Shown: positions 1 through 52,411 of the stretch, in pieces
How the letters are laid out: each line of letters starts with the position of its first letter
Numbering within the stretch: position 1 is the stretch's first letter
IMG/VR virus record: IMGVR_UViG_3300037751_000149
Span: 1 to 52,411 of that record
Source: a virus
Lineage: Duplodnaviria; Caudoviricetes
Reading direction: 5' to 3' (one strand)
Length of the DNA stretch: 52,411 nucleotides
Program-made: the position numbers and the translations under genes
The notes under the pieces: model-generated
Told to the model about the DNA's origin: nothing
Seen by the model: only the letters and a program-made list of their open reading frames with translations
Databases searched by the model: none

Positions 1-21
1 GATAATCTGTAAAATACCCAC
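1..21 (-). CDS. 5' end of a gene running off the left edge (putative cassette ORF, MGILQII...)
   Basis: GTG at 19-21 with GGGAGG (28-33) 6 nt upstream; only 7 codons visible. Confidence 0.45.
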
Positions 22-39
22 TTTGTGCCTCCCTATAGT

Positions 40-127
40 GGCTAACAAAAAATTCAGTGCGACCGCGAGTAGCCCTGCTATATCACCCGCCAACGGTGGC
101 GCGGTCGCGGTAATTTAGGCGTTATGC
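40..127 (+). mobile_element. attC: integron attC recombination site (88 bp)
   Basis: R'' GGCTAAC (40-46), 5-nt spacer, 8-nt L'' ATTCAGTG (52-59), perfect 9-bp stem GCGACCGCG/CGCGGTCGC (59-67/100-108), 7-nt L' CGGTAAT (108-114), 6-nt spacer TTAGGC, R' GTTATGC (121-127); canonical attC box spacing. Confidence 0.85.
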
Positions 128-1816
128 GGCAGCCACCATTACCGGCTTCCCGGTAGCAGCAGCCAAAACATGCCGAGATATTCCGTTGCAGATCGCCGGA
201 AAATCGCAGGCCGAATACAGCTTGGCGTTCTTCTCAATGCGGGCAGCGAACCCCAGAGACTCAAGAAAATCTGACGAGACATTAAACCCGAGCCTGCGGT
301 TGATCTCCCCGAGATTTATCACGGCACGGCGTTGTTCAGGAGAGGAGGTGTTTTCCGCTGGTAGTGATGATGGGGGGGGCGGAGATTCTTTTGCGTCTTG
401 TGTTGAGACGGTGGCTGGCTGACTCTGTTCAGCCTTTACTTTCTCCGCCGCCTTGGCTTCTTCCTCCGCCCGGATCTTCTCGCGCTCTCCCTCCAGACGC
501 TTTTCCTCCGCCGCCTCATGTGCGTCGATCCTCTGCGTGACGATGGCCTGGAACGCTTCGATTCTGTTGGTGATGACAATCTGTTGCATGTCGGCGAACA
601 GAAAGGCGTGGTCCTTTGATTTCTCCTTGAACCACGCAAGTTTATCGCGAACATCCTTGGCCTGTGCGTCGGCCTCGATCTTGCCTGTTGCCAAGGCCAC
701 ATCTGCCTTGTCCTGAATGCTGGAGATTGTCTTGAGCCCCTTGATCGCCCCGCCGAAATCTGGGGCCGACACGTTGAGGGTAATCGGCTTAATCTCGGAC
801 TCAAGCGCCTGGACATGCTGCACGAAAGCCGTGCGCGCCGCAGTGACGATAGCTGTCTTGCGGTTCTCCTTCTCGGCCTTGATAACCTTCTCCAGCATGA
901 GACGGGTATCTCTCGCCGTCTTGGCGTATGCTGCCACTGTGCGGCGCATGGCATCCACGTCAGACGCTTGCGCCAATGCGTTGGCCTCGGCTGCTTCCAG
1001 CGCGTTCTGTGCGCTCACAAGCACCTTGACAGCGGCCTCGGCGTTGGCAAAGTCCTGGTCTGTTTCCGGCTTGAGGTTGATCCGCTGGACAAATTCGCCC
1101 AGCTTGGCACCGAAAATATCCAAATTGGATAGGATGGTAATGGCCCCAGAGGTTTGGATTGACAGAGCCGGCAGGGCCTCGGTTGTTTCCGCTACCGGAG
1201 CAACAACCACTTCTGCCGGTACGTATTCGGCCAGGTCTTTTTCAAACTGTGTCCAGCCGGCCAAGATGCGCTCAAACCACTCGGTATCAGGCAGGACTTC
1301 CATGCTGACCATTTTTTCCTCGGTGCCATCTGAGACTGTGAAGATCAACATTTCGGCGCCAGTTACCATCAAGTTCTGGTAGCACTGCGGCTTGTGCTCC
1401 TCCGGCAAAATCCCGTTGCGCACGGAATCGGCCAGCTTTTCGTTCCACTGCTTATGCTCCCAGGCCACATCACCAGCCATGGTTTTTCCGTCGCAGGACG
1501 CCGAAATCTCCCCCCGCGAACAAACCACGGGGTAGAGTTTCCGGCCAAGCTGCTTCTCAACAACTGGTCTGGCCATGGCTTCTACTTCATGCCCATAGTC
1601 CAGAATGTTTTTCTGCACCCAATCGCAGAACTCCTTCCCGATACCAGTTGACTTCAGGTGTAGCAGTTCGGTGCGGGTGGTTGTCTTGGAAAGGCCAAGC
1701 ATGGCCGCTGCCTCGCTTGTCCCATGGTGATTGAGCCGGAACGCGGCCCACTCTGGAGAACCCTGGACAAGTTCGTGTTCTTCAAGATCAAAAAGCTGAA
1801 ATTCCTTGAGATCCAT
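122..1816 (-). CDS. YqaJ-like viral recombination exonuclease with long coiled-coil C-terminus
   Basis: QGSPEW, GTSEAAA, GHEVE, ASCDG, WEHK, Q-x3-L motifs; start MDLKEF chosen on GAGG-type SD; adjacent to recT. Confidence 0.85.
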   Translation of the reverse strand: MDLKEFQLFDLEEHELVQGSPEWAAFRLNHHGTSEAAAMLGLSKTTTRTELLHLKSTGIGKEFCDWVQKNILDYGHEVEAMARPVVEKQLGRKLYPVVCSRGEISASCDGKTMAGDVAWEHKQWNEKLADSVRNGILPEEHKPQCYQNLMVTGAEMLIFTVSDGTEEKMVSMEVLPDTEWFERILAGWTQFEKDLAEYVPAEVVVAPVAETTEALPALSIQTSGAITILSNLDIFGAKLGEFVQRINLKPETDQDFANAEAAVKVLVSAQNALEAAEANALAQASDVDAMRRTVAAYAKTARDTRLMLEKVIKAEKENRKTAIVTAARTAFVQHVQALESEIKPITLNVSAPDFGGAIKGLKTISSIQDKADVALATGKIEADAQAKDVRDKLAWFKEKSKDHAFLFADMQQIVITNRIEAFQAIVTQRIDAHEAAEEKRLEGEREKIRAEEEAKAAEKVKAEQSQPATVSTQDAKESPPPPSSLPAENTSSPEQRRAVINLGEINRRLGFNVSSDFLESLGFAARIEKNAKLYSACDFPAICNGISRHVLAAATGKPVMVAAA

Positions 1817-1817
1817 A

Positions 1818-2009
1818 TTATTCACCTTCCTCATTGTATCCACAGGCATCACATACCAGCGGGTTATGTTCGCAGTTGCCGCATGGCGGGTTGATGTGGC
1901 ATGAACAGTTTTCAACCGGGGCATAGTGCATCTTGCCAAGACACCCCGGCTCCGAGCAGGTATCGCCCTCTTCTAAACAATCAACTCCTCCCCATTGTTC
2001 TGTTTTCAT
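1818..2009 (-). CDS. small Cys-rich (zinc-binding) hypothetical protein
   Basis: CSCHINPPCGNC and CDACG motifs; ATGA overlap with recT stop. Confidence 0.7.
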   Translation of the reverse strand: MKTEQWGGVDCLEEGDTCSEPGCLGKMHYAPVENCSCHINPPCGNCEHNPLVCDACGYNEEGE

Positions 2010-2938
2010 GCCCCCTCCTCTTCCCACGCGGCAATCTGCATTTGCTGCTCATCGGTCAGTATCATTGAGGTTTTCGCCGTGGCGATGATCGCCTTGGCTT
2101 TTTTCTTCCCACCCCTGACCAGGGGCTCCCACTCCTTCGCCAGCTCGGCAAATAGCTCGTCGGTGCAGGTCTCAAGTTTCGGCGCAAGCTCTTCCTTGCG
2201 CTTTGCACATAGGGAAAGAAGTTCTTTTTGTTCTTCTGCAGATAGGTCTTTCTGGCAGGACTTTACGTTGTCCTTGTACCAGGCGTTCAGGTCGTCAACG
2301 GTTTCAGTGGCATCAACCTCGGCGGCGTACTCGGCCAGGGTTTTCTTGACCGTGGAAACATCGGCACCCCTTCCTTTGGGGGTAGGGACAACAACGGCCT
2401 CTTGATAGTCCTGTGCTTCCTCTGCCGAAATGATACCCCTGAGAACATCCGGCCATACATCACGCAGGGCAAAGCCACGGGACCGCATCTGCAACATGCG
2501 TTTCGGGTACTGCTTCCACGGGCCTTCCTTTCCCCAAAGTTTCGCGGTTTCCGCGTCGGCCTTGGAAAACCTCAAAACCTGCTCAGGGTTCCCGCGACGC
2601 TTTGCCTTGCAGATTGCCGTCATGGTGGCATCTTCAAACTCTTCAATGACGTACTCGCATGAGTGGTGCGCCCGGATCAGGGCCAGCATTGCGTCACCCC
2701 AGACCGAAGGACGGCCATTTATGACGGCAATATTTTGGAGCGCCTGCATTGGAGGCAAGCCCAATTCTGCCCCCATCTGGACGGCAACCAAGACATTCCC
2801 CGGCTTGCCCTTGAAGTCTTTCGGAACAATGTCGCTCTGGGCAATAATCTTGGCGTACTCCATGGCTTCGGATAGATTCCTGGGGGAAAGGGAAAAGTTT
2901 TCTTGTCTCACAACTGGCAATGTCTCTTCGGGACTCAT
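2006..2938 (-). CDS. recT: RecT-family single-strand annealing recombinase
   Basis: VPKDFKGKPGN, GAELGLPPMQALQNIAVINGRPSVWGD, WKQYPKRMLQMR-RGFALRD. Confidence 0.9.
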   Translation of the reverse strand: MSPEETLPVVRQENFSLSPRNLSEAMEYAKIIAQSDIVPKDFKGKPGNVLVAVQMGAELGLPPMQALQNIAVINGRPSVWGDAMLALIRAHHSCEYVIEEFEDATMTAICKAKRRGNPEQVLRFSKADAETAKLWGKEGPWKQYPKRMLQMRSRGFALRDVWPDVLRGIISAEEAQDYQEAVVVPTPKGRGADVSTVKKTLAEYAAEVDATETVDDLNAWYKDNVKSCQKDLSAEEQKELLSLCAKRKEELAPKLETCTDELFAELAKEWEPLVRGGKKKAKAIIATAKTSMILTDEQQMQIAAWEEEGA

Positions 2939-2953
2939 GCTGCATCTCCTTTT

Positions 2954-3157
2954 TTAAGCGGCAAGCCGCCGCACTGCTTCGATGTGTGCCTGCTTTTTTA
3001 CCTGTTCGTGGTCGTCAAACTGCGGGTTGTTACAATCTGGGCAGAGGCAATAATTACGGTTTACCTCCCACCCGTGGGGCTTGGGATCTTCGCCCCACAG
3101 AAAAGTCTCGTCCTCGGCTGGGCAAAGATCGCACTTAAAAATGATCTTGACGCCCAC
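2954..3157 (-). CDS. small zinc-finger protein, paralog of 4207-4371
   Basis: CDLC...WGEDP...GW...CLCPDC. Confidence 0.7.
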   Translation of the reverse strand: MGVKIIFKCDLCPAEDETFLWGEDPKPHGWEVNRNYCLCPDCNNPQFDDHEQVKKQAHIEAVRRLAA

Positions 3158-3355
3158 CTACGCACCAAACCCATGCTTCGCAATCAGCGCATCCAGGCAA
3201 TGCGGGGCCAAAACGGTTCTCATCGGCACCGGATACCCGCGCATAGTGGTTTTCTTGATGATGCAGACACCGGGGCCGATCTCGACATGGGCCTTGTACT
3301 GGTGCCCCCGGAAATCTATGGGGATAATCTTTTCTTGACGCGCAGCTTGTGGCAT
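3158..3355 (-). CDS. hypothetical protein
   Basis: GGAG SD, tightly packed in operon. Confidence 0.55.
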   Translation of the reverse strand: MPQAARQEKIIPIDFRGHQYKAHVEIGPGVCIIKKTTMRGYPVPMRTVLAPHCLDALIAKHGFGA

Positions 3356-3385
3356 TGTACGTTTCTCCCTGTTGTTTGGTGCCTT

Positions 3386-3634
3386 CTACTGCGTTAAGGC
3401 CCTGGTGGTGTCGTGACCATCCAGGGCCGCTTTCTTTTTCTGGTACAGCTCGTAGTCAAGTTTGCCCTGGTAAAACCCCTCGATCATCAGCATTTCAGGC
3501 CCAGGCATGTAAAGCTGGCCGCTCTCCGCATCCGCCACAGTCAATACCTTGTGCGGGATCTCGGGGTAATTTTCCGATGGCGCAAGCTCTACGCGGACCG
3601 GCTTGCCGCCGAATTTGATTTCTACCTGTTCCAT
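3386..3634 (-). CDS. hypothetical protein
   Basis: 82-aa ORF in operon orientation. Confidence 0.6.
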   Translation of the reverse strand: MEQVEIKFGGKPVRVELAPSENYPEIPHKVLTVADAESGQLYMPGPEMLMIEGFYQGKLDYELYQKKKAALDGHDTTRALTQ

Positions 3635-3642
3635 TTTGCGAC

Positions 3643-4188
3643 CTACTCTTCCGTTTCCTCGGTGAACAGATCTTCCTTGACGTACCGGAGGGCATAGCCG
3701 TTTCTCTCAACCGCCTTGAGGCAGACCTGCTCGGTCTGGTCCTTGACGTACTGGAGGGCATCGCCGTTTCTCTCAACCGCCTTGAGGCAGACCTGCTCGG
3801 TCTGGTCCTTGACGTACCGGAGGGCATAGCCGTTTCTCTCAACCGCCTTGAGGCAGACCTGCTCGGTCTGGTCCTTGACGTACCGGAGGGCATCGCCGTC
3901 GCTCTCAACCGCCTTGAGGCAGACCTGCTCGGTCTGGTCCTTGACGTACCGGAGGGCATAGCCGTTTCTCTCAACCGCCTTGAGGCAGACCTGCTCGGTC
4001 TGGTCCTTGACGTACTGGAGGGCATCGCCGTTTCTCTCAACCGCCTTGAGGCAGACCTGCTCGGTCTGGTCCTTGACGTACCGGAGGGCATAGCCGTTTC
4101 TCTCAACCGCCTCAATCGCCAATTTTCCAGACAATTCACACTTGATAGACAATTTCTTCCATTTTTCGTACAGTCCGATCAGTTTCAT
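3643..4188 (-). CDS. DUF4116-like helical repeat protein
   Basis: 22-aa repeat AVERNG(Y/D)AL(R/Q)YVKDQTEQVCLK, ~6.6 copies. Confidence 0.8.
   Translation of the reverse strand: MKLIGLYEKWKKLSIKCELSGKLAIEAVERNGYALRYVKDQTEQVCLKAVERNGDALQYVKDQTEQVCLKAVERNGYALRYVKDQTEQVCLKAVESDGDALRYVKDQTEQVCLKAVERNGYALRYVKDQTEQVCLKAVERNGDALQYVKDQTEQVCLKAVERNGYALRYVKEDLFTEETEE
3674..4112. repeat. 66-bp coding tandem repeat, ~6.6 near-identical copies
   Basis: TCCTTGACGTA recurs at 3674, 3740 and onward with 66-bp period. Confidence 0.95.
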
Positions 4189-4206
4189 TTTTCTCTCCCT
4201 GGTTGA

Positions 4207-4371
4207 TTACGCTGCCGACTCTTCCGGCCTGGCAGCCTTCTTGTTGCACTCCGGGCAAACACACACCCATACCGTTACGCGCCACCCGTACCTTGCGGGA
4301 TCTTCTCCCCACATGAAAGTGGAGTCCTCCCTTCGGCAGAGGTCGCATTTCAAAACTATCTTGGCGCCCAT
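4207..4371 (-). CDS. small zinc-finger protein, paralog of 2954-3157
   Basis: MGAKIVLKCDLC...WGEDP...GW...CVCPEC; TAATG overlap with upstream ORF. Confidence 0.7.
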   Translation of the reverse strand: MGAKIVLKCDLCRREDSTFMWGEDPARYGWRVTVWVCVCPECNKKAARPEESAA

Positions 4372-4565
4372 TACTGCCTGCTTACAAAAACAAACTGCAT
4401 CGTTTTCGGGTCGAAGGACATAAAGCCAACGCACCCCAATTCATCCAGCCGTTGCTCCTCAAGCCGGGCAATCTCCAGCCGCAAGCCCTGGTTGATGTGG
4501 GCGAAGATTCCCGCATAGAGATTCAGGCAAACGAAAAGGGCGGTGATTATTTTGTCTGCACACAT
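4371..4565 (-). CDS. hypothetical protein with N-terminal hydrophobic segment
   Basis: ORF coupled to the downstream gene. Confidence 0.5.
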   Translation of the reverse strand: MCADKIITALFVCLNLYAGIFAHINQGLRLEIARLEEQRLDELGCVGFMSFDPKTMQFVFVSRQ

Positions 4566-4711
4566 ATCCGCACCGATCCGCGCACCGCCGCCTGATCCGC
4601 CATATCAAGGAGCAGGCACACCGCGCCAAAAATCATGGCGGCAACGAACAGGCCGGCCAGCACGGATTCTACGCGGCGAACCTTGGCCGCTTGGTCATTG
4701 AATAGATTCAT
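4547..4711 (-). CDS. 54-aa single-pass membrane protein (not in ORF track)
   Basis: hand translation MNLFNDQAAKVRRVESVLAGLFVAAMIFGAVCLLLDMAD...; AGGAG SD. Confidence 0.55.
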   Translation of the reverse strand: MNLFNDQAAKVRRVESVLAGLFVAAMIFGAVCLLLDMADQAAVRGSVRICVQTK

Positions 4712-4771
4712 GCGAGTAACTCCTGATAGATACGTTCTTCCAACACCCGTATTTTAGCGGGCAGCTTCTCG

Positions 4772-5278
4772 TCACGCTTCCAAGCCGCGCAACCTTCCCC
4801 CGTTTTGCTCGGACACCCTTCGGCGTCTCTCCATCTGCAACTCTTGCACCTCATTGATTGCGACACGTTGCACCCTCCTGTAATGCTCTATGGTTCGGTG
4901 GTTTGCCCCACCCTTCCCCCTGGTCTCGATACCGAAAGCCTTGAGGTCCATCTGGATCACCCGTGGCGCGACACCGAAAATCGAAGCGATGGCGATGGTG
5001 GAATGGTCCCGATACAGCAGGGAAAGGGCATGCCCCCATTGCTCCCACTTCGCAGAGGTGCAGAGCCCGGCTATTGACCACCCCAAGGAAACCAGCCATT
5101 CGCCACGGGTCTTGATCTTGCTGAGAGTTCGGCCCTTTGTTTCCGTCAGGGCATTTTCAACCGGGATGCCACTGGACATCCGCGTGTGGATGCTATTGGG
5201 GGATATGCCGTGTTCTTCTGCTAGGGCACGAATGGACGGATACAAAACACCATCGACGGTTACTGGAATACCTCTCAT
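4772..5278 (-). CDS. putative DNA-binding protein with HTH-like segments
   Basis: VTVDGVLYPSIRALAEEHGIS and IASIFGVAPRVIQMDLKAFGI patterns. Confidence 0.65.
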   Translation of the reverse strand: MRGIPVTVDGVLYPSIRALAEEHGISPNSIHTRMSSGIPVENALTETKGRTLSKIKTRGEWLVSLGWSIAGLCTSAKWEQWGHALSLLYRDHSTIAIASIFGVAPRVIQMDLKAFGIETRGKGGANHRTIEHYRRVQRVAINEVQELQMERRRRVSEQNGGRLRGLEA

Positions 5279-5469
5279 GCTTTTCCCTTTTGCTTTCCGC
5301 CGTTGAAGTCCACCAAAACCGACTTGCCAACTGTCGCCCGCTTTCTCGCCAACTCTGCCGGGGAAATGGGCGGATCAAACGAGCCAACCCCTTCCGGGCC
5401 GCGAAGTTTCGCAACCACAGCCGAGGCGATTGATTCTATGTCGGCGGGCGTCAGGTTCACGGGACACAC
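5275..5469 (-). CDS. hypothetical protein
   Basis: ATGA overlap with downstream gene. Confidence 0.55.
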   Translation of the reverse strand: MCPVNLTPADIESIASAVVAKLRGPEGVGSFDPPISPAELARKRATVGKSVLVDFNGGKQKGKA

Positions 5470-5777
5470 GTTGACAAAAGCCGGGTCAGTGCGTCGGCGC
5501 CTGCCGATTGCTTCACCCGAAGGGCCAGAAGGTAGCTCCGCTCAACCGCTTGCCGGGTGCCCACAGGGTTTCCTCTCTCGAACGACCCGAGCTTCCCCGC
5601 ACTGAACCCGGTCAACACGGAAACCTCTTGCAAGGTGATCCCCAACCCCAGGCGAGCCTTGCGGTACTTCTGGCCGTTCTCAAACCATGCGGGGCTGTTT
5701 TCCTCGATAAACTCGGCGCGAAGGCGCTCCCGCTGCTTCCGGTCCTCCGCCCTTTCTTCATTGGTCAATTCGATCAT
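5457..5777 (-). CDS. XRE-family HTH protein
   Basis: YRKARLGLGITLQEVSVLTGFSAGKLGSFERG. Confidence 0.8.
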   Translation of the reverse strand: MIELTNEERAEDRKQRERLRAEFIEENSPAWFENGQKYRKARLGLGITLQEVSVLTGFSAGKLGSFERGNPVGTRQAVERSYLLALRVKQSAGADALTRLLSTCVP

Positions 5778-5788
5778 GCCTTTCCCCT

Positions 5789-6931
5789 CTATGCGTTGTT
5801 GTCCAAGTCGCGACCCGTTGCGTTCTTGACTGCCTGCTTGTTGAGAAACCGCTCGTAAGAATCGGTCTCCTTGAGTTTACGGACCAGGCCGATCTGCCCC
5901 TTGCCCGTGACCTTCGTGGTGAATACTGTCCGTGGCCCGTTGCTGTTGTCGTTCTCGTAGGTCTTCTCTTCCACCGTGAACCACCCGCGATCCATATATT
6001 GCTGGTACGGGAGGTTTTTGTAGTCGAGGATCTTTTCGCTCCGCAGCCATGCAAAGGTGTTGTTCCGCCCCATGGTGATCCCGGCGTTGGGGAGCATTTT
6101 GCAGAAATCACCCAGCAGGACGCTATTGGTCGCCGCAGCCACCGAGTTGTGAAACTCAACCATCGGCTTCTGCGCCTCGATAACGGCCAAGGCTTCTGTG
6201 CGCCCCTGCTCCGCAATAAGGCGCCCCTCTTCCGACTCAATGGCAAGCTGGAGGATTTCAAGCCTGGACATAGAGGCAGGGCTTGGAACGATGGCGCCCT
6301 TCTTATAGGCGAGGAAGGTGTTGATTACCTGGAGATAAAACGATGGGCTGATCCAGTTGGCGTAGGCCACGGCCAGTTGCTCGGCGGCGAAGGTGCCTGG
6401 GGCATTGCCGCCCTTTACGGTGTTGATGCAAGTGGTTGATTTATCGCCAAAGCCCGCCAGAGGGCTTTGGGCCTCAAGCTCACGAATAAGATCCTGTGTC
6501 GGCTCTGAGGCAAGCCACTTACTTGGCCTCTTGTGATCTCCTGTGCTGCTGGCCCGGTGCAGGGCGTTAAGGTTGAACCGTCCTTCGCTATCGGTGGTGA
6601 TTTCAATTCCTGCAATGGTGGGGAGATTCATTGGCTTCCTCCGCTTGGCTGTGGCCTTTATCTTGCCGGGCTGGACATCTTTTTTTATTGACGGGGCCGG
6701 GACCGGCGCCCCCTTGATTGCTGCGGTTACGAGCCGACATGCCGATTCAGAAAGGAAGTATTTCCGGCTAAACGCCCTCTCGCTTGCGCCCTTAAACGAT
6801 CCCCGCGCCTCAAAATCTTGCGGGGAGACAAGTCTGCCGGAAACCACCAAGCCCTCGATCACCCCTGCAACATAGGAGTGCGACTTGCCGAGTCTCTTGT
6901 GCAGGTCTACGCTGGAGAAGGTGAGATTCAT
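5789..6931 (-). CDS. phage antirepressor: Rha-like N-terminus, KilA-N, KilAC/ANT; strong internal start at 6631
   Basis: GRFNLNALHRA...PSKWL...YANWISPSF (KilA-N); KPMVEF...GRNNTFAWLR...PYQQYMDRGWF...TKVTGKGQ (KilAC). Confidence 0.85.
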   Translation of the reverse strand: MNLTFSSVDLHKRLGKSHSYVAGVIEGLVVSGRLVSPQDFEARGSFKGASERAFSRKYFLSESACRLVTAAIKGAPVPAPSIKKDVQPGKIKATAKRRKPMNLPTIAGIEITTDSEGRFNLNALHRASSTGDHKRPSKWLASEPTQDLIRELEAQSPLAGFGDKSTTCINTVKGGNAPGTFAAEQLAVAYANWISPSFYLQVINTFLAYKKGAIVPSPASMSRLEILQLAIESEEGRLIAEQGRTEALAVIEAQKPMVEFHNSVAAATNSVLLGDFCKMLPNAGITMGRNNTFAWLRSEKILDYKNLPYQQYMDRGWFTVEEKTYENDNSNGPRTVFTTKVTGKGQIGLVRKLKETDSYERFLNKQAVKNATGRDLDNNA

Positions 6932-6941
6932 GGCTGTTGCG

Positions 6942-7154
6942 CTACTTGCGGCTTGCCGCAGCCAAAGCAGCTGAAAACACATCTGCCGGTGGCTTGGTCA
7001 GCGAAAAGTCCAAGGGCAATCCTGCGACCTCGGATATTTTGATAGCGAGCCGCTTTGAAATCTGCCTTCTGCCTCTCAGAATATCGCTGGTATGCCCAAC
7101 GGATATCCCAAGTGCTTTTGCAACCTCGGTACGGCTTAATTTCTTTTTCATCAT
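6942..7154 (-). CDS. cro: Cro-like repressor
   Basis: short HTH LSRTEVAKALGISVGHTSDILRGRR, divergent from cI. Confidence 0.8.
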   Translation of the reverse strand: MMKKKLSRTEVAKALGISVGHTSDILRGRRQISKRLAIKISEVAGLPLDFSLTKPPADVFSAALAAASRK

Positions 7155-7170
7155 GATGCCTCCTGGTAAC

Positions 7171-7244
7171 TTATTAGCGCATGGCTATCATCATTGCAAG
7201 CATTTTTTAGCGGATAGCGCATTTTTTTATTTAAGCCATGCGCT
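7171..7244. promoter_or_regulatory. cI/cro switch: leftward promoter and putative operators
   Basis: minus strand TTGCAA-N17-TAATAA before cro; AGCGCATGGCT (7176-7186) inverted at 7234-7244, with degenerate copy AGCGGATAGCG (7209-7219). Confidence 0.65.
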
Positions 7245-7279
7245 TACAATGCCGAGACGGTGCAATATTGGGGGGAATC

Positions 7280-7993
7280 ATGTTACAAGACGTTTCGGGA
7301 GTATTTCGCGCCGCTTTTTCGCATATCATTAGCGAGGCAAAACGCGGAACACAGGCCAGAGTTTCAAAGGAAACAGGTCTCTACGGGAGCCAGGTTGGCG
7401 ATCTGCTTTCAGGGCGGAGGCCAGGCAGCGAAGAGCAGCGCCGGGCTATCGCCGCCGCCCTCGGTTACACCTACGAAGACATGCTCTCCCTGGGCCAGTG
7501 GATTCTTGAAGGAAAAGCCCCTGCGGAGTTTCAAAAAACCGGCCAGGTCCACCAGGCAAACATCCGCCTCACCGCAAATGTCACGGCAGGCCCGGACATC
7601 ATCGGGGGGATTCCCCTGATCTCATTTGTTCAGGCGGGAGGATGGGCGGAGATCGTGGACAACCTCCAGCCTGGAGATGCCGAGGAATGGATACCCAGGA
7701 TTTCCGGTGTCGGGCCTCGTTCGTTTGCGCTGCGCGTGTCCGGCACCTCCATGGCGCCGGATTACCAGCCGGGGGATATTATTGTTGTGGATCCCGACTG
7801 CCAGCACAACAACGGATCGCTGGTGGTTGCCCGGCTCAATGGCGACAACGAGGCGACGTTCAAGAGGATCGTGATCGACGGGGGCAAAACCTTTTTGGAG
7901 CCGATCAACCAGCGGTATCAGCCGCTTGATATAACCGGCAGGGACGTGACTATTTGCGGGGTGGTCCGGCAGATGTTGAGAAATGTTCAATAG
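7280..7993 (+). CDS. cI: CI-like repressor (HTH plus S24 autopeptidase)
   Basis: VQAG cleavage site, FALRVSGTSM (Ser), EATFKR (Lys). Confidence 0.92.
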   Translation: MLQDVSGVFRAAFSHIISEAKRGTQARVSKETGLYGSQVGDLLSGRRPGSEEQRRAIAAALGYTYEDMLSLGQWILEGKAPAEFQKTGQVHQANIRLTANVTAGPDIIGGIPLISFVQAGGWAEIVDNLQPGDAEEWIPRISGVGPRSFALRVSGTSMAPDYQPGDIIVVDPDCQHNNGSLVVARLNGDNEATFKRIVIDGGKTFLEPINQRYQPLDITGRDVTICGVVRQMLRNVQ

Positions 7994-8007
7994 AGGGGGA
8001 GGCGTGG

Positions 8008-8598
8008 ATGTTTGGATTTCACAGCCAGAAGAAAGATTCTGAATTCGCAGAGGGGTTGGCGGCAACTGCGCTGGTATTCTCGGGGGATGAAGACGCTGGC
8101 AATCTCATGGTCCTCATCTCGGCACCTTCAGAAGAGGGCTTTCACTTCTCTGTCTCTGCGCTTAATTTTTATCTGGCTTCACTGGCGGTGCATTCATCGC
8201 TGTCAATATCAAAAGATCGGAAACAATTCATCCTTGACACCATGCTTTCTTTTTTCACTGGGAAATTGAAAAAATATGAAGATAATTTTTCAGTGAGGGA
8301 CGCTATTAGAGAAAAAGATGAACTGGATTATGTCAGAAGAAAGTGGGGAGATGAAGATTGGGAAACAAATATGCACTCCCTTGTTTCCACCTTCTTCGAC
8401 AAGCGAATAAATGACTTCAGAAAGGCGACGGAAAGATACCCAAAAAACCCAGTTGCTGCGATAGGAGCAACATTCTATGTGCATGTTCACGGCGGAAATA
8501 ACTCAGATGCAGCAGTATCTCAAGGGGCCACACACGCTTTCATTGAGTCCACGTTTGACGCTATTTCCTATGCTTGCAAGTCAGAAGGCCCACGTTAG
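8008..8598 (+). CDS. hypothetical protein, AT-rich, lysogeny operon
   Basis: GGAGG SD directly after cI; visibly lower GC than flanks. Confidence 0.7.
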   Translation: MFGFHSQKKDSEFAEGLAATALVFSGDEDAGNLMVLISAPSEEGFHFSVSALNFYLASLAVHSSLSISKDRKQFILDTMLSFFTGKLKKYEDNFSVRDAIREKDELDYVRRKWGDEDWETNMHSLVSTFFDKRINDFRKATERYPKNPVAAIGATFYVHVHGGNNSDAAVSQGATHAFIESTFDAISYACKSEGPR

Positions 8599-8959
8599 GA
8601 GATTGTTGTGTGTTTGGCTCTCGTTTACCCTGCTCCTTCTCCCCTCTTTGGCCTTTTCCTTTCCCGAAAAGCACTACCAAGAACAATGGTGCGCCAACCA
8701 GGGAGGGCAAGCAGAGGTTGTACTTGCGGACCAGACCCGGGCCGACTGCATCACGGCCACCCACGCCATCGAGTTCGATTTCGGGAGGAAGTGGGCCGAG
8801 GCCATAGGCCAAGCGCTCTATTATTCGCTTCAGACAGGGAAGAGGGCCGGGGTCGTGCTGATCCTCGACGGGCCGAAGGATCGGAGATACTGGATTAGGC
8901 TCAATAGCACCATCCAACATTTCGGGTTGCCGATTGACACCTGGGCAATTGAAAAATGA
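8570..8959 (+). CDS. signal-peptide-bearing PD-(D/E)XK-like protein (start uncertain, 8570 or 8603)
   Basis: hydrophobic leader ending LAFS, then E...RADC...AIEFD...EAIGQALYY. Confidence 0.6.
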   Translation: MLASQKAHVRRLLCVWLSFTLLLLPSLAFSFPEKHYQEQWCANQGGQAEVVLADQTRADCITATHAIEFDFGRKWAEAIGQALYYSLQTGKRAGVVLILDGPKDRRYWIRLNSTIQHFGLPIDTWAIEK

Positions 8960-8976
8960 CAGAGGGGAGGAAAACC

Positions 8977-9528
8977 ATGAAAAAGACAATCTTGATCGCG
9001 ATTCTTCTGTTGGTCCCAATGGTTGCACGGGCGGAGCTGGTTGTTGTGCCAGATCCACGATATGTTGACGAGGCGGCGCGGCAACGTCTTGAGCAAACAC
9101 AGAGGGTGGAGGCGGCGCGGCAAGTATTTGACCGGCAGAGACAGCAAGATCAGGAGGCGGACAGGAAGGAAGCGCAGCAGAAGATTGAAGCCTACCAGAG
9201 AAGTCCCGCAGGGATACAGCAAGCAAAAGAAGAGGCTGCTAGGGCGCAGATAATCCCAGGCAAACGTGAGGCTCGGCAGAAAAAAGGCGGTAGATATGTG
9301 GAGGCAGTGGAAAGCCAAGATCGTCAACACGAAGCTAGGGCCAAAAGAGAAGCGCAAGCCTCAGAGGACAACCAGCGAAAACAACAAGAGGAAGACAACC
9401 GGAACCTAAGCGAAGGATACGCCCCAGCCGCAGGCGGAAGGACAAACATAAAGACCGGGGGGTTTCAGCAAGACGTCGGCGGAGGTACATACTTCGACAT
9501 TCAGACCGGGCAATACCATTACAGGTAG
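8977..9528 (+). CDS. exported coiled-coil protein
   Basis: MKKTILIAILLLVPMVARA signal peptide; Q/E/R-rich body; GGAGG SD. Confidence 0.75.
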   Translation: MKKTILIAILLLVPMVARAELVVVPDPRYVDEAARQRLEQTQRVEAARQVFDRQRQQDQEADRKEAQQKIEAYQRSPAGIQQAKEEAARAQIIPGKREARQKKGGRYVEAVESQDRQHEARAKREAQASEDNQRKQQEEDNRNLSEGYAPAAGGRTNIKTGGFQQDVGGGTYFDIQTGQYHYR

Positions 9529-9535
9529 GCATACA

Positions 9536-10579
9536 GTGTCCGTAAAATCACACCCCACCCAAAAGGGGCATTGGGTAGTTGACTACTACCTGCCCGGCAA
9601 GGAGAACGGGAAACGCATACGGGTCCGCGACAACCTGCAATGCACATACGCCTATGCCTTGGAATACGAGAAGTCTATCCGCCGCCAGAAATCAGGGGGG
9701 GCCGGGATCAACACGATCAACCCCACGATCTCCGAGGTCATGCCGCTGTTTTTGGATTGGGTCGCCCTGAACCGGGCGGAGAAAACGCACAAGGATTACG
9801 TCTGCTGCTCTAAGTACCTCCGCGCCGTGTTCGGTCGGCTGCGGGTTAAGCAGATCACCCCGGCGCATATCACCGAGTACCAGCGGTATCGAAACGGCAA
9901 GCGGTGCGCCATCAAAAAAGAGATGATCTATTTTCACCGGCTCATCGACTGGATGGGAAAAAACGACTACTGCCAAAAGGAGGGGCTTGGATTCAAGATC
10001 GAGACCGCCAGATACCAGCGCCCGCAGCCAAAGGTGTTCTCGGCGGAAGAGGCCGAGAGGTTCCTTGCCCAGATAAACGACCCCATAAAGCTGGCCCTGA
10101 TCCTGATAATGTACGAGGGCGGGGCGAGGTTTGACGAGGTTGTTCAGCTTCGGTGGGGGCAAATTTCCTTTGCCAGCGACACGATAATGGTGGTGGGCAA
10201 GGGGAATAAAGAGCGCCTGGTGATGCTGCCGGCCATCGCCAAGGCCATTCTCCAGCCCCTCGCAGGAGACCCCCACGCCGACGTCGCGCCCAATCCAAAA
10301 ACAGGGAAACCGTACACCTCATTCAAAACCGTTTTCCGGGGGGCCTGCCAACGCGCCGGGCTCCACGGGCTCACCCCGCACAAGTTGCGTCACTGCTTCG
10401 CCACGGATGTTCTTGAGTCCTGCGGCGACCTCCGCCTGGTCCAAGAGCTTCTTGGCCACACCGACATCAAAACCACCCAGATTTACACCCACGTTATCAA
10501 GGCCCGCAAGGTCTCCGGCGTTTCCACCATGCTCAAGATGCGGAAAGCCGCCCGCGACAGGAAAAGTGAGACAATTTGA
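9536..10579 (+). CDS. int: phage tyrosine integrase
   Basis: GARFDE (R), GKGNKER (K), HKLRH, LLGH, TQIYTH; abuts attP. Confidence 0.95.
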   Translation: MSVKSHPTQKGHWVVDYYLPGKENGKRIRVRDNLQCTYAYALEYEKSIRRQKSGGAGINTINPTISEVMPLFLDWVALNRAEKTHKDYVCCSKYLRAVFGRLRVKQITPAHITEYQRYRNGKRCAIKKEMIYFHRLIDWMGKNDYCQKEGLGFKIETARYQRPQPKVFSAEEAERFLAQINDPIKLALILIMYEGGARFDEVVQLRWGQISFASDTIMVVGKGNKERLVMLPAIAKAILQPLAGDPHADVAPNPKTGKPYTSFKTVFRGACQRAGLHGLTPHKLRHCFATDVLESCGDLRLVQELLGHTDIKTTQIYTHVIKARKVSGVSTMLKMRKAARDRKSETI

Positions 10580-10590
10580 GACAAATTCCA

Positions 10591-10625
10591 TAAAAAAAGG
10601 GCTTCCAGAAAACCCGGAAACCCTT
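10591..10625 (-). terminator. intrinsic terminator downstream of the tRNA fragment
   Basis: AAGGGTTTCCGG-GTTT-TCTGGAAGCCCTT followed by T-run on minus strand. Confidence 0.65.
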
Positions 10626-10632
10626 ACCACCA

Positions 10633-10677
10633 TGGAGCCAACGAGGAGAGTCGAACTCCTGACCTACTGATTACGAA
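10633..10677 (-). tRNA. 3' half of tRNA-Thr(CGT), attP core; not a complete tRNA
   Basis: TTCGTAATCAGTAGGTCAGGAGTTCGACTCTCCTCGTTGGCTCCA: anticodon loop, T arm, acceptor 3' strand and CCA; no 5' half. Confidence 0.88.
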
Positions 10678-10752
10678 CTATGTTTCCGTATCGCATATGG
10701 TTGTTATCCCGCGATTTCACGACTGTATTTTTGTCTCAATGGGCAGGCCCCA

Positions 10753-10797
10753 GAAAAACAGCCCCCGGCATCAGGAGGGAGGGCCTGATCCGGGGGC
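10753..10797 (-). terminator. terminator ending the late transcript
   Basis: GCCCCCGG-ATCAGG...CCTGAT-G-CCGGGGGC then TGTTTTT. Confidence 0.65.
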
Positions 10798-10830
10798 ACG
10801 GGCCTGACCGAAGGAGGGCGGCCAGGATTT

Positions 10831-10941
10831 CTATATAACGCTGCACATTTCCTTGTAAGCCTCGCACTCGCGCCGGGAAATAAACGGGCACGGTTCTTTC
10901 ATCAGCCACTTCGCCTCCGGGCAATAATATCGGCCTCGCAT
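10831..10941 (-). CDS. 36-aa Cys-rich ORF
   Basis: MRGRYYCPEAKWLMKEPCPFISRRECEAYKEMCSVI; fills gap before terminator, weak SD. Confidence 0.35.
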   Translation of the reverse strand: MRGRYYCPEAKWLMKEPCPFISRRECEAYKEMCSVI

Positions 10942-10976
10942 GTAGGCGTTGCACCCCAGGCGCGGCAGTCGGATTA

Positions 10977-11759
10977 TCACACCGACACCGGGGCATCAAA
11001 AATCTGGGGCTTGTCGTATAGGCGCTCGTAAACGTCAATCCGCTCCTCGCCAATATCTATGACCACCCCGCCCAGCTTGTTTTGCCGCTTGCCGTAATTG
11101 TCCACCATGAACTTTGCCGGATACCAGCATTGCCAGCCGGGAACACGAACAAGGGTCCGGTGCTCCATCTTCATCACCGAAAAATAGTGCCAGTGCCCCT
11201 TGACGATCAGATCAATGTCGTGCGCGATCTGCTTGCTGCCAATGGCGGCATCCATCAGCATGGATTCCCTGTCCTCGAACGAGCCCTTATACATGGTGGG
11301 GGATGCGCCGCCGTGGGTGACGAGCATCTTCTTCCCGGTGCCGCCCAGGTCGCCCACAAACAGAGCCCCCAAGAACTCCCCGCCCAACCCCTTGATTACG
11401 CTGCGGTCAAGCGAGGTGTCCAGTGAGGAGTGATAACCTGATCCGCTTACGCCGATCACCTTCCGGCCCTGGATGTGGGGCTGCAACAACTGAATGCAGG
11501 CGTCAACCTGCATCTCCAGCTCGACCGCCGTGCAGTTCCGGCCAAACTCTTTCCGGTTATTCCCCTGGCACATATCGCCAATCAGGGCGATGGTGTCCGC
11601 GTCTTTCGCTTCGTGGGTCCAGAAGTCGGCAAAATATTCGTTGAGCTGCTGCTGGGCGGGTGATGGAGAAATTACCACCCCATCCGGCCTGGTAAACTCG
11701 GGCCACGGGGCGCACACGGAACCAACGTGGGTGCAGGAAATAAACGCGATGCGTCTCAT
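10977..11759 (-). CDS. calcineurin-like metallophosphoesterase
   Basis: ISCTHVG, IGDMCQG, THGG, KGHWH (motifs partly divergent). Confidence 0.8.
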   Translation of the reverse strand: MRRIAFISCTHVGSVCAPWPEFTRPDGVVISPSPAQQQLNEYFADFWTHEAKDADTIALIGDMCQGNNRKEFGRNCTAVELEMQVDACIQLLQPHIQGRKVIGVSGSGYHSSLDTSLDRSVIKGLGGEFLGALFVGDLGGTGKKMLVTHGGASPTMYKGSFEDRESMLMDAAIGSKQIAHDIDLIVKGHWHYFSVMKMEHRTLVRVPGWQCWYPAKFMVDNYGKRQNKLGGVVIDIGEERIDVYERLYDKPQIFDAPVSV

Positions 11760-12001
11760 ACTTTCACCAGGAGGTTGAGTTTTTCCAGGTCGATCTGCGG
11801 GGTGTTTCTTGGCAGCTCTCGGCCAAGCTGTCGCACCTTGTCACGGATTGCCTGCGGCTTTCGAGAAAGAAGAACCGTCGCGATTGTTTCCACGTCATGC
11901 CCGGCGTCCAAGAGTTTTTCCAAGGCCACAACCTCCTCTGGCGCCCACCACGTTGAATTTCCCATCCTCACCTCCGGGTTTAGCCTGTGCGGTTTTTGCA
12001 C
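11756..12001 (-). CDS. small Myb/HTH-like protein
   Basis: W-PEEV-AL...IATVL-SR-PQAIRDK. Confidence 0.65.
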   Translation of the reverse strand: MQKPHRLNPEVRMGNSTWWAPEEVVALEKLLDAGHDVETIATVLLSRKPQAIRDKVRQLGRELPRNTPQIDLEKLNLLVKV

Positions 12002-12082
12002 ATCCTCAAGCGATCTTCAACCCCTTCCACATCTTCGGTTCGATCCGTGGCAGTTTCCCCCTGAAGGCACTGGCCTTGATTA

Positions 12083-12517
12083 TCATTTCACCCACATATC
12101 CCGCAAAATATTAGCCAACCCATTCGGCCCGTAACGCCACGGCTCTGTAAACCCAAGTGCTGCAGCCTTTGCCTCGCTGCAAAACCAACCACACGGAGCC
12201 TCACGAACAATCCCACAAAGAAACCTGAGACTGCCCATAAGGTCATACGGTTCCCCCTCATGGTCGATAAACCATTGCCGGGCCGCCGCTTCTTTTTCCG
12301 AGGGCAGGTCGATAAAATCCCAAAGCGCAGGATCAAAATTAATTTGCTTGAACCGCACCCCGCCATCCATCCACGATGCTGAGGCGGACATGCCATCCGA
12401 AAAGATTAATTCGTCGTGGCTGTAGGGCCCGTTGTCAACCCACCGCACCAGCCGGTTATACACCCCAGCAAGCCCTGGGCGGGTTCCCTTGTATGATGCT
12501 GACCTGAATTTTCCCAC
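12083..12517 (-). CDS. permuted papain-like (NlpC/P60-type) virion-associated protein
   Basis: YSH-E, DGGVR, YDLMG, WFCSE motifs. Confidence 0.7.
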   Translation of the reverse strand: MGKFRSASYKGTRPGLAGVYNRLVRWVDNGPYSHDELIFSDGMSASASWMDGGVRFKQINFDPALWDFIDLPSEKEAAARQWFIDHEGEPYDLMGSLRFLCGIVREAPCGWFCSEAKAAALGFTEPWRYGPNGLANILRDMWVK

Positions 12518-12539
12518 AACAAGCCCCCTCGTTGTTTCT

Positions 12540-13034
12540 TTATTCCCCAAAGATTGGGGGCCAGCCGCCGCTGAAATCATAAGCCGATGGGGCGGGACTC
12601 GCTTCCATCGCCGCCTTGTGAACTTCAGCGGCCGAGAATGTGGACACATCCTGCGCTGCCCCCGCCGCAAATACCTGCCCGGCTAGGGACTGGGTCATTT
12701 GGACAAAAGAGCCGGACATTGTTTTCCACATTAACCCGGACGGAACACTGGCTCCCATCATCACCAGCCCGATCTGTTGGGTACGGGAAAATGTATCGGA
12801 GTGGAACCAATCAGAACCGACGCAATAGCCTCCATCGAGTTTTCTCCGGTCACGCTCGGCCTTGATGCGTTCCCAGACTGCCGCGACAATTTCCTCGTGG
12901 GTCGGCAAAGGAGCCGCATCAATTGTGGTGCCAATAGGAAGCGATGAAGCCAGGCATGAGTCAACGCTGCCGTCCAAATTAATCCTGCTTGCTATGGTGT
13001 CATTTGTATCTTTTACATATTGCCAATTACTCAT
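12540..13034 (-). CDS. DUF4376-like tail fibre-associated protein
   Basis: WERIKAERDRR...WFHSD...WKTMSGSFV...YDFSGGWP; follows tail fibre. Confidence 0.75.
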   Translation of the reverse strand: MSNWQYVKDTNDTIASRINLDGSVDSCLASSLPIGTTIDAAPLPTHEEIVAAVWERIKAERDRRKLDGGYCVGSDWFHSDTFSRTQQIGLVMMGASVPSGLMWKTMSGSFVQMTQSLAGQVFAAGAAQDVSTFSAAEVHKAAMEASPAPSAYDFSGGWPPIFGE

Positions 13035-14016
13035 ATGTTTGCCCCGTGAATGTTAGTGTTCCTAAAGCATTGTTAAAGAACAACAAATATGTCCGGTACT
13101 GTGCAGCCCCTGCTGCGACAGTAACAGTTATTCTTACAGATCCGACCCCACCCGATGCAAGAGCGATATTGGTACAGACAATATTTGTTGTCCCATCCCC
13201 AATCGAAAAATGGCTTGGATCAGATGCACTAACCCCGGTTACGGGGGTTAGATATCGCATTGGGGTAGGGATTGTGAAGATTACTTGTGTCGTATTGACA
13301 CCATCGCCATGTCCTGGGATGCCCTCATTAGTGGCACTCCTGTAGTATGATGCGATTTTTTTTAATCCAACCCCACTTGCTCTCACATAGTCAAACACAA
13401 AGCCTGTCGATGCGGTAAGCGCAAACCATTTAAAAGTATCACCAGCGGCGGTGGTAATCGTTGCCCCGGTTTGCAGGCAGTTCAACCCGGCAGAGTGGTT
13501 GAGAGCAAAGCCCCCGGTCTCAACCCTGATCCGGTTCGTGCGCCCGGCAACGGAGTTTATCGTGTCTACGGGCGTTGTGCCGGTGAGGAGCTGATTAAGG
13601 GTTGTTGCAAGGGTGATACTTGTTGCGCTGGCTACGGAGGTTTCGGCCTGGTCTACCTGTTGGACGTTTCCAGCCGCTACGCCAGAGACAACCGTAGAAT
13701 AAATCGTATCAAAGTACGTTTTGAGTGCAGCTTTGATACTGGCCCAGGAGTATTTCTTGAGGCCAAATTCGGCGGTACTATCAGCCACTGCGAACTCATC
13801 GGCATCGTCCGGCGTTGATTTGGCGGCGGCGGCATGTATATCAACCGCCACATTTAGGGAAACTCGGTATCCCAGGGAGGCCCAAGCGGTAATTCCGTCC
13901 CCAACCTTCTCATTCTTGGTGTCGGTCTCAAACCCAACCTCTCCATCTGCAAGCACGGGGTTGTTTGCTGTCCAAGTGGCGGCTGTCCCTCTGCGTAATT
14001 GGATTATGTCTGCCAT
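13027..14016 (-). CDS. tail fibre protein
   Basis: N-terminal IQLRRGTAATWTANNPVLADGEVGFETDT...KVGDG (Mtd-N/hyaluronidase-N-like); WASIKAALKTYFD module. Confidence 0.8.
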   Translation of the reverse strand: MADIIQLRRGTAATWTANNPVLADGEVGFETDTKNEKVGDGITAWASLGYRVSLNVAVDIHAAAAKSTPDDADEFAVADSTAEFGLKKYSWASIKAALKTYFDTIYSTVVSGVAAGNVQQVDQAETSVASATSITLATTLNQLLTGTTPVDTINSVAGRTNRIRVETGGFALNHSAGLNCLQTGATITTAAGDTFKWFALTASTGFVFDYVRASGVGLKKIASYYRSATNEGIPGHGDGVNTTQVIFTIPTPMRYLTPVTGVSASDPSHFSIGDGTTNIVCTNIALASGGVGSVRITVTVAAGAAQYRTYLLFFNNALGTLTFTGQTYE

Positions 14017-14183
14017 TACACCTCCTCCCCCCCGTCTACCACTTGGCTCGGGAGGTACACAGAATCAGGGCCGCCCCCATCAACATTCCTGCTGCTGGGG
14101 GCGGCGTCAACAGGCACCGTGTCGCCAGTCCGCAGCTCTTCCTGTGTCCCGGAATAATTAACTATCGGTCTTTTTTCAGCCAC
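14016..14183 (-). CDS. 55-aa virion accessory protein (not in ORF track)
   Basis: MAEKRPIVNYSGTQEELRTGDTV...VDGG...VDGG; TAATG coupling to tail fibre. Confidence 0.65.
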   Translation of the reverse strand: MAEKRPIVNYSGTQEELRTGDTVPVDAAPSSRNVDGGGPDSVYLPSQVVDGGEEV

Positions 14184-14186
14184 GGC

Positions 14187-14792
14187 TTATGCCAGCACCA
14201 AAGGAACGCCTGATTGAAAATTAAGGCTTGTTGCGCTTGTGGCGAACCCAACTCGCTGGACAACATTACCCGTTGCAGACGGGGCAGTAGTTGTCACCGT
14301 GCCTGCCGTAATTGCCAAGAATTGCACCCCAGGAGTGAGGCCAGAAACACCCGTGTTCGACCCCTCAAAATACACAGTAGCCGCAGCCGGGGAGGTGGTT
14401 GCCGCCAGCACAAAACCGTGCGCCTCTTTCCCGGCGGTCGTCGCATCCGCCTTACGGGCTGTTGCCGTTCCGGTCGCGTTGTAAATATTCACCAGATCCC
14501 CGGCAGCCAAGTTTTCGCTGGTAACGATTGAGGCGGTATCTGCTCCTATCCCCGTTGGCATAAAAGACGTGTCCAACTTCCCAGCACCGTCGAGAGCCGG
14601 GAGTTTCCCGGAATCTCCCGCCCCCGCAGATGAGGTCTTACTGTTGACAATGGAACTGTCCAAAACGCCGGAGTCATTTAAGGCCGGAATGCTGTTGGCA
14701 TCAGCCGCACCAGCAGAGGTAGTAAGTGCTGCCTCTTCGGTATAGACACCCGCATTATTTTTGAAAAATTTCTTGGTTGATGCTGTTCCCAT
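14187..14792 (-). CDS. virion decoration/fibre protein
   Basis: A/G/T-rich, ENLAAGDLVNI...AHGFV...VVQRVG. Confidence 0.7.
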   Translation of the reverse strand: MGTASTKKFFKNNAGVYTEEAALTTSAGAADANSIPALNDSGVLDSSIVNSKTSSAGAGDSGKLPALDGAGKLDTSFMPTGIGADTASIVTSENLAAGDLVNIYNATGTATARKADATTAGKEAHGFVLAATTSPAAATVYFEGSNTGVSGLTPGVQFLAITAGTVTTTAPSATGNVVQRVGFATSATSLNFQSGVPLVLA

Positions 14793-14801
14793 GGGTGACT
14801 C

Positions 14802-15401
14802 CTATGTGAGGATTATTGGTTCTCGCAAGTTGATGAAAATCTTTGTTTGTGTGATCGGGAAGGCCACGACCAAACTGAACCCGGAAACCGGCTGCACCTG
14901 CGTCAATAGGCCGGTTGCTCCAAGAAATATCGGGGTATTGAGCGCCCAAGACCAAGACGGTTCGGTAATTTCTCCGCCGGTCTGGATAGTGGCAAGGTCC
15001 AAGGCGTTGGCCGCGCCGGTTGTCATCCCAAGTACTTTGCTGACGTGTGACAGGGTGGTGTTGTCAGCATAGATTGCCTGCGCTGCATCATCCAATACCA
15101 CCATCCGGTGTCCGCCAAGCGGAACAGAGGCGATATATTGCAGCGAAATCCCGCCCGTAGGCCCTGGTACGCCCTGCGGCCCTTGCGGTCCCTCAACTCC
15201 CATTTGCACTGGCGCTGAGATAGGAATAACCGCAGGGATATGGACAGGCGCATCAATAACCTGCGCCGTGGATTCAAGCGGGGCGGAAACGCTCGATACG
15301 GAAACAACAACCGGGGCGGAAACCGTTGTGTTTTCAAGAGATACCGGGGCGCTTACGGATTGCCCGGAAATGGTGATGGGAACTATAATATCGTCACTCA
15401 T
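14802..15401 (-). CDS. virion protein with short collagen-like stretch
   Basis: GPQGPQGVPGPTG, VSAPV repeats, EPSWSW...PIFLG. Confidence 0.7.
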   Translation of the reverse strand: MSDDIIVPITISGQSVSAPVSLENTTVSAPVVVSVSSVSAPLESTAQVIDAPVHIPAVIPISAPVQMGVEGPQGPQGVPGPTGGISLQYIASVPLGGHRMVVLDDAAQAIYADNTTLSHVSKVLGMTTGAANALDLATIQTGGEITEPSWSWALNTPIFLGATGLLTQVQPVSGFSLVVAFPITQTKIFINLREPIILT

Positions 15402-15778
15402 GGATTGACGGTCAGTGTCCCCTTATAAAAGGTCATCTCTGTGCCAAGTGAATCAACACACTTAAAACTCCACGGCCATTTTCCATCTGAAAGCGGGAGG
15501 TCTTGCGGGGGAACGGTGAATATCCATGTCGCGGCATCATCAATGGCGATCGAGCCCTTGCCTGTGGTGTCAACAGAAGAAAGCTCATACCCCACGGCTC
15601 CCCCTTGGTTTTTGAACTGCAATAGGCACGAGGCAACCGGATTAGGGGGGGCGGAAAGAATCGGAGCCTCAACTGTCCCGGTGTTGATTTGTATCGGCCC
15701 GATGATTAAACCAGGGGTTAGAGCCATCCAGGTATCACCGGCCCAATGATCGTTGAGCTTTACTGTAGCAGGTGTCAT
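15398..15778 (-). CDS. putative virion structural protein
   Basis: GDTW N-terminus, YKGTLTV C-terminus; ATGA coupling. Confidence 0.65.
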   Translation of the reverse strand: MTPATVKLNDHWAGDTWMALTPGLIIGPIQINTGTVEAPILSAPPNPVASCLLQFKNQGGAVGYELSSVDTTGKGSIAIDDAATWIFTVPPQDLPLSDGKWPWSFKCVDSLGTEMTFYKGTLTVNP

Positions 15779-15823
15779 GTTCCCCCTTTAATGTTCGCCA
15801 TTGTCCGCGATAGCCATTTTTTC

Positions 15824-16045
15824 TTATTCCTTTGAGTTAAATGCTGCATGACACCCATTACATATACTCAGCGCCTTTTCCAGCCGGGTTATCGTTTTCT
15901 CCATGTCCGGGTCGAAGGCAACCAGATCAGTCAACCCGTATTCCTTGGCCTTTCTCGACATTTGCCGCGCATAAACGATAACTGCGGAGATCCCGTTCCT
16001 GACCTCATGGTTTACCTGGCTGCATCTATCTTCCGGCAGAGGCAT
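15824..16045 (-). CDS. small protein with histidine-kinase H-box-like motif
   Basis: VNHEVRNGISAVIVYA; TAATG coupling. Confidence 0.55.
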   Translation of the reverse strand: MPLPEDRCSQVNHEVRNGISAVIVYARQMSRKAKEYGLTDLVAFDPDMEKTITRLEKALSICNGCHAAFNSKE

Positions 16046-16149
16046 TACCGTGTCCTCACCGCATCGCCGGAACACTTCGGGCAGGGCATAACCACGGCCC
16101 CGCTCCCATCAGAAAAAACCGCGTTGCACTTCCGACACAGGTAGGCCAT
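16045..16149 (-). CDS. 34-aa zinc-ribbon protein (not in ORF track)
   Basis: MAYLCRKCNAVF...CPKCSG; GAGG SD. Confidence 0.6.
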   Translation of the reverse strand: MAYLCRKCNAVFSDGSGAVVMPCPKCSGDAVRTR

Positions 16150-16158
16150 TCGCTCACC

Positions 16159-16380
16159 TCACGGGTAGAACTTGTTCCCCTTGTCAAGCCATCCTTGGCA
16201 CTCTATGCAGTATTCGCACCCTGGCATTGCCTCTCTCCTCGCCTGCGGGATCGGCTCACCGCACTCCGCGCAATTTTCCAGGGCTTCCGATGTCCGGCGC
16301 ATGTGGTCGGAAATATTGCGGATAGCCGTGGCCCGCGCCTGCTCGGCGTACTCGTTGGCAATGTCGGCTTCATCTGCCAT
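16159..16380 (-). CDS. TraR/DksA C4-type zinc finger protein
   Basis: MADEADIA...CAECGEPIPQARREAMPGCEYCIECQ. Confidence 0.9.
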   Translation of the reverse strand: MADEADIANEYAEQARATAIRNISDHMRRTSEALENCAECGEPIPQARREAMPGCEYCIECQGWLDKGNKFYP

Positions 16381-16900
16381 TGCGGATCGCCTCGGCATCT
16401 GCCCGGCAGGAGATATAGGCAAGATTGATCTTGTCCGCCTCTACCGTGAGCCGTTGAAGAAGTCCAGTAAGGTCTGCTGAAAGAACCCCGCTGGTTTCGG
16501 CTCCGTTGTCTGGACGATTGCCGGGACCGGAGGCATCTGCACTGCTGGCGCCACTACCACCGCCCCCACGTCCTGCATGGGGGTCGCGCAGCCTGCCGTT
16601 GACAGCAAGATCACGAAGACGAGCAGAAAGGGTATCAACCGTTTTTTTGTTGCCCGCATCCTTTACCTCCTGGGTGTTCTTGAGATCCTGCAAGGCCCGT
16701 TCGGTCGCCACCACGCGGGCGGTCTCCTTGGCCAGAACTGTAGCCGCTTCTTTCTTCTGGGCGTCGATCTTCAAATTACACGCCGCCGTCCCCCGTGCCT
16801 CGCCTATACTCTGCTGGTGGTTGGCCCAGGCGAAATACCCGGCAATTAAGGCCGAGACCAGAAGCACACCAGCACCCAGCTTAATGGCCCATGTTGGCAT
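16370..16900 (-). CDS. Rz-like inner-membrane spanin
   Basis: N-terminal TM, coiled coil, follows endolysin. Confidence 0.75.
   Translation of the reverse strand: MPTWAIKLGAGVLLVSALIAGYFAWANHQQSIGEARGTAACNLKIDAQKKEAATVLAKETARVVATERALQDLKNTQEVKDAGNKKTVDTLSARLRDLAVNGRLRDPHAGRGGGGSGASSADASGPGNRPDNGAETSGVLSADLTGLLQRLTVEADKINLAYISCRADAEAIRNGR
16441..16659 (-). CDS. Rz1-like outer-membrane lipoprotein spanin, embedded in Rz
   Basis: lipoprotein signal ending TAGC, Pro-rich body, alternate frame inside Rz. Confidence 0.75.
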   Translation of the reverse strand: MRATKKRLIPFLLVFVILLSTAGCATPMQDVGAVVVAPAVQMPPVPAIVQTTEPKPAGFFQQTLLDFFNGSR

Positions 16901-17420
16901 CTTGGAGCCCTCCCATGCACTGTTTGTATTCCGCCTGCCTGCGGATGGTCAGGCCCCGAAGTACAACGCGCGGGTAGTCCCACTCGCCGGTCTTGTGATT
17001 TTGCACTTTTGGTTTACTGCGATCCTTGAACCCGTCAAAATCCAGAATTGCCTTGCAGGCCGCCTCATACTGGCCTGCGGCGAGCTTTCCCGGAATGGAT
17101 GAATTACAGACCGCACCTGCGCCGACATTGTACGCAAGCGAGACATAAGCCCCGAATTCATGCGGATAAAGTGGCGCGGCAATACATTCTTTGAGCGCTT
17201 TTTCGTATTTAGAGGCGTCATACAGCAACCGGATCAAAGCGCGGGTTGGCGTGATGGTATCGCCCATTTTGACGCCTTTCGTGGTCCCGTGTCCGATGGT
17301 CGGAACATCGCCGGGCACAGGGATTACAGCGTGATCTGTGTACCCTTCATAGGAAGCGATGCCGACCAGAGTTGAAGCGGCGAGGACAAGGCCGGCAATG
17401 GCTGTGCGTGATGCTTTCAT
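16881..17420 (-). CDS. GH24 lysozyme, likely SAR endolysin
   Basis: EG...D..T triad (YEGY...GDVPTIGHG), SLAYNVG, GLTIRRQAE; weakly hydrophobic N-terminus. Confidence 0.92.
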   Translation of the reverse strand: MKASRTAIAGLVLAASTLVGIASYEGYTDHAVIPVPGDVPTIGHGTTKGVKMGDTITPTRALIRLLYDASKYEKALKECIAAPLYPHEFGAYVSLAYNVGAGAVCNSSIPGKLAAGQYEAACKAILDFDGFKDRSKPKVQNHKTGEWDYPRVVLRGLTIRRQAEYKQCMGGLQDANMGH

Positions 17421-17629
17421 AGGTCCGCCATATCCTTCTGGGCCACCAGCCGAGCGATTAGAGCGGCGGCGGTGGAGATAAAGGAAAGAGCTGCAAATGC
17501 CCCGCGCGGCATGGTGCCGGAAAACATAGGGACGATTAACTCGCAGCCGCTCAGTATTCCTGCCACGGCGATCAGGCGAAACGACCAGGCCTTTTTGATG
17601 ATCTTTTTCCAGTTAGGGGAAAGGCGCAT
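17417..17629 (-). CDS. holin-like small membrane protein
   Basis: WKKIIKKAWS, two hydrophobic segments, ARLVAQ; coupled to lysozyme. Confidence 0.75.
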   Translation of the reverse strand: MRLSPNWKKIIKKAWSFRLIAVAGILSGCELIVPMFSGTMPRGAFAALSFISTAAALIARLVAQKDMADL

Positions 17630-17630
17630 G

Positions 17631-18029
17631 CTACTCCCCCTTGTCGTGCTGCTTGACAAACTGTTTCATGGCCCCGACAAATTCAGCGATATCGCCATGG
17701 AGCCGCAGATGTTCCCGCTGTGTCTCAAGCCCTTCCTCATGCCTGCGTTGCGTGTCGGCCCGCATCTCGTCCAGCTTGGCGCACACTCGATTGCTGCATG
17801 ATGTTTGGCTCTTCTCGCACTCCGCACGAGGGGTGAAAATTGTGGTCCCGTCTTTCTGGTACAGGCGGTTCTGGATATCTGTTTTCATTTCCTCAAGGGC
17901 GGCCTCAACTTCTTTTTTGATCGCCACCTTTTCTCGGAAGCTGCCTATCGCCAAGAGGGCAACCCCTATTGATACGAGCATCGACCAGGCAAAGCTCCAG
18001 ACACCCACATCAACACTCTCACCGGCCAT
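17631..18029 (-). CDS. single-pass membrane protein of lysis cassette
   Basis: one TM plus coiled coil; GGAG SD. Confidence 0.65.
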   Translation of the reverse strand: MAGESVDVGVWSFAWSMLVSIGVALLAIGSFREKVAIKKEVEAALEEMKTDIQNRLYQKDGTTIFTPRAECEKSQTSCSNRVCAKLDEMRADTQRRHEEGLETQREHLRLHGDIAEFVGAMKQFVKQHDKGE

Positions 18030-18049
18030 CCCGCGCTCCTTTTTCAAAC

Positions 18050-18121
18050 AAAAAAAAGGCCCGGCCAGGATTTCTCCCAGCCGGGCCGTCAGTTGCCGCA
18101 TGTCGCGGATGATGGTTGCCG
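18050..18121 (-). promoter_or_regulatory. CGGCAAC double-box plus terminator element, copy before lysis genes
   Basis: CGGCAACCAT (18121-18112), CGGCAACT (18098-18091), stem GGCCCGGC/GCCGGGCC, T-run. Confidence 0.8.
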
Positions 18122-18134
18122 CCTAACTTCTTTA

Positions 18135-18164
18135 CTTATATCACCAAAACTACATTTATTTCAA
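18135..18164 (-). promoter_or_regulatory. sigma70-type promoter upstream of lysis cassette
   Basis: TTGAAA-N18-TATAAG with extended -10 TG. Confidence 0.55.
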
Positions 18165-18190
18165 TACTTTTTTCAGCCTATCTAAGTTTT

Positions 18191-21100
18191 TTAGGCTGCC
18201 CGTGTCCGCTCAAACTTGCTCGGTTTTGCGTTCTGACGCAGCATGTTACGGATGCTGTTCATGGTGATTGGCCGAATATCCGGCCTTCCCGCGCCAAGGG
18301 CAAGCTCGTTATACCGGGCGATCTCCTTCAATGCCTCCGGGGTGATCCCCTTGCCCTGCAAAAACTCCCGCTTGATCTGATTGTTGATCTCGGATCTTCG
18401 CTCCTGGTACTTGGCCGCAACCTGTTTTTCGTTCCACTGCTTTTCGCGGATGCCGGAAAGCCTGGCCGGGTTGAAGGAGAAGAACCGCAGGGCCGCATCG
18501 AGGCTGTCAGCTTTTAGTGGCTCGTCGCCGTAGAACACCTGGCCGTAATTGCTGGTGGTGATCCCCTCGGTGGCCTCGCGGGCTGCCTTAAACGCGGAAC
18601 CAAAGCCGGTTGGAACCAGCGCCTCGACTCCCTTCCAGACTTCACCCTTGGCAAGATGCTTCACTCCCTTCCATGTATCGGTGGCAACCGCACCAGGCGC
18701 TCCGCCCAGCTCACTGAGCTTCGTCGGTATCGGGTTGTTGGCCTGCAATGAACCCTTGAGGTTGATACCTATCATCCCGGCCAACCCTTGGCGGGCAAAG
18801 GCATCCGAGCCGAAAGTATCTTCCGCCCACTTGTAGTATTCTTCTTCCGGGTCGTCGCCGCCTATGCCCATTGCCTGAGCCAGGGCCATCAAGGCGGACA
18901 CAGGCAGCGAGGCCCCGGCCCCTGCGAGGATCGCAGGAGACAACATCAGGTACGCCGCCGCCGTCCGTTGCCTGTCCCAATACAGGTAGCGGTCGAGCCC
19001 CATTTCTTCCGGGGCATTGGCGAAGAATTGCTTGCGGGCGTTCAGCAGATAGTTGTGGCCAAACTTGGCAAACACATAATTCAATCCAAGGATTCGCCCC
19101 AGATCCCCCCCCCGAGTGAATGCCGGCCGGTCCCCTTTGTCATATCGCCCGTGGGCATCGCTGGAAATCTCCTCAGCCTTTTCCCACAAGTCAGGCTCGG
19201 AAAGCTCCGGGTGTTTCTCCTGCGCTGCCTTGTAAGCGGCAAAGATCGTCATGGCTCGGTTGGCTTTTTCGGTGATACCGAAGAGGGCCATTCCCCATGT
19301 GGTGAAGGTGTTCCACTTGTCGCCAAACTCCGTCCTTAATTCGCGGGCCGCCTCTGCGTTGTACTGCGCATCGTCCAGCCCCCGGTTGGTTATCTCCTGC
19401 AAGATACCCCTATCCTCGGCGCTGAGTGTTCCCTTCCCAGATAGATACTTCCCGTATGCCGTCGCGGCCTTGCCAATATGGGCAAACGCTTTCCATGGTG
19501 TAATGTCGAGGGCCGAAGACATTGTGCCCGGAACACCTGTGACCATGTTGGTCAAGTTCACCGCCGCCGAAGAGACCCGGAAGGCCAGGAACTTCTGCAC
19601 GGCCAACCCTTTCATAGTGCCGACTATCCGGTCAAGCTGCTCGTCGTTCCGCAGCATATCCACGATGTATTCCACCCCGTCGCGGTAAGCGTTCTTTTGC
19701 AAGCTGGCGTCCACCCCTCGGTCTTTTACGAAGTCCAGGTATTCGCCATACTCCTTGCCCGGGTTCTTTTCTTCCCAGGCATCCCAAGACACGTCGCGCC
19801 CGGTGAAGGCAAGCATTAAGTCCCGTGCCATATCCCGCTTTGCCACCCCGGCCGCCACCCCTTTTGCGTACTGGATCAACGCTTTTTGCGGATCATCCTC
19901 ATATCCCTCCCAAACATCGCCCCCTACCCGGTGCATCCGGGAAGAGAGGAAGCCGCGCTGCTGGATAATTGCCGCCGCCCGCTGGGTAAGCAACAGGTTG
20001 ATGTGCTGGCTGGCTTTTATGTCCGCGCTGTCTTTTTTGTCTACCACACTCATAGTCGAATCGAGCACGGCATCCAAAGATGCAACAAGTCGGGGAGCCG
20101 AAAAGACATCCTCGGAAAGGGAGGCGTCTTTCTCCACGGTCACATCATACCCCTGCTTGGTCAGCCTGCTGGCCTCTCTCCCATTGGGAGAGAGTTGGTT
20201 GACAAGATCCCGCCATCCCGGCTTTTCGTCTGTGTCGTCCACTCTCAGGTCCGCGTCAAATGGCTTTCTGATGGGATTCTCGCCATCCTTCTTGGCGACC
20301 AACACATAAGCCCCGTCCCGTCGCTGGCGCGGCATGTAGGAGCCGACCAGTTCGTCCATGGCCGCGATGGACTGCTTTACCGTCATGGGCCGCATCTCGG
20401 CATCGGTTCTTTGCTTTACCCGGAGGTTGCCGAAAGCCTTTTGCCCCCGGACTGTTCCGCTCCTTTTCCTGGCCCAGGCTTTCGCCTTCGCTTCATCCTT
20501 AAACATCCGCTCAACGGGGTCTGCCACCTTGCTCCCGCCGCCCTGAATCATCACAAACCATGACTGCATCTCGGCAAGCCTGTCCATGGCGTCCGCAGCC
20601 TGCTGCTCGGTAGCAAAAAGGGCAACCGGCTCTTTCTGCCCTTCCGCATAAATCCCATACCTGCCGGCTTCATCGATGGTTTTCCCGCTTGCGAACGGGT
20701 CAGGAAGCCCTGCCTCTTTTGCGTCGGACTGCATCTGCACCATCTCGGCCCGCAATTCGTTCAGCGCCCGATTGGTTAATTCTCTGCCCAAGCGGATGTA
20801 ATTCACCCCTTCGGGGGCAAACCCTATTTTCTCAAGATATTCGCTTTCCTGATCGTAAAGAAAAGCAATCGCCTTGTCTCTGTCGTTAAAAAACTCCCCG
20901 ACCATCTTGCCGGCCGGACTCAACACCTTGTACTGATCCCCCTCCATCCGCAACTTGAACGAATACCCAGACTGGTCGGTTTCTTTCAGGTATTCCTTGA
21001 CGGCCTCATATTCATCCGGGGCGGACTCCTTCAGCTTCTTTCCCTGCCTGGTAAAGTCGGTTTTTTCAGCAAAAGCAGAGGCCTCTTCCTTGCTCTTAAA

Positions 21101-24100
21101 CTCTTGTTTGGTGCCGTCGCCGGTTGTTGCCAGATAGGTGCCATGTCCCAGGGGCTGGATTGATGCGGCACCCAGAATCTCGCTTTCCTTGGCAAACTTG
21201 GCTTTCTGCCGGTTCATTACCACATCAAACATGCGGCCCATCGCCGGGACATCCTTGAAATAATAAGCCGGGGTTGAAAGCAGGCGCTGCCAAAAAGTGA
21301 AGTCCTTTTTTTTCTTCTTGGTGGTAGACTTGCCGCGCTTTTCTACGAAGTCGGCAACTTCTTCCAGGTTCTCCAGGGACATGGGTGATCCCACATACTC
21401 CGCGCTATCTTCGCGCACCAAGTGTCCGGCCAACCCTTTCCGGCCAGAAAGCATACCCACCTCCGGCCTTATCCCCCTGTTGGCCAAAAACTCTCCTGAC
21501 TGTAGATGGACATCATGTAGTAGGTCAGTCTTCACCGCCTCCTCGAAGTTCAAGGCGGAGTTGTCTGGGACATTGACGGCAAACAACCTTGTTGACCCGG
21601 TCGCTCTCGCAAATTTTCTCAGCATCCCGGCCATGCGAATTTTACTTAGGGGGCTTACTTTTTCAACGGGGACGTCCATTATGCCAGTTACTAAAGATTC
21701 ACCGCCTGAGACACCGATAACCTGGAAGGTTTCTTTTGCCCCCTGTAGCTGCGCGGCGACACCGGCCAAGTGGTCAACGCTATTGATTTTCATGCCCAGG
21801 ATGGGGTGGGGGGTGGACGGTTCGTTTTTCCCGTAACGGTCAGCGGCCTGCGTTATGCTTGCCGGAAGTGGTTTAACCTGGACATCAAAACCTTGGATAG
21901 TGGCATAGCTGTCGTGGTTTATTACCACATGGCCAAGAAATAAATCTGGGAGTTCTGCGGCGATGGCGAGGGTGGTTTCCTTATCTTGTGCGCTTGGGGT
22001 GGGGTTGCCGCTGGGGTGATTATGCAGAAGGTAAAAGCCGTCCGCCCCCGACTTTTCCCCCATCTTTTGGATTTGGTCAACGCCATCTAGCAGGGTTGCT
22101 CCGCCGATAAATGCGGCGGATGCTCCAGGCAGCCGCGATGTAACACCGGTGATATTTACCACGCGCCCATCTTTTACAAAGACATACCTGTTCGTCTCGA
22201 AAGAGGGGTTGCGGAATATCTGGCCGATAATTGCCAGATCGGCGAGGCTCTCTACTCGTTGTCCGATGAGATTGATTTTGCTCTGGTCTTTGAAGGATTT
22301 GGCGATATTATTACCAAGTACGGTCCCAGGCAGCCCCCGCAGGTAGCCAGCGGCTTCTCGCTCTGCCCTTTCGTAGTTTCCTTGTTGTGCGCCGGTAAGG
22401 GTTTCGACTCTTCGCCCATATTCTCCCGCCTCCCGCCTGGAAATATTGTTTTTTGTATTGTCGCCCTCAATGGCGTAAGAGTCAAGCCCGGAGTACAGCG
22501 CCACGCCCTTGTCTGACTTCTCAATGATTCTGGCCAGCTTCTTTTTATCCCGCACAAGGGACGCTTCGATCTCAACCCGTTTAGCAGGAAGTATCTTGCC
22601 CTTCAGTAAGGTTCGCGCTTCGTTAATGCTGGCCCGGATTTGTTGTTCTTCTGTGGTCTGATGGCGAACCTGCTCAGGATAACGATCTACCGATTCATCC
22701 GTATTCTTTCCGGGCGCGTAGTCTGCTGGGGTCGCATCAGTTATCGAATATCCGGACTTCTCGTCATATTCTGCGGCCTTCGCAAGCAATCTTTCTCTGT
22801 GAGCCTGCATGTCTTGGGCAGATTCACCCGTCTGTTTGTCGCCGGTCATGTCATCCTGGGTTGACAAATCATGGGGGCCATTTGTCGTTTTTTCCGCTTC
22901 AAGCCGCCCAATCTCCTTCTTGTTCAGGGCCGGGTAATCATTCAGTCTGGCGATCTTCTCGTCTATTACGGCAACACGGGCCTCTTCTTTTGCGGACCGG
23001 TAAACATCTTCAAGGGTTGACCTGTTCTTCTCCTGAACAGGCGTCACCTCCCCGGTCTTCAATTCAATCTCTCCTATCTCTGTCCCAGTAACGGAGTGGG
23101 CCACCGTAGCTATTCCATCACTATCAACGCGATATTCAAACTGCTTGAATTGCCGTGAACCTGACTTGTCCTGCTTGTTTATGGCAACCCTGGCAATGTC
23201 GTCACCAGTCACCCCTATTGCTACGCCGGCAGATGGCTCAGTCCTTTCCGCCTCAAGCCGCTCCTTGGCCTGCTGAACCAGGGCCAGCTTCAGGGCGTTT
23301 TCCGGGTCTTTGGCCAGCATGGCACGGGCGTTTTCAAGCTCGGCCTCGCGGGTTGAGGCGGTCAGATTGTCGCCGGTTTTGTCACCAGAAATGTCACTGG
23401 TTTTGTCCATGTTATCTTCTTGTTTTACCGCAACTTCTTTCTTGGCATCTTCGTTAAAATGTCCAGCGTTTTGATCGGTGTTCAGCTCTGCGTTGTCGGC
23501 CTGGGCCACAGGAGCCACAGTATCAGCCTTATCAGTCTGGGCATGGGGGGTCTCCTTCGCTGAAGATAAAACAGCTTCGGATTTCTTTTTTATCTTGGCC
23601 AACTTGGCTGCGGCCTTGCTAGCGATCTCTTCCTGGATCGCTTCTTTGGCGGCCTCACGCTTGGCGGTCTTCCCGGTCGCATCGTCTACTATCTCCTGGG
23701 AGGAAATACGGGCAGACTCCCAAAACCTTGCGTCGCTGGTGAGCTTCCCGCGAACACTGTGGTCGCTCGTTCTTTTAAGCTCTGCTACTTTCTGCGCTGC
23801 CAGCGATAAGGCTTCTTCCGGCGATAAAGTTGCCGCTGTCTTTGCGGCCCACTCTCTTCCACCCTCCAGCGGAGACACAATCAGCGCAGCCCTCACCGCC
23901 GCCTCATGCTTCTTGGCAAAAACCAGACCGCCGCGCTTGGTATTCGGGATACCAGTGGGCGCAAAACCAGCGTCTTTCAATTTGGCTCGGAGTGTGGGGG
24001 TGTCGCCCAAGGCAATAATGGACTTGGCGCCAAGAGGTTCTACTGTGAATTGGAGGGATGAAGCAGGGGCCGATTCGCCAGGCTGGCTCGGCTGGGCCTT

Positions 24101-26569
24101 GATAGCCTCTTGCGAGGTCACGGAAGTAACCAAAGTAACCCCAGATGGCGCGCTTGCGTCAGAGGCGTCCGGGGTGTTGTTCTCTACTGCGGGTCGTTCG
24201 GTTCCGGCAGGTCCGGCACTGGCTTGTCCAGCATCTCCTGAAACTTCTTGGCGTGTTCCGGGTCCAGCCCCTTCCGCTCCATTTCCTTGATCGCGGCTTC
24301 CGCCTTCCGTTTCCCTTCTTTCTGGGTCGAGTTCATTGGGAGTCTCCCTGCTTATATTATCAGAACTCCCCCCCAGGATAGCAAGTTTTCGGCCTGTTCT
24401 TTTCTCGTACATCCCCCCAACCATATTGAAAAGCTGCTGGGCAAATGACGCTTGCCGGTGCAGGTTGTTCTGCCGAATGTAAGCAAACACGTCCGCCATC
24501 GCCGCCCGGTCTGCCTGGGGGATGGCGTTCTCGAAGTGAGCAAGGGCGTTGTCCGGGTCGTCCATTTCAGAGGTGGGCAATCCGGTTCTTCCGGCAAGAT
24601 CCTCTTTTTGTTTCGGGACGAGAATAAACCCTTTTTCTCCGGGACGCAAGGTTGATGCCTTAACAACATCGTGCGTCTTCATGCGCTTACCTGCCGCTCG
24701 TTTTGCCGCGGCCTCATTCACAATGGCCCGGCCATTCTTGGCGGTGATAATCGGGAGACCAGGAGCGGCTGCCTCTGCCGCCATTTCTGGAGAGTTGGCG
24801 CCATGCTCCCGTGCAGCATAATCGTTGATGTAGGCAAGCGCGGCCTCATGTCTCGGGACAAGGGGCTTGTTGGCCGCAAGCCTTCTGGTTGCCGCCATGA
24901 CATCAAACGGCGTTACCGTCTTCGCATAGTTGGTGCCGTGCTTGGCATCAAAGGCCTCTATCGTTGGTTTTCTGTACCATGAGGGAGAGAACTCGCCAAG
25001 CGGCTCCATCTTCCCTTCGGTGTCGTCTTTCGTCCGCTCAGACTCCCTCGGGATCGCCCGCTCAAGCCCAGATATTACGGCGCTATATTCCTTGGTGGTC
25101 TTGGGTGCTGGTTCGAACAACTTCCGGTTCGCTTCGTTCTGGGCATCGATCTCCTCTTTGGTCAACCGCTTCTTCCCTTTCGCAAGGGGTTCGGTAAATT
25201 CCAAGGATGATAGATCCCCAACCTCCTTGGCCGGCAGCACAGTCGGGCGGCCCGGCATGGACACCTGGCGCTCTTCTGGTTCTTGGTCAAAAGTGGGAGC
25301 CTCGGAAACTGGCGGGGCCAATATCTCCCCGGTGGTCGGGTCAACAGCTTCCGGCTGGGCCACATCTCCGGGAAGCTCCGGCTGATAGGCCTGATACTCA
25401 TCCTCCATCGTTGCTGTTGATGGATAATCCGGCAAGTCGCCCATGACCGGCTCCACAGCCGCAACATTCTCCCCAACAAGCATCTCCCTTTCTGCCTTGA
25501 GAGCGTCAAGGTTCTCCTGCGCCCTTGGGGATGCCTTGGCCGTGGTCTCCAGGTTGGCGATCTTCCGGTCAAGCTCGGCCGTATCTATGGGCTCCTGGCG
25601 CCCGGAATAACCGTAAACCTCTGCGGGGGCAGCTTCTACCGGGCTTGCCTCTTTTCTTCCGGTCAAGGCGTTAAACCCTCCGCCCATTGCCGCCCCGGCG
25701 AGAAGCCCCTGCGCCGCCGCCTCCGGCACTCCGTCGAGAAGATCCTTACCAAGGGCCGCGTTCTGCCACATCGTTTCCTGGACAGATTGCGGCAGCTCCT
25801 CGAACACGCCCTCAGATATGCCGCCGCCGATGATCCTGGCCGCGACATTGCCAACCCCCTTGGCCGCGCTTTTCTCTCCAGAACCAAGCCGCGCAAGGTA
25901 GGTGTCCGCGTCCTCAAGCCCGAACTTCTTTGCCAGCCTGCCACCCACCGCGCCGAACAGGGCAGTGCCCGCGCCGGACAAAACCGCAGCGGCATCTTGG
26001 CCGACCGACAACACCCCTTCTTCCGTCTGCTGCCGGGTTGACTCTGCCGAAGATCCTGCCGCCGCCACACCCTCGCCGACGGCCCCCGCCATGATCGGGC
26101 TTATTGCCGGGGCCAGCTTCCTGGCCGCGCCGCCTATCGCGCCGCCCCCGACCATCACAGGCAGAGACTCGATTACCGAATGGCCGATGGTGCTGGGGTT
26201 CGCCAGTGCCGCCTTGGCGGTATCGACAAAACCCTCTGCGTCAGAAACCTCCTGGTTGGCCCACTTCTGCGCCGGGGAATACTCTGCATCCAGAACCCGG
26301 TGCGTTGCCTGCGGGTCATACCCGATTGACTCAAGGGCCTTCCCGGCCCGGCCAAGCGTAGGAATATCAGCAAGGCCGACCACCGCCTCCCCGGCCCCCA
26401 CAACACCCTTGGCCGCAGAGACCCCAATGTCGGCGATGGTTCCACCGATGGTTCTTTCCGGCTGTTTTTTCTTCTGGTCCACATCTTGCGCCGCATTGCG
26501 GCCAAACTCCGGGTCGCTGAACGGGTTGAGGTCTGCGCCAAAATTCGGATCACTAAAAGGATTCGCCAT
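18191..26569 (-). CDS. giant (2792 aa) internal virion/DNA-ejection polyvalent protein with JAB (RadC-like) domain
   Basis: G/A-rich hydrophobic N-terminal region, central E...LLHNHPSGNPTPSAQD, last gene of virion block. Confidence 0.75.
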   Translation of the reverse strand: MANPFSDPNFGADLNPFSDPEFGRNAAQDVDQKKKQPERTIGGTIADIGVSAAKGVVGAGEAVVGLADIPTLGRAGKALESIGYDPQATHRVLDAEYSPAQKWANQEVSDAEGFVDTAKAALANPSTIGHSVIESLPVMVGGGAIGGAARKLAPAISPIMAGAVGEGVAAAGSSAESTRQQTEEGVLSVGQDAAAVLSGAGTALFGAVGGRLAKKFGLEDADTYLARLGSGEKSAAKGVGNVAARIIGGGISEGVFEELPQSVQETMWQNAALGKDLLDGVPEAAAQGLLAGAAMGGGFNALTGRKEASPVEAAPAEVYGYSGRQEPIDTAELDRKIANLETTAKASPRAQENLDALKAEREMLVGENVAAVEPVMGDLPDYPSTATMEDEYQAYQPELPGDVAQPEAVDPTTGEILAPPVSEAPTFDQEPEERQVSMPGRPTVLPAKEVGDLSSLEFTEPLAKGKKRLTKEEIDAQNEANRKLFEPAPKTTKEYSAVISGLERAIPRESERTKDDTEGKMEPLGEFSPSWYRKPTIEAFDAKHGTNYAKTVTPFDVMAATRRLAANKPLVPRHEAALAYINDYAAREHGANSPEMAAEAAAPGLPIITAKNGRAIVNEAAAKRAAGKRMKTHDVVKASTLRPGEKGFILVPKQKEDLAGRTGLPTSEMDDPDNALAHFENAIPQADRAAMADVFAYIRQNNLHRQASFAQQLFNMVGGMYEKRTGRKLAILGGSSDNISRETPNELDPERRETEGGSRDQGNGAEGAGPGTRQEVSGDAGQASAGPAGTERPAVENNTPDASDASAPSGVTLVTSVTSQEAIKAQPSQPGESAPASSLQFTVEPLGAKSIIALGDTPTLRAKLKDAGFAPTGIPNTKRGGLVFAKKHEAAVRAALIVSPLEGGREWAAKTAATLSPEEALSLAAQKVAELKRTSDHSVRGKLTSDARFWESARISSQEIVDDATGKTAKREAAKEAIQEEIASKAAAKLAKIKKKSEAVLSSAKETPHAQTDKADTVAPVAQADNAELNTDQNAGHFNEDAKKEVAVKQEDNMDKTSDISGDKTGDNLTASTREAELENARAMLAKDPENALKLALVQQAKERLEAERTEPSAGVAIGVTGDDIARVAINKQDKSGSRQFKQFEYRVDSDGIATVAHSVTGTEIGEIELKTGEVTPVQEKNRSTLEDVYRSAKEEARVAVIDEKIARLNDYPALNKKEIGRLEAEKTTNGPHDLSTQDDMTGDKQTGESAQDMQAHRERLLAKAAEYDEKSGYSITDATPADYAPGKNTDESVDRYPEQVRHQTTEEQQIRASINEARTLLKGKILPAKRVEIEASLVRDKKKLARIIEKSDKGVALYSGLDSYAIEGDNTKNNISRREAGEYGRRVETLTGAQQGNYERAEREAAGYLRGLPGTVLGNNIAKSFKDQSKINLIGQRVESLADLAIIGQIFRNPSFETNRYVFVKDGRVVNITGVTSRLPGASAAFIGGATLLDGVDQIQKMGEKSGADGFYLLHNHPSGNPTPSAQDKETTLAIAAELPDLFLGHVVINHDSYATIQGFDVQVKPLPASITQAADRYGKNEPSTPHPILGMKINSVDHLAGVAAQLQGAKETFQVIGVSGGESLVTGIMDVPVEKVSPLSKIRMAGMLRKFARATGSTRLFAVNVPDNSALNFEEAVKTDLLHDVHLQSGEFLANRGIRPEVGMLSGRKGLAGHLVREDSAEYVGSPMSLENLEEVADFVEKRGKSTTKKKKKDFTFWQRLLSTPAYYFKDVPAMGRMFDVVMNRQKAKFAKESEILGAASIQPLGHGTYLATTGDGTKQEFKSKEEASAFAEKTDFTRQGKKLKESAPDEYEAVKEYLKETDQSGYSFKLRMEGDQYKVLSPAGKMVGEFFNDRDKAIAFLYDQESEYLEKIGFAPEGVNYIRLGRELTNRALNELRAEMVQMQSDAKEAGLPDPFASGKTIDEAGRYGIYAEGQKEPVALFATEQQAADAMDRLAEMQSWFVMIQGGGSKVADPVERMFKDEAKAKAWARKRSGTVRGQKAFGNLRVKQRTDAEMRPMTVKQSIAAMDELVGSYMPRQRRDGAYVLVAKKDGENPIRKPFDADLRVDDTDEKPGWRDLVNQLSPNGREASRLTKQGYDVTVEKDASLSEDVFSAPRLVASLDAVLDSTMSVVDKKDSADIKASQHINLLLTQRAAAIIQQRGFLSSRMHRVGGDVWEGYEDDPQKALIQYAKGVAAGVAKRDMARDLMLAFTGRDVSWDAWEEKNPGKEYGEYLDFVKDRGVDASLQKNAYRDGVEYIVDMLRNDEQLDRIVGTMKGLAVQKFLAFRVSSAAVNLTNMVTGVPGTMSSALDITPWKAFAHIGKAATAYGKYLSGKGTLSAEDRGILQEITNRGLDDAQYNAEAARELRTEFGDKWNTFTTWGMALFGITEKANRAMTIFAAYKAAQEKHPELSEPDLWEKAEEISSDAHGRYDKGDRPAFTRGGDLGRILGLNYVFAKFGHNYLLNARKQFFANAPEEMGLDRYLYWDRQRTAAAYLMLSPAILAGAGASLPVSALMALAQAMGIGGDDPEEEYYKWAEDTFGSDAFARQGLAGMIGINLKGSLQANNPIPTKLSELGGAPGAVATDTWKGVKHLAKGEVWKGVEALVPTGFGSAFKAAREATEGITTSNYGQVFYGDEPLKADSLDAALRFFSFNPARLSGIREKQWNEKQVAAKYQERRSEINNQIKREFLQGKGITPEALKEIARYNELALGAGRPDIRPITMNSIRNMLRQNAKPSKFERTRAA

Positions 26570-26571
26570 GC

Positions 26572-28056
26572 TTAATTCCCCAGAATTTTCTTTGCGGAGC
26601 CGGGACCGTATTGAGCGTCAAATTGTGCTGCAAGTTTGGGGTTCGCCTTCAGGGCGGCGACGTGGTTGTCAGGCGGTCCTGTGCGCCCCCCAATCTCCGT
26701 CGCGTTGGCCGGGTTGTCCGGGTCGATAGCGTATGGGGTCTTTATGGTGGTGATCCCATCCGGCCCAACCTCTTCCCTGGTGACAATCTGGTATTTCGGC
26801 TGCCCCTTGCCGCTCAACGCCAGAATATCCCGCTTCCGCTCCGGGGAGGTATTGGGGTTGCTGTATTCGGCCCGCAGGCTTGCCGCCTGCCTTGCCTCTT
26901 CCGCCTGCTGGTTCTTGACGGATGTGTCGGCCCCAAGCTGCCCAACCTGCGCCTCGGTCAGCTTGGTCTGGTTCTGGCCCTGAGTTGTCAGATGCTCACG
27001 GTTGGCTATCGCCTGCTCTGAGGCGGTGAGGTCTGCCCGCTGGTAATGGCTGTCGGTAATGTCATTTTGCCGCGTCCGAATGCTGTTGCCCGCAACATTG
27101 TTCGTCTCGGTAATCCGGTTCCGGTCGGTGTCGTTGTTGATAACCGCCCATTTCTGGTTGTTTCTGTCCTGAATGGCCGCTCTCCGTAAACCCTCAGGGG
27201 AGGTATCAACGGTCGAAAGAGACGGGGCACTGAGGTTCCCGCGCAACCGAGAACTGGTGTCTATCCCGCTCACCCTGGCGTTGTACTCAGCCATTTGCTC
27301 ATCCGTGGGGGTTGTGGTCCTGACATCCTCGAACCTCCGCCGTGCCTCCGGGTTCACGCTGTCCGCAAACCTCACGGAGAGGTTGCCGATCTGTTGGGGC
27401 TCTTCCGGTCTCATTTCCGGTTGGCTATTCACAGGTTGCCCGCCACGGTCAAAACCAAACCGCCGAACATTCCCGTTGGGGCTCATCCCTACCCCCCGGC
27501 CCTGGTTGTCTGTGATGTAGTTGACATTCGACCCGCCATCGCCGATAGACACCGGGCCTCGCACCTCCGGCAGTGGGGTTCTAGTCAGGGTCGGCTCAGT
27601 TGGCGAGGATGTCTGGGCTTCCACCGGTTGCGCGACCATCGGCCTTGCCGGCGGAAGCGATGCGGCAGGCTCCGCCGCCGAAGTATCACCAAAGAGCGCC
27701 CGGCCAAAGGCAGAAGCCCCCTGAAATAATCCCTTCCGCGCCGGGTTGGTGGAGTCCCATGCGGCAACGGCTGGTTTGACAATCGCATCATCGGCCACGG
27801 CCAAGGGGGCAGCGATTGCCCCCCGCAACGCAGTGCCGCCCGCCGCCCCGATCCGCTGCGGCATGGTCCCATCACCATTGAAAGCCCCCGACACTTCCCG
27901 GCCAACGTCTTTCATGTAATCCGCGCCGGGAGTATTGCTGGCAAGAGAGTCAACGGCCCCGGCAACATTGGCGTTCATTTTCTTTGCGGCCCTGCTGGTT
28001 GCGGTTCCTTCTCCGTAAATATCAACCGGCTGTTTGTTGTCTTTCAAGATCGCCAT
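26572..28056 (-). CDS. putative internal virion (ejection) protein
   Basis: low-complexity A/Q/N-rich ORF before giant gene; C-terminal LKANP...QFDAQYGPGSA. Confidence 0.65.
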   Translation of the reverse strand: MAILKDNKQPVDIYGEGTATSRAAKKMNANVAGAVDSLASNTPGADYMKDVGREVSGAFNGDGTMPQRIGAAGGTALRGAIAAPLAVADDAIVKPAVAAWDSTNPARKGLFQGASAFGRALFGDTSAAEPAASLPPARPMVAQPVEAQTSSPTEPTLTRTPLPEVRGPVSIGDGGSNVNYITDNQGRGVGMSPNGNVRRFGFDRGGQPVNSQPEMRPEEPQQIGNLSVRFADSVNPEARRRFEDVRTTTPTDEQMAEYNARVSGIDTSSRLRGNLSAPSLSTVDTSPEGLRRAAIQDRNNQKWAVINNDTDRNRITETNNVAGNSIRTRQNDITDSHYQRADLTASEQAIANREHLTTQGQNQTKLTEAQVGQLGADTSVKNQQAEEARQAASLRAEYSNPNTSPERKRDILALSGKGQPKYQIVTREEVGPDGITTIKTPYAIDPDNPANATEIGGRTGPPDNHVAALKANPKLAAQFDAQYGPGSAKKILGN

Positions 28057-28066
28057 GTCAATTCTC

Positions 28067-29719
28067 CTATTCGAGTAATGCTATTCTTGAATCGTATGGG
28101 ACAAAGTGTAGCTCTTTCACTTTTATGGTTTTAATTCTGCTCTGTAAGTAGTGTTGCGTATACCCAAGCTCTTGGCTAAAATCCAGTATCTCGGCTATTA
28201 TTATATCATGTAAACTGCTCGATTGCAAAAAACTATTTGCAGAAAAGCAGGAAACCCCGTAAATATTTGGAGAAGGATATGTGTATGAATATTCATGTTC
28301 TATGTCGCCATTTGTAAAAGTCAAAGTTGATGTCATTTTTTCATAGAAATTGATGCCGCCGTAGTAAAACATGTCTGTGACAAGGTTTCTATTAAAGTCG
28401 AAATAATAATTAGAGCCATTAACGATTAGGTCTTCTATTACCTCAACTCCGGTTTCTTCTGGTGGAAGCCCAAAAAACCCAATAGCCTCATTTGGTATTC
28501 CTGTCGTATTATATGTGCCGTTTGTTGTGATTGTTTGTGGTGTCGATATTCCACCCGGAATTGTACTTGTGCTTACAAACGAATATTCTTCGGTCGAACT
28601 TTCGGTGATATACCAGGGGCCTCCATGATAATGGTCTTTAAAAATATTCGTAACAACATGGCGGCCAATGGTTATTGATACAGGAACATCTAGCAGTGTT
28701 GGTGTTATGGTGTATCTGGTCCCGCTATTTACTGTGGCCAAGTAGTTTTGAATGGTGTGATACCAGCCTCCAGACGTTGGAGTGTTGGCATAATCGGAAT
28801 GATACCACGAGTCATCGTACAAACCGGCATAGGTACGGATGTATGATTGGTCATAAATGGTGCCGCCGACCGACTCGACAAGCTCAAATGCTGGAGTTAT
28901 AGGCCCATCATCTCCATAGTATATGCTGGTGGAGCCGTAATTCCCTGGCGTTGTTCCAGCCGGTGTTGATGTGACCAGCAGGGCGTTCGCTTTTAAAAAT
29001 CTGCTGTTCGCGAGAAATGTGTTTATACCAGCAAGGTCCGAGCTTGCCGACGCCTGCAATACCCGTGCCTCTACCATGGGCAATGTTGGGCCGCTACCAT
29101 CTGTATATGCGGGGATGGTTGCTATCTTGTTCTCCATAACATCAAAAAGACAGGTTCTCTTGGGGCCACTTTCTGGGGCACTCCCCAAAAACACCTCAAA
29201 CAGGTAGTATGCCCGGTATGTCGGGAATAGGGGCCTTGGAAGATCGGATACCGTTCTATCTAGTGAGCTTATTACCCCTATTATCCCTATAATCTCTGCG
29301 CCTGAACTTTCCGGATCACTGTAAGACAGCGCCAGTACGTTTGGCCGTAACGATACCTCCTCGTTTTCGTCAAACCAGTAGATTGTGTCTTCCGGCAACG
29401 GGAACATCAGTGCGGCATCTTTAAAATACATTTCCGGGTCAACCAGCCCTGTCTCTGGATCGACAGCCTCTTCCCCCTTCAGCAACGCCTTCCGCGCCCC
29501 GCAGTCCGTGTGGACCCATACCGGCACATCCTGGTACTCAGCGCCGTCGCACTCAACGGTAATCGTCTGCCGGCTGTTCAGCTTGACAACCTTCGCCTTC
29601 TTCACGCAGCAATGCCGCAACACCTTCTCATCCAAGCCGATGGTCGCCAGATATTTCCAGTAATCATCCGGGGTCGGCTTCGGGAAACTCGGCGTTATGA
29701 TTTCCGTCTCAAGCGGCAT
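28067..29719 (-). CDS. putative tail/virion protein with AT-rich C-terminal half
   Basis: 550-aa ORF in structural block, T/Y/S-rich C-terminus. Confidence 0.65.
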   Translation of the reverse strand: MPLETEIITPSFPKPTPDDYWKYLATIGLDEKVLRHCCVKKAKVVKLNSRQTITVECDGAEYQDVPVWVHTDCGARKALLKGEEAVDPETGLVDPEMYFKDAALMFPLPEDTIYWFDENEEVSLRPNVLALSYSDPESSGAEIIGIIGVISSLDRTVSDLPRPLFPTYRAYYLFEVFLGSAPESGPKRTCLFDVMENKIATIPAYTDGSGPTLPMVEARVLQASASSDLAGINTFLANSRFLKANALLVTSTPAGTTPGNYGSTSIYYGDDGPITPAFELVESVGGTIYDQSYIRTYAGLYDDSWYHSDYANTPTSGGWYHTIQNYLATVNSGTRYTITPTLLDVPVSITIGRHVVTNIFKDHYHGGPWYITESSTEEYSFVSTSTIPGGISTPQTITTNGTYNTTGIPNEAIGFFGLPPEETGVEVIEDLIVNGSNYYFDFNRNLVTDMFYYGGINFYEKMTSTLTFTNGDIEHEYSYTYPSPNIYGVSCFSANSFLQSSSLHDIIIAEILDFSQELGYTQHYLQSRIKTIKVKELHFVPYDSRIALLE

Positions 29720-30365
29720 CTTCGTTCACCCACTTGTCATCCATCTTCTTGTTCACATGGATGGGGGAGATTATCAGCTCGTCAAAGCGCGGGCTGTTCA
29801 CCAAACAGGAGCGGTCACAGTCAAGCGGCACGGCCCACGCCTCCATCTCTGCGCCGATCGTTACCAGCACATACTGGCCCTTGTTGTACCGGCCAAAATT
29901 GGCGTCGTATGCCCCTTCAAACTTGAGGTAGTCCGGCCCGTAGCAAATCTCGACATCGTACTGAAAGAGCTGGGCCGGCAGATCCTCGTTGTAATCGACA
30001 AGCGCGGCCTCGTAATCTGCGGCAAAATCAAAGCTCTCGCGCTCCGGTATTTCCGGGTGCACCGCCGCTATCACCCCGAAAGAGAAGTGGGGGAAACACA
30101 GGCATTCCCGTTTTTCCTCTTCCACCACCACGCTCTCTGCTCCTTGCTCCCCGCCTGGCGCAACATGCACCACGATCTCTTGCAGGGAAAATCTCGACCA
30201 GCACTCCACCACCACCCCAGGAAATGGGCTGACGGTTCTTGAGCCCTGCTTCAAGCCCTGGAACGACATCAGCCTTTCCAGCTTGGCCATCTCCGCCTTG
30301 GCGAAGCCGATAAGCTCTCGGCCCCTGGCCGTGTCGCCCTTTACCGTGATCTTGACCGGGATCAT
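29709..30365 (-). CDS. putative virion protein
   Basis: coupled ORF in structural block. Confidence 0.65.
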   Translation of the reverse strand: MIPVKITVKGDTARGRELIGFAKAEMAKLERLMSFQGLKQGSRTVSPFPGVVVECWSRFSLQEIVVHVAPGGEQGAESVVVEEEKRECLCFPHFSFGVIAAVHPEIPERESFDFAADYEAALVDYNEDLPAQLFQYDVEICYGPDYLKFEGAYDANFGRYNKGQYVLVTIGAEMEAWAVPLDCDRSCLVNSPRFDELIISPIHVNKKMDDKWVNEDAA

Positions 30366-31789
30366 TACACAAGGGGCTCGGGATCAAAGGGGTGCGTCTC
30401 TGAAAGGCCGGAGCTGATATTCATGCCGATACTCCTGCTCTCCCCATGGCTCCACGTTTCATTTTCCCCATGGCTGGTCTGGGTAGTCAGCCCGGCAGAC
30501 GCATTCACCGCCCCATAAGCAGAGGCCACTGACTGCATGGCGATGTTGGCCATTGCCTCGGCCACCTTTTCCCGCAACGATGATTCCGACACGAACGCCT
30601 TGAGCGAAGAATCCGCGTTGGTGATCGCCGCCCGGAGCTGCAAGTCGGCGTTTTGGATTTTCAGGCCCCAGGCCGCGATCTGCGTGTTGTAATTCGAGGC
30701 GATTGCCTTTGTCTCCGAGTCGTACCCCTCAATTTCCGCCTTGATAACGCTTACCAGGGCCTCGTTCTTTTTGCTCTTTGCGTCGATGATCGCCCGGTAT
30801 GCCTCGGCCTCTGCCGCAAACGATGCGACCAGCCCCTTGTTGGATTCCACCGCCGCCTTCAAATTCTCAACCTGGATCTCCACATAGGCCTTGTTGGCCT
30901 CCATGGCGGACACATACGCCTTTACCTTCTCGGAATAGAGGCTTATGGAGTTGGCGGCAACAGCCTTGGCATAATCAAGGGTGTGGTCGTTTCTCTTGTT
31001 GGTGAAGTCGCGCAACACCGCTTCAAGGTCTTTGGCGGCTTGAATCATAAACTGCGAATTTTTCTGGGCGAGCTCGGCCTGCTCGATCATAATCTTGCCG
31101 TTCAGGTCCAGGTTGTTTCTGGCAATCTCGTTTGCCGCCTCCTGCAATCTGCCGGCCATGGCGCCCGGGGGCAGCTCAAACCCGCGTGAGGAAAAATAAT
31201 CCTCGATCTCGGAATAGGTCTTGGTGTTCTCCGCCGCTTGCCGCGCCAGTGCCCGGTCAAAAATCTCCTGCTCAACGGTCGCGTTCAGCCCGGTTGCCCC
31301 GGTTTGCAGGTCGGCAATCATCCGGGCCAGCAGTTCGGAATACAGCGTGGTGTCGTGGGCAGACTCAAGCCAGGACAGCGCAACCGTGATGTCTTCCGGC
31401 ATGTCAGCCGGGAGCACGGCGGAAAGATCGACCGCTGGCAGAGGCAGTAAAGACGGCGGGAGGGCGGTGAACTCCGGGAAGTCCATATCGAGCCCGGAGG
31501 TGTCAATCGCTGGCCGCGCATCCACCGGGACCACCAGGTCGGGAACATCAACGGAAAGCGGGGTGATAACCGGGGCAACGTAATCCCCGATGATGGCGTT
31601 GAGGCTTCCGAGATACCCGCTGCTGCCGTCCGTGCCCACCAGCCGCACAAGCATGTCCTCGGCAGTCTGCATGGTGGACTCGAATTTCTGCGTTACAAGA
31701 TCATAGGCCCCGTTGTACCCGCCTGCTGGGTTGGTTACGTCGCCCCAGACAAACGGGGCGGCATCAGGCTTATCTGCGTATGTCCCCAT
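30365..31789 (-). CDS. virion structural protein (coiled-coil)
   Basis: SRGFELPPGAM motif, long helical region. Confidence 0.7.
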   Translation of the reverse strand: MGTYADKPDAAPFVWGDVTNPAGGYNGAYDLVTQKFESTMQTAEDMLVRLVGTDGSSGYLGSLNAIIGDYVAPVITPLSVDVPDLVVPVDARPAIDTSGLDMDFPEFTALPPSLLPLPAVDLSAVLPADMPEDITVALSWLESAHDTTLYSELLARMIADLQTGATGLNATVEQEIFDRALARQAAENTKTYSEIEDYFSSRGFELPPGAMAGRLQEAANEIARNNLDLNGKIMIEQAELAQKNSQFMIQAAKDLEAVLRDFTNKRNDHTLDYAKAVAANSISLYSEKVKAYVSAMEANKAYVEIQVENLKAAVESNKGLVASFAAEAEAYRAIIDAKSKKNEALVSVIKAEIEGYDSETKAIASNYNTQIAAWGLKIQNADLQLRAAITNADSSLKAFVSESSLREKVAEAMANIAMQSVASAYGAVNASAGLTTQTSHGENETWSHGESRSIGMNISSGLSETHPFDPEPLV

Positions 31790-31790
31790 G

Positions 31791-32261
31791 TTATTTCACC
31801 CCAAGTTTTTTGGTCTTTGCAAATATCTTGATCGAATCAACGGAGAAGTCGCAGCCCAGAACATTGCTGAATTTGAACTTTCCGTAGGTCCATGCGTATT
31901 TTTTCATCAAGGGGATTCGTTTTGAGTGCTGGCCCTTTGAGGAGGTGGCGTCCACCGAATATGAGTGCGTGACCACCTCTTCATCGCCTGTGATCTCCAC
32001 CCGCATCTGCCCATCGCACTCATAGCCCAGGTAGAGATACCAGGGCCGCTTTTTCTCTATGCTGCCCAGATCGCTCATAACGGGGATGAAATAGGCGTCT
32101 ATCTTGACCGCATTGTCGCTGTCCCCGGTGCGGACCTTGAAAAGCCCCGCTGCTCCAGCCCCCAGAATCGCCCCGTTGAACCGGCACATCGAGTTGTAAT
32201 CGTGGGCGGTGTATTGGGATGATGCGTTGATTTTCAGGTTGGTGGTAATGGTCTGCATCAA
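31791..32261 (-). CDS. putative tail protein
   Basis: SQY...YNS...GAGAAGLF...SDLG; structural block. Confidence 0.65.
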   Translation of the reverse strand: MMQTITTNLKINASSQYTAHDYNSMCRFNGAILGAGAAGLFKVRTGDSDNAVKIDAYFIPVMSDLGSIEKKRPWYLYLGYECDGQMRVEITGDEEVVTHSYSVDATSSKGQHSKRIPLMKKYAWTYGKFKFSNVLGCDFSVDSIKIFAKTKKLGVK

Positions 32262-32974
32262 GCCTCCTCGTACCGGATTACTTCATAGCTGTCCTGGCCG
32301 GACATCTCGCCTTTCAGCACGGCCATCCGTTGTGATACGGCGGAGGCCATCGTTTCCGTCTGCTGGGCATAGGCGGAAACCACCGACACCGGCTGAGACA
32401 TGTCGCCATAGGCCACGGTGTCAACCCCGCAATTTGCCGCAATCTTCGGCCCCTTTGCCCGCAGATCCCCGTCAGCCACCAGCCAGATAACAGCCTCGCC
32501 GGACAGCGATGGCTTTGCCTGCTTGATTGCCCCGTAGCCGATTATGGGCGTTACCGCCACCGCCTCGACCGTTGACATGGGGGCGGTAAGAGTGGCCTCG
32601 TCGGACATCCGCGAATCTATGCGGCCCTTTGGCTGCACGAACTGGCCGCTGATAATTATTTCGGTGGTGGCCTCGGCGGCTATCTCCGACCCTGGCTGCT
32701 CAACGGCGAAGTCGAACAGCTTATAGGTGAACACCTCGCTGTGCATGGCTGGGGCGCTCGGGAATCCAACCGCGCCATCACAGATTATCGGCGTCACCGC
32801 TTCCGCGATCACTGCGGCGACAGGTTGATTGACATCCCCCCACAGGTAAATATCCGTGGTGGACTCCCCATCCACAACCGGCAACGGGGCGATTATGTCC
32901 ACAAAGGGGCTTGTCAGCGACCCGTCGCCAAGGATGAAAGAGATATTTCCTATATCTGGAGGCGTGTAGCTCAT
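32258..32974 (-). CDS. putative tail protein
   Basis: acidic beta-rich ORF coupled at both ends. Confidence 0.6.
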   Translation of the reverse strand: MSYTPPDIGNISFILGDGSLTSPFVDIIAPLPVVDGESTTDIYLWGDVNQPVAAVIAEAVTPIICDGAVGFPSAPAMHSEVFTYKLFDFAVEQPGSEIAAEATTEIIISGQFVQPKGRIDSRMSDEATLTAPMSTVEAVAVTPIIGYGAIKQAKPSLSGEAVIWLVADGDLRAKGPKIAANCGVDTVAYGDMSQPVSVVSAYAQQTETMASAVSQRMAVLKGEMSGQDSYEVIRYEEA

Positions 32975-33261
32975 TAGAAAACCCTGCTGTGCCCGTAAAC
33001 TGCGGTATTCTCGCCCAGCTCTCCGTCAGCGATTACCGTAAACTCTGTTGTTGAGTGGCCCATTACTTGCGTGCTGAATGCTCCGAGAGCATCCGACTCA
33101 ACGACCGCCACAGGCGTGTTTAGGTTGTGTGTTTGGAAGATATAAACTTTTCTTTTTAACCCGGCACCGTTTGGTGCGCGAACAACCCCGGCAACAGTAA
33201 CGTAGGTGTTGGGGCTTATTGATGTGTTGAATAACCCGTCCGCGATATAAATTTCTGCCAC
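32974..33261 (-). CDS. small tail accessory protein
   Basis: VAGVV...RKVYIF...SDALGAFS. Confidence 0.6.
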   Translation of the reverse strand: MAEIYIADGLFNTSISPNTYVTVAGVVRAPNGAGLKRKVYIFQTHNLNTPVAVVESDALGAFSTQVMGHSTTEFTVIADGELGENTAVYGHSRVF

Positions 33262-33264
33262 GAA

Positions 33265-34257
33265 TCAGACCTCTTCTATAAGCACATTGCGGCCGGAATA
33301 CAGGAAAAAAAACCTATAATTGGTTGCGCCTCCAGTATGCGTACTTTCTGAAGTGAACGAGCTAATGGTGCTAAGTTGATTTTTTATCGGGCCGATCCAT
33401 GTCGCTGTTGTGCTGTAAAAAATTCTCTTTGCCGTGTATTTTCCAGAAAGTGAGTCTCCCGATGCCGGGCCTGTTACCATACTGTTGTCTGGGTTCACAG
33501 CAGAATTTTTTGTGCCCGCATGGTCTATTTGGAGCGCAATAGACCCGGCTGCATTTGCGCTATTGACAACATAATTTGTGTTTTCAAGCGCAAACTTACT
33601 TCCCGCAGCATAAGAGGCCACAAAGGCTGTGAATGTCACAATGTCCCCAGCAATTTCCGCAATGACAACCCGCTCTATATTGGCCGTATCCCGGACAAAC
33701 AGCTTTGTTCCGACAGCCCATTCCCCGGGAACTGCGGTGAAGGTTACGGCTACGCTCGACCCTGCTGTTATTGCATCTGGAGCAACCGTTACCGCTTGAG
33801 AAATTGGTGAGTCCGGCATCCATCCGCCAAATCCGGCATTGTAGTTTGTTGCATATTTTGCTATTCCGATAAAATTATCCAGATCCCCGTACACCCACAT
33901 CACATTGTTTGTGGACAGGGTGTTCTGCCAGTTATTTATTGTCCCGTAAGACTGAACTCCAGCGTGTGTGGTGTTGTTCCAGTACAGATACCCAATAATG
34001 TCGATGTACCCCGACTTGTAGAGAACCTTAAAATACAAATCTCTCTGCCCGTCTTCTCCGGGGGAATACATGACAAAATAATCGTTGATCGAAATGGTAT
34101 TCTCATTCACTGCATAGACGGCATCATGCAACGTCCACCCGATCCCCGTAGTGGAGTAGTCATAGGTGCCGTTCCGCTTGCACATGAAATCACGAAACCG
34201 CACAAAGGTTTCAATGGGGTTGTTGCACGAAACGGCAATCAGGTTGGCATAGGCCAT
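33265..34257 (-). CDS. putative receptor-binding/tail protein
   Basis: N/T/Y-rich ORF, lower GC, GWTLHD motif. Confidence 0.6.
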   Translation of the reverse strand: MAYANLIAVSCNNPIETFVRFRDFMCKRNGTYDYSTTGIGWTLHDAVYAVNENTISINDYFVMYSPGEDGQRDLYFKVLYKSGYIDIIGYLYWNNTTHAGVQSYGTINNWQNTLSTNNVMWVYGDLDNFIGIAKYATNYNAGFGGWMPDSPISQAVTVAPDAITAGSSVAVTFTAVPGEWAVGTKLFVRDTANIERVVIAEIAGDIVTFTAFVASYAAGSKFALENTNYVVNSANAAGSIALQIDHAGTKNSAVNPDNSMVTGPASGDSLSGKYTAKRIFYSTTATWIGPIKNQLSTISSFTSESTHTGGATNYRFFFLYSGRNVLIEEV

Positions 34258-34260
34258 GGG

Positions 34261-34734
34261 TTACGCCTTCGGGGTGGTGTAGGTGAAGGTGCTTACGGTA
34301 CTCGGTCCATTCTCAACGATGGTCGTGTTGCTCATCCGCAGCTCATAGGCGGTGGTGGTGCCAATCGAGCCATCAACCCGAACCGCTGTGGTGCTAGCCC
34401 CGGTGGTCATAGCGTTGGCGTACCAGCGGAACCAGCCCGCTACCGTCCCGGTGCCAGCGGCGGCAAGCCCTACCCCGCTCCAAACCTCGGCAACCGCCTT
34501 GGCCAACACCCCGGCGACCGAGACATCCATGTTCAGCCCATTGGTCGCCACCCCTGGAGTAAATGCCCCGCTGTTCAGGGTGAGCAGCATCAACAGCGTT
34601 CCGCTCTCGGTATCATCGGCGGTGGTGGGCTGGGTGCCGCTGTAGATTGCGATTATGCCGTCTGCCATCAGCGATTTTACGCTGCCGGTGACGTTTACTG
34701 CGTTTACAAAGCCGGTGCTTAATCTCTCTGCCAT
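34261..34734 (-). CDS. virion structural protein
   Basis: IYSGTQPTTADD...GTVAGWFR...RVDGSIG; AGGAG SD. Confidence 0.75.
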   Translation of the reverse strand: MAERLSTGFVNAVNVTGSVKSLMADGIIAIYSGTQPTTADDTESGTLLMLLTLNSGAFTPGVATNGLNMDVSVAGVLAKAVAEVWSGVGLAAAGTGTVAGWFRWYANAMTTGASTTAVRVDGSIGTTTAYELRMSNTTIVENGPSTVSTFTYTTPKA

Positions 34735-34747
34735 GATCGTTCTCCTG

Positions 34748-34830
34748 AAATAAAAAGCCCGCAAATCACCTGTGGTGGTGAAATGCGGGCCAAAAGTTGC
34801 CGACCTCAACGGGCCGGATGATGGTTGCCG
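34748..34830 (-). promoter_or_regulatory. CGGCAAC double-box plus terminator element, copy within tail block
   Basis: CGGCAACCAT (34830-34821), CGGCAACT (34802-34795), stem GCCCGCA/TGCGGGC, TTTTTATTT. Confidence 0.8.
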
Positions 34831-34833
34831 AAC

Positions 34834-35751
34834 TTAATAAACGGTGTTAATTGCCCTGGTGCCGCTCACCAGCGTTGCTCCTTGTGAGCCCGCCGGATAG
34901 ACCAGCTTCTTTTCCGTTGCCACGACCAACTGCCCATCCTCTGTCCCGATGCACAGCCCTTTGTTGCTCGACCAAACCGCGCTCAACCCTGGCACCTGGA
35001 AAACCGTCTGGCTCAAATCAACCAGTTCGATATTCTCCGACCACTCATGCGCCGGAACAGGGGAGCGTTGGATAAACCGCATGTCGTCAAACTTGTCTCC
35101 GGCTGCGATAAACCCGGTTTTCTCCTCATCCGACACCCACACCCCCCCGGCCACCGGCTTCATCATGGTCACGTTGGAGCCGAACTGGAAAAACCTGCGG
35201 GCCATGTCGAATTTTCCGTAGGCGTATGGCTCGGAAACCCAGATCACATTGTCCTGCGCCACCCACATGCTGCCTTGGAAATGGGCCAGCTTTGTTCCCA
35301 CCGGGGCAGGCGAATAACTCCGGCTGGTGTCTGGGCCAACGTGGGTGTTTGTCGGCCAGGCCGCTGAAATTCCGTTTTCGATCACCCCGTTTTCATACCC
35401 GTTGACATAAAAGGTCTTCCCCCCAACCTGGCAAAACGAGATCCGCGCCGCCTTGGTGAGCCCCGACCGAACCCCGGACAGGCTAAAATCGGTGGCAACC
35501 TTGAAGATCGCCGCGTCTGTCGCCCGATCCTCGACCACAAAGCAATCCGCCTTGTCGCAAAACGCAGAGTGGTATACCCCGGCATCCAGCAGCGATTGAC
35601 CTGGCCGGCGCGAGATTCTGCCGGTGTCATCGATGTCCACATTGACCGCCTCGGCAAGCTCGGCCACGCCGGTTTTCGGGTCGTATTGCAACCGAACCGG
35701 ATCAACGATGTTGTTCAGCCCGGTGGATCCGGACAGGAGATTAAAAAGCAT
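34834..35751 (-). CDS. tail nozzle/stabilisation-like protein
   Basis: GLNN...AVNVDID..GRISRRPG...WVSEPY; follows adaptor. Confidence 0.65.
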   Translation of the reverse strand: MLFNLLSGSTGLNNIVDPVRLQYDPKTGVAELAEAVNVDIDDTGRISRRPGQSLLDAGVYHSAFCDKADCFVVEDRATDAAIFKVATDFSLSGVRSGLTKAARISFCQVGGKTFYVNGYENGVIENGISAAWPTNTHVGPDTSRSYSPAPVGTKLAHFQGSMWVAQDNVIWVSEPYAYGKFDMARRFFQFGSNVTMMKPVAGGVWVSDEEKTGFIAAGDKFDDMRFIQRSPVPAHEWSENIELVDLSQTVFQVPGLSAVWSSNKGLCIGTEDGQLVVATEKKLVYPAGSQGATLVSGTRAINTVY

Positions 35752-36385
35752 TCATGTCCCTTACATATTTTGGTTCACGCGGCTTTGACTCCAGGCACCA
35801 ACTTGTCAGGGTTGCCAGCGCTCGCTGATATCGCCCCTCGTATTTGTCGGTGTTCGGGGTTCCCCCCTCAATCCCATCCTCGATCTCGTTGTAAATTTCC
35901 TTGCAGGCATAGCTGACCAGCAGCGGCTTGTGCAAGTGCGCCGGAAGCTCAACCGGGACATCTGCCGCAAGAACAAGGGTTGTTGGCGCCTTGTAATACC
36001 GAAGCGTCAACGTGTCTGCCGACATGCCCTGATACAACAGGTTCACCCCCTGGATAACGACATCCTCAACCAGCCCCACCTGTGTCAACACGGGGTGTTT
36101 CTCCAAAAAGGCAAGCAGGTTGTGATAATCGTCTTTCCCGGCCCCGATCCTTATTTTTTGCACGGCGGAGCCGACCCAATACAGCCCCTTGTGATAGTTG
36201 GTGGGCAGGGCAACACTGGAGGCGCTGGCCGTGGTATTCACGGTTGCCACCGTATCCAGTGCGGGCAGATCAACCAGCCCGGCGATTTCTCCGCGCCCTT
36301 GGTTGATGTAGTCCAAGACGACATCGGCAAACGAGTCGTCTTGGACTATGCCAAGAACCGCAGCCTCAAGTTCCTCGGCAGTCAT
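35741..36385 (-). CDS. head-tail adaptor-like protein
   Basis: VLDYINQG...LP...YYKAPT-L...PVELPAHLH. Confidence 0.7.
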   Translation of the reverse strand: MTAEELEAAVLGIVQDDSFADVVLDYINQGRGEIAGLVDLPALDTVATVNTTASASSVALPTNYHKGLYWVGSAVQKIRIGAGKDDYHNLLAFLEKHPVLTQVGLVEDVVIQGVNLLYQGMSADTLTLRYYKAPTTLVLAADVPVELPAHLHKPLLVSYACKEIYNEIEDGIEGGTPNTDKYEGRYQRALATLTSWCLESKPREPKYVRDMNAF

Positions 36386-36389
36386 TGGG

Positions 36390-36743
36390 TTAATCTCTGG
36401 TCAGGGCGGAATCGTCAAACCGCACCAGGACATCGTATGCCGTGGAGTTGGTGGACGCGGCGGCAACGACCTTCAGCGGGGCGGCGGCGGTAACAGGGGT
36501 TTTCCTGGTGGCCAGGGTGGTGCTCATAACCATGCTGGACACGGTGGCTGCCCCATCTGCCGCACCAACGGTCACGGTGCCGATGGTGGTTGAGCCGACA
36601 GCCAGGGAAATGGCGGTGCCACTCCCACCGGGGGCGGTGTTGTTGACAACCTTTGCCCCGAGAACAGTACAATTCTCAAAGGCGGGAACATAAACGGTCA
36701 ACCCGCCTGTATTCGCGGGAATCTGGACAAGTACTTCTCTCAT
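36390..36743 (-). CDS. capsid decoration-like protein
   Basis: A/T/V-rich ORF directly after capsid gene. Confidence 0.6.
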   Translation of the reverse strand: MREVLVQIPANTGGLTVYVPAFENCTVLGAKVVNNTAPGGSGTAISLAVGSTTIGTVTVGAADGAATVSSMVMSTTLATRKTPVTAAAPLKVVAAASTNSTAYDVLVRFDDSALTRD

Positions 36744-36766
36744 GGTGAAATCCTCAGTGTTGGTGA

Positions 36767-36782
36767 AGCCCCCGAAGGGGCT
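36767..36782 (-). other. UUCG-tetraloop hairpin after capsid gene (no U-tract)
   Basis: AGCCCC-TTCG-GGGGCT. Confidence 0.6.
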
Positions 36783-36801
36783 CAGTGGTTAATTATTAAA
36801 A

Positions 36802-37746
36802 TCAGGCCGGGGCGGAAACAGCGGTAAACCGGCTGTGCGCCTTCCGATGCTTGCAACAAAGCTGGCCGATCCAGCGGATATTCGCGGTCCAGATGTCCGG
36901 CTGCCGGCGGTCTGCCTCCCACTTGGGAGTCGTGAAATCGAACTCGGAGTGGGAAACAAACTCCATCAGCCGGGTGTTCACCGCGTCCACATACCCGGCG
37001 GTCTGGTTCAGGTCGGCAACAACCGGGGCGCCATCAAACAGGATGTTCTGGAAACCCTTGGCGGCCAGAGCGGAATCCTGATACCGAACCTGGGCCTGGA
37101 GGGAGTTGGTGAAAGCGTCCCGCAGGGCTACGGTGGTCATGTAAAGATCCGGCTGACCCTCGGTGGTGGTGTCAACGATTGCAGGAAGGCGGATAGCCTG
37201 GAACCCGGCAAAGTTGGCGGAGGTGGCCGAAGACGAGTTGTTCGCCTTCCACACCGGGACAGCGGCCTCGGTGATGCCGCCATATGCGGTAGAGGTGTTG
37301 GTATCGAACAGCGCGGCCAACCCGGAGAAGCCCTGGATGCCGTCAGTGACATCGTTCAGATAGACCCCAGTGCCCATCTTTTTTTTGAGGGTCTTCTGCA
37401 TGTTGCCGAACTTGGAAGCGACCAAATTCACAATGGCAGCCTCGCCGTTGTTCTGCACCCGGTCGTCAAGGTCAACGGTCTGGGCGGCGAAATACCCGCC
37501 CCACTCAAACTCGGCCTTGTTGTGGGTCTCGGTCTTCGTCACCGGGATAATGGTGGAGTTGCCGTACAACCCGGAATTGGCCTCGCCATGCTCCAGGGGC
37601 ACGTCAATTTTTTTGCCGCCAGGCACCTTCCGCTTGGTGGCCATCAGCTTCATCAACAGCACGTTGCTGGTGAAAAGTACATCGGTAGGCTGGCCCAAAA
37701 CATAGGTGTTGGTCAGCGCGTTCAACTCGTCAATCGTAAAGCTCAT
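36802..37746 (-). CDS. major capsid protein
   Basis: position after scaffold; GGKKIDVPL, FSGLAAL, YGGI, GFQNILFDGAPVVAD. Confidence 0.85.
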   Translation of the reverse strand: MSFTIDELNALTNTYVLGQPTDVLFTSNVLLMKLMATKRKVPGGKKIDVPLEHGEANSGLYGNSTIIPVTKTETHNKAEFEWGGYFAAQTVDLDDRVQNNGEAAIVNLVASKFGNMQKTLKKKMGTGVYLNDVTDGIQGFSGLAALFDTNTSTAYGGITEAAVPVWKANNSSSATSANFAGFQAIRLPAIVDTTTEGQPDLYMTTVALRDAFTNSLQAQVRYQDSALAAKGFQNILFDGAPVVADLNQTAGYVDAVNTRLMEFVSHSEFDFTTPKWEADRRQPDIWTANIRWIGQLCCKHRKAHSRFTAVSAPA

Positions 37747-37758
37747 GGTGTTTCCTCG

Positions 37759-38529
37759 TTATGGTGTGGCGCTTCGCATGTCTCGCAGTGTGGAGAGCAT
37801 TGCATCCTGCGCCTCTTGCGATGATTTAAAAGGCTTGGGTGTGGTAACTGCCACCCTTGCCGCCGAACCGCTCTTGCCAAGGACTTTCCCGGCTGCCTCC
37901 GCCCCTTGTGCGAGCTTTGCGCCTTCTTCCTTGGCCGCGGCTATTTTCCCCTGGTACTCAGCGTCCAGGGCCTTGATTTTTTCGTCTGCCTTGTACTGCT
38001 TGAAGGCGACATACTCATCAGCCAGAGGGTCGGCTTCCATGTACGGAGTGAGTGCCCCGTTTGCGCGAAGCCCTTCAAAATCGGGATTGTCCTTCAAAAA
38101 CTTCTGCTGGATGGTCCCGATGCGATCCTGCTCCTTCTGCTGGTTGAACTTGTTCATTGCGCTGCGCTCACCCATCTGGGCGGAAAGTTGGGCGATTTGC
38201 CGGTTTCCATCCTTCAGCCCGATTTCGCCAAGCTCCATCTTGTCGCTGATCTCGTCGATCTGGTCCTCGATGGAGGGGCCTTTCGGTTGCGCTTGCTGCA
38301 AGCCTTCAAGCTGTTTTCTCAGAGACCCCACCTCTGACGATTGCTTGCCGATCATACTCTTTGAGTCGTTGAGCATCTTTTCGAGCTGCGCGATTTTCGC
38401 AGCATCCGGGGATTCCGCCGGCTTGTCCTCTGGCTTATTTTCCACAGGGGCCGTTTCTACTGGTGCTTCTTCCGTATTGTCCGCAACCATGGGGTTGACG
38501 GGTACGCTTCCAACAGGTTCCTTTTCCAT
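37759..38529 (-). CDS. capsid scaffolding protein
   Basis: acidic coiled coil with IGKQSSEVGSLRK, upstream of MCP. Confidence 0.8.
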   Translation of the reverse strand: MEKEPVGSVPVNPMVADNTEEAPVETAPVENKPEDKPAESPDAAKIAQLEKMLNDSKSMIGKQSSEVGSLRKQLEGLQQAQPKGPSIEDQIDEISDKMELGEIGLKDGNRQIAQLSAQMGERSAMNKFNQQKEQDRIGTIQQKFLKDNPDFEGLRANGALTPYMEADPLADEYVAFKQYKADEKIKALDAEYQGKIAAAKEEGAKLAQGAEAAGKVLGKSGSAARVAVTTPKPFKSSQEAQDAMLSTLRDMRSATP

Positions 38530-38589
38530 CTTCCTTCTCCTTGGGGGCCTCGCTGGGTTGTCCCCGTCTTTGGTGCTACCCTCTTGTGC

Positions 38590-38683
38590 AAAAAAAATGG
38601 CCCAAACTCAGGCGCATTGCCTGGGTCGGGGCCATCTATTACCGGAATGATCCGGGGGAGGGTTGCCGAAATGCCGGTTGCCC
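38590..38683 (-). promoter_or_regulatory. CGGCAAC-box plus terminator element, divergent copy before scaffold/capsid genes
   Basis: GGGCAACC, CGGCAACC, CGGTAAT boxes, stem ATGGCCC/GGGCCAT, T-run. Confidence 0.7.
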
Positions 38684-38693
38684 GGCTATGTCA

Positions 38694-38966
38694 CTACCTG
38701 CCTAGTTCTTCGATTCCTTTTGCTTTCAGATACTTCTTGTACTCGCCCCTGGTCTCGATGGGCCGCTCACCTTTTGGCTGGAGACATCCCAACGCCTCCG
38801 GGTGCCGCAGATACAAGGGAAGCTCGTCGCCCTGAATCCCGCCGATGGAGAGCTGCTTTGTTGCTGTCCCTCCGCACTTGCAGGGCACCGTGTCGGGCTT
38901 GTCTGCTACACGAAAGAACCGCTCTTGCTTCTCTCCGCACGGGCAGAGGTAATCATACGCTGGCAT
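38694..38966 (-). CDS. FmdB-like zinc ribbon protein
   Basis: MPAYDYLCPCG...CKCGGTATKQLS. Confidence 0.8.
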   Translation of the reverse strand: MPAYDYLCPCGEKQERFFRVADKPDTVPCKCGGTATKQLSIGGIQGDELPLYLRHPEALGCLQPKGERPIETRGEYKKYLKAKGIEELGR

Positions 38967-39547
38967 TACGAGATTACCGCCCCGCTGATCCCAATGACGG
39001 ACCACTTGGCGCCAACTGCCGCCAGGATGATGCAGTCGCCAACCGCATCAAAGGTACAGGTCGTTCCCGCGCTGGCTCCGGCAACATTATTGACGTTGGT
39101 AAGCGCCATGGTCACATCCCCGCCATCAACAGTCATGGTAATGGTTTTGATTTTCCCCTTCATCACGGCAGAGGGAGCGGCAAGGGTAACAGCCGCAGCC
39201 CCGCCAACCGTGTTGTCGATATCGGTGTGGGGGATAGCGTTTGATACGGCATCCCCGGAGTCAATGGTTTCCATATGAGCGGCAACCGTGTCATAGTCGG
39301 CGATCTCTGCCGCCACATAGGTTATCACCGCTTTCTGACTCGGCACAACGATGTCGCTGTCCGCAGCCATGGTCCCATCGGTATCAATGGTGGCGTCACC
39401 CGCCCTTGAGTCAGCGTATGCCTTCACCGCCTTCTGGGTGGGTACAGCCCCATCGGTGTCCCCGGCAAGCGTTACATCTGTGTCCAGGGCTACCGTCGCC
39501 TTATTCCCTCCAACCAAAACCAACCGATTTTCCTTTCCCATACTCAT
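38966..39547 (-). CDS. putative head decoration protein with two internal repeats
   Basis: DTDVTLAGDTDGAVPTQKAVKAY / DTDGTMAADSDIVVPSQKAVITY. Confidence 0.65.
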   Translation of the reverse strand: MSMGKENRLVLVGGNKATVALDTDVTLAGDTDGAVPTQKAVKAYADSRAGDATIDTDGTMAADSDIVVPSQKAVITYVAAEIADYDTVAAHMETIDSGDAVSNAIPHTDIDNTVGGAAAVTLAAPSAVMKGKIKTITMTVDGGDVTMALTNVNNVAGASAGTTCTFDAVGDCIILAAVGAKWSVIGISGAVIS

Positions 39548-39595
39548 GCTCCTCTCTGGTTATTCCCGGACACAACCGGGTGGTTAAAAAACTGT

Positions 39596-41539
39596 TTATG
39601 CTGCCACTGCCACAGGTGGGGGAGCTGTTGCTTCTGCCACTGTGGCACCGACTCCGGGGCCACCTTGCGCCTGTTTGGCGAATGCGATTAGTGTTGAGAT
39701 CGTACCTTGGTCCACCCCGGCCTGAATGAACACCTGTGCGGCCTGCTCCAGTGCCGAGCCAGACTCGGCCATCCGCTCCACGATTCTCCGATAATTCGGG
39801 AACTGGAGTGTTTCAAGCAATGCCTCGGTGTCTATCCTGCCCATCTTCGCAAGGTCGATGGCCATTTCCTTGATCTGTAGGCTGGTTTGCGGAACAGTCG
39901 AACCGGACTCAACAACGAACTGGAATTTGCGCCCGATCAGATCCACTCCCTTTATCCCCTTCACATCATCGTCCACCTTGACCTGTTCGGTGGATACGCC
40001 AAAATTCTGGAAGAAGCTGATCGCCGCCCGGCCACGCTGCCGAATGAGATAGTCAACTGATCTGATCTTGTGCCGCATCAGTACGGCGTTTCTTTCTTGT
40101 AGAGCCACGATGGCCGAGGCCGCGACAATCCGGTTCGGGGTATCGCCGCGGTCTGCATCTTCGATCTGGTACACCCGGTCGAACATCCCCAGGAGCATAT
40201 TGTAGAGCCGCGAGGTGTCTGCCGGCAGGCTCGGCACATCCACAAACCTTATCCCAGCCCCGGCTGTCCCGGTCGTGGGGGTTAAAATCAACCCAGGGTT
40301 GTTGTTGACATGCGCCACCGTCAGCCCCGTATCCATCGGCAGAACCAAGGGGGGCAGCATTACCCGCGCCAGATAGCGGTACATCCGGCTCAACAACTCG
40401 CCGACCTTCTCTGCCAGATCGCCCACCTGCTCCGCTGCGGCAAAGCCCCAGATGGAGGTCGTGTCTTTATAGCTGACCGCCTTCCAAAACGGGAAGTGGT
40501 CATAGAGGTAGGTGTTCGCCTGGGCCTCACGCGGGATGGCCGGGTTTACGTTGGGGTTGGGCCGATCCAGCAGGACAAGCCCGCCCTGGTTTGTAAGGGT
40601 GACAACCCGAATACCACCTGGGTATTTCAGGGCCTCTCCCACCTTCTTTTTCTTTAAGCTGACCTCTTTGGTCTCGGAATCAAGTGTCGCCACCTCTTCA
40701 TACACCGGCTCCTTGGCGTAATCCCTTACCCACAACTCCACCGTCAGCGCCCGATCATACGCCCCGTGGGTCTGCTGGCGGAGATCCATCGACTTGTCAC
40801 CGCCGTAGTTCGAGGGGGCCGCTGAAGCGCCCGGCTTCATCCCGTACAGCGTTGGCCGGTTATCTTCCCGCTCTTCGCCCATGAGCGAATACACATCGTC
40901 CGCGCTGACCGTCCCCTCTTCCAGGTCGAACATGGCCTCTATGGCATCTGTCCGCTCTGGGTATGCCTGCCCGACATACGGGGCATCGTTGAGCTCTTCG
41001 TAGTATCCAGGGGCGATTACCACGGCGTATGGGTCAACCACCACCACATCGCCGCGCATGTTTTTGAGGTTATAAATCGCCTTTTCCGTGGTGCAACCGT
41101 AGATCTCCATGTTGAGTGTCGAGTCAACCAGAGAGTTGTTCTGCTCAGACTCGTTCCACCACCCTTTGAGCTTTGCCGTCATCTTGGCATCGGCGTCGTC
41201 CTTGAGCGGCTGGCCTTTTGCGTCAACCAGCACATTCCCCTGCTCGTCCGTCTGGTAACCCCCATCCAGGGAGATCACTTCCGCCACCGGGTTCTTGGCG
41301 GTCAGGTTGGCCACCGTGCGGTTGATGTTGGAGAAGACCAAATTTGCCGTTACCGCATGTTTGCTGCCCATCTTGCGGGACGTGGACCCACCCCGCCACA
41401 TCCGATGATTTTCAAGCCATCGATCAGAAAGCCCAAGCCGTTCTTTCTCCGCCTGAGACGCGACAAACAGATCCCAAAAGAATTTGCCAACCTCCGCATT
41501 TCCTTCCGGGGGCAGATTTGACAGGCTCCACTTTTTCAT
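39596..41539 (-). CDS. portal protein
   Basis: 647 aa between terminase and scaffold; NLVFSNI, AASAIVALQE, VESGSTVP. Confidence 0.85.
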   Translation of the reverse strand: MKKWSLSNLPPEGNAEVGKFFWDLFVASQAEKERLGLSDRWLENHRMWRGGSTSRKMGSKHAVTANLVFSNINRTVANLTAKNPVAEVISLDGGYQTDEQGNVLVDAKGQPLKDDADAKMTAKLKGWWNESEQNNSLVDSTLNMEIYGCTTEKAIYNLKNMRGDVVVVDPYAVVIAPGYYEELNDAPYVGQAYPERTDAIEAMFDLEEGTVSADDVYSLMGEEREDNRPTLYGMKPGASAAPSNYGGDKSMDLRQQTHGAYDRALTVELWVRDYAKEPVYEEVATLDSETKEVSLKKKKVGEALKYPGGIRVVTLTNQGGLVLLDRPNPNVNPAIPREAQANTYLYDHFPFWKAVSYKDTTSIWGFAAAEQVGDLAEKVGELLSRMYRYLARVMLPPLVLPMDTGLTVAHVNNNPGLILTPTTGTAGAGIRFVDVPSLPADTSRLYNMLLGMFDRVYQIEDADRGDTPNRIVAASAIVALQERNAVLMRHKIRSVDYLIRQRGRAAISFFQNFGVSTEQVKVDDDVKGIKGVDLIGRKFQFVVESGSTVPQTSLQIKEMAIDLAKMGRIDTEALLETLQFPNYRRIVERMAESGSALEQAAQVFIQAGVDQGTISTLIAFAKQAQGGPGVGATVAEATAPPPVAVAA

Positions 41540-42036
41540 TTACGAATCCCCATGGCCTTGAGCCGGTTGACAACGTGCATGTAGTGGCCAAGCCCGAGAG
41601 CTGCCGCAATCTCGCCCGGCTTCTTGCCTTGCTCTTTCATCGCCCTGATCTGCTCGTCAATATCTTGGGAGCCCACAGTTACAACGTGGTTACTTGTGGG
41701 CACAGGTGGCTCTGGGTTATATTCTGCAAAGAGGCGGTCCATTTCTGTCTGCTGCTCTCGACAGGCATGTGTTCCGTCCTCTGCGATTTTCCCGCATATT
41801 GCGCACACGTCCTCTCCCAGCCTCACTCTACCCCCAACACAATAAGGCGCTCCACACTGAGGGCACTCCAGATCTCCATCCGTCATCCCGGCGTGTTCGG
41901 GAAATGAACTCCACCCGTGCCCCTGGTAGAGCGGCTTGAGCCGAAACATCGAGCCGTTGGCCATAGCCAGGCCGTCAAACTTCTCGGTGGTCTCATGGTA
42001 ACGGCCTCCACACCCACGGCAGATTACATCAGCCAT
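41536..42036 (-). CDS. zinc-finger/HTH hypothetical protein
   Basis: three CxxC motifs and C-terminal GKKPGEIAAALG. Confidence 0.7.
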   Translation of the reverse strand: MADVICRGCGGRYHETTEKFDGLAMANGSMFRLKPLYQGHGWSSFPEHAGMTDGDLECPQCGAPYCVGGRVRLGEDVCAICGKIAEDGTHACREQQTEMDRLFAEYNPEPPVPTSNHVVTVGSQDIDEQIRAMKEQGKKPGEIAAALGLGHYMHVVNRLKAMGIRK

Positions 42037-42325
42037 TTTTCTCCCCCTTCAACTCGCTGACCCCGAATTGCGCCCCAAACACCTTATTCTGGATGGATAA
42101 TGCGCTTGGCATCACGTCCTCCTCTTCCGGGGCTGCAAACTCGTCTATATTCACCGGCCCCTTGCGCTGGACCCTCTTTGCCGGAAACAACCGCTCATGC
42201 GCCTCTTTGCGTGTGCGGAACACCAGCCAGCCGGTCACAGCAGCCGAAAGGATAGTCATGCCGCTTGAAAGCAGGCATCCGGCCAGCACCAGCCACAACA
42301 GGTCAACAACGGAAACGGTGAGCAT
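42029..42325 (-). CDS. hypothetical membrane protein
   Basis: long hydrophobic N-terminus. Confidence 0.6.
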   Translation of the reverse strand: MLTVSVVDLLWLVLAGCLLSSGMTILSAAVTGWLVFRTRKEAHERLFPAKRVQRKGPVNIDEFAAPEEEDVMPSALSIQNKVFGAQFGVSELKGEKNG

Positions 42326-42327
42326 CT

Positions 42328-43896
42328 TTAAAAATCCTTGTTTATGGCCCGGCCAGGCCCTTTATCTCCAACCACCTTCTGCCAGTCCTCTTGGGCTAAA
42401 GACTCCGGGATCATCGGCTTCACCTTCACCACAGCGGGGTGCGCTGATTGGATCGCCCGGCCAATGATCGCCCCGTTGTCAATCTCCTCGTCGTGGGCGC
42501 CCGCGGGGAACTTGACATACTCATCAAGGATTGCGTCACCCTCTGGCGTGTCCGGTAGCCATACCCGGCCCATCGCCGCCATGCCTTGAAAACTCTGCGC
42601 CTTTGCCGCCTTATCCCCACCGTGCGGCGACATGGGGCACACCTGGACAAAGGCCCGCTCATCGAACATCCGCTGCTTAATAAACGGGGCGGCGGACTTG
42701 TAATTGTTGTCGTCCTCGGGAAACCACGCGAATGGCTTCCATTTTTTCACCAACCCTATAACCCGATCAGCGGTGACATCCATCGTCTCCCTGTGGCGGA
42801 AACCGTCAATCAAATAAAGATCCCCAACGGTGTCCACCCCCCACACCCGAGCAACAGACGGATCGCTCGTCGAGTTGTCTGTCGGGGCATGGTCAGAGGT
42901 AAGGTAGCAGTTCAAATTGGCCGGCAGCTCCCGATATCTCTTAAACCACTCCCGCCTCAAAAAAGTCCCGGTTTCGGCAGCGGGCCGCTGTTGAAACAAC
43001 GCGCTCCAGGTCCGGGGCACCGACTTGAATCCGTTGAAATGCTCCTCGGTGAACCACTCGGGCCAGAGGTATTCACCAGGCTTTCGGCCAAGCGGGTCAG
43101 CGGGGAACTCCTCCATATGTTGTGCCGGAAGGCAGACCACATACCACTCTCGCCCATCCCGGCACTGAATCATGCCGGTTTCGCCATTGTAATTTTCCGG
43201 AAGGATGCGACCGGCCAGATCATTTTCCGACCATCGCGTTTGAACCAGAAGCTCCCATCCTCCAGGGATCAACCTAGTTCTGATGTCGTCCTGATATGCC
43301 TCCCAGGTCTTATTGCAAATTGTTTCCGAGTCGGCTTGTTCGCGCCCCTTTATCGGGTCGTCAATAATGATTCCGTGAGCCCTATTACCTGTGATCCCAG
43401 AGAGAATCCCGCCAGCCATATACTCAGACCCGTTTCCAAGAGCCCACTCGTCGGCTGCCGCGGTGTCTGAAGATATTTTTGTATCGAAAATTGCAGTATA
43501 TTTTGGGCTTCGGACGATCTGTCTGGCTTTCCGTCCATGTTTTTTTGCCAGATCGGAGCCATACGAGGTGAGAATTATTTTTGTCCCTGGCAACTTGCCC
43601 ATCGCCCAGGTTGGCGCAACCACCGACGCCATCGAGCTTTTTGCTGAGCCTGGTGGCATGAACAGCATGGCTCGTGGCAACTCTCTTAATATAACGCGCT
43701 CGATCACTTGCAGCATCAGGCAATGGTGGGCTGCCAATCCCGTTTCAACCGGTTCAAAAACCCACTCGTCTTCATTCTCCGATACCGGCTTGCCGGGAAT
43801 ATCTATGGCCTTCGCGTAATCTAGCAGGCTTTCCGCCGCACGTTTGCGCCTGAGTAGTTCCGCTGCCGCCTGTTGTTGTGTGATGCTACCTGCCAC
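42328..43896 (-). CDS. terL: terminase large subunit
   Basis: MPPGSAKS Walker A, IIIDDPIK Walker B, QTRW, FQQRP, FPAGAHDE. Confidence 0.93.
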   Translation of the reverse strand: MAGSITQQQAAAELLRRKRAAESLLDYAKAIDIPGKPVSENEDEWVFEPVETGLAAHHCLMLQVIERVILRELPRAMLFMPPGSAKSSMASVVAPTWAMGKLPGTKIILTSYGSDLAKKHGRKARQIVRSPKYTAIFDTKISSDTAAADEWALGNGSEYMAGGILSGITGNRAHGIIIDDPIKGREQADSETICNKTWEAYQDDIRTRLIPGGWELLVQTRWSENDLAGRILPENYNGETGMIQCRDGREWYVVCLPAQHMEEFPADPLGRKPGEYLWPEWFTEEHFNGFKSVPRTWSALFQQRPAAETGTFLRREWFKRYRELPANLNCYLTSDHAPTDNSTSDPSVARVWGVDTVGDLYLIDGFRHRETMDVTADRVIGLVKKWKPFAWFPEDDNNYKSAAPFIKQRMFDERAFVQVCPMSPHGGDKAAKAQSFQGMAAMGRVWLPDTPEGDAILDEYVKFPAGAHDEEIDNGAIIGRAIQSAHPAVVKVKPMIPESLAQEDWQKVVGDKGPGRAINKDF

Positions 43897-44365
43897 GGGC
43901 GATCAGCTCCAGCTCAGAGGTTGACATGGTGAGAATGTTCACTGTGGTTGCCGGGCCACCCGGGGCCTCTGCCTTGCCAAGCACAACCTCTCTCCCCCTG
44001 CTTATCGTGTCCGCCCGGTGCTTAAAGTCGATCTGACCTACACACGGCTCTTTCATTGCTGCCTGCACATTTTTTACAGCCGCCTCATTGAAAAACAGAA
44101 CGTGCTTGGTTCGCTCGTCAACCAGTTCCTCATGCACATCAAGGGCCTGTTCCGTTAGCGTTCCCTTTGCCTCTGCGACCTGCACGGCTGTAGCAATGAG
44201 TTGTTCCTTTTCTGTTCCCTTTGCCCACCCGTCAAGATTCGCCCTCTTGCTCAACTGCGTCTTGCTTATTCCCGTCTTGTCGGTGATCTTTGAGAGCGAT
44301 AAGCCAGCCTCAAAATACTCTCTGGCCCTCCCCCACTGTTCAGGTGTGGTTTTGATATTCGCCAT
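43886..44365 (-). CDS. terS: terminase small subunit (putative)
   Basis: N-terminal HTH (W...EYFEAGLSLSKI...KRA...GW), directly upstream of terL. Confidence 0.75.
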   Translation of the reverse strand: MANIKTTPEQWGRAREYFEAGLSLSKITDKTGISKTQLSKRANLDGWAKGTEKEQLIATAVQVAEAKGTLTEQALDVHEELVDERTKHVLFFNEAAVKNVQAAMKEPCVGQIDFKHRADTISRGREVVLGKAEAPGGPATTVNILTMSTSELELIARGR

Positions 44366-44368
44366 ACT

Positions 44369-44479
44369 CTATCTGCTGCCCCTGCACCCTTTGCACTTCG
44401 GGTATCCTCGCTCCATCAACTCAAGGCATGTCTCCGGGTATATCGCGCCCGCTTGGTATGGACACTTTTTCTCAGGCAT
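44369..44479 (-). CDS. 36-aa Cys-rich ORF (not in ORF track)
   Basis: MPEKKCPY...TC...CKGC; GGAG SD; fills gap. Confidence 0.5.
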   Translation of the reverse strand: MPEKKCPYQAGAIYPETCLELMERGYPKCKGCRGSR

Positions 44480-44912
44480 CTCCACTCACCTCGACAACCC
44501 CACCTCCCGTATCCGGGTCGAGCAGTATAGCAATCTCCGCCGCTTCCCTCGGGGTCTTCCCGCACAGCATCGCGGCCATGGCAAACTTTTGGCCCGAACC
44601 GATAGCTGCCGGGGAGCCGACCAACACCGGGACGCCATTAACCCCGTACCAGTAGACCTTTCCCTCAAAAACAACCAGGGCGTCGAAGTCTTTATATTCG
44701 TGTCCATACTTCAGGCGTGGCATGGGCCGTTGCGCTGACAGCTCCTTCATCATCAACATGAAATCAGCAGCGTCTTCCGCGCACCCTGCCGCACCGAACA
44801 ATATGCCGAGGCTATTCCGGCCAACCTTCACGGCGTTGATGCGGTCGATATAACCGCCGGACATCTGGGTGTCAGCGGCCATGGTCTTGCCGTCTGTTGC
44901 GATAGTGGTCAT
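44472..44912 (-). CDS. HslV/proteasome-beta-like Ntn peptidase
   Basis: MTTIATDG..MAAD, AIGSG..FAMAAM, DPDTGG. Confidence 0.8.
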   Translation of the reverse strand: MTTIATDGKTMAADTQMSGGYIDRINAVKVGRNSLGILFGAAGCAEDAADFMLMMKELSAQRPMPRLKYGHEYKDFDALVVFEGKVYWYGVNGVPVLVGSPAAIGSGQKFAMAAMLCGKTPREAAEIAILLDPDTGGGVVEVSGDA

Positions 44913-44930
44913 GCTGATTTCCCGCCCCAT

Positions 44931-45015
44931 AAACGAAAAAGCCCGGACCTCCCATGTTCAGGGAAATCCGGGCCAAAAGTTGCCGCCTCGTAATGCAGAC
45001 GGAGAATGGTTGCCG
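44931..45015 (-). promoter_or_regulatory. CGGCAAC double-box plus terminator element, copy at start of late operon
   Basis: CGGCAACCAT (45015-45006), CGGCAACT (44985-44978), stem GCCCGGA/TCCGGGC, TTTTTCGTTT. Confidence 0.8.
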
Positions 45016-45016
45016 A

Positions 45017-45187
45017 CTACAGTTTTATCTTTTCGATGCTCAGTGTTGCGTGGCCGACTGTTCCCTCCGGAGACAGGGGGATACGCACGACCATTTCACA
45101 TTGCTTTTTCTCTGCCATCCTGCGCTGCAACTCAGCAAAGGCAGACATCATTATCTCGTAAGCCTTGTCAGTTGCAGGTTTACTCAT
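45017..45187 (-). CDS. 56-aa probably leaderless protein heading the late operon (not in ORF track)
   Basis: MSKPATDKAYEIMMSAFAELQRRMAEKKQCEMVVRIPLSPEGTVGHATLSIEKIKL; ATG 7 nt after a -10 box, no SD. Confidence 0.6.
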   Translation of the reverse strand: MSKPATDKAYEIMMSAFAELQRRMAEKKQCEMVVRIPLSPEGTVGHATLSIEKIKL

Positions 45188-45193
45188 ATCCAA

Positions 45194-45223
45194 ATATTAC
45201 CATAACTTTGTGCTTGATTGCAA
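45194..45223 (-). promoter_or_regulatory. putative late promoter
   Basis: TTGCAA-N18-TAATAT with extended -10 TG, AT-rich upstream region. Confidence 0.6.
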
Positions 45224-45254
45224 ACAATTTTATGCGGGACGAATATTTTTATTT

Positions 45255-45497
45255 TTAGAACAAGAAAGGGGGCAAATACACCGTATTTGTTGCCTTATCT
45301 ATGCACTGCTGCATCAATGAGGATTTTGCACGCAGTGCCTGATATGCCAGGACCACATAACGGTCCTCTCCAGACAGGCCATGATAATCTGCCAAATCCA
45401 TCGCGGCTCGCACCATTGGGTCAAAGTGCCGAAGCCTGGATATCTCGGCCCTCATTTCCTCTGGTGTTGATGCGTCTTTTGGTTGCTCAATCTGCAT
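45255..45497 (-). CDS. hypothetical protein, last early gene
   Basis: TAATG coupling to resolvase gene. Confidence 0.65.
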   Translation of the reverse strand: MQIEQPKDASTPEEMRAEISRLRHFDPMVRAAMDLADYHGLSGEDRYVVLAYQALRAKSSLMQQCIDKATNTVYLPPFLF

Positions 45498-45952
45498 TAT
45501 TTGCCTCTCCCGTTGAACTCCAAATTAACCATATCCAGCAGCCACACCGCATCTGCATGATTATCATCCTTGGGCGCCACGCCCCACTTCTTCACGAACG
45601 CGGCCACCATCTCATCCTTCCCGGCGTTCCCCTTGCCGGTGGCATGTTTCTTGATCGTGCCGGTATGCCTGGTGGTGTGATTCACCCCGTGCTTTGCACA
45701 AGTGCTCTGCATGTGGGTCGCGAACCCCGCCGCAACTTCCGTTGCCGCGCCGCCCCGGTGGTGGGCCTCCTCTGCGACGATAATATCAGGCCGCGACTTG
45801 GCAATGATCTCCTCCAGCCAAGAGACAAAGCGCAGATAGCGCATCCCTGGGGACTCTCCCCGGCGCAGGCCAAAATTCTCTGTACCGGAGATAGCCGGGT
45901 CGTTCATCGCGTAGCCGGTTTTAGTGGCCAAATCCAATGCAAGTATTCTCAT
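45497..45952 (-). CDS. phage RuvC-like Holliday junction resolvase
   Basis: ILALDLATKTGYA, VAEE, IKKHATGKGNAGK, DDNHADA. Confidence 0.88.
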   Translation of the reverse strand: MRILALDLATKTGYAMNDPAISGTENFGLRRGESPGMRYLRFVSWLEEIIAKSRPDIIVAEEAHHRGGAATEVAAGFATHMQSTCAKHGVNHTTRHTGTIKKHATGKGNAGKDEMVAAFVKKWGVAPKDDNHADAVWLLDMVNLEFNGRGK

Positions 45953-46176
45953 TCCGCCGCCTTCCTTTTCCCGCCCAAGCTCACGCCGTGCGATTTATGC
46001 CCGTTTGTCCCGCTCACCACAGCAAAACACCGGACACAATATTTAAGTGGCACCTTTCCGTTTCCGGTCCACCACATGGCTTTAAAATGCGTTTTCCCGC
46101 ACAGCGGGCACCGGCACAGGACCAGCCGCTCCTCTTCCCTGCTCCTCTTCCCTGGTGGTTCGGTGTCTGACCTCAT
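45949..46176 (-). CDS. small zinc-finger protein
   Basis: CRCPLCG...YCVRC; coupled at both ends. Confidence 0.65.
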   Translation of the reverse strand: MRSDTEPPGKRSREEERLVLCRCPLCGKTHFKAMWWTGNGKVPLKYCVRCFAVVSGTNGHKSHGVSLGGKRKAAE

Positions 46177-46583
46177 CAGAACGGCACATCATCGCCCATA
46201 ACAGGCTCGGGAAACTGCTGGTCGTTACCATGGCTCTGGTGCCCCTGTGAGTCGCCGCGAGAAGACAGCATCTTCATGGTGCCCACGTTGATGATCGTCT
46301 TGTATTTCGTGGTCCCGTCTTTATCGTCCCACTTCTGGGTTTCAAATTTTCCGGAAACGAAAAGCAGCATTCCCTTGGTGACATACTGCCCGATGATCTC
46401 CGCCAGCTTTCCCCATGCCGTGCAGTTGATCCACTCGGTTTTCTCCTGCCTCTCGCCCGTGGCCTTGTCTTTCCATGACTCGGAGCAGGCAATGGAGAAG
46501 TTGGCAACAGCGGTTCCGCCCTGGGTATACCGAACTTCGGGATCTTTGCCGGTACGGCCTATGAAATTACATTGGTTCAGCAC
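46176..46583 (-). CDS. ssb: single-stranded DNA-binding protein
   Basis: LNQCNFIGRTGKDPEVRY...EKTEW...DDVPF tail. Confidence 0.95.
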   Translation of the reverse strand: MLNQCNFIGRTGKDPEVRYTQGGTAVANFSIACSESWKDKATGERQEKTEWINCTAWGKLAEIIGQYVTKGMLLFVSGKFETQKWDDKDGTTKYKTIINVGTMKMLSSRGDSQGHQSHGNDQQFPEPVMGDDVPF

Positions 46584-46587
46584 TGTT

Positions 46588-46725
46588 TCACCCCATTCCT
46601 TGATCGATTTTACCAACGGTATCGTTAATCTGCTCCGCAAGAGACCTGTCCATGGCGTGACCGTTTCGTACTGTTGCCCTGGCCCTGGCCTGGCCGGTAG
46701 GGATTATCGGGATGGTGAGCTTCAC
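46588..46725 (-). pseudogene. possible RusA-like remnant (45 aa)
   Basis: GGAGG SD, MKLTIPIIPTGQARARATVRNGHA resembles phage RusA N-termini; no catalytic D-x-D-N core. Confidence 0.5.
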
Positions 46726-46785
46726 TTATCGTCCTCCGCATGTGGGTCTTTCTCCAACCCAGAACACCGCCAAGGTGATTGAACT

Positions 46786-47595
46786 TCATTCAGTTACCTC
46801 ACGGGCTGCGTTGAAGCCAGCCTCGGCAGCACCAGAAAGCTCACCCACCCAATATCCCCTGGCCTCACACCACTCCTTAAACGTGGCATACTTATTATGT
46901 TGGCGTGTTGACGATTTCCTGATCGTCTTGTTCGTAACCTTCTTCTTCCCCGCCGCCTTGGCGGTGTCAAGATGGACAGCAAGCACGCTCCCGGCCCCGC
47001 TGCCGTGTTTTCGCAGCGCGGCAATGGCGACATGCGCGGCAACCTCTCCACGGGCCACCATGCCCTGCACATCGCTGTTTGATTCGGCAAGAAAAACCAT
47101 GTCGTGGACATGCTGCCGGGTTTTTCCCACCTTGTCGCCAATCTCCCGCTCGTCAAAGCCGAATGCGGCCAGCTTGCGATACTGGAGCCCCATTTGCAGA
47201 GGAGTCAGGTTCTTGCCTTGGGAACTGGTCAGCATGTGGGCGATACGATCCGCATCATTGCCACGGAACTGCACCACGTCTACCCGCTTTATCTCCTGCC
47301 CGCCCTCGATCAGCTCCCGGATGGCTGCCAGACGATGGTGGCCGTCAACCAGGATAATCCGGCCATTGTCAACCCGGACAAACAGCGGCGGGAGAATCGA
47401 GCCGGCCAGCATCGACGTTTTCATGGCGCCAACATGCTCCTGGTCAATCGGGCGGGCGTTGAAACCCGGCTCGATCTCGATCTTGTGCGGGTCAACCTGG
47501 AACTGCGTGGTCTTCTGGATTCCCTCAATCTTTCGCTCGGCAAGCACTTTGAGCGATACCGCGCCCGCCGTGTTGCTGTTTTCTGCTGTGGTCAT
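46786..47595 (-). CDS. ParB N-terminal domain protein
   Basis: EPGFNAR, LPPLFV, LVDGHHRLAA, LTPLQ, HTH. Confidence 0.85.
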   Translation of the reverse strand: MTTAENSNTAGAVSLKVLAERKIEGIQKTTQFQVDPHKIEIEPGFNARPIDQEHVGAMKTSMLAGSILPPLFVRVDNGRIILVDGHHRLAAIRELIEGGQEIKRVDVVQFRGNDADRIAHMLTSSQGKNLTPLQMGLQYRKLAAFGFDEREIGDKVGKTRQHVHDMVFLAESNSDVQGMVARGEVAAHVAIAALRKHGSGAGSVLAVHLDTAKAAGKKKVTNKTIRKSSTRQHNKYATFKEWCEARGYWVGELSGAAEAGFNAAREVTE

Positions 47596-47607
47596 GTGCC
47601 CCCCTTT

Positions 47608-48045
47608 TTACTGGCCGACAACGCGAAGCTGCGGCCTTTGTTTTTCCTCTGCCAAAACTATCTCCCTGGCCTCGGTGTCGCTGATCCCTTTATCGAGCAT
47701 CACCGCTACAACCTTTTTGGCGAATATCCTGGCTGCGTTTGCCTCTGGAGTGTCTACCCAGGCCTCTTCTTCAATCAGCCCGGCAACCGGCTTTTTAGGT
47801 GGGTTCCGGCATATCTCTTCATGGCAGGCAATAAGCTCATGGACAGCCGGGATGCCCTCGTATCTCTTCCTTGCCATCCTCACCGCGGTAAGAAAGTTTT
47901 CGGCAGACCACCCCATGTCCTCGAAGTCTTCAAGGTACTCATCCGTCAAAATTGCCAACTGCGCTCCCGTTTTGCTGTGAAATTTGGAGCGGATGTGTAA
48001 TCGCTGGATCTGATCGCCCACTATTTCCCTGGTCAGAGTCGCCAT
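47608..48045 (-). CDS. hypothetical replication-associated protein (helicase-loader position)
   Basis: GAGG SD; overlaps the 3' end of the initiator gene. Confidence 0.6.
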   Translation of the reverse strand: MATLTREIVGDQIQRLHIRSKFHSKTGAQLAILTDEYLEDFEDMGWSAENFLTAVRMARKRYEGIPAVHELIACHEEICRNPPKKPVAGLIEEEAWVDTPEANAARIFAKKVVAVMLDKGISDTEAREIVLAEEKQRPQLRVVGQ

Positions 48046-48871
48046 ATTTTTTCCTCAAAAGATTTCGCGCCATTGCGTCATTTTCCAAAACCTGTGCCTG
48101 GTGTACGGTGTTCGCCCTGATTGCGGTTCCTGGCTGTGGGGGTGCTCGGCGCGGCCTGTTCTGCTCACCGCCAAGCCACCGGGTTATGTGCCCCCTGATT
48201 CCAGCAGCGGTTTTTCTCTTGGCTGGGTTGTCCGTGTTCCACTGCCGGATTTCCTTGAGTGCCTGGAGAACATCAACCGCCTGGAAGGTGTCTTGCCATT
48301 GGTCGATGTCAATCTGGGTGATGTTGAAATTACCGTCCCTTTTTATCAGGGGGATGGTGAGTATTGCAGGCTCGACAATTTCCGGCAAAAGAACGGCTGG
48401 CGATGGGCCGGATTCTTCCGGCTCGGCGCAAGTCTTTTCTTCAGGAATCAGTGAATCAGGAATCAGTAACAAGGAATCAGGAATCAGGGGGATATTCACC
48501 GTTACTTCACCGTGAATATCAGGAGTATCAGAATTACAACAAGATAAGGTGCGCTCTGGAATAATTGACTTCTTTTCCGTGTGGTGCGGCTGCTGGTGTT
48601 TTTGGAAGTTTTCGATCTGAATATACTGCTCACCGTCAACCACATATCTATCCACAAACTTTAACCGTGCAAGTTTCGTGAGTTCACCGTTAACGTCGCA
48701 ATCATAGTAAGGGAACAGTTCAGCTTTAATTAACCTGGGCTTATCCTCAAGACGGCCATCTCTATCCGCAAGGCACCACAACCCAGCAAATAGAAGCTGG
48801 GATACAGGGCCAAGGTCTGCAAGATCGTAGTTTTTAAAGAACCCTGGCTTGATATTTCTTGACCTAGCCAC
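47939..48871 (-). CDS. phage replication initiator (O-like)
   Basis: MARSRNIKPGFF...LLFAGLWCLADRDGRL...NFQKHQ; C-terminal WNTDNPAKRKT..GI...ITRWL. Confidence 0.85.
   Translation of the reverse strand: MARSRNIKPGFFKNYDLADLGPVSQLLFAGLWCLADRDGRLEDKPRLIKAELFPYYDCDVNGELTKLARLKFVDRYVVDGEQYIQIENFQKHQQPHHTEKKSIIPERTLSCCNSDTPDIHGEVTVNIPLIPDSLLLIPDSLIPEEKTCAEPEESGPSPAVLLPEIVEPAILTIPLIKRDGNFNITQIDIDQWQDTFQAVDVLQALKEIRQWNTDNPAKRKTAAGIRGHITRWLGGEQNRPRRAPPQPGTAIRANTVHQAQVLENDAMARNLLRKKYGDSDQGNSGRSDPAITHPLQISQQNGSAVGNFDG
48445..48533. repeat. GAATCAG iteron-like repeats, putative replication origin
   Basis: GAATCAG at 48445, 48453, 48460, 48474, 48481 plus degenerate copies, in the linker of the initiator gene. 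Confidence 0.6.
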
Positions 48872-48895
48872 TACTCACCCCTCCTCTGAACGCAC

Positions 48896-48972
48896 AAAAA
48901 CCCCTACCAACGGCACAAGGCGGGAAGGCGCAGGGGCCAGACCTTGAGAGACGTCCGTTGGTAGGGGTTTTT
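48896..48972 (-). promoter_or_regulatory. 18-bp perfect inverted repeat (attenuator/terminator-like) upstream of the initiator
   Basis: AAAAACCCCTACCAACGG / CCGTTGGTAGGGGTTTTT with 41-nt loop. Confidence 0.75.
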
Positions 48973-49148
48973 CTATTTTCATTATCCGCCTTTTCCCTTT
49001 ATGTTTGTATCAACTCCCCAGGGGTCCAGGCTGGTTCAACTCGCTGATAAGGACATTTGACACTTCAACCAAAAAAATATCAATGGTAATAAATAAAAAG
49101 ATCAGTGCTTATACACGAAACATGAATGGTTGTTCATAATTACAACCG

Positions 49149-49334
49149 TCAAATTAAGTTTTTGTCTTTCGCCATCCACTCCGGCATCGTCACCACCACC
49201 GTCTGCCCGACCTCGCCCTCATATTCAAGCTGCGATTTCGGCAGCCACTCGGTTACATCTCCGTCCGTTACCTGGATGGCACGCTCTGATTCCCGCAGGA
49301 TTTCTACTGTGATTTCGGTTGTGGCTTGGCTCAT
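49149..49334 (-). CDS. small acidic hypothetical protein
   Basis: ESERAIQV...WLPKSQ...MPEWMAKDK; ATGA coupling. Confidence 0.75.
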   Translation of the reverse strand: MSQATTEITVEILRESERAIQVTDGDVTEWLPKSQLEYEGEVGQTVVVTMPEWMAKDKNLI

Positions 49335-50098
49335 GCGGATACCTCTGGAAACGCTTGGCCCTGCAACTCTTCCGGGATCGGTGCGCCTGCGCTCATTTGC
49401 TTCATAAAGAATGGGGTGCCGGAAACAGCACATTGCGCCTTGAGATATCCGGCCCAATCTTTTTCCATGATCCGAGCTTCCGGCCCCGATTCTCCCCCAC
49501 AGATAACCCAATGAATCTTTGGATTATCATCGGCATGTTCGTGGACACCTGGGGTTTGATAAACTCCAGCCAAGGCGTCGTATGTTGCAGCTCCGCCCAA
49601 ATCAATTCTTGTTAAATCGACCTCACCAACCATGGGCTCAACGGAAACAAAAAGAACTGGTGCCCCATGGACAGAAAAAAGGATAGGAATACGCTTGTTT
49701 GCCACCTCCTGATTCTCGGCGGTAACGCCAAGCCACACGTTTTTAAATGGCCATCCGACAGGCAACCGACCGGCGATGTTCTCTGGCCGCTTCGTGAGTA
49801 TCTGGTATGTCAGGTGCGGAGTCTTGCGGATGATCTCCCACGCCTCGTCGCGCCACGGGTCAGCTTCCTTAATGAAGAAGTCTGACCATGAGCAGATAAA
49901 TACCTTGGCCGGTTCTTTCCATTTCAACGGGAGATTGAAGGTGGCAGGCTTGGAGCGGATCACCGTTGCCGGGTCTTGCCCGTACCTGTTTTTGTCCCGG
50001 TACATATAGCAATTCATGCAGCCAGGAGACACCTTATGGCAACCCTGCCATGGGTTCCATGTGTTGTCGGTCCATAATATTCCTGAGTTCTCAGCCAT
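49331..50098 (-). CDS. DUF5131 (phage Gp37/Gp68) radical-SAM-like protein
   Basis: WTDNTWNPWQGCHKVSPGCMNCY, LTKRP, WVICGGESG, PFFMKQ. Confidence 0.92.
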   Translation of the reverse strand: MAENSGILWTDNTWNPWQGCHKVSPGCMNCYMYRDKNRYGQDPATVIRSKPATFNLPLKWKEPAKVFICSWSDFFIKEADPWRDEAWEIIRKTPHLTYQILTKRPENIAGRLPVGWPFKNVWLGVTAENQEVANKRIPILFSVHGAPVLFVSVEPMVGEVDLTRIDLGGAATYDALAGVYQTPGVHEHADDNPKIHWVICGGESGPEARIMEKDWAGYLKAQCAVSGTPFFMKQMSAGAPIPEELQGQAFPEVSA

Positions 50099-50201
50099 TT
50101 TGTTTCCTCCTACCTATAAGCCCCGGCCCAGATAGCAAAGAGATTCACAACTAGGGCCAGGGTTAAAATTGCCATGGTTCTGCGCTGCCAGGTGGTCATA
50201 A

Positions 50202-50390
50202 TTAAAACACCACCTTTTCATCAACGCACTGCTCATTGTCCGGCTCAACCCGGAAGGAAATAATCAAACCCAACTCAAAGGCATCTTTGAATATGTCGTG
50301 GAGTTTTGTCTTGGGGTTCTGGAATTTCTTTCCAAGAATCTCCAGCTTTTTCCCATACTCGGCTAACCCGTTTGTTTCTTGAGTGCTCAT
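50202..50390 (-). CDS. hypothetical protein
   Basis: AGGAGG SD; ATGA coupling. Confidence 0.6.
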   Translation of the reverse strand: MSTQETNGLAEYGKKLEILGKKFQNPKTKLHDIFKDAFELGLIISFRVEPDNEQCVDEKVVF

Positions 50391-50704
50391 GCCTTTATAA
50401 TCCTCCTTTCAAACCTGTTTGCCAGCGTCCGCATGATCCCTCGGTGCGTGTAAAACCGCTGGTCCTCATCGTTGATAAGCTCCCCGTTGATCCGCAACCT
50501 GCGGTCGATGTAATCGTGTCAGGGGCCGCACCCATCGGCCACCGCGAAGTCTGGGGCCTTGGTGCCGTTGCGATCCTCACAAAGAGGAGAATGACAGGGA
50601 ACGGTTGTCTCGGTGCCGCCGATACACACGCCTGGAATCTCAAGGGTGCAATACTGGCCATTGGCCGCATCGGTGAGCTTCTTGTTTCTGAAAGGTGCGC
50701 TCAT
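50387..50704 (-). CDS. YbcO/DUF1364-like nuclease-domain protein with in-frame TGA (candidate selenocysteine)
   Basis: ANGQYCTLEIPGVC...TTVPCH...GTKAPD...GCGP[TGA]HDYID; frame continues 43 more codons to an ATGA overlap at 50387-50390. Confidence 0.8.
50489..50521 (-). promoter_or_regulatory. candidate bacterial SECIS element
   Basis: UGA CACGAUUACAUC GA-CCGCA-GGU-UGCGG-A-UC; G-initiated apical loop 19 nt after UGA. Confidence 0.65.
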
Positions 50705-51219
50705 GCCATCCCTTTTCTCAGATGATCGACCAAATCATTCCCGATTTGCGGCACCAGCTTTCGGAGCAGAGTTTCGCGTGGCATCGCCCGCAGACCACGC
50801 TCAGAAATCATGTAGGCCGAGTGCGGGCCGGCGGAATATTCCAGATGCACTGCGGCCTGAAAAGTTTCCCTGTTTTCTTTCAGAAACACCCGGAGTGCCC
50901 ACAGGTCTATTCTCCGAAATGCTATTGAATCTGGCCGGTCATCCCCAACAACCACACCTAAATCCAGGGGAGGGAACGCCTCTGCTCGGCATCTATCGCG
51001 TGGCCCAACCCCCATCAACTTCTTTGGCGGCAGAGCAATGGAATTATGGCAGACTGATTCAATTATGGCCCGCATCTCAAGCATGTTGACCCTTGCATCT
51101 TTCAGCTCTGCCGAATAATAATTCATCAATTCGGCGCTCAGTTGTTGAGCTTGCTTCCATTTCACTATCTCTTCCAGGTGCTTCCGCTTCTGGTTTCTTC
51201 CGTATCTCCGAGACATCAT
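50701..51219 (-). CDS. hypothetical phage protein
   Basis: MSRRYGRNQKRK start; ATGA-coupled both sides. Confidence 0.7.
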   Translation of the reverse strand: MMSRRYGRNQKRKHLEEIVKWKQAQQLSAELMNYYSAELKDARVNMLEMRAIIESVCHNSIALPPKKLMGVGPRDRCRAEAFPPLDLGVVVGDDRPDSIAFRRIDLWALRVFLKENRETFQAAVHLEYSAGPHSAYMISERGLRAMPRETLLRKLVPQIGNDLVDHLRKGMA

Positions 51220-51674
51220 CTCCCCCTATCGTCCGGATGCGGCAGCCTGATCGCAAGCCCCGCCGCCTCCCGCTCAACTTCGTTCATAAATTCCGACATC
51301 TGCTTGATGCCGGCCTTGGTAATCGACGTTTCCTTGACGATATGCCGCCACAGCCTGTCGGCCTCTTCTTTCATCCCCATGGCCCGCACAGCATCAAGCG
51401 ACGAGACCATTTCAGCGTATTCAATGTCATCCCGGATGAAGATAGGGACAAGATGCCGCTCTTTGCTTTGCTCGTGCATGGCATCCTTGGTCATGCCAAG
51501 CTCTTCGCCGATAATTCCCATCCACTTGAAGTACAGCCCGCGCTGTTCTGCGCTAATGTCCTTCTTTGCCTCACGGATGATGATCTCATGGACAGGCTCC
51601 ATGGGTAGCCCAGCAATAATCGCCTGCGCCCTGGCGGCAAGCTCCGGGGTTCTGATGGTGAGGGTTTGCTTCAT
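51216..51674 (-). CDS. NinB/YbcN-like recombination protein
   Basis: SAEQRGLYFKW...MHEQSK...SITK....QMSEFM...GLAIRLP. Confidence 0.7.
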   Translation of the reverse strand: MKQTLTIRTPELAARAQAIIAGLPMEPVHEIIIREAKKDISAEQRGLYFKWMGIIGEELGMTKDAMHEQSKERHLVPIFIRDDIEYAEMVSSLDAVRAMGMKEEADRLWRHIVKETSITKAGIKQMSEFMNEVEREAAGLAIRLPHPDDRGR

Positions 51675-52411
51675 GCGCCGGCCACCATATCCATGGGGCT
51701 GATTACCCCGGCACCGCGGCTCATCACATGCAGGTATATCTGCGTGGTGCGGATGTCGTCGTGGCCCAGGAGATCCTGCACGGTGCGAATGTCAACCCCG
51801 CTTTCGAGCAGGTGCGTGGCGAAGGAGTGGCGAAACGAATGGCAGGAGGCCATCTTGTTGACCTTTGCCCGCCGCACTGCCAGCTTTACCTGCCGCTGCA
51901 AGGCCGATTCGTGCAGGTGGTGGCGGTAGAAACATCCGGTTGGCTTGTCCACGCACAGGCGGGAAGCGGGAAAGATGTACTGCCAAGCCAGTTCCTTGGA
52001 GGCGTTCCGGTATTTGCGGGCCAGCGCCGGTTCCATGGTGGATCCCTCGTAGCCGTGCGCGAGATCGTCGGCAAGCAGGGCCTCCGCCCGGGCGACATGC
52101 GCCCGCAGGCGGTCCACCGCCGAGACAGGCAAAGGGACGATCCGGTCTTTTTGCCCCTTGCCGAATTTGACATGCAGGGAGGCGCGGTCAAAATCAATCT
52201 CCTTGACCCGCAGACGGCAGCACTCCATAAGCCGAAGGCCTGAGCCGTAAAGCAGGGCAGCCATAAGCGCATAGGGCTCCGGGAGCAGGGAGATAACCCG
52301 CTTGGCTTCGGCACGACTGAAGACCACCGGCAGGTTTTTCGGCCGCTTGGCCCGAACGAACTGGCTAAAATCCCCGACCTCAACCTGGATCACATGCTTG
52401 TAAAGAAAAAC
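51671..52411 (-). CDS. intI: integron integrase (5' end beyond window)
   Basis: FLYKHV, RAKRPKNLPVVFS, LLYGSGLRLMEC, GKGQKDR, IntI-specific insertion ALARKY...WQYIFP...RHHLHESALQR, HSFRHSFATHLL, LLGH, TTQIY; frame open to window edge. Confidence 0.95.
   Translation of the reverse strand, partial: VFLYKHVIQVEVGDFSQFVRAKRPKNLPVVFSRAEAKRVISLLPEPYALMAALLYGSGLRLMECCRLRVKEIDFDRASLHVKFGKGQKDRIVPLPVSAVDRLRAHVARAEALLADDLAHGYEGSTMEPALARKYRNASKELAWQYIFPASRLCVDKPTGCFYRHHLHESALQRQVKLAVRRAKVNKMASCHSFRHSFATHLLESGVDIRTVQDLLGHDDIRTTQIYLHVMSRGAGVISPMDMVAGA

Follow-up and report, generated by a model that had tools for sequence, protein, structure and literature searches.

Does the imperfect hairpin at the left edge of this phage contig, in which the stop codon of an exonuclease gene is embedded, belong to an integron and, if it does, in which direction are the genes of that integron read? 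Integrons are textbook bacterial devices, in which cassettes are inserted for reading by the promoter beside attI. The sequence-only reading of this locus had proposed an attC site fused to the end of yqaJ, with the cassette gene antisense to it. The window, i.e., the whole stretch of DNA that was analysed, is the entire record of 52,411 nt, and no sequence left of base 1 exists inside this record. The features that frame the question are the following.

1 to 127, no strand: left assembly-graph vertex, the same 127 nt that open a second contig (G003), the two being non-homologous from 128 on
122 to 1939, minus strand: YqaJ-domain exonuclease gene (PF09588, 35.2 bits against a cutoff of 22)
2006 to 2938, minus strand: RecT-family gene, upstream of yqaJ in the same operon (PF03837, 29.7 bits against a cutoff of 24)
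7238 to 7993, plus strand: CI/LexA-like repressor
9536 to 10579, plus strand: conventional phage integrase (repressor and integrase being recognised by the PHROG matches phrog_4 and phrog_1)
51671 to 52411, minus strand: intI, the integron integrase gene (TIGR02249, 320.7 bits against a cutoff of 265)
52285 to 52411, no strand: right assembly-graph vertex, the same 127 nt that close G003

The yqaJ reading frame comprises 605 codons with a long C-terminal extension and an uncertain start, and its product scores 40.3 bits with TIGR03033, which is under the cutoff of that model. The operon that runs from 6982 to 122 is divergent from the repressor gene. YqaJ homologues have the same ...AA-stop ending, and no attC match was found at 20 loci of yqaJ relatives, so that an attC beside yqaJ is specific to this phage. 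A megablast of 1-3000 against phage GenBank records gave no match. At the opposite end of the contig, the intI fragment covers model positions 73-314 of 315, the first ~72 being lost to the contig end.

The site itself, with the plus strand as the presumed attC top strand, is composed of the elements listed below, to which the putative start of a cassette gene is added.

1 to 34, minus strand: putative cassette gene start, with the Shine-Dalgarno sequence AGGGAGG (28-34), GTG at 19-21 and seven codons to the contig end
40 to 46, plus strand: R'' box GGCTAAC (inverse core site), aligned with positions 1-7 of the two covariance models described below (R1 and R2)
47 to 58, plus strand: 5' arm in the predicted DNA folds, with spacer AAA (47-49), L'' (50-54), C55, A56 and an internal loop (57-58)
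59 to 108, plus strand: 9-bp GC stem in the folds (59-67 with 100-108) around a 32-nt variable terminal structure (68-99)
109 to 120, plus strand: 3' arm in the predicted DNA folds, with an internal loop (109-110), T111, L' (112-116) and spacer AGGC (117-120)
121 to 127, plus strand: R' box GTTATGC, with G121 and T122 on either side of the crossover, as placed from the sequence and from junctions in other assemblies

The yqaJ stop had been said to lie inside the R' box, and the TAA read on the minus strand at 122-124 is indeed contained in GTTATGC. Likewise, R'' and R' are incompletely complementary, as had been noticed, with five of their seven positions paired. Both terminal boxes follow the pattern RYYYAAC/GTTRRRY with the invariant AAC and GTT, each with one departure from the consensus, and boxes of the form GTTATG[ACT] also occur among the attC sites of cellular arrays. 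The ...GGC GTTA 3' motif is common to attC sites at other loci. The partly paired R box, an unpaired spacer, an L stem and a variable terminal structure together make up an imperfect hairpin of the attC kind. The boxes are where they had been placed, but the folded geometry differs slightly from the spacing first given, with spacers of 3 and 4 nt (47-49 opposite 117-120) and an L stem of 5 bp (50-54 with 112-116), followed by the A56-T111 pair and a 2x2 internal loop. Folding for extrahelical bases returned a single bulge, C55, which corresponds to an extrahelical G of the bottom strand. It is the ninth nucleotide past R'', the place where cellular arrays have it in their attC sites, but the second usual position, A62, is paired in the predicted folds. 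The two arms of the hairpin are equal (21 nt each). The Shine-Dalgarno sequence and GTG reported left of R'' on the minus strand, the latter without a coordinate, are present, 6 nt apart and with the frame open for its seven codons; the plus-strand frame 2-118 is likewise open across the site.

Boxes and hairpin by themselves are not above chance. A naive box-plus-fold scanner, which is unspecific and blind to strand, finds 18 candidates in the GC-rich 52-kb window, about one per 3 kb, and the fold z-scores of the site as DNA are modest (-2.67 for the plus strand and -1.54 for the minus strand). Combinations this common are compatible with a hairpin of the yqaJ operon that is merely intergenic or an intrinsic terminator, flanked by chance box matches, and the minus-strand RNA does contain a GC stem and then a run of six U. 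Terminator and attC roles could also coexist, since the presence of weak terminators in attC sites is presumed (Qi et al. 2023, PMC9892861; partial text). However, the U run starts 5 nt past the 9-bp GC stem (though directly after the extended A/U-paired stem), the minus-strand RNA fold has a z-score of only -0.43 with 67 of 200 shuffles equally stable, and a terminator scan (loop limit 8) did not flag the site, while reporting five sites elsewhere against 3.7 expected. Moreover, a plain terminator would leave unexplained the top rank of the site with two attC models, the many DNA contexts joined at GTT and the sixfold array with a permutation signature found in a relative, all of which are described below, and is thus regarded as highly improbable. 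The site stands beyond chance only when the covariance-model rank, the linked integrase and the natural recombination junctions are taken together. These same lines, namely the rank with home-made models, a bona fide integrase on the same contig and G|TT junctions elsewhere, uphold the attC identity that had been proposed.

The first of these lines comes from two home-made covariance models. Model R1 was trained on 19 attC sites drawn from 7 cellular arrays, and its structure is supported by 75% of cells paired versus 64% in shuffles, with none of 500 shuffles as good. Searched on both strands with filters off, its best match in the window is 40-127 on the plus strand, at full length, with 18.5 bits and an E-value of 0.09. 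Model R2, built from 113 matches in 55 loci with the window site left out, also ranks 40-127 on the plus strand first (23.7 bits, E about 0.005), the only other match having 9 bits. The scoring of 40-127 that had been suggested as a check is therefore passed with both models, which return the site as the top match of the window with its exact ends. True sites outside the R1 training set score 17.7-41.6 bits; the scores of the window site lie at the low end of the range of true sites, and the E-values are rough, as they come from shortened calibrations. A second attC-like match (48464-48507; R1 13.2 bits, R2 9 bits) is located inside a replication gene and was taken as chance. A search of 1-3000 with Rfam at E up to 10 gave two chance-level matches, none of them at the site, a null result that is uninformative because Rfam was also silent on attC in a true array (L044, 2500-9500).

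The array to which such a site would belong is not in the contig. Window and G003 have exactly 127 nt in common at each end, and because the contig ends are 127-mer branch points common to a second phage variant, the array is missing from the assembly. A direct circular join of the two ends, which would be in frame, was considered and dropped, the ends being 127-mers common to G003. Two exact-pattern scans of metagenome contigs revealed nothing of the missing array of the window phage, and exact-pattern scans of viral contigs for a leftward extension returned G003 only. In one sediment run (X3), a Logan contig extends 273 nt past window base 1.

What lies beyond the branch points varies. Past base 127, G003 is unrelated to the window, and its DnaB gene ends 4 nt from the box. 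In Logan contigs of four sediment runs, the site core is present at 6-7x the depth of yqaJ. To the right of the core, three more contexts begin, one of them after 123 and the other two after 127; to its left, two alternative contexts are joined before 43, and in public assemblies foreign DNA is also joined before 119. A 19-kb Logan contig of the same phage consists of 43-123, 668 nt and then 119-1200, i.e., a ~673-nt insertion at GCG|TT. In another run (X1), the context joined after GTT is the start of cassette 5 of the related phage contig L022 (30/30 letters), and another left-hand context has a Shine-Dalgarno sequence and ATG on the minus strand directly after the box. The homology between L022 and G003 stops at G003 base 118. 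Natural recombinants joined at the G|TT of R' thus exist. The raised depth of the core and the flanks that vary on both sides could also be produced by a non-integron repeat (a REP-like palindrome or a miniature transposable element) of which the site would be one copy among many spread through genomes. Such a repeat is scarcely credible, given a single copy in the window and a single copy in G003, breakpoints at conserved GTT/AAC triplets, sites that are found only beside intI, and 6-mers flanking each ORF that are complementary in 6/6 cassettes of L022.

L022 provides the complete array that the window lacks. It has its backbone in common with G003 (94% identity along 4.9 kb to one side and 99% identity to the other), and its gene order is DnaB, six attC sites, an attI-like junction and intI, the latter being full-length, 97.6% identical to the window copy and recognised by TIGR02249 with 382.4 bits. 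The six attC model matches (29.0, 23.9, 23.2, 18.9, 17.7 and 12.1 bits) lie on the strand opposite to intI, between DnaB and the junction, which is located 70 nt before the intI ATG. In every one of the six cassettes the circular-permutation signature is present, the first TTNNNN being the exact complement of the cassette's own R'' and not of the neighbouring box, which fits the suggestion that the mismatch between R'' and R' in the window stems from a past recombination. All six cassette ORFs, four of which have family matches, are on the intI strand and antisense to attC, and none is on the attC top strand. Four of the seven upstream ORFs stop with a TAA inside the box, like yqaJ. This complete array in a relative is a direct observation, as are the anatomy of the window site, its model match, the linked intI and the G|TT junctions. 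A scan for the L022 hairpin core found its own contig only. As a separate observation, the DUF5131 family is represented by a cassette in one phage and by an ordinary gene in the window phage.

Two further relatives also have an attI-like junction at the intI end. L076, which encodes an IntI 83% identical, has the same layout, and the flanks of L022, L023 and L076 cease to resemble each other at a box, GGCTAAC or GCATAAC, that precedes the intI ATG by 57-70 nt. On sequence grounds this junction is attI-like, with no binding or recombination data for it. The occurrence of the window site in several contexts, together with the TTATGC that also follows the attI-like junction in L023, would likewise be compatible with a phage inserted in a host chromosomal integron through attI x attC recombination by its own IntI, in which case bases 1-121 would be bacterial and the site a hybrid attL; a Vibrio prophage bounded by two attC sites has in fact been described (Qi et al. 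2023, PMC9892861; partial text). However, in the single contig of L022 phage genes flank the array, with DnaB and the 4.9 kb of common backbone on one side and intI and downstream genes on the other. Phage genes are moreover found on the intI side of attI and not on the cassette side, the cassette genes seen belong to phage families, and the conventional integrase and repressor of the window have no bacterial genes around them. A bacterial origin of the left edge is therefore considered very unlikely.

Whether the cassette genes are antisense to the site rests on the plus strand being the top strand, and here the evidence is not uniform. With the minus strand as top, the site would still be an attC, the cassette genes would have the ordinary sense orientation and only the placement of intI would be unusual. 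The fold energies point this way: the plus strand (-19.1 kcal/mol) is more stable than the minus strand (-16.7 kcal/mol), so that the presumed top strand is favoured by 2.4 kcal/mol, while the bottom strand is the more stable one in 17/19 training sites and 4/6 sites of L022, a trend not met at the window site. The plus strand also carries a G.T pair, and both this pair and the more stable fold have been associated with the bottom strand (Nivina et al. 2016, PMC5027507; partial text). In addition, the box ahead of the genes would then resemble GTTRRRY (it reads GTTAGCC), which is the order found in ordinary cassettes. Neither the flanking contexts nor the permutation signature can decide between the strands: both are symmetric and compatible with either one, the box pattern being self-complementary. 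In contrast, neither R1 nor R2 has any minus-strand match at E up to 10, and the position of the bulge and the spacers AAA and (A)GGC agree with the attC consensus on the plus strand. All six matches of L022 and both matches of L076 are opposite to the intI strand, and the same placement is found for 39/42 matches in cellular loci and 85/89 in viral loci. The attI-intI geometry in L022, L023 and L076 agrees as well, the conserved junction beside intI being in attI orientation only if plus is the top strand. Finally, the ORF of L022 cassette 5 precedes two different hairpins, which is a simple reshuffle if plus is top and needs a hairpin swap within the cassette if minus is top. A minus-strand top is hence judged unlikely, and the assignment of plus as top strand, inferred earlier from box spacing, holds on models, bulge, spacers and attI-intI geometry but not on fold stability.

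With plus as the top strand, the antisense orientation can be followed across loci. The window itself offers only seven codons and a strong Shine-Dalgarno sequence, and the proposed check of ORF orientation between successive attC sites was made in L022, where the six ORFs are antisense and co-directional with intI. Beyond L022, the orientation is indicated in L076 and at 22/76 sites in other viral contigs. These counts come from a crude test of ORF stop positions, which may be inflated by high G+C and in which matches with E above 0.3 were left out, as was L046, a duplicate of L047. In cellular arrays (34 sites), 26 sites were sense, none antisense-only, two both and six none, whereas among 76 attC matches in viral contigs 22 were antisense-only, 19 both and 15 none; the difference in antisense-only sites (22/76 versus 0/34) has a Fisher p of 1.6e-4. 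Among the 19 of the 22 antisense-only sites that were listed, 16 have ORFs stopping at the box TAA, and six of the ten antisense ORFs tested from those 19 match phage protein families. A test based on the longest ORF (40 intervals outside L022: 14 sense, 9 antisense and 17 unclear) was given up because it called a Pfam-supported DUF5131 cassette unclear, and was replaced by the stop-position test. IntI relatives are encoded by at least 573 viral contigs.

It is accordingly likely, in the absence of recombination or expression data, that 40-127 is a functional-type integron attC, the distal (last) site of a cassette array borne by a temperate phage, with cassette genes antisense to it and yqaJ as the backbone gene adjoining the distal end. 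The array would be flanked by recT and yqaJ, which are early recombination genes, and by the intI that the phage itself encodes on the same strand at the other contig end. The predicted point of IntI cleavage is the A|C step of GCATAA|C in the folded minus (bottom) strand, so that yqaJ would keep its TAA stop. Cassette genes antisense to attC are encoded by the bottom strand and therefore have the same direction as yqaJ, intI and the late genes. As inferred from gene order, they would be transcribed through read-through of the phage early operon rather than from a Pc promoter, and their expression on induction is also an inference. IntI may be produced in the same transcript, and the phage may in this way swap accessory early genes through the array (a methylase, a PAPS-reductase-like gene, DUF5131 and small phage ORFs). 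Whether these loci amount to a distinct and widespread phage-type integron is a broader claim, for and against which we see an equal case. In such an integron, intI, attI and the array would be part of the early operon, and antisense cassettes, read towards intI from phage promoters, would constitute a separate pool of accessory and counter-defence genes shuffled in lytic growth. Cassette genes of this proposed type often end with the TAA of the R' box.

The system has much in common with bacterial integrons. The site shares with their attC sites the RYYYAAC/GTTRRRY boxes, the unpaired spacer, the L stem with its bulge at nt 9 past R'', the GAC motif found at nt 15-17 counted from R'', the variable loop and the ...GGC GTTA 3' end, and the crossover at G|TT, the linked IntI and cassettes whose first 6 nt complement their own R'' are likewise as in bacteria. 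Unlike bacterial attC sites, that of the window has one predicted extrahelical base, equal arms and a bottom strand that is not the more stable one, and, unlike in the cellular arrays examined, the genes are on the opposite strand relative to attC. Most attC sites of mobile integrons have two or three extrahelical bases on the L'' arm of the bottom strand, and no cassette facing the promoter had been observed in either mobile or chromosomal integrons (Nivina et al. 2016, PMC5027507; partial text).

Other known arrangements also resemble the present one in part. In integrons of the Treponema type, intI is inverted and the array is downstream of it, with genes sense to attC and on the same strand as intI. 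In the present layout intI and cassettes are on the same strand too, but the array is upstream of intI, next to the attI-like junction, and the genes are antisense. Plus-strand matches downstream of intI in two loci (L106 and L110) look like the Treponema type. The position of the array, between replication/recombination genes and NinB plus late genes, and the exchange of small accessory genes at gene boundaries recall the mosaicism of the lambdoid nin region and of morons. The exchange points here, however, are attC sites served by a dedicated site-specific recombinase, and not products of homologous or illegitimate recombination.

Phage integrons as such have already been published. Three complete integrons and one In0 were reported among 10,705 phage genomes, these being captured pieces of host chromosomal integrons, class 1 integrons on a P1 phage-plasmid or a cryptic prophage, and a role against restriction by the host was suggested for DNA methyltransferase cassettes (Qi et al. 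2023, PMC9892861; partial text). As in the present case, an integron integrase, attC sites and cassettes reside within phage genomes, but the cassettes of that study, in the text available, are oriented as in bacteria, unlike the antisense layout described here. Arrays that are entirely antisense and co-directional with intI in an early operon are not mentioned in that part of the paper, supplementary tables excluded, which was the one relevant paper returned by a literature search in which antisense phage arrays appeared undescribed. The antisense layout is thus what is new.

In all, a phage array of this kind decouples the direction of cassette expression from the orientation rule that recombination obeys, and implies that there is a pool of cassettes adapted to phages. 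Closely related phages, with backbones 94-99% identical, carry different arrays, and because of this, and because cassettes are exchanged at the predicted base in public assemblies, the system looks active in nature. The occurrence of DUF5131 both as a cassette and as an ordinary gene offers a handle on the open question of where cassettes come from. If the layout is general, it would let phages swap anti-restriction and other early genes, and would thereby parallel the idea, put forward recently, that bacterial integrons store genes for defence.

The hairpin at the left end of the window (40-127, next to yqaJ) is probably the attC site of an integron carried by the phage. It combines attC anatomy with natural junctions and a linked IntI gene, and at its position a related contig, L022, carries a full array in which the genes run antisense to the attC sites and in the direction of the integron integrase gene (intI). 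The features at this end are:

19-21, minus strand: GTG start, its frame open over the 7 codons left to the contig end
28-34, minus strand: SD AGGGAGG, 6 nt before the GTG
40-46, plus strand: R'' box GGCTAAC, from the sequence
59-67 with 100-108, plus strand: perfect 9-bp GC stem enclosing a 32-nt loop
121-127, plus strand: R' box GTTATGC, from the sequence
122-1939, minus strand: YqaJ-domain ORF of 605 codons (PF09588, 35.2 bits, cutoff 22)

The sequence-only reading had recognised GGCTAAC, GTTATGC and the yqaJ TAA within the box (minus strand, 122-124), and these statements hold. When the plus strand is folded as ssDNA, 5 of the 7 R box pairs form, followed by unpaired spacers (47-49 and 117-120), a 5-bp L stem (50-54 with 112-116), a single-base bulge (C55) and, inward of it, one more pair, a 2x2 loop and the GC stem. 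The window spans its entire IMG/VR record, which is listed as linear and estimated to be at 67% completeness. Among the yqaJ relatives L003-L017, the homologues in 7 contigs have the same ...AA-stop end in an R'-box-like GC[AGC]T[AG]A[CG] context, and on this ground the box may, speculatively, be the native end of the gene serving as a secondary site.

Taken alone, the boxes and the hairpin are not above chance. A naive scanner that looks for the two boxes, allowing one mismatch, together with a stable constrained fold yields 18 candidates within the 52-kb window, and the fold z-scores of the site are modest for DNA (-2.67 on the plus strand, -1.54 on the minus strand) and -0.43 for minus-strand RNA. 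Rfam gave no match at the site and was likewise blank on a genuine cassette array, which indicates that it lacks a usable attC model. The attC proposal was supported by two home-made covariance models, both of which return 40-127 as the top match, with exact ends and on the plus strand. The first, R1, was trained on 19 attC sites, oriented opposite to intI, from 7 cassette arrays in bacterial genome contigs, each array lying upstream of an IntI relative of about 50-55% identity; the ORFs of these arrays lie mainly on the strand of attC orientation, i.e., opposite intI. The imposed structure pairs 75% of cells versus 64% in shuffles, none of 500 shuffles equalling it. With filters off and both strands of the full window searched, R1 matches the site at full length with 18.5 bits (E about 0.09); attC sites outside the training set score 17.7-41.6 bits, and 39 of 42 matches in cellular loci fall on the expected strand. 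The second model, R2, rebuilt from 113 matches in 55 loci with the window site left out, gives 23.7 bits (E about 0.005). Neither model matches the minus strand at E up to 10. These E-values are rough, the calibrations having been shortened. The sole other, weak match in the window, second with R1 (13.2 bits) and the only further one with R2 (9 bits), is a 44-nt perfect-box palindrome (CAGTAAC ... GTTACTT, 48464-48507, plus strand) inside the replication-initiator gene, probably a chance match.

What such a site looks like within an array is seen in L022, whose backbone is that of G003, a second viral contig sharing both window ends; L022 and G003 are 94% identical over 4.9 kb, reaching 3 nt past the DnaB-side box, and 99% identical downstream of intI. 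Between these two stretches L022 has six R1 matches, all opposite the intI strand (29.0, 23.9, 23.2, 18.9, 17.7 and 12.1 bits). Seven ORFs are involved, six of them in cassettes and one the final gene of the backbone, and each lies on the intI strand:

Backbone gene, intI strand: DnaB (Pfam)
Cassette gene, intI strand: C5 methyltransferase (Pfam, 3.7e-25)
Cassette gene, intI strand: 113-aa ORF (PHROG, 3e-7)
Cassette gene, intI strand: 55-aa ORF, no family support
Cassette gene, intI strand: DUF5131 (Pfam, 7e-69)
Cassette gene, intI strand: 85-aa ORF, no family support
Cassette gene, intI strand: PAPS-reductase-like (PHROG, 1e-35)

The TAA inside the box ends 4 of the 7 upstream ORFs, as it does yqaJ, and the other 3 end 2-4 nt before it. 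Past the last cassette come a GGCTAAC box, 70 nt and the intI start. A further contig, L076 (IntI 83% identical), has the same layout with two weaker R1 matches, and L022, L023 (another contig with intI) and L076 part ways at a box lying 57-70 nt ahead of the intI start, the place that attI occupies in ordinary integrons. On the top strand, the starting TTNNNN of each L022 cassette exactly complements its own R'' in all six cases (TTAGCC/GGCTAAC, TTATGC/GCATAAC, TTAAAT/ATTTAAC, TTATGT/ACATAAC, TTGGGC/GCCCAAC and TTAGCG/CGCTAAC), and the boxes of a single linear attC are mismatched to each other. As far as sequence can tell, this permutation signature is the mark of cassettes circularising and re-entering at G|TT, which would account for the incomplete R''/R' complementarity noticed earlier at the window site. 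Two L022 cassettes (5982-6038 and 7703-7759) have identical hairpin cores and different R''/R' boxes, the hairpins being homogenised while the boxes retain their cassette-specific complementarity.

Natural junctions were found at the site. The first and last 127 nt of G003 (34,120 nt; L029, L030) are identical to window 1-127 and 52285-52411, in the same orientation, and the interiors differ. From assembler behaviour it is inferred that the two contigs are alternative paths in a single k=127 assembly graph, running between the same two branch points, and whatever is read into the terminal 127 nt at either end should take this into account. The two phages are identical through base 127, the last of R', and unrelated from 128 onward; the DnaB-type helicase gene of G003 ends 4 nt from the box. 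Parts of window 1-1200 are present in 17 public runs, and Logan contigs of four sediment metagenomes were aligned to this segment. In two runs the summed depth of the site core (bins 81-120) is 6-7 times that of yqaJ. Contigs matching the site pass into other DNA at several places: two different contexts occur before 43 and one before 119; to the right, besides yqaJ and G003, there are one after 123 and two after 127. A 19-kb Logan contig from the same phage, differing at 4 of 1082 nt, reads 233 nt unlike the window, 43-123, 668 nt unlike it and 119-1200; an additional segment of about 673 nt, inserted at GCG|TT, thus separates the site from yqaJ. In one sediment run (X1), the 30 letters after GTT are identical to the start of L022 cassette 5.

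The attC box pattern reads the same on both strands, so neither the flanking contexts nor the permutation signature can decide which strand is top. The sequence-only reading had chosen plus from box spacing, and this is very likely correct, although the evidence is divided. Both models match plus alone; the bulge is the 9th nt after R'' and the spacers are AAA and (A)GGC, as in attC sites of cellular arrays; the orientation agrees with every L022 and L076 match relative to intI and also with the attI-like junction. Moreover, the L022 cassette 5 ORF is found before two different hairpins, which ordinary reshuffling explains only with plus as the top strand. Against this, the plus fold is the more stable one by 2.4 kcal/mol, and it is plus that contains the G.T pair; among the training sites 17 of 19 fold more stably as bottom strand, as do 4 of 6 L022 sites. 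Just one extrahelical base is predicted, another point against plus.

The antisense cassette ORFs proposed from the GTG and SD, of which the window itself holds 7 codons plus the SD, are met in all six L022 cassette genes, and this gene orientation is unusual and may be general. A scan based on alignment turned up at least 573 IMG/VR viral contigs encoding IntI relatives, of which 80 loci were kept (L074-L153). In 76 of these 80, R1 gave 89 matches at E up to 1, with 85 of the 89 opposite the intI strand and upstream of intI. In many of these contigs, ORFs next to the matches stop at the R'-box TAA on the intI strand. Sites were classed as sense when a top-strand frame of at least 60 codons stops between 60 nt before and 30 nt after the R'' start, and as antisense when such a frame on the other strand stops between 15 nt before and 4 nt after the R' box start.

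Stop-position test at attC sites
Cellular arrays, 34 sites (9 loci): sense 26, antisense 0, both 2, none 6
Viral contigs, 76 sites (41 loci): sense 20 (8 from one contig), antisense 22, both 19, none 15
L022, L076 and the window, 9 sites: sense 0, antisense 5, both 4, none 0

Antisense-only sites differ between viral and cellular sets (Fisher's test, p = 1.6e-4). The box TAA is the stop in 16 of the 19 antisense ORFs listed from the 22, and 6 of 10 tested match PHROG families, including radical SAM, DHH phosphoesterase, DUF551, YopX and DUF1353. The test is crude: long open frames become commoner at high G+C, and host DNA may be present in some of the viral contigs.

Published accounts of integrons in phage genomes already exist. 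According to Qi et al. (2023; PMC9892861), 10,705 phage genomes contain 3 complete integrons, one In0 and 17 attC clusters, phage attC sites recombine with IntI1, and methyltransferase cassettes are proposed to serve counter-defence; the complete cases are captured host arrays, P1 phage-plasmid class 1 integrons and a cryptic prophage. In contrast to the layout described here, cassette orientation is given there as typical of bacteria. Cassettes facing the promoter had not been observed, according to Nivina et al. (2016; PMC5027507), and in a literature search that did not cover supplements, phage arrays with antisense genes were nowhere described.

The integrase and the regulatory genes of the window are placed as follows:

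7238-7993, plus strand: CI/LexA-like repressor
9536-10579, plus strand: conventional integrase
51671-52411, minus strand: intI, C-terminal 246 residues (TIGR02249, 320.7 bits versus a curated cutoff of 265)

The intI fragment covers TIGR02249 positions 73-314 of 315; the L022 copy is 97.6% identical to it in DNA, and its full-length product (345 aa) scores 382.4 bits. A NinB-like gene follows, stop and start overlapping, and beyond it on the same strand lie DUF5131, replication, ParB-like, terminase, portal and tail genes. An operon of an Ant-like gene, recT and yqaJ diverges from the repressor towards the left end. If the ends join via missing DNA, the minus-strand order is yqaJ, the site, unknown DNA, intI, ninB and late genes. 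Two related contigs have internal intI deletions relative to the window, of about 103 nt in G003 (33994-34001, L024; at 8-nt microhomology) and about 225 nt in G004 (L026), apparently a sign of integrase decay in some lineages. Where the window has NinB, the L022/G003 backbone has a second, short tyrosine-recombinase-like ORF of 217 aa adjoining intI downstream (L022 10814-11467, plus strand; phrog_216 and phrog_1). The window also encodes a 181-aa ORF (3643-4188, minus strand) of about seven tandem 22-residue units (...ERNGYALRYVKDQTEQVCLKAV...) with a matching DNA periodicity of 132 nt, and, amid tail genes, a single 2792-codon ORF (18191-26569, minus strand), of unusual length even among tape-measure or fibre proteins.

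In the inferred mechanism, IntI would act on the folded minus strand, cutting GCATAA|C between its A and C, so that the yqaJ stop stays intact. New cassettes would enter at the junction beside intI, and attC x attC events would lose or reshuffle them. A transcript from the early promoter opposite the repressor would traverse every hairpin and continue into intI and the nin-like genes, and because it would read both, cassettes and integrase would be expressed together in lytic growth. U residues follow each hairpin on that RNA (six at the window site), and partial termination or a requirement for antitermination is therefore possible. DUF5131 exists both in and out of cassette form: in the window it is an ordinary gene without attC flanks (49331-50098, minus strand) and in L022 an integron cassette (7772-8494), the two being 78% similar over a 384-nt BLAST segment, with the similarity ending at the limits of the coding region. 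This may bear on the origin of cassettes.

What the first reader, a model, noticed from the sequence alone, without database searches (positions are those of the whole stretch)
50387..50704. Candidate phage-encoded selenoprotein: CxxU nuclease-domain protein with a SECIS-like hairpin
Seen: the YbcO/DUF1364-like frame reads GCGP-TGA-HDYID, so the TGA (50519-50521) sits exactly at the second Cys of the family's CxxCH metal-binding motif. The frame continues 43 sense codons to a stop overlapping the next ATG, as for an intact gene. Directly 3' is a hairpin CCGCA-GGU-UGCGG with the loop 19 nt from UGA. Known: bacterial SECIS elements lie immediately after UGA with a G-initiated apical loop, and the E. 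coli fdhF element has the similar apical sequence GCAGGUCUGC. Inference: the phage uses host SelB/tRNA-Sec, making this nuclease-like protein, and possibly coupled downstream translation, selenium-dependent. This implies a Sec-utilising host. A simple TGY-to-TGA nonsense mutation or sequencing error remains possible.
Basis: partly seen in the sequence, partly recalled or inferred. Interest (0 to 1): 0.85.

Follow-up and report, generated by a model that had tools for sequence, protein, structure and literature searches.

The report
Possible selenocysteine codon in phage nuclease
A small nuclease-like gene of an uncultured sediment phage carries a conserved in-frame TGA exactly where all its relatives have a zinc-binding cysteine, which fits a phage-encoded selenoprotein, a kind my literature searches did not find described, although this is not proven and the host is unknown.

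Summary
A YbcO/DUF1364 (His-Me finger) gene on the minus strand (50704..50387) has TGA at codon 62 (50521..50519). This replaces the second Cys of the CxxCH motif, which is Cys in the 49 other sequences of my 50-sequence family alignment.

It is not a sequencing error. The same TGA is in an independent metagenome contig (L003, 88% DNA identity) and in three Logan contigs.

Neighbouring codons carry synonymous changes while the TGA is kept. The 42 codons after it stay open with dN/dS 0.19 (neutral simulation P about 0.02). The cassette sits in two different gene orders.

TGA is otherwise an ordinary stop in this phage.

The downstream hairpin meets the published bacterial SECIS consensus and occurs only in the TGA clade. 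It is weak, however (-7.6 kcal/mol, against -12 to -18 for five genuine elements in one sediment MAG). In my scan, 11-13% of all TGA triplets in the window also pass.

No Rfam SECIS match was found. The host, and so its Sec machinery, is unknown.

Verdict:
- selenocysteine recoding is the best single explanation (about 0.5)
- an inherited nonsense mutation is about 0.25
- leaky near-cognate read-through is about 0.2

The parts
50387..50704 (-). YbcO/DUF1364-like His-Me finger (treble-clef zinc finger) gene. It has 105 sense positions if codon 62 is read through, plus the terminal stop.
   Evidence: Pfam PF07102, 65 bits. (PHROG 131, HNH endonuclease). (PDB 3g27, E 1e-16). (model pLDDT 95.2; 3g27 TM 0.89 normalised by target length).
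50519..50521 (-). In-frame TGA at codon 62, in the place of the second Cys of CxxCH. It is followed by C (UGAC) and preceded by a Pro codon.
   Evidence: Cys at this column in 20 of 20 full-length close homologues and in the 49 other sequences of a 50-sequence alignment. The TGA is kept in L003. Contigs of X1, X3 and X4 show no other letter there.
50522..50704 (-). Codons 1-61. They hold three of the four presumed zinc ligands (C19, C27, C59) and the conserved His38. This is the only product if the TGA terminates.
   Evidence: Gene callers list 61-aa products.
50390..50518 (-). Codons 63-105. They contain the invariant H63 and D67, helix 60-66 of the beta-beta-alpha motif and the long C-terminal helix 79-99. 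The frame is open and conserved.
   Evidence: dN/dS 0.19 against L003. Neutral simulation P 0.02.
50489..50506 (-). SECIS-like hairpin. The core is 5 bp, CCGCA/UGCGG (50504..50492), with loop GGU (50499..50497). It extends to 7 bp with one bulged A. The loop starts 19 nt after UGA.
   Evidence: Identical in L003. X4 shows no change in the core. Absent from the Cys-type relatives L001, L004, L005 and L006.
50387..50390 (-). ATGA overlap: the terminal TGA of the gene and the ATG of the next 62-aa gene (50390..50202).
50402..50407 (-). AGGAGG Shine-Dalgarno-like sequence for the downstream gene. It lies inside the last codons of the YbcO-like gene.
   Evidence: Read directly. Function is inferred.
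50701..50704 (-). ATGA overlap between the stop of the upstream 172-aa gene (51219..50701) and the start of the YbcO-like gene.
   Evidence: In L003 the gene starts in the same way, overlapping the stop of a different upstream gene (DUF5131).

Best explanation
The gene encodes a full-length YbcO-like His-Me finger protein whose codon 62 UGA is recoded, most probably as selenocysteine.

Proposed mechanism:
- The host's SelB with Sec-tRNA(Sec) binds the small hairpin that starts 12-14 nt after the UGA. Its G-initiated apical loop starts 19 nt after the UGA.
- It competes with release factor 2 at a poor termination context (Pro-UGA-C).
- The selenolate then takes the place of the fourth cysteine ligand of the structural zinc site, at the start of the beta-beta-alpha helix.
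- Ribosomes that terminate instead give a 61-residue fragment. That fragment lacks the invariant H63 and D67 and both helices.

Shown here:
- the TGA, its position at the Cys column and its persistence in diverged relatives
- selection on the downstream frame
- a consensus-compatible hairpin confined to the TGA clade
- the standard genetic code elsewhere in the phage

Inferred, not shown:
- read-through itself
- the identity of the inserted residue
- SelB dependence
- a Sec-using host
- the zinc-ligand role of position 62, which rests on the treble-clef classification of YbcO in PMC4999995
For: 1. The TGA sits at a column that is Cys in 20 of 20 close full-length homologues, in the 49 other sequences of alignment A3, and in 55 of 56 related loci with a readable motif, duplicates included.

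2. The TGA persists in diverged copies.
- Three distinct 61-aa variants end in GCGP.
- L003 is 88% identical over 332 nt and keeps the TGA, while the three codons before it and the one after it all carry synonymous changes.
- The 36-kb X4 contig shows 31 differences over 50405-50704, none at the TGA.

3. The downstream frame looks translated.
- Codons 63-104 against L003 give 7 synonymous and 6 non-synonymous differences, dN/dS 0.19. Upstream the ratio is 0.10.
- P(at least 7 of 13 synonymous) is 0.02 under simulated neutrality.
- In both the window and L003, none of the downstream residues that are invariant or nearly invariant in alignment A1 (H63, D67, R68, R69, Q82, R83, Y85, H87, R88, R92, T93, L94, A95) is changed, and there is no stop or frameshift.

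4. The cassette is kept in two different gene orders. In each, its start overlaps the preceding stop.

5. The hairpin meets all four published bSECIS constraints (passages of PMC13188914; tests). It is found only in the TGA clade.

6. Five genuine Sec sites of a sediment deltaproteobacterial MAG have the same layout. Four begin UGACAC and two have 3-nt G-initiated loops.

7. TGA is a normal stop here. It ends 32 of 66 greedy ORFs and is absent from the 2792-codon ORF.

8. The model shows that truncation at codon 62 removes helices 60-66 and 79-99.
Against: - The hairpin is short and weak: -7.6 kcal/mol over 48 nt, against a model limit of -7.5 and against -12.0 to -18.3 for the five genuine elements.
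- 11-13% of all TGA triplets in the window pass the same criteria, and 5 of 55 Cys-type loci pass through other hairpins.
- The fold z-score is -0.01.
- No Rfam family matched, even at E up to 10.
- All TGA copies form one close clade, so TGA and hairpin each count as a single evolutionary event, and no covariation can be tested.
- No independent TGA was found elsewhere in the family.
- The host is unknown. The window holds no tRNA-Sec, no selB and no tRNA gene at all.
- In the passages I read, known bacterial Sec residues are described as active-site residues of oxidoreductases (PMC1794560 abstract). A structural zinc ligand would be unusual.
- Cys codons are one transversion from TGA, so a plain nonsense mutation at this position is easy.
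- The selection test rests on only 13 differences.
Confidence: 0.5

Rival explanations
1. Inherited nonsense mutation. A TGY-to-TGA change in the common ancestor of this small clade truncated the protein. The gene is now a not-yet-decayed pseudogene, or the 61-residue fragment is the only product, and the hairpin is fortuitous.
For: - Cys codons are one step from TGA.
- All TGA copies belong to one close clade.
- The hairpin passes criteria that 11-13% of random TGAs also pass, and it is thermodynamically marginal.
- There is no Rfam match.
- Under neutrality the downstream frame would stay free of stops in about 65-68% of simulations.
- The next gene has its own AGGAGG, so truncation need not harm it.
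Against: - Downstream dN/dS is 0.19, with P about 0.02 against neutrality.
- The downstream residues that are invariant or nearly invariant in alignment A1 are all kept in the window and in L003.
- The His codon right after the TGA carries a synonymous change.
- The cassette is kept intact in two different gene orders.
- The TGA itself is unchanged, although all four adjacent codons differ at their third position between the window and L003.
- The truncated product lacks invariant H63 and D67 and two helices.
Confidence: 0.25
2. Programmed or tolerated leaky read-through without selenium. The weak stop context Pro-UGA-C lets a near-cognate tRNA (Trp, or Cys) read a small share of UGA codons. 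This gives a low, possibly useful, dose of a potentially harmful nuclease next to a truncated fragment.
For: - The evidence that the downstream frame is translated fits this reading as well as the Sec reading.
- UGA followed by C, and a preceding Pro, are poor termination contexts in E. coli. This is my recollection of Poole, Brown and Tate 1995 and of Hayes, Bose and Sauer 2002, not checked here.
- The weakness of the hairpin is no objection to this reading.
Against: - The usual near-cognate reading of UGA in bacteria inserts Trp (recalled). That would put Trp at a column that is Cys in the 49 other aligned sequences, which makes selection on the rest of the protein hard to explain.
- This reading does not account for a consensus-type hairpin arising only in the TGA clade.
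Confidence: 0.2
3. Artefact or other decoding: a sequencing or assembly error, a TGA-sense genetic code (tables 4 or 25), a phage suppressor tRNA, or a split protein made by re-initiation at TTG codon 70.
For: - Metagenome assemblies can carry errors.
- There is a TTG in frame at codon 70.
Against: - The TGA is in L003 and in contigs of three runs.
- TGA ends 32 of 66 greedy ORFs and is absent from a 2792-codon ORF.
- ARAGORN finds no tRNA in the window.
- Re-initiation at codon 70 would leave the conserved codons 63-69 (H63, D67, R68, R69) untranslated, and no Shine-Dalgarno sequence precedes the TTG.
Confidence: 0.03

Closest known systems
E. coli formate dehydrogenase H (fdhF) UGA140 with its SECIS element
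   Same: In both, UGA is followed directly by CAC (Sec-His). A hairpin lies inside the coding sequence just 3' of the UGA, with the apical sequence GCAGGU. The first loop G lies 22-23 nt from the U of UGA. Both sequences were read.
   Different: The fdhF element folds at -14.9 kcal/mol over 48 nt, the phage element at -7.6. The phage loop is GGU, shifted by one base. It lacks a 5' bulged U; the requirement for that bulge in E. coli SelB binding is recalled, not tested. In fdhF the Sec is a catalytic Mo ligand (title of a reference seen; otherwise recalled). Here it would be a structural zinc ligand. The host is almost certainly not E. coli.
E. coli DLP12 prophage protein YbcO (PDB 3g27; Pfam PF07102/DUF1364; His-Me finger group 7; treble-clef zinc finger)
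   Same: Same family and fold. Both lie in a lambda nin-type region: NinB/Orf and a replication initiator are nearby, and the neighbours described in PMC5714182 include RusA and Q (passages).
   Different: YbcO and all other members examined have Cys at the fourth ligand position. This clade has TGA there. Nuclease activity is predicted, not shown, for the family (PMC4999995 and PMC5714182, passages).
[NiFeSe] hydrogenase large subunits
   Same: A metal-ligand Cys of a CxxC motif is replaced by Sec (abstract of PMC13582414, seen in the listing).
   Different: There the metal site is catalytic and redox-active and the enzyme is cellular. Here the site is a presumed structural zinc site in a phage protein.
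Poxvirus glutathione peroxidase selenoproteins (molluscum contagiosum virus, fowlpox virus)
   Same: A virus-encoded gene whose UGA is decoded as Sec by host machinery. In fowlpox the SECIS lies inside the coding sequence (PMC8310308, passages).
   Different: Those are eukaryotic viruses carrying captured cellular redox enzymes with eukaryotic SECIS elements. That review names no bacteriophage example in the passages I read.
Leaky UGA read-through in phage Q-beta (coat protein extended to protein A1)
   Same: A phage gene in which a share of ribosomes reads through UGA to give a longer product. Recalled, not checked here.
   Different: In Q-beta the inserted residue is unimportant and the extension is a separate domain. 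Here the UGA lies inside a compact domain, at a ligand position that is Cys in all other aligned members.

Membership tests
Pfam PF07102 YbcO / DUF1364 (His-Me finger, treble-clef zinc finger) | Match to the family HMM above the gathering score | tested here: met
   65 bits against 29.9, covering residues 9-95 and so spanning the TGA. PHROG 131, E 7e-22.
Pfam PF07102 YbcO / DUF1364 (His-Me finger, treble-clef zinc finger) | Fold like the solved member 3g27 | tested here: met
   AlphaFold model pLDDT 95.2. Foldseek finds 3g27 at E 4e-6, TM 0.89 by target length, rmsd 2.0.
Pfam PF07102 YbcO / DUF1364 (His-Me finger, treble-clef zinc finger) | Four Cys ligands and the conserved His on the beta-hairpin | tested here: inconclusive
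   C19, C27, C59, H38, H63 and D67 are present. The fourth ligand position is TGA. It counts as met only if the TGA is decoded as Sec or Cys.
Bacterial selenoprotein gene (Sec/Cys pair plus SECIS) | In-frame UGA aligned with Cys in homologues, with both flanks conserved | tested here: met
Bacterial selenoprotein gene (Sec/Cys pair plus SECIS) | UGA kept in more than one diverged sequence, with the downstream frame under purifying selection | tested here: met
   Window, L003 and the X4 contig. dN/dS 0.19, P about 0.02. This is a single close clade, so power is low.
Bacterial selenoprotein gene (Sec/Cys pair plus SECIS) | bSECIS consensus as given in PMC13188914: 3-9 nt loop, 4-16 bp upper stem, G in the first two loop positions, 16-37 nt from UGA to the loop, MFE at most -7.5 kcal/mol | tested here: met
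   Loop GGU, stem of 5 bp (7 with a bulge), spacing 19 nt, MFE -7.6. The energy is borderline. 11-13% of all TGA triplets in the window also pass. This was my own implementation, not bSECISearch.
Bacterial selenoprotein gene (Sec/Cys pair plus SECIS) | Match to a curated SECIS covariance model | tested here: not met
   No Rfam 15 SECIS family matched 50200-50800 at E up to 10. From recollection, Rfam's bacterial SECIS models cover few lineages.
Bacterial selenoprotein gene (Sec/Cys pair plus SECIS) | Occurs in an organism with selA, selB, selC and selD | not testable with these tools
   The host is unknown. The only lead is a terminase 54% identical to one on a contig of a deltaproteobacterial MAG. 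That MAG does have selB, selD (with an in-frame TGA) and tRNA-Sec.
Bacterial selenoprotein gene (Sec/Cys pair plus SECIS) | Selenium incorporated; read-through depends on SelB | not testable with these tools
   Needs an experiment.
E. coli-type SelB-binding SECIS (fdhF/fdnG type) | Loop G23 and U24 and a bulged U17, counted from the U of UGA (recalled from the literature) | tested here: not met
   The phage has G23, G24 and U25 and no 5' bulged U. This bears on E. coli SelB only, not on the unknown host's SelB.

The most novel reading that the evidence does not exclude
A clade of temperate sediment phages encodes a genuine selenoprotein. In a YbcO-type His-Me finger nuclease, selenocysteine replaces a structural zinc-ligand cysteine and is inserted by the host SelB at a minimal, recently evolved SECIS. 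My searches found no earlier bacteriophage selenoprotein and no Sec in a treble-clef zinc site. Synthesis of the full-length nuclease would then depend on the host's selenium status.
Probability: 0.45. Interest if true: 0.8.

Novelty: new variant of a known kind. Interest (0 to 1): 0.62.

Why it matters
Sec recoding is well known in cells and in two poxviruses. I found no description of a bacteriophage selenoprotein in four full-text searches or in the passages I read from two selenoproteome papers of 2026 and one virus-recoding review.

If confirmed, it would show three things:
- Phages can exploit their host's Sec machinery.
- New selenoproteins can arise by a single TGY-to-TGA change together with a minimal five-base-pair hairpin.
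- Sec can serve at a structural zinc site.

It would also make such phages markers of Sec-using hosts. The case gives a short, easily cloned test element: the UGA plus about 45 nt.

If it is instead a leaky stop or a pseudogene, it is a useful negative example. It would show how far the Sec/Cys-pair-plus-SECIS criteria can mislead in GC-rich phage DNA.

Tried and rejected
- **Rfam**, region 50200-50800 at E up to 10: only three chance-level matches, none a SECIS family.
- **Viral contigs.** A scan with the single protein found no relative. A scan with alignment A1 found two loci, both Cys-type. A degenerate DNA pattern for CGP-TGA-HDYID found nothing. The tool warns that near-identical records may be left out.
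- **Genome contigs** with A1: one locus (L062), which is not a true relative.
- **Genomes of G001's phylum:** no relative of A1 in 401 genomes searched.
- **Shorter proteins** (30-57 aa): none found.
- **Representative library:** 651 hits. None of the best 150 ends near residue 61. Truncated forms would be cluster members rather than representatives, so this says little.
- **Host assignment.** The terminase is at best 54% identical to one on a deltaproteobacterial MAG contig. DUF5131 is at best 52% identical to one in an Acidobacteriota MAG. Phage-collection DNA hits cover only 2-4% of the query. I name no host.
- **Relatives of a virus record** are not drawn by the genome search.
About 6 of its 31 differences are not listed there.
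- **Other read-through candidates.** A scan of the window for other TGA-split frames gave 142 mostly non-coding frames and no second convincing case.
- **TGA-sense code.** Rejected.
- **Supplements** of papers are closed. The list of the 111 selenoprotein families of BSepDB (its Table S2) was not seen. The main text has none of the words phage, nuclease, HNH or zinc.

Full report
**What is there**

The window is an IMG/VR virus record of 52,411 bases, estimated 67% complete. It carries a terminase, a P22-like portal and an integrase. The region of the finding is a lambda nin-like early region: a NinB/Orf homologue (51674..51216) and a replication initiator (48871..47939) lie nearby.

On the minus strand, 50704..50387 reads as one frame of 105 sense positions, interrupted once by TGA at codon 62 (50521..50519). 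It ends at a second TGA that overlaps the ATG of the next gene. Read through, the product matches:
- Pfam YbcO/DUF1364, 65 bits against a cut-off of 29.9, residues 9-95
- PHROG 131, HNH endonuclease
- the solved E. coli prophage protein YbcO, PDB 3g27, at E 1e-16

An AlphaFold model built on 50 sequences has pLDDT 95.2. It superposes on 3g27 with TM 0.89 by target length. The family is classed as a treble-clef zinc finger and His-Me finger with a predicted nuclease function (passages of PMC4999995 and PMC5714182).

The TGA replaces the second Cys of CxxCH. That column is Cys in:
- 20 of 20 full-length close homologues (61-84% identical)
- the 49 other sequences of a 50-sequence alignment, where C19, V35, H38, C59, C62, H63 and D67 are the invariant columns
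- 55 of the 56 related loci with a readable motif, some of them duplicates

The hairpin CCGCA-GGU-UGCGG is at 50504..50492, and its loop starts 19 nt after UGA. E. coli K-12 fdhF has TGA at codon 140 followed by CACGGCCCATCGGTTGCAGGTCTGCACC.

**Not an error and not another code**

The protein collection holds three distinct 61-residue products ending in GCGP.

One of them is encoded on L003, a 60-kb contig of another metagenome. There the gene is 88% identical over 332 nt and has TGA at the same codon.

I laid Logan contigs of four sediment-metagenome runs on 50250-50850. Contigs of X1, X3 and X4 cover the site without any other letter. The 36,294-base X4 contig differs at 31 places between 50405 and 50704.

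TGA is an ordinary stop in this phage. It ends 32 of 66 greedily chosen ORFs, and no TGA occurs in the 2792-codon ORF. ARAGORN finds no tRNA, and the window has no tRNA-Sec or selB.

**Evidence that the downstream part is translated**

Between the window and L003, the three codons before the TGA (TGC>TGT, GGC>GGA, CCC>CCA) and the one after it (CAC>CAT) all differ synonymously, while the TGA is unchanged.

Nei-Gojobori counts:

| Region | Synonymous | Non-synonymous | dN/dS |
|---|---|---|---|
| Codons 1-61 | 16 | 7 | 0.10 |
| Codons 63-104 | 7 | 6 | 0.19 |

I placed 13 random substitutions on the downstream part, using the observed ts/tv ratio of 1.05. At least 7 were synonymous in 2% of 20,000 trials.

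I also made a hand count of events over three lineages, translating the X4 differences myself. It gives about 8 synonymous and 7 non-synonymous events (simulated P 0.012). This count is less secure, because about 6 of the X4 differences are not listed.

In both the window and L003, no downstream residue that is invariant or nearly invariant in alignment A1 has changed, and there is no stop or indel. Absence of a stop alone means little, since 65-68% of neutral simulations also have none.

The gene order differs between the two phages:
- L003: NinB-like, DUF5131, YbcO, then a 70-aa gene
- window: NinB-like, a 172-aa gene, YbcO, a 62-aa gene, then DUF5131

So the TGA-bearing cassette has been carried through a rearrangement. 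Each time, its ATG overlaps the preceding stop.

Truncation at codon 62 would remove the helix of the beta-beta-alpha motif (residues 60-66, with H63 and D67) and the long helix 79-99.

Together this makes some form of read-through the likelier state. I estimate about 0.7-0.75.

**The hairpin**

The published consensus for bacterial SECIS elements is (Fig. 2 legend of PMC13188914, read as a passage):
- a 3-9 nt apical loop
- a 4-16 bp upper stem
- a G in the first two loop positions
- 16-37 nt from UGA to the loop
- MFE at most -7.5 kcal/mol

The phage element meets all of these: loop GGU; 5 bp, or 7 bp with one bulge; 19 nt; -7.6 kcal/mol over 48 nt.

This is weak evidence, for four reasons:
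- In my implementation, 173 of 1533 TGA triplets of the window pass (202 of 1532 with 60 nt). With the G[GU] pattern 79 pass (96 with 60 nt).
- 5 of 55 Cys-type loci pass through unrelated hairpins.
- The 71-nt fold is no better than shuffles.
- Rfam gives no SECIS match.

In its favour, the hairpin is identical in L003 and unchanged in X4. It is absent from the closest Cys-type relatives with DNA (L001/L006, L004, L005). Its 3' arm is made by the clade-specific residues Leu70-Arg71.

As a yardstick, I read five distinct Sec sites in G001, a deltaproteobacterial MAG that holds the nearest terminase relative (54% identity). The sites are in SelD, MvhD and three formate dehydrogenase genes. G001 has selB, a Sec-containing selD and tRNA-Sec. 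In these five sites:
- All five pass my criteria.
- Four begin UGACAC, as the phage element does.
- Two have 3-nt G-initiated loops.
- They fold at -12.0 to -18.3 kcal/mol, and four of the five have stems of 7-9 bp.

The phage element therefore has the right architecture but is the weakest of the set.

BSepDB reports canonical elements in 87.4% of its entries (passage).

**Host**

The host is unknown. Runs holding the sequence are labelled sediment metagenomes. The best leads point to different phyla at only 52-54% identity. No YbcO relative was found in G001 or in 401 genomes of its phylum. The requirement of a Sec-using host is therefore open.

**Weighing**

Selenocysteine recoding explains the most observations at once:
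- the position at a ligand Cys
- retention of the TGA
- selection on the rest of the protein
- a poor termination context (Pro-UGA-C; its weakness is recalled from E. coli work)
- a clade-specific hairpin of consensus type

Against it stand the marginal hairpin, the single evolutionary origin, the unknown host and the unusual role: a structural zinc ligand rather than a redox centre. The nearest analogy is Sec replacing a metal-ligand Cys of a CxxC motif in [NiFeSe] hydrogenases (abstract of PMC13582414, listing).

My estimates:

| Reading | Probability |
|---|---|
| Sec recoding | about 0.5 |
| Inherited nonsense mutation | 0.25 |
| Selenium-independent leaky read-through | 0.2 |
| Artefacts or other decoding | 0.03 |

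**Novelty**

Four full-text searches listed no paper describing a phage-encoded selenoprotein. I read titles and abstract starts only.

- A 2021 review of viral recoding names only two poxviruses (passages).
- A 2026 review of prokaryotic selenoproteomes and the BSepDB paper contain neither 'phage' nor 'nuclease' in their main text.
- Their supplementary family lists could not be read.

If real, this is a new variant of a known mechanism: a new kind of carrier (a phage), a new protein family and a new kind of site.

Noticed in passing
window 50399-50405: Contigs of runs X1 (otherwise nearly identical to the window) and X4 carry 219 other letters in place of window 50400-50404, inside the AGGAGG before the next gene. 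The window therefore seems to lack a short segment, possibly a small gene, that its closest relatives have. The last four codons of the YbcO-like gene may be hybrid.
   Followed up: partly
L003 186-2009 against window 49080-51674: Gene order is mosaic. In L003, DUF5131 lies directly upstream of the YbcO-like gene and a 70-aa gene follows it. In the window, a 172-aa gene precedes it, and a 62-aa gene and then DUF5131 follow.
   Followed up: yes
window 3674-4112: Tandem repeat of a 66-nt unit, 6.7 copies, 96% matches, inside a 214-aa minus-strand ORF (3495..4139) that has no PHROG match.
   Followed up: no
window 18191-26569 (minus strand): A single ORF of 2792 codons, about one sixth of the window. 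It was not annotated here.
   Followed up: no
L058-L061 (four soil-metagenome loci), about 1501-1600: YbcO-like N-termini (..CIGGTETTVLCA) run into a stop directly after the conserved strand, and the frame does not continue. They may be interrupted or decayed copies.
   Followed up: no
window 32974-34257 (minus strand): A 330-aa ORF and a 95-aa ORF lie in the same frame, separated only by TGA and one codon. Neither has a PHROG match. Whether this is a second read-through was not examined.
   Followed up: no
window 51671-52411 (minus strand): The tyrosine recombinase at the end of the contig shows 72-73% DNA identity over about 130 nt to class 1 integron integrase intI1 records. Pfam Phage_integrase matches at E 6e-35.
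   Followed up: no
G001 loci L077, L094, L097/L098, L099, L101: In one sediment deltaproteobacterial MAG, four of five Sec codons read here are followed by CAC (His). Two SECIS elements have 3-nt loops, GGC and GGG.
   Followed up: partly
L003 about 2929-3132: A dinucleotide-type repeat inside the replication-protein gene of the relative translates as runs of QI or TD, depending on the frame.
   Followed up: no

What the first reader, a model, noticed from the sequence alone, without database searches (positions are those of the whole stretch)
51671..52411. Integron integrase built into a phage early operon: candidate phage-encoded integron
Seen: a protein with all tyrosine-recombinase catalytic motifs plus the IntI-specific insertion. 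Its TGA overlaps the ATG of the NinB-like gene (ATGA, 51671-51674) and starts a chain of ATGA-coupled phage genes. The phage already has its own integrase and attP at 9.5-10.7 kb, so this enzyme is not needed for lysogeny. An attC lies at the opposite end of the window. Known: integrons consist of intI, attI and attC cassettes, with the attC top strand normally opposite to intI, as here (intI minus, attC plus); they are typically chromosomal or on plasmids/transposons. Inference: the genome is circular, and the missing part holds the intI 5' end, attI and a variable cassette array that broke the assembly. The phage would then capture and shuffle accessory genes between yqaJ and ninB.
Basis: partly seen in the sequence, partly recalled or inferred. 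Interest (0 to 1): 0.93.

Follow-up and report, generated by a model that had tools for sequence, protein, structure and literature searches.

The report
Integron built into a phage operon
This phage contig starts with an integron recombination site and ends inside an integron integrase gene, and a related contig shows the full gene-cassette array between the two, so these phages seem to carry their own gene-shuffling system.

Summary
Window 51671-52411 (-) is the 3' 246 codons of an integron integrase: it scores 320.7 bits on TIGR02249 (cutoff 265), and its 99%-identical full-length relative aligns end to end with VchIntIA. Its TGA overlaps the NinB start. The hairpin at 40-127 is the only hit in the window (E 0.006) to an attC covariance model that I trained on bacterial sites only, and its orientation relative to intI is canonical.

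The window is a whole linear record. Both its ends share exactly 127 nt with the ends of a second, otherwise unrelated phage contig, so the missing segment is a shared assembly-graph edge. A relative of that second phage (L003) is continuous: DnaB, six attC-like sites separating five gene cassettes and one small cassette without a clear gene, an attI-like junction, then intI. Contigs from other samples stop matching L003 at those R-boxes.

Two features are unusual. The cassette ORFs lie on the intI strand, inverted relative to class 1. intI is embedded in phage operons in three different backbones.

The window's own missing segment was not recovered. Phage integrons are in print (Qi 2023), but those are host-derived fragments or class 1. 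Verdict: a new variant of a known kind.

The parts
51671..52411 (-). 3' 246 codons of an integron integrase gene (intI); the 5' ~100 codons lie beyond the contig end
   Evidence: TIGR02249 320.7 bits, cutoff 265. 99% identical to the full-length L003 protein, which aligns with VchIntIA 2A3V at E 1.8e-77.
51671..51674 (-). ATGA overlap: intI stop codon and NinB start codon
   Evidence: Sequence and ORF coordinates.
51216..51674 (-). NinB/Orf-like recombination mediator, first phage gene after intI
   Evidence: PHROG 72, E 3e-13; no Pfam hit.
40..127 (-). attC site; the bottom (recombinogenic) strand is the - strand and the top strand is +. It would be the last attC of the array.
   Evidence: Bacterial-only attC model R1: 20.0 bits, whole model matched, E 0.0061, the only window hit below E 1. 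The + strand fold has 2 extra unpaired bases in its 5' arm, as class 1 top strands do.
121..127 (+). R' core GTTATGC. It holds the TAA stop of yqaJ on the - strand and is the exact point where the window and the second phage contig diverge.
   Evidence: Identical prefix of exactly 127 nt; stop codon context.
1..39 (-). Start of a gene running off the contig: GGGAGG at 24-29 and GTG at 15-17. It would be the gene of the last cassette.
   Evidence: Sequence read directly. Too short to identify.
1..127 (.). 127-nt overlap shared exactly with the left end of the 34-kb contig (L008)
52285..52411 (.). 127-nt overlap shared exactly with the right end of the same 34-kb contig (L005)
122..1939 (-). YqaJ/RecE-like exonuclease, the backbone gene abutting the attC
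   Evidence: Pfam YqaJ 1.8e-08; PHROG 7655 1.3e-160.
9536..10579 (+). Separate phage-type tyrosine integrase
   Evidence: Pfam PF00589 6.3e-31. attP was not examined.

Best explanation
The window is a temperate-type phage genome that lacks one segment. That segment is an integron.

Layout, read on the - strand, which is the direction of phage transcription: yqaJ is followed by the last attC (127 to 40). Then come one or more cassettes, which are missing from the record. Then an attI and intI, whose last 246 codons are at 52411 to 51671. intI is translationally coupled to ninB and the rest of the operon.

Proposed mechanism: IntI would recombine the folded bottom strand of the attC sites with attI or with each other. 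This would excise, insert and reorder cassettes, as in bacterial integrons. Unlike bacterial integrons, the cassette genes lie on the same strand as intI, so transcription of the phage operon would express both the cassettes and intI. The cargo seen in relatives is mostly DNA-modification genes, so the likely benefit is fast turnover of anti-restriction functions.

Shown: IntI family membership, the attC identity and orientation, a full array in a relative, and breakpoints at R-boxes in other samples. Inferred: that the window's two ends join through such an array, that IntI is active, and how the cassettes are expressed.
For: IntI. TIGR02249 scores above its cutoff. The 99%-identical full-length protein aligns with VchIntIA 2A3V at E 1.8e-77 over residues 30-340.

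attC model. R1 was trained on 21 bacterial sites only: 5 class 1 sites and 16 sites from 6 chromosomal loci next to intI genes. I searched it over 48 phage sources, 721,759 bases. It gave 24 matches at E<=10 and 15 at E<0.1. All 15 lie in L042 (7), L043 (3), L003 (3), the window (1) and L008 (1, the same sequence as the window's). All are on the gene strand. The other 43 sources had none below 0.1; their best were E 0.4 and 3.8. In the window alone with filters off, 40-127(-) is the only hit below E 1, at E 0.0061.

The relative L003. Three sites score E<=0.0034 and two more score E 1.6 and 2.9. All five are on the intI strand within 3.7 kb upstream of intI. A sixth site was read by eye at 6981-7071. 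Upstream of intI, homology between L003 and L004 begins right after a TAAC box.

Junctions. The window and the 34-kb contig share exactly 127 nt at both ends and diverge right after GTTATGC. L003 and that contig share DnaB (94%) up to GCATAACGCC and then carry different hairpins. This places the crossover in the AAC box on the intI strand, which is the canonical arrangement.

Other samples. Logan contigs of runs X3 and X4 match single L003 cassettes and run on unlike at 9631/9633, 8810/8817, 8491, 7443 and 6982. Each position is inside or directly beside a predicted R-box.

Structure. The phage sites fitted to R1 are 79.9% paired, against 30-45% when partners are slid. Nine of 18 pairs show changes on both sides. 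That alignment was fitted to the model.

Phage context. intI overlaps ninB in the window. It overlaps a gpA terminase in L004. In L003 and L005 it precedes a small recombinase, an HNH gene and terminase genes.
Against: The window's missing segment was not recovered. An exact 48-mer scan of the metagenome collection gave 0 hits, and no viral contig holds it. Adjacency of the two ends therefore rests on the shared 127-mers and on homology to L003.

CheckV puts completeness at 67%. The gap could be long and could hold ordinary phage genes between intI and the attC.

The window's attC score is modest: 20.0 bits, E 0.085 in the 722-kb search. R1 is my own model with shortened calibration. Its training sites were picked with my own hairpin scan and not with IntegronFinder.

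No sigma-70-like promoter was found near intI or attI in L003 (0 found). The cassette ORFs are inverted relative to the classical design.

The intI copy of the 34-kb contig has a 111-nt in-frame deletion that removes the GSGLRLMEC box. At least some copies may therefore be dead.

No recombination was observed directly. Mosaic boundaries at gene ends are also common in phages without any site-specific recombinase.
Confidence: 0.75

Rival explanations
1. The integron parts are real but not one unit in this phage. intI stands alone (an In0-like gene kept for another role, such as integration into host attC or attI sites, or dimer resolution). The hairpin at 40-127 is a solitary attC or the edge of an integrase-less array. 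Ordinary phage genes fill the gap between them.
For: CheckV completeness is 67%. Integrase-less attC arrays exist in related yqaJ phages: the L042 record, rated 100% complete by CheckV, has no IntI. The window's missing segment was not recovered.
Against: Both window ends share 127-mers with the ends of the 34-kb contig. The homologues of those ends in L003 lie only 4.0 kb apart and are joined by an attC array. The attC orientation relative to intI is canonical.
Confidence: 0.15
2. The hairpins are intrinsic terminators or generic intergenic palindromes at phage module boundaries. The recombinase is a Xer-like enzyme unrelated to them.
For: On the - strand the window hairpin is followed by a T-run. 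L003 sites a and d are flagged as weak terminator-like sites. Qi et al. note that attC sites are thought to contain weak terminators.
Against: The terminator scan does not flag the window hairpin, and the scan totals are at shuffle level: 5 found against 3.7 expected, and 8 against 7.1. A model trained only on bacterial attC sites finds these sites and nothing at E<0.1 in the 43 other phage loci. The outer AAC/GTT boxes are conserved while the centres differ. The protein passes the IntI-specific cutoff, whereas XerC and XerD models score far below theirs.
Confidence: 0.05
3. This is a fragment of a host chromosomal integron picked up by imprecise prophage excision, or a chimeric assembly, as in the Vibrio anguillarum phages described by Qi et al. 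2023.
For: That route is documented for two Vibrio phages. The contig ends inside intI.
Against: intI overlaps phage genes by ATGA in two backbones, ninB in the window and gpA terminase in L004. It sits in three different phage contexts with DNA identity of 91-98%. The scan of 185,579 species genomes returned no IntI above 62% over any segment, and about 50% or less for near-full-length matches. The nearest named protein is 76% identical. The cassettes in L003 carry phage-type genes (DUF5131, PAPS-reductase-like, methylase) on the phage coding strand.
Confidence: 0.05

Closest known systems
Bacterial integrons (class 1 mobile integrons; sedentary chromosomal integrons such as that of Vibrio cholerae)
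   Same: An IntI-family recombinase with the IntI-specific segment. attC hairpins with AAC/GTT boxes that fit a model built from bacterial sites. The attC bottom strand lies on the intI strand, as in the bacterial arrays used for training. The units between sites are cassette-sized, about 270-1000 nt. A junction lies directly upstream of intI where cassettes differ.
   Different: intI is not divergent from a promoter region. It follows a co-directional gene by about 68 nt and overlaps the next phage gene. The longest ORFs lie on the attC bottom strand in 5 of 5 L003 segments, 6 of 7 in L043 and 6 of 7 in L042. In the class 1 control the annotated cassette genes lie on the top strand. The TAA of the R-box serves as the stop codon of the neighbouring gene in 4 of 6 L003 genes and in the window's yqaJ. 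The carrier is a phage.
Integrons and CALINs in phage genomes (Qi et al. 2023, PMC9892861; I read the whole Results section)
   Same: Integron parts inside phage genomes. DNA methyltransferases are recurrent cassette cargo. Arrays without integrase occur in phages.
   Different: They report 3 complete integrons and 1 In0 in 10,705 genomes. These are a fragment of the host's chromosomal integron in a Vibrio prophage, class 1 integrons on a P1 phage-plasmid, and a cryptic Shewanella prophage whose IntI is 95.3% identical to a host-type IntI. Those IntIs are 42-45% identical to the window's. Here intI is coupled to phage genes, occurs in three backbones and has no close bacterial counterpart.
Integrons with an inverted integrase gene (Treponema and others). 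This is recalled knowledge; I saw only the search listing of PMC3607928.
   Same: intI and the cassette genes are transcribed in the same direction.
   Different: As I recall, in those integrons the intI gene is flipped relative to attI and the attC sites. Here the relation between intI and attC is canonical and it is the ORFs inside the cassettes that are flipped. Not tested here.
Accessory-gene (nin/moron) regions of lambdoid phages
   Same: The position between the recombination/replication genes and ninB. The small accessory genes. Mosaic boundaries at gene ends.
   Different: Those regions are thought to exchange by homologous or illegitimate recombination (recalled). Here each unit is bounded by an attC-like site and a dedicated recombinase gene sits at the end of the array.

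Membership tests
Integron integrase (IntI, NCBIfam TIGR02249) | Score above the curated family cutoff | tested here: met
   320.7 bits against a cutoff of 265 for the truncated 246-aa fragment. The XerC, XerD and XerA models score far below their cutoffs.
Integron integrase (IntI, NCBIfam TIGR02249) | Tyrosine-recombinase catalytic boxes (R, K, HxxR, H, Y; residue roles are recalled) | tested here: met
   The boxes GSGLRLMEC, GKGxKxR, CHxxRHSFATH, LGH and TQIY align identically with VchIntIA 2A3V. All of them are present in the window fragment.
Integron integrase (IntI, NCBIfam TIGR02249) | IntI-specific extra segment between the conserved patches, which contacts the extrahelical bases (role recalled) | tested here: met
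   The alignment with 2A3V across ALARKYRNASKELAWQYIFP...YRHHLHES has no gaps. TIGR02249 is matched in one stretch, model positions 73-314 of 315.
attC recombination site | Imperfect hairpin with R''/R' boxes ending in AAC and starting with GTT, recognised by a covariance model | tested here: met
   R1, trained on bacterial sites only, scores 20.0 bits over the whole model at E 0.0061 in the window. The model is mine and is not the one IntegronFinder uses.
attC recombination site | Strand asymmetry (extra unpaired bases on one arm) that sets the orientation | tested here: met
   R1 is built in bottom-strand orientation and hits the - strand only. The + strand fold has 2 extra unpaired bases in its 5' arm, like class 1 top strands.
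attC recombination site | Recombined by an IntI | not testable with these tools
   This needs an attC x attI assay. Indirect support: contigs from other samples diverge at the R-boxes.
Complete integron (intI plus attC sites close by; the definition is recalled from IntegronFinder) | intI with at least one attC within a few kb, in the relative L003 | tested here: met
   Three attC hits at E<=0.0034 and two weaker ones, all within 3.7 kb upstream of intI on the same strand.
Complete integron (intI plus attC sites close by; the definition is recalled from IntegronFinder) | The same, in the window itself | tested here: inconclusive
   intI and the attC lie at opposite ends of a linear record. Their adjacency is inferred from the shared 127-mers and from L003. 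The missing segment was not recovered.
Complete integron (intI plus attC sites close by; the definition is recalled from IntegronFinder) | attI site next to intI | tested here: inconclusive
   A 67-nt stretch before the intI start is conserved between L003 and L004. It begins right after a TAAC box, and contigs from X3 and X4 break at 9631/9633. No binding or recombination data exist.
Complete integron (intI plus attC sites close by; the definition is recalled from IntegronFinder) | Cassette genes oriented away from intI and driven by a promoter (Pc) in or near intI | tested here: not met
   The longest ORFs are on the intI strand in 5 of 5 L003 segments. No sigma-70-like promoter was found in L003 4600-11000 (0 found). 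This is the main departure from the classical design.

The most novel reading that the evidence does not exclude
This is a lineage of phage-native integrons. intI is a gene of the phage operon, and the cassettes are kept in reverse orientation so that phage transcription reads through them. The system serves to swap DNA-modification and other counter-defence genes among phages. During infection it may also swap cassettes with the attC arrays of host integrons and of integrase-less phages such as L042 and L043.
Probability: 0.45. Interest if true: 0.85.

Novelty: new variant of a known kind. Interest (0 to 1): 0.75.

Why it matters
Integrons are known as bacterial devices, and the few reported in phages look like passengers taken from hosts or plasmids. 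An integron whose integrase is wired into a phage operon would be different. So would cassettes that face the phage's direction of transcription and carry methylases and other DNA-modification genes. Together these would mean that phages use the same cassette logic for their own arms race. The idea makes three predictions that can be tested. Cassette circles and array variants should appear in infected cultures or sediment samples. The phage IntI should recombine these attC sites. Cassettes should be shared between phage arrays and host integrons. It would also explain why such contigs break at intI and attC sites in assemblies, and so why these elements are under-reported.

Tried and rejected
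Rfam at gathering thresholds found nothing in the window. The tRNA scan found none.

My first hairpin scan looked for AAC...GTT ends and used folding energy. It is unspecific, giving roughly 0.25-0.5 merged hits per kb in ordinary phage DNA (13 in the 52-kb window). I used it only to pick candidates. The sites it suggested in L039 were not confirmed by R1 (no hit at E<=10), so L039 is not counted as an array.

RNAalifold on the bacterial training alignment gave only 11 pairs. I supplied a structure derived from the class 1 fold and checked it first: 74.6% of cells paired, against 29-50% with slid partners.

Recovery of the missing segment failed. An exact 48-mer from the shared 127-mer gave 0 hits in metagenome contigs. 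The protein-based second scan returned 80 loci, all at 52% identity or less. Viral contigs holds no further piece.

Read laying was laid on L003 and not on the window, so it says nothing directly about the window. In runs X1, X3 and X4 the PAPS-reductase cassette region of L003 (about 8989-9450) had no or almost no cover while its flanks were covered (table 2).

I considered a phylogeny of IntI and did not run one. The identity gradient (99, 82, 76, 62-59, then 54% or less) was judged enough for the claim made.

I did not look for an attP beside the second integrase. A CTG-N8-CAG palindrome in the attI-like stretch is shorter than the LexA box as I recall it, so I make nothing of it.

Supplementary tables of Qi et al. 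2023 were closed; they list the 17 CALIN phages and their contexts and might include relatives of L042 and L043.
Full report
WHAT IS AT THE COORDINATES. The window is a whole IMG/VR virus record of 52,411 bases, classed as linear, with a CheckV completeness of 67%. On the minus strand, 51671..52411 is an ORF of 246 codons that runs off the contig at its 5' end. It scores 320.7 bits on NCBIfam TIGR02249 'integron integrase', whose curated cutoff is 265. The XerC, XerD and XerA models score far below their own cutoffs.

A full-length relative in a viral contig (L003, 345 aa) is 99% identical over the fragment. It aligns over residues 30-340 with the solved Vibrio cholerae integron integrase (2A3V, E 1.8e-77) without a break. 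The alignment covers the recombinase boxes and the segment between them that is special to IntI. The intI stop overlaps the start of the next gene by ATGA. That gene is NinB-like (PHROG 72, 3e-13), and it overlaps the gene after it in the same way.

The rest of the window is a phage. It holds a RecE/YqaJ-like exonuclease, RecT, a replication initiator, a large terminase, a portal protein and a separate phage-type integrase at 9536..10579.

THE SITE AT THE OTHER END. Bases 40-127 form a hairpin with AAC and GTT ends. To test it without circularity I built a covariance model (R1) from bacterial sites only. Five come from the class 1 arrays on a P1 record. Sixteen come from six chromosomal loci that lie next to intI genes. 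All were oriented on the intI strand, which is the bottom strand. The structure I gave the model is supported on that alignment: 74.6% of cells are paired, against 29-50% with slid partners, and 14 of 24 pairs show changes on both sides.

I searched R1 over 48 phage sources, 721,759 bases, on both strands. It gave 24 matches at E<=10, and 15 of them had E<0.1. All 15 fall in five sources: L042 (7), L043 (3), L003 (3), the window (1) and L008 (1, the same sequence as the window's). All lie on the strand of the phage genes. The 43 other sources had nothing below 0.1; their best hits were E 0.4 and 3.8. In the window alone with filters off, 40-127 on the minus strand is the only hit below E 1 (20.0 bits, E 0.0061; the next is 1.9).

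So the bottom strand is the strand of intI and the top strand is the plus strand. A simple terminator scan does not flag the hairpin, and its totals are at shuffle level.

WHY THE CONTIG ENDS WHERE IT DOES. A 34,120-base viral contig is held here as L008 (its left end) and L005 (its right end). It shares exactly 127 bases with the window at each end and otherwise shares only the 3' part of intI (96.7% identity). I recall that 127 is the last k-mer size of a commonly used metagenome assembly recipe. Exact overlaps of that length at both ends are what two paths through one assembly graph look like.

The two phages, W (the window) and V (the 34-kb contig), therefore share or converge on a segment S. 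S begins inside intI and ends with the attC. At the attC end the two sequences diverge right after GTTATGC, the R' core. On the far side W has yqaJ and V has dnaB.

S itself could not be fetched. An exact 48-mer gave no hit in the metagenome collection, and no further viral contig holds it.

WHAT S LOOKS LIKE IN A RELATIVE. L003 comes from another sample and is a relative of V. Its DnaB region is 94% identical in DNA, and its intI and downstream genes are 97-99% identical. L003 is continuous across the gap.

Reading in the direction of intI, L003 runs as follows:
- DnaB (4649-5977)
- site a (5982-6038)
- C5 cytosine methylase
- site b (6981-7071)
- orf7092
- site c (7436-7527)
- site d (7703-7759; 53 of its 57 bases repeat site a exactly)
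- DUF5131 (Gp37/Gp68-like)
- site e (8489-8576)
- orf8558
- site f (8810-8898)
- a PAPS-reductase-like gene
- a GGCTAAC box (9630-9636)
- a 67-base stretch, then intI (9704-10741)

R1 with filters off scores site d at 4.8e-06, a at 0.00023, e at 0.0034, f at 1.6 and c at 2.9, all on the intI strand. Site b was read by eye only.

L004 is a third backbone, in which intI overlaps a gpA terminase by ATGA. Upstream of intI it is homologous to L003 only from the base after the TAAC box onward. That is where an attI crossover point would be.

V and L003 share DnaB up to GCATAACGCC and then carry different hairpins. W and V differ before that box and are identical after it. Both facts place exchange in the AAC box of the intI strand, which is the G|TT of the top strand.

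VARIATION IN OTHER SAMPLES. I laid the Logan contigs of four sediment-metagenome runs on L003:4600-11500. Run X2 matches L003 throughout. In X3 and X4, contigs match single units and then run on with unlike sequence at these places:
- 9633 and 9631: records 22 and 29, before the attI-like stretch
- 8810 and 8817: records 21 and 28, the R-box of site f
- 8491: record 20, the R-box of site e
- 7443: records 19 and 27, one base past the R-box of site c
- 6982: record 27, inside the R-box of site b

X3 also has a contig that joins 7326 through 13 other letters to the start of site a/d. The units between sites therefore occur in different company in different samples, and the breaks fall at the predicted boxes. 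This is what cassette exchange predicts. Contigs cannot show the reaction itself.

WHAT IS UNUSUAL. In L003 the longest ORF of every inter-site segment (5 of 5) lies on the intI strand, which is the attC bottom strand. The same holds in 6 of 7 segments in L043 and 6 of 7 in L042. In the class 1 control the annotated cassette genes lie on the top strand. One bacterial control, L062, gave no clear picture because its ORFs are short.

The TAA inside the TAAC box is the stop codon of the methylase, DUF5131, orf8558 and the PAPS-like gene in L003. The same holds for yqaJ in the window and for the ORF upstream of attI in L004. Two start codons lie inside their own attC site.

No sigma-70-like promoter was found in the region. 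intI follows the last cassette gene by about 68 bases on the same strand. The simplest reading is that the phage operon reads through the cassettes and intI. This is inferred and not shown.

Cargo: a C5 methylase, DUF5131 and a PAPS-reductase-like gene in L003; a Dam-type methylase (8e-25) and a C5 methylase (1.6e-05) in L043. Methylase cassettes in phage arrays were noted before.

HOW FAR THE FAMILY REACHES. IntI copies above 90% identity occur in the window and in contigs L003, L004, L005 and L007. Their DNA similarity to the window stops within about 20 bases of the intI stop codon in every case, so the gene sits in at least three backbones.

The scan of 185,579 species genomes returned near-full-length IntI matches at about 50% identity or less; short segments reach 62%. 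The best of the 80 metagenome loci kept reach 52%. In the 5.8-billion-protein collection the gradient is 99%, 82%, 76% (a protein named integron integrase from a Desulfobulbaceae MAG, on a 38-kb contig), 62-59%, and then 54% or less.

L042 and L043 are phages found through their yqaJ gene. They carry R1-confirmed arrays but have no IntI in their records, and the L042 record is rated 100% complete by CheckV.

COMPARISON WITH WHAT IS KNOWN. I read the Results of Qi et al. 2023 (PMC9892861) in full. They screened 10,705 phage genomes and found 3 complete integrons, 1 In0 and 17 CALINs. The complete ones are a subset of the host's chromosomal integron in a Vibrio prophage, class 1 integrons on a P1 phage-plasmid, and a cryptic Shewanella prophage whose IntI is 95.3% identical to a host-type protein. 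Those IntIs are 42-45% identical to the window's.

Full-text searches did not turn up an integrase embedded in a phage operon or inverted cassettes. I searched for phrases such as 'phage-encoded integron', and for integron terms together with prophage and viral contigs. I saw only the listings and abstract openings and the passages of PMC13366799 and PMC9024848. This is a limited search of open-access text, and the supplements were closed.

VERDICT. The one open step is that the window's own missing segment is inferred from a relative and from the assembly overlaps. It is best filed as a new variant of a known kind. It has the parts and the site geometry of an integron. It is carried by phages as one of their own operon genes, with cassettes turned to face the phage's direction of transcription.

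Confidence in the main explanation is 0.75. The strongest rival (0.15) is that the parts are real but are not one contiguous unit in this particular phage.

Noticed in passing
L005 1-630 (right end of the 34-kb contig); L007 1-261: The intI copy of the 34-kb contig has a 111-nt in-frame deletion relative to the window (52182-52284) that removes the GSGLRLMEC box. L007's copy lacks 225 nt. These are either decaying copies or assembly artefacts at short repeats.
   Followed up: partly
L042 13250-16320; L043 11121-13300: Two other yqaJ-type phage contigs carry arrays of attC sites that the bacterial model confirms (7 and 3 hits at E<0.1), but their records have no IntI. L043's cargo includes Dam-type and C5 methylases. 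All sites are in bottom-strand orientation on the gene strand.
   Followed up: partly
window 49331-50098 (-): The window's DUF5131 (Gp37/Gp68-like) gene is 78% identical in DNA to the DUF5131 cassette of L003, but it has no attC beside it in the window. The same gene is a cassette in one phage and a backbone gene in another.
   Followed up: partly
L003 10814-11467; L005 703-1356: A small (217 aa) tyrosine recombinase gene lies directly after intI in two contigs (Pfam 3.6e-21). Its role is unknown.
   Followed up: no
L003 5983-6035 and 7704-7756: Two attC sites in one array are identical over 53 nt. Logan contigs of run X2 end inside both copies.
   Followed up: partly
protein P0005: The closest named relative of the phage IntI (76% identity) is annotated in a Desulfobulbaceae MAG on a 38-kb contig. 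This is a possible host clue or a prophage. The contig could not be fetched.
   Followed up: no
window 18191-26569 (-): A single ORF of 2,792 codons lies in the structural region. It was not examined.
   Followed up: no
L003 9637-9703; L004 121-187: The attI-like stretch holds a CTGCA...TGCAG palindrome that is largely conserved between the two contigs (one base differs in the 5' arm). It could be a protein-binding site.
   Followed up: no
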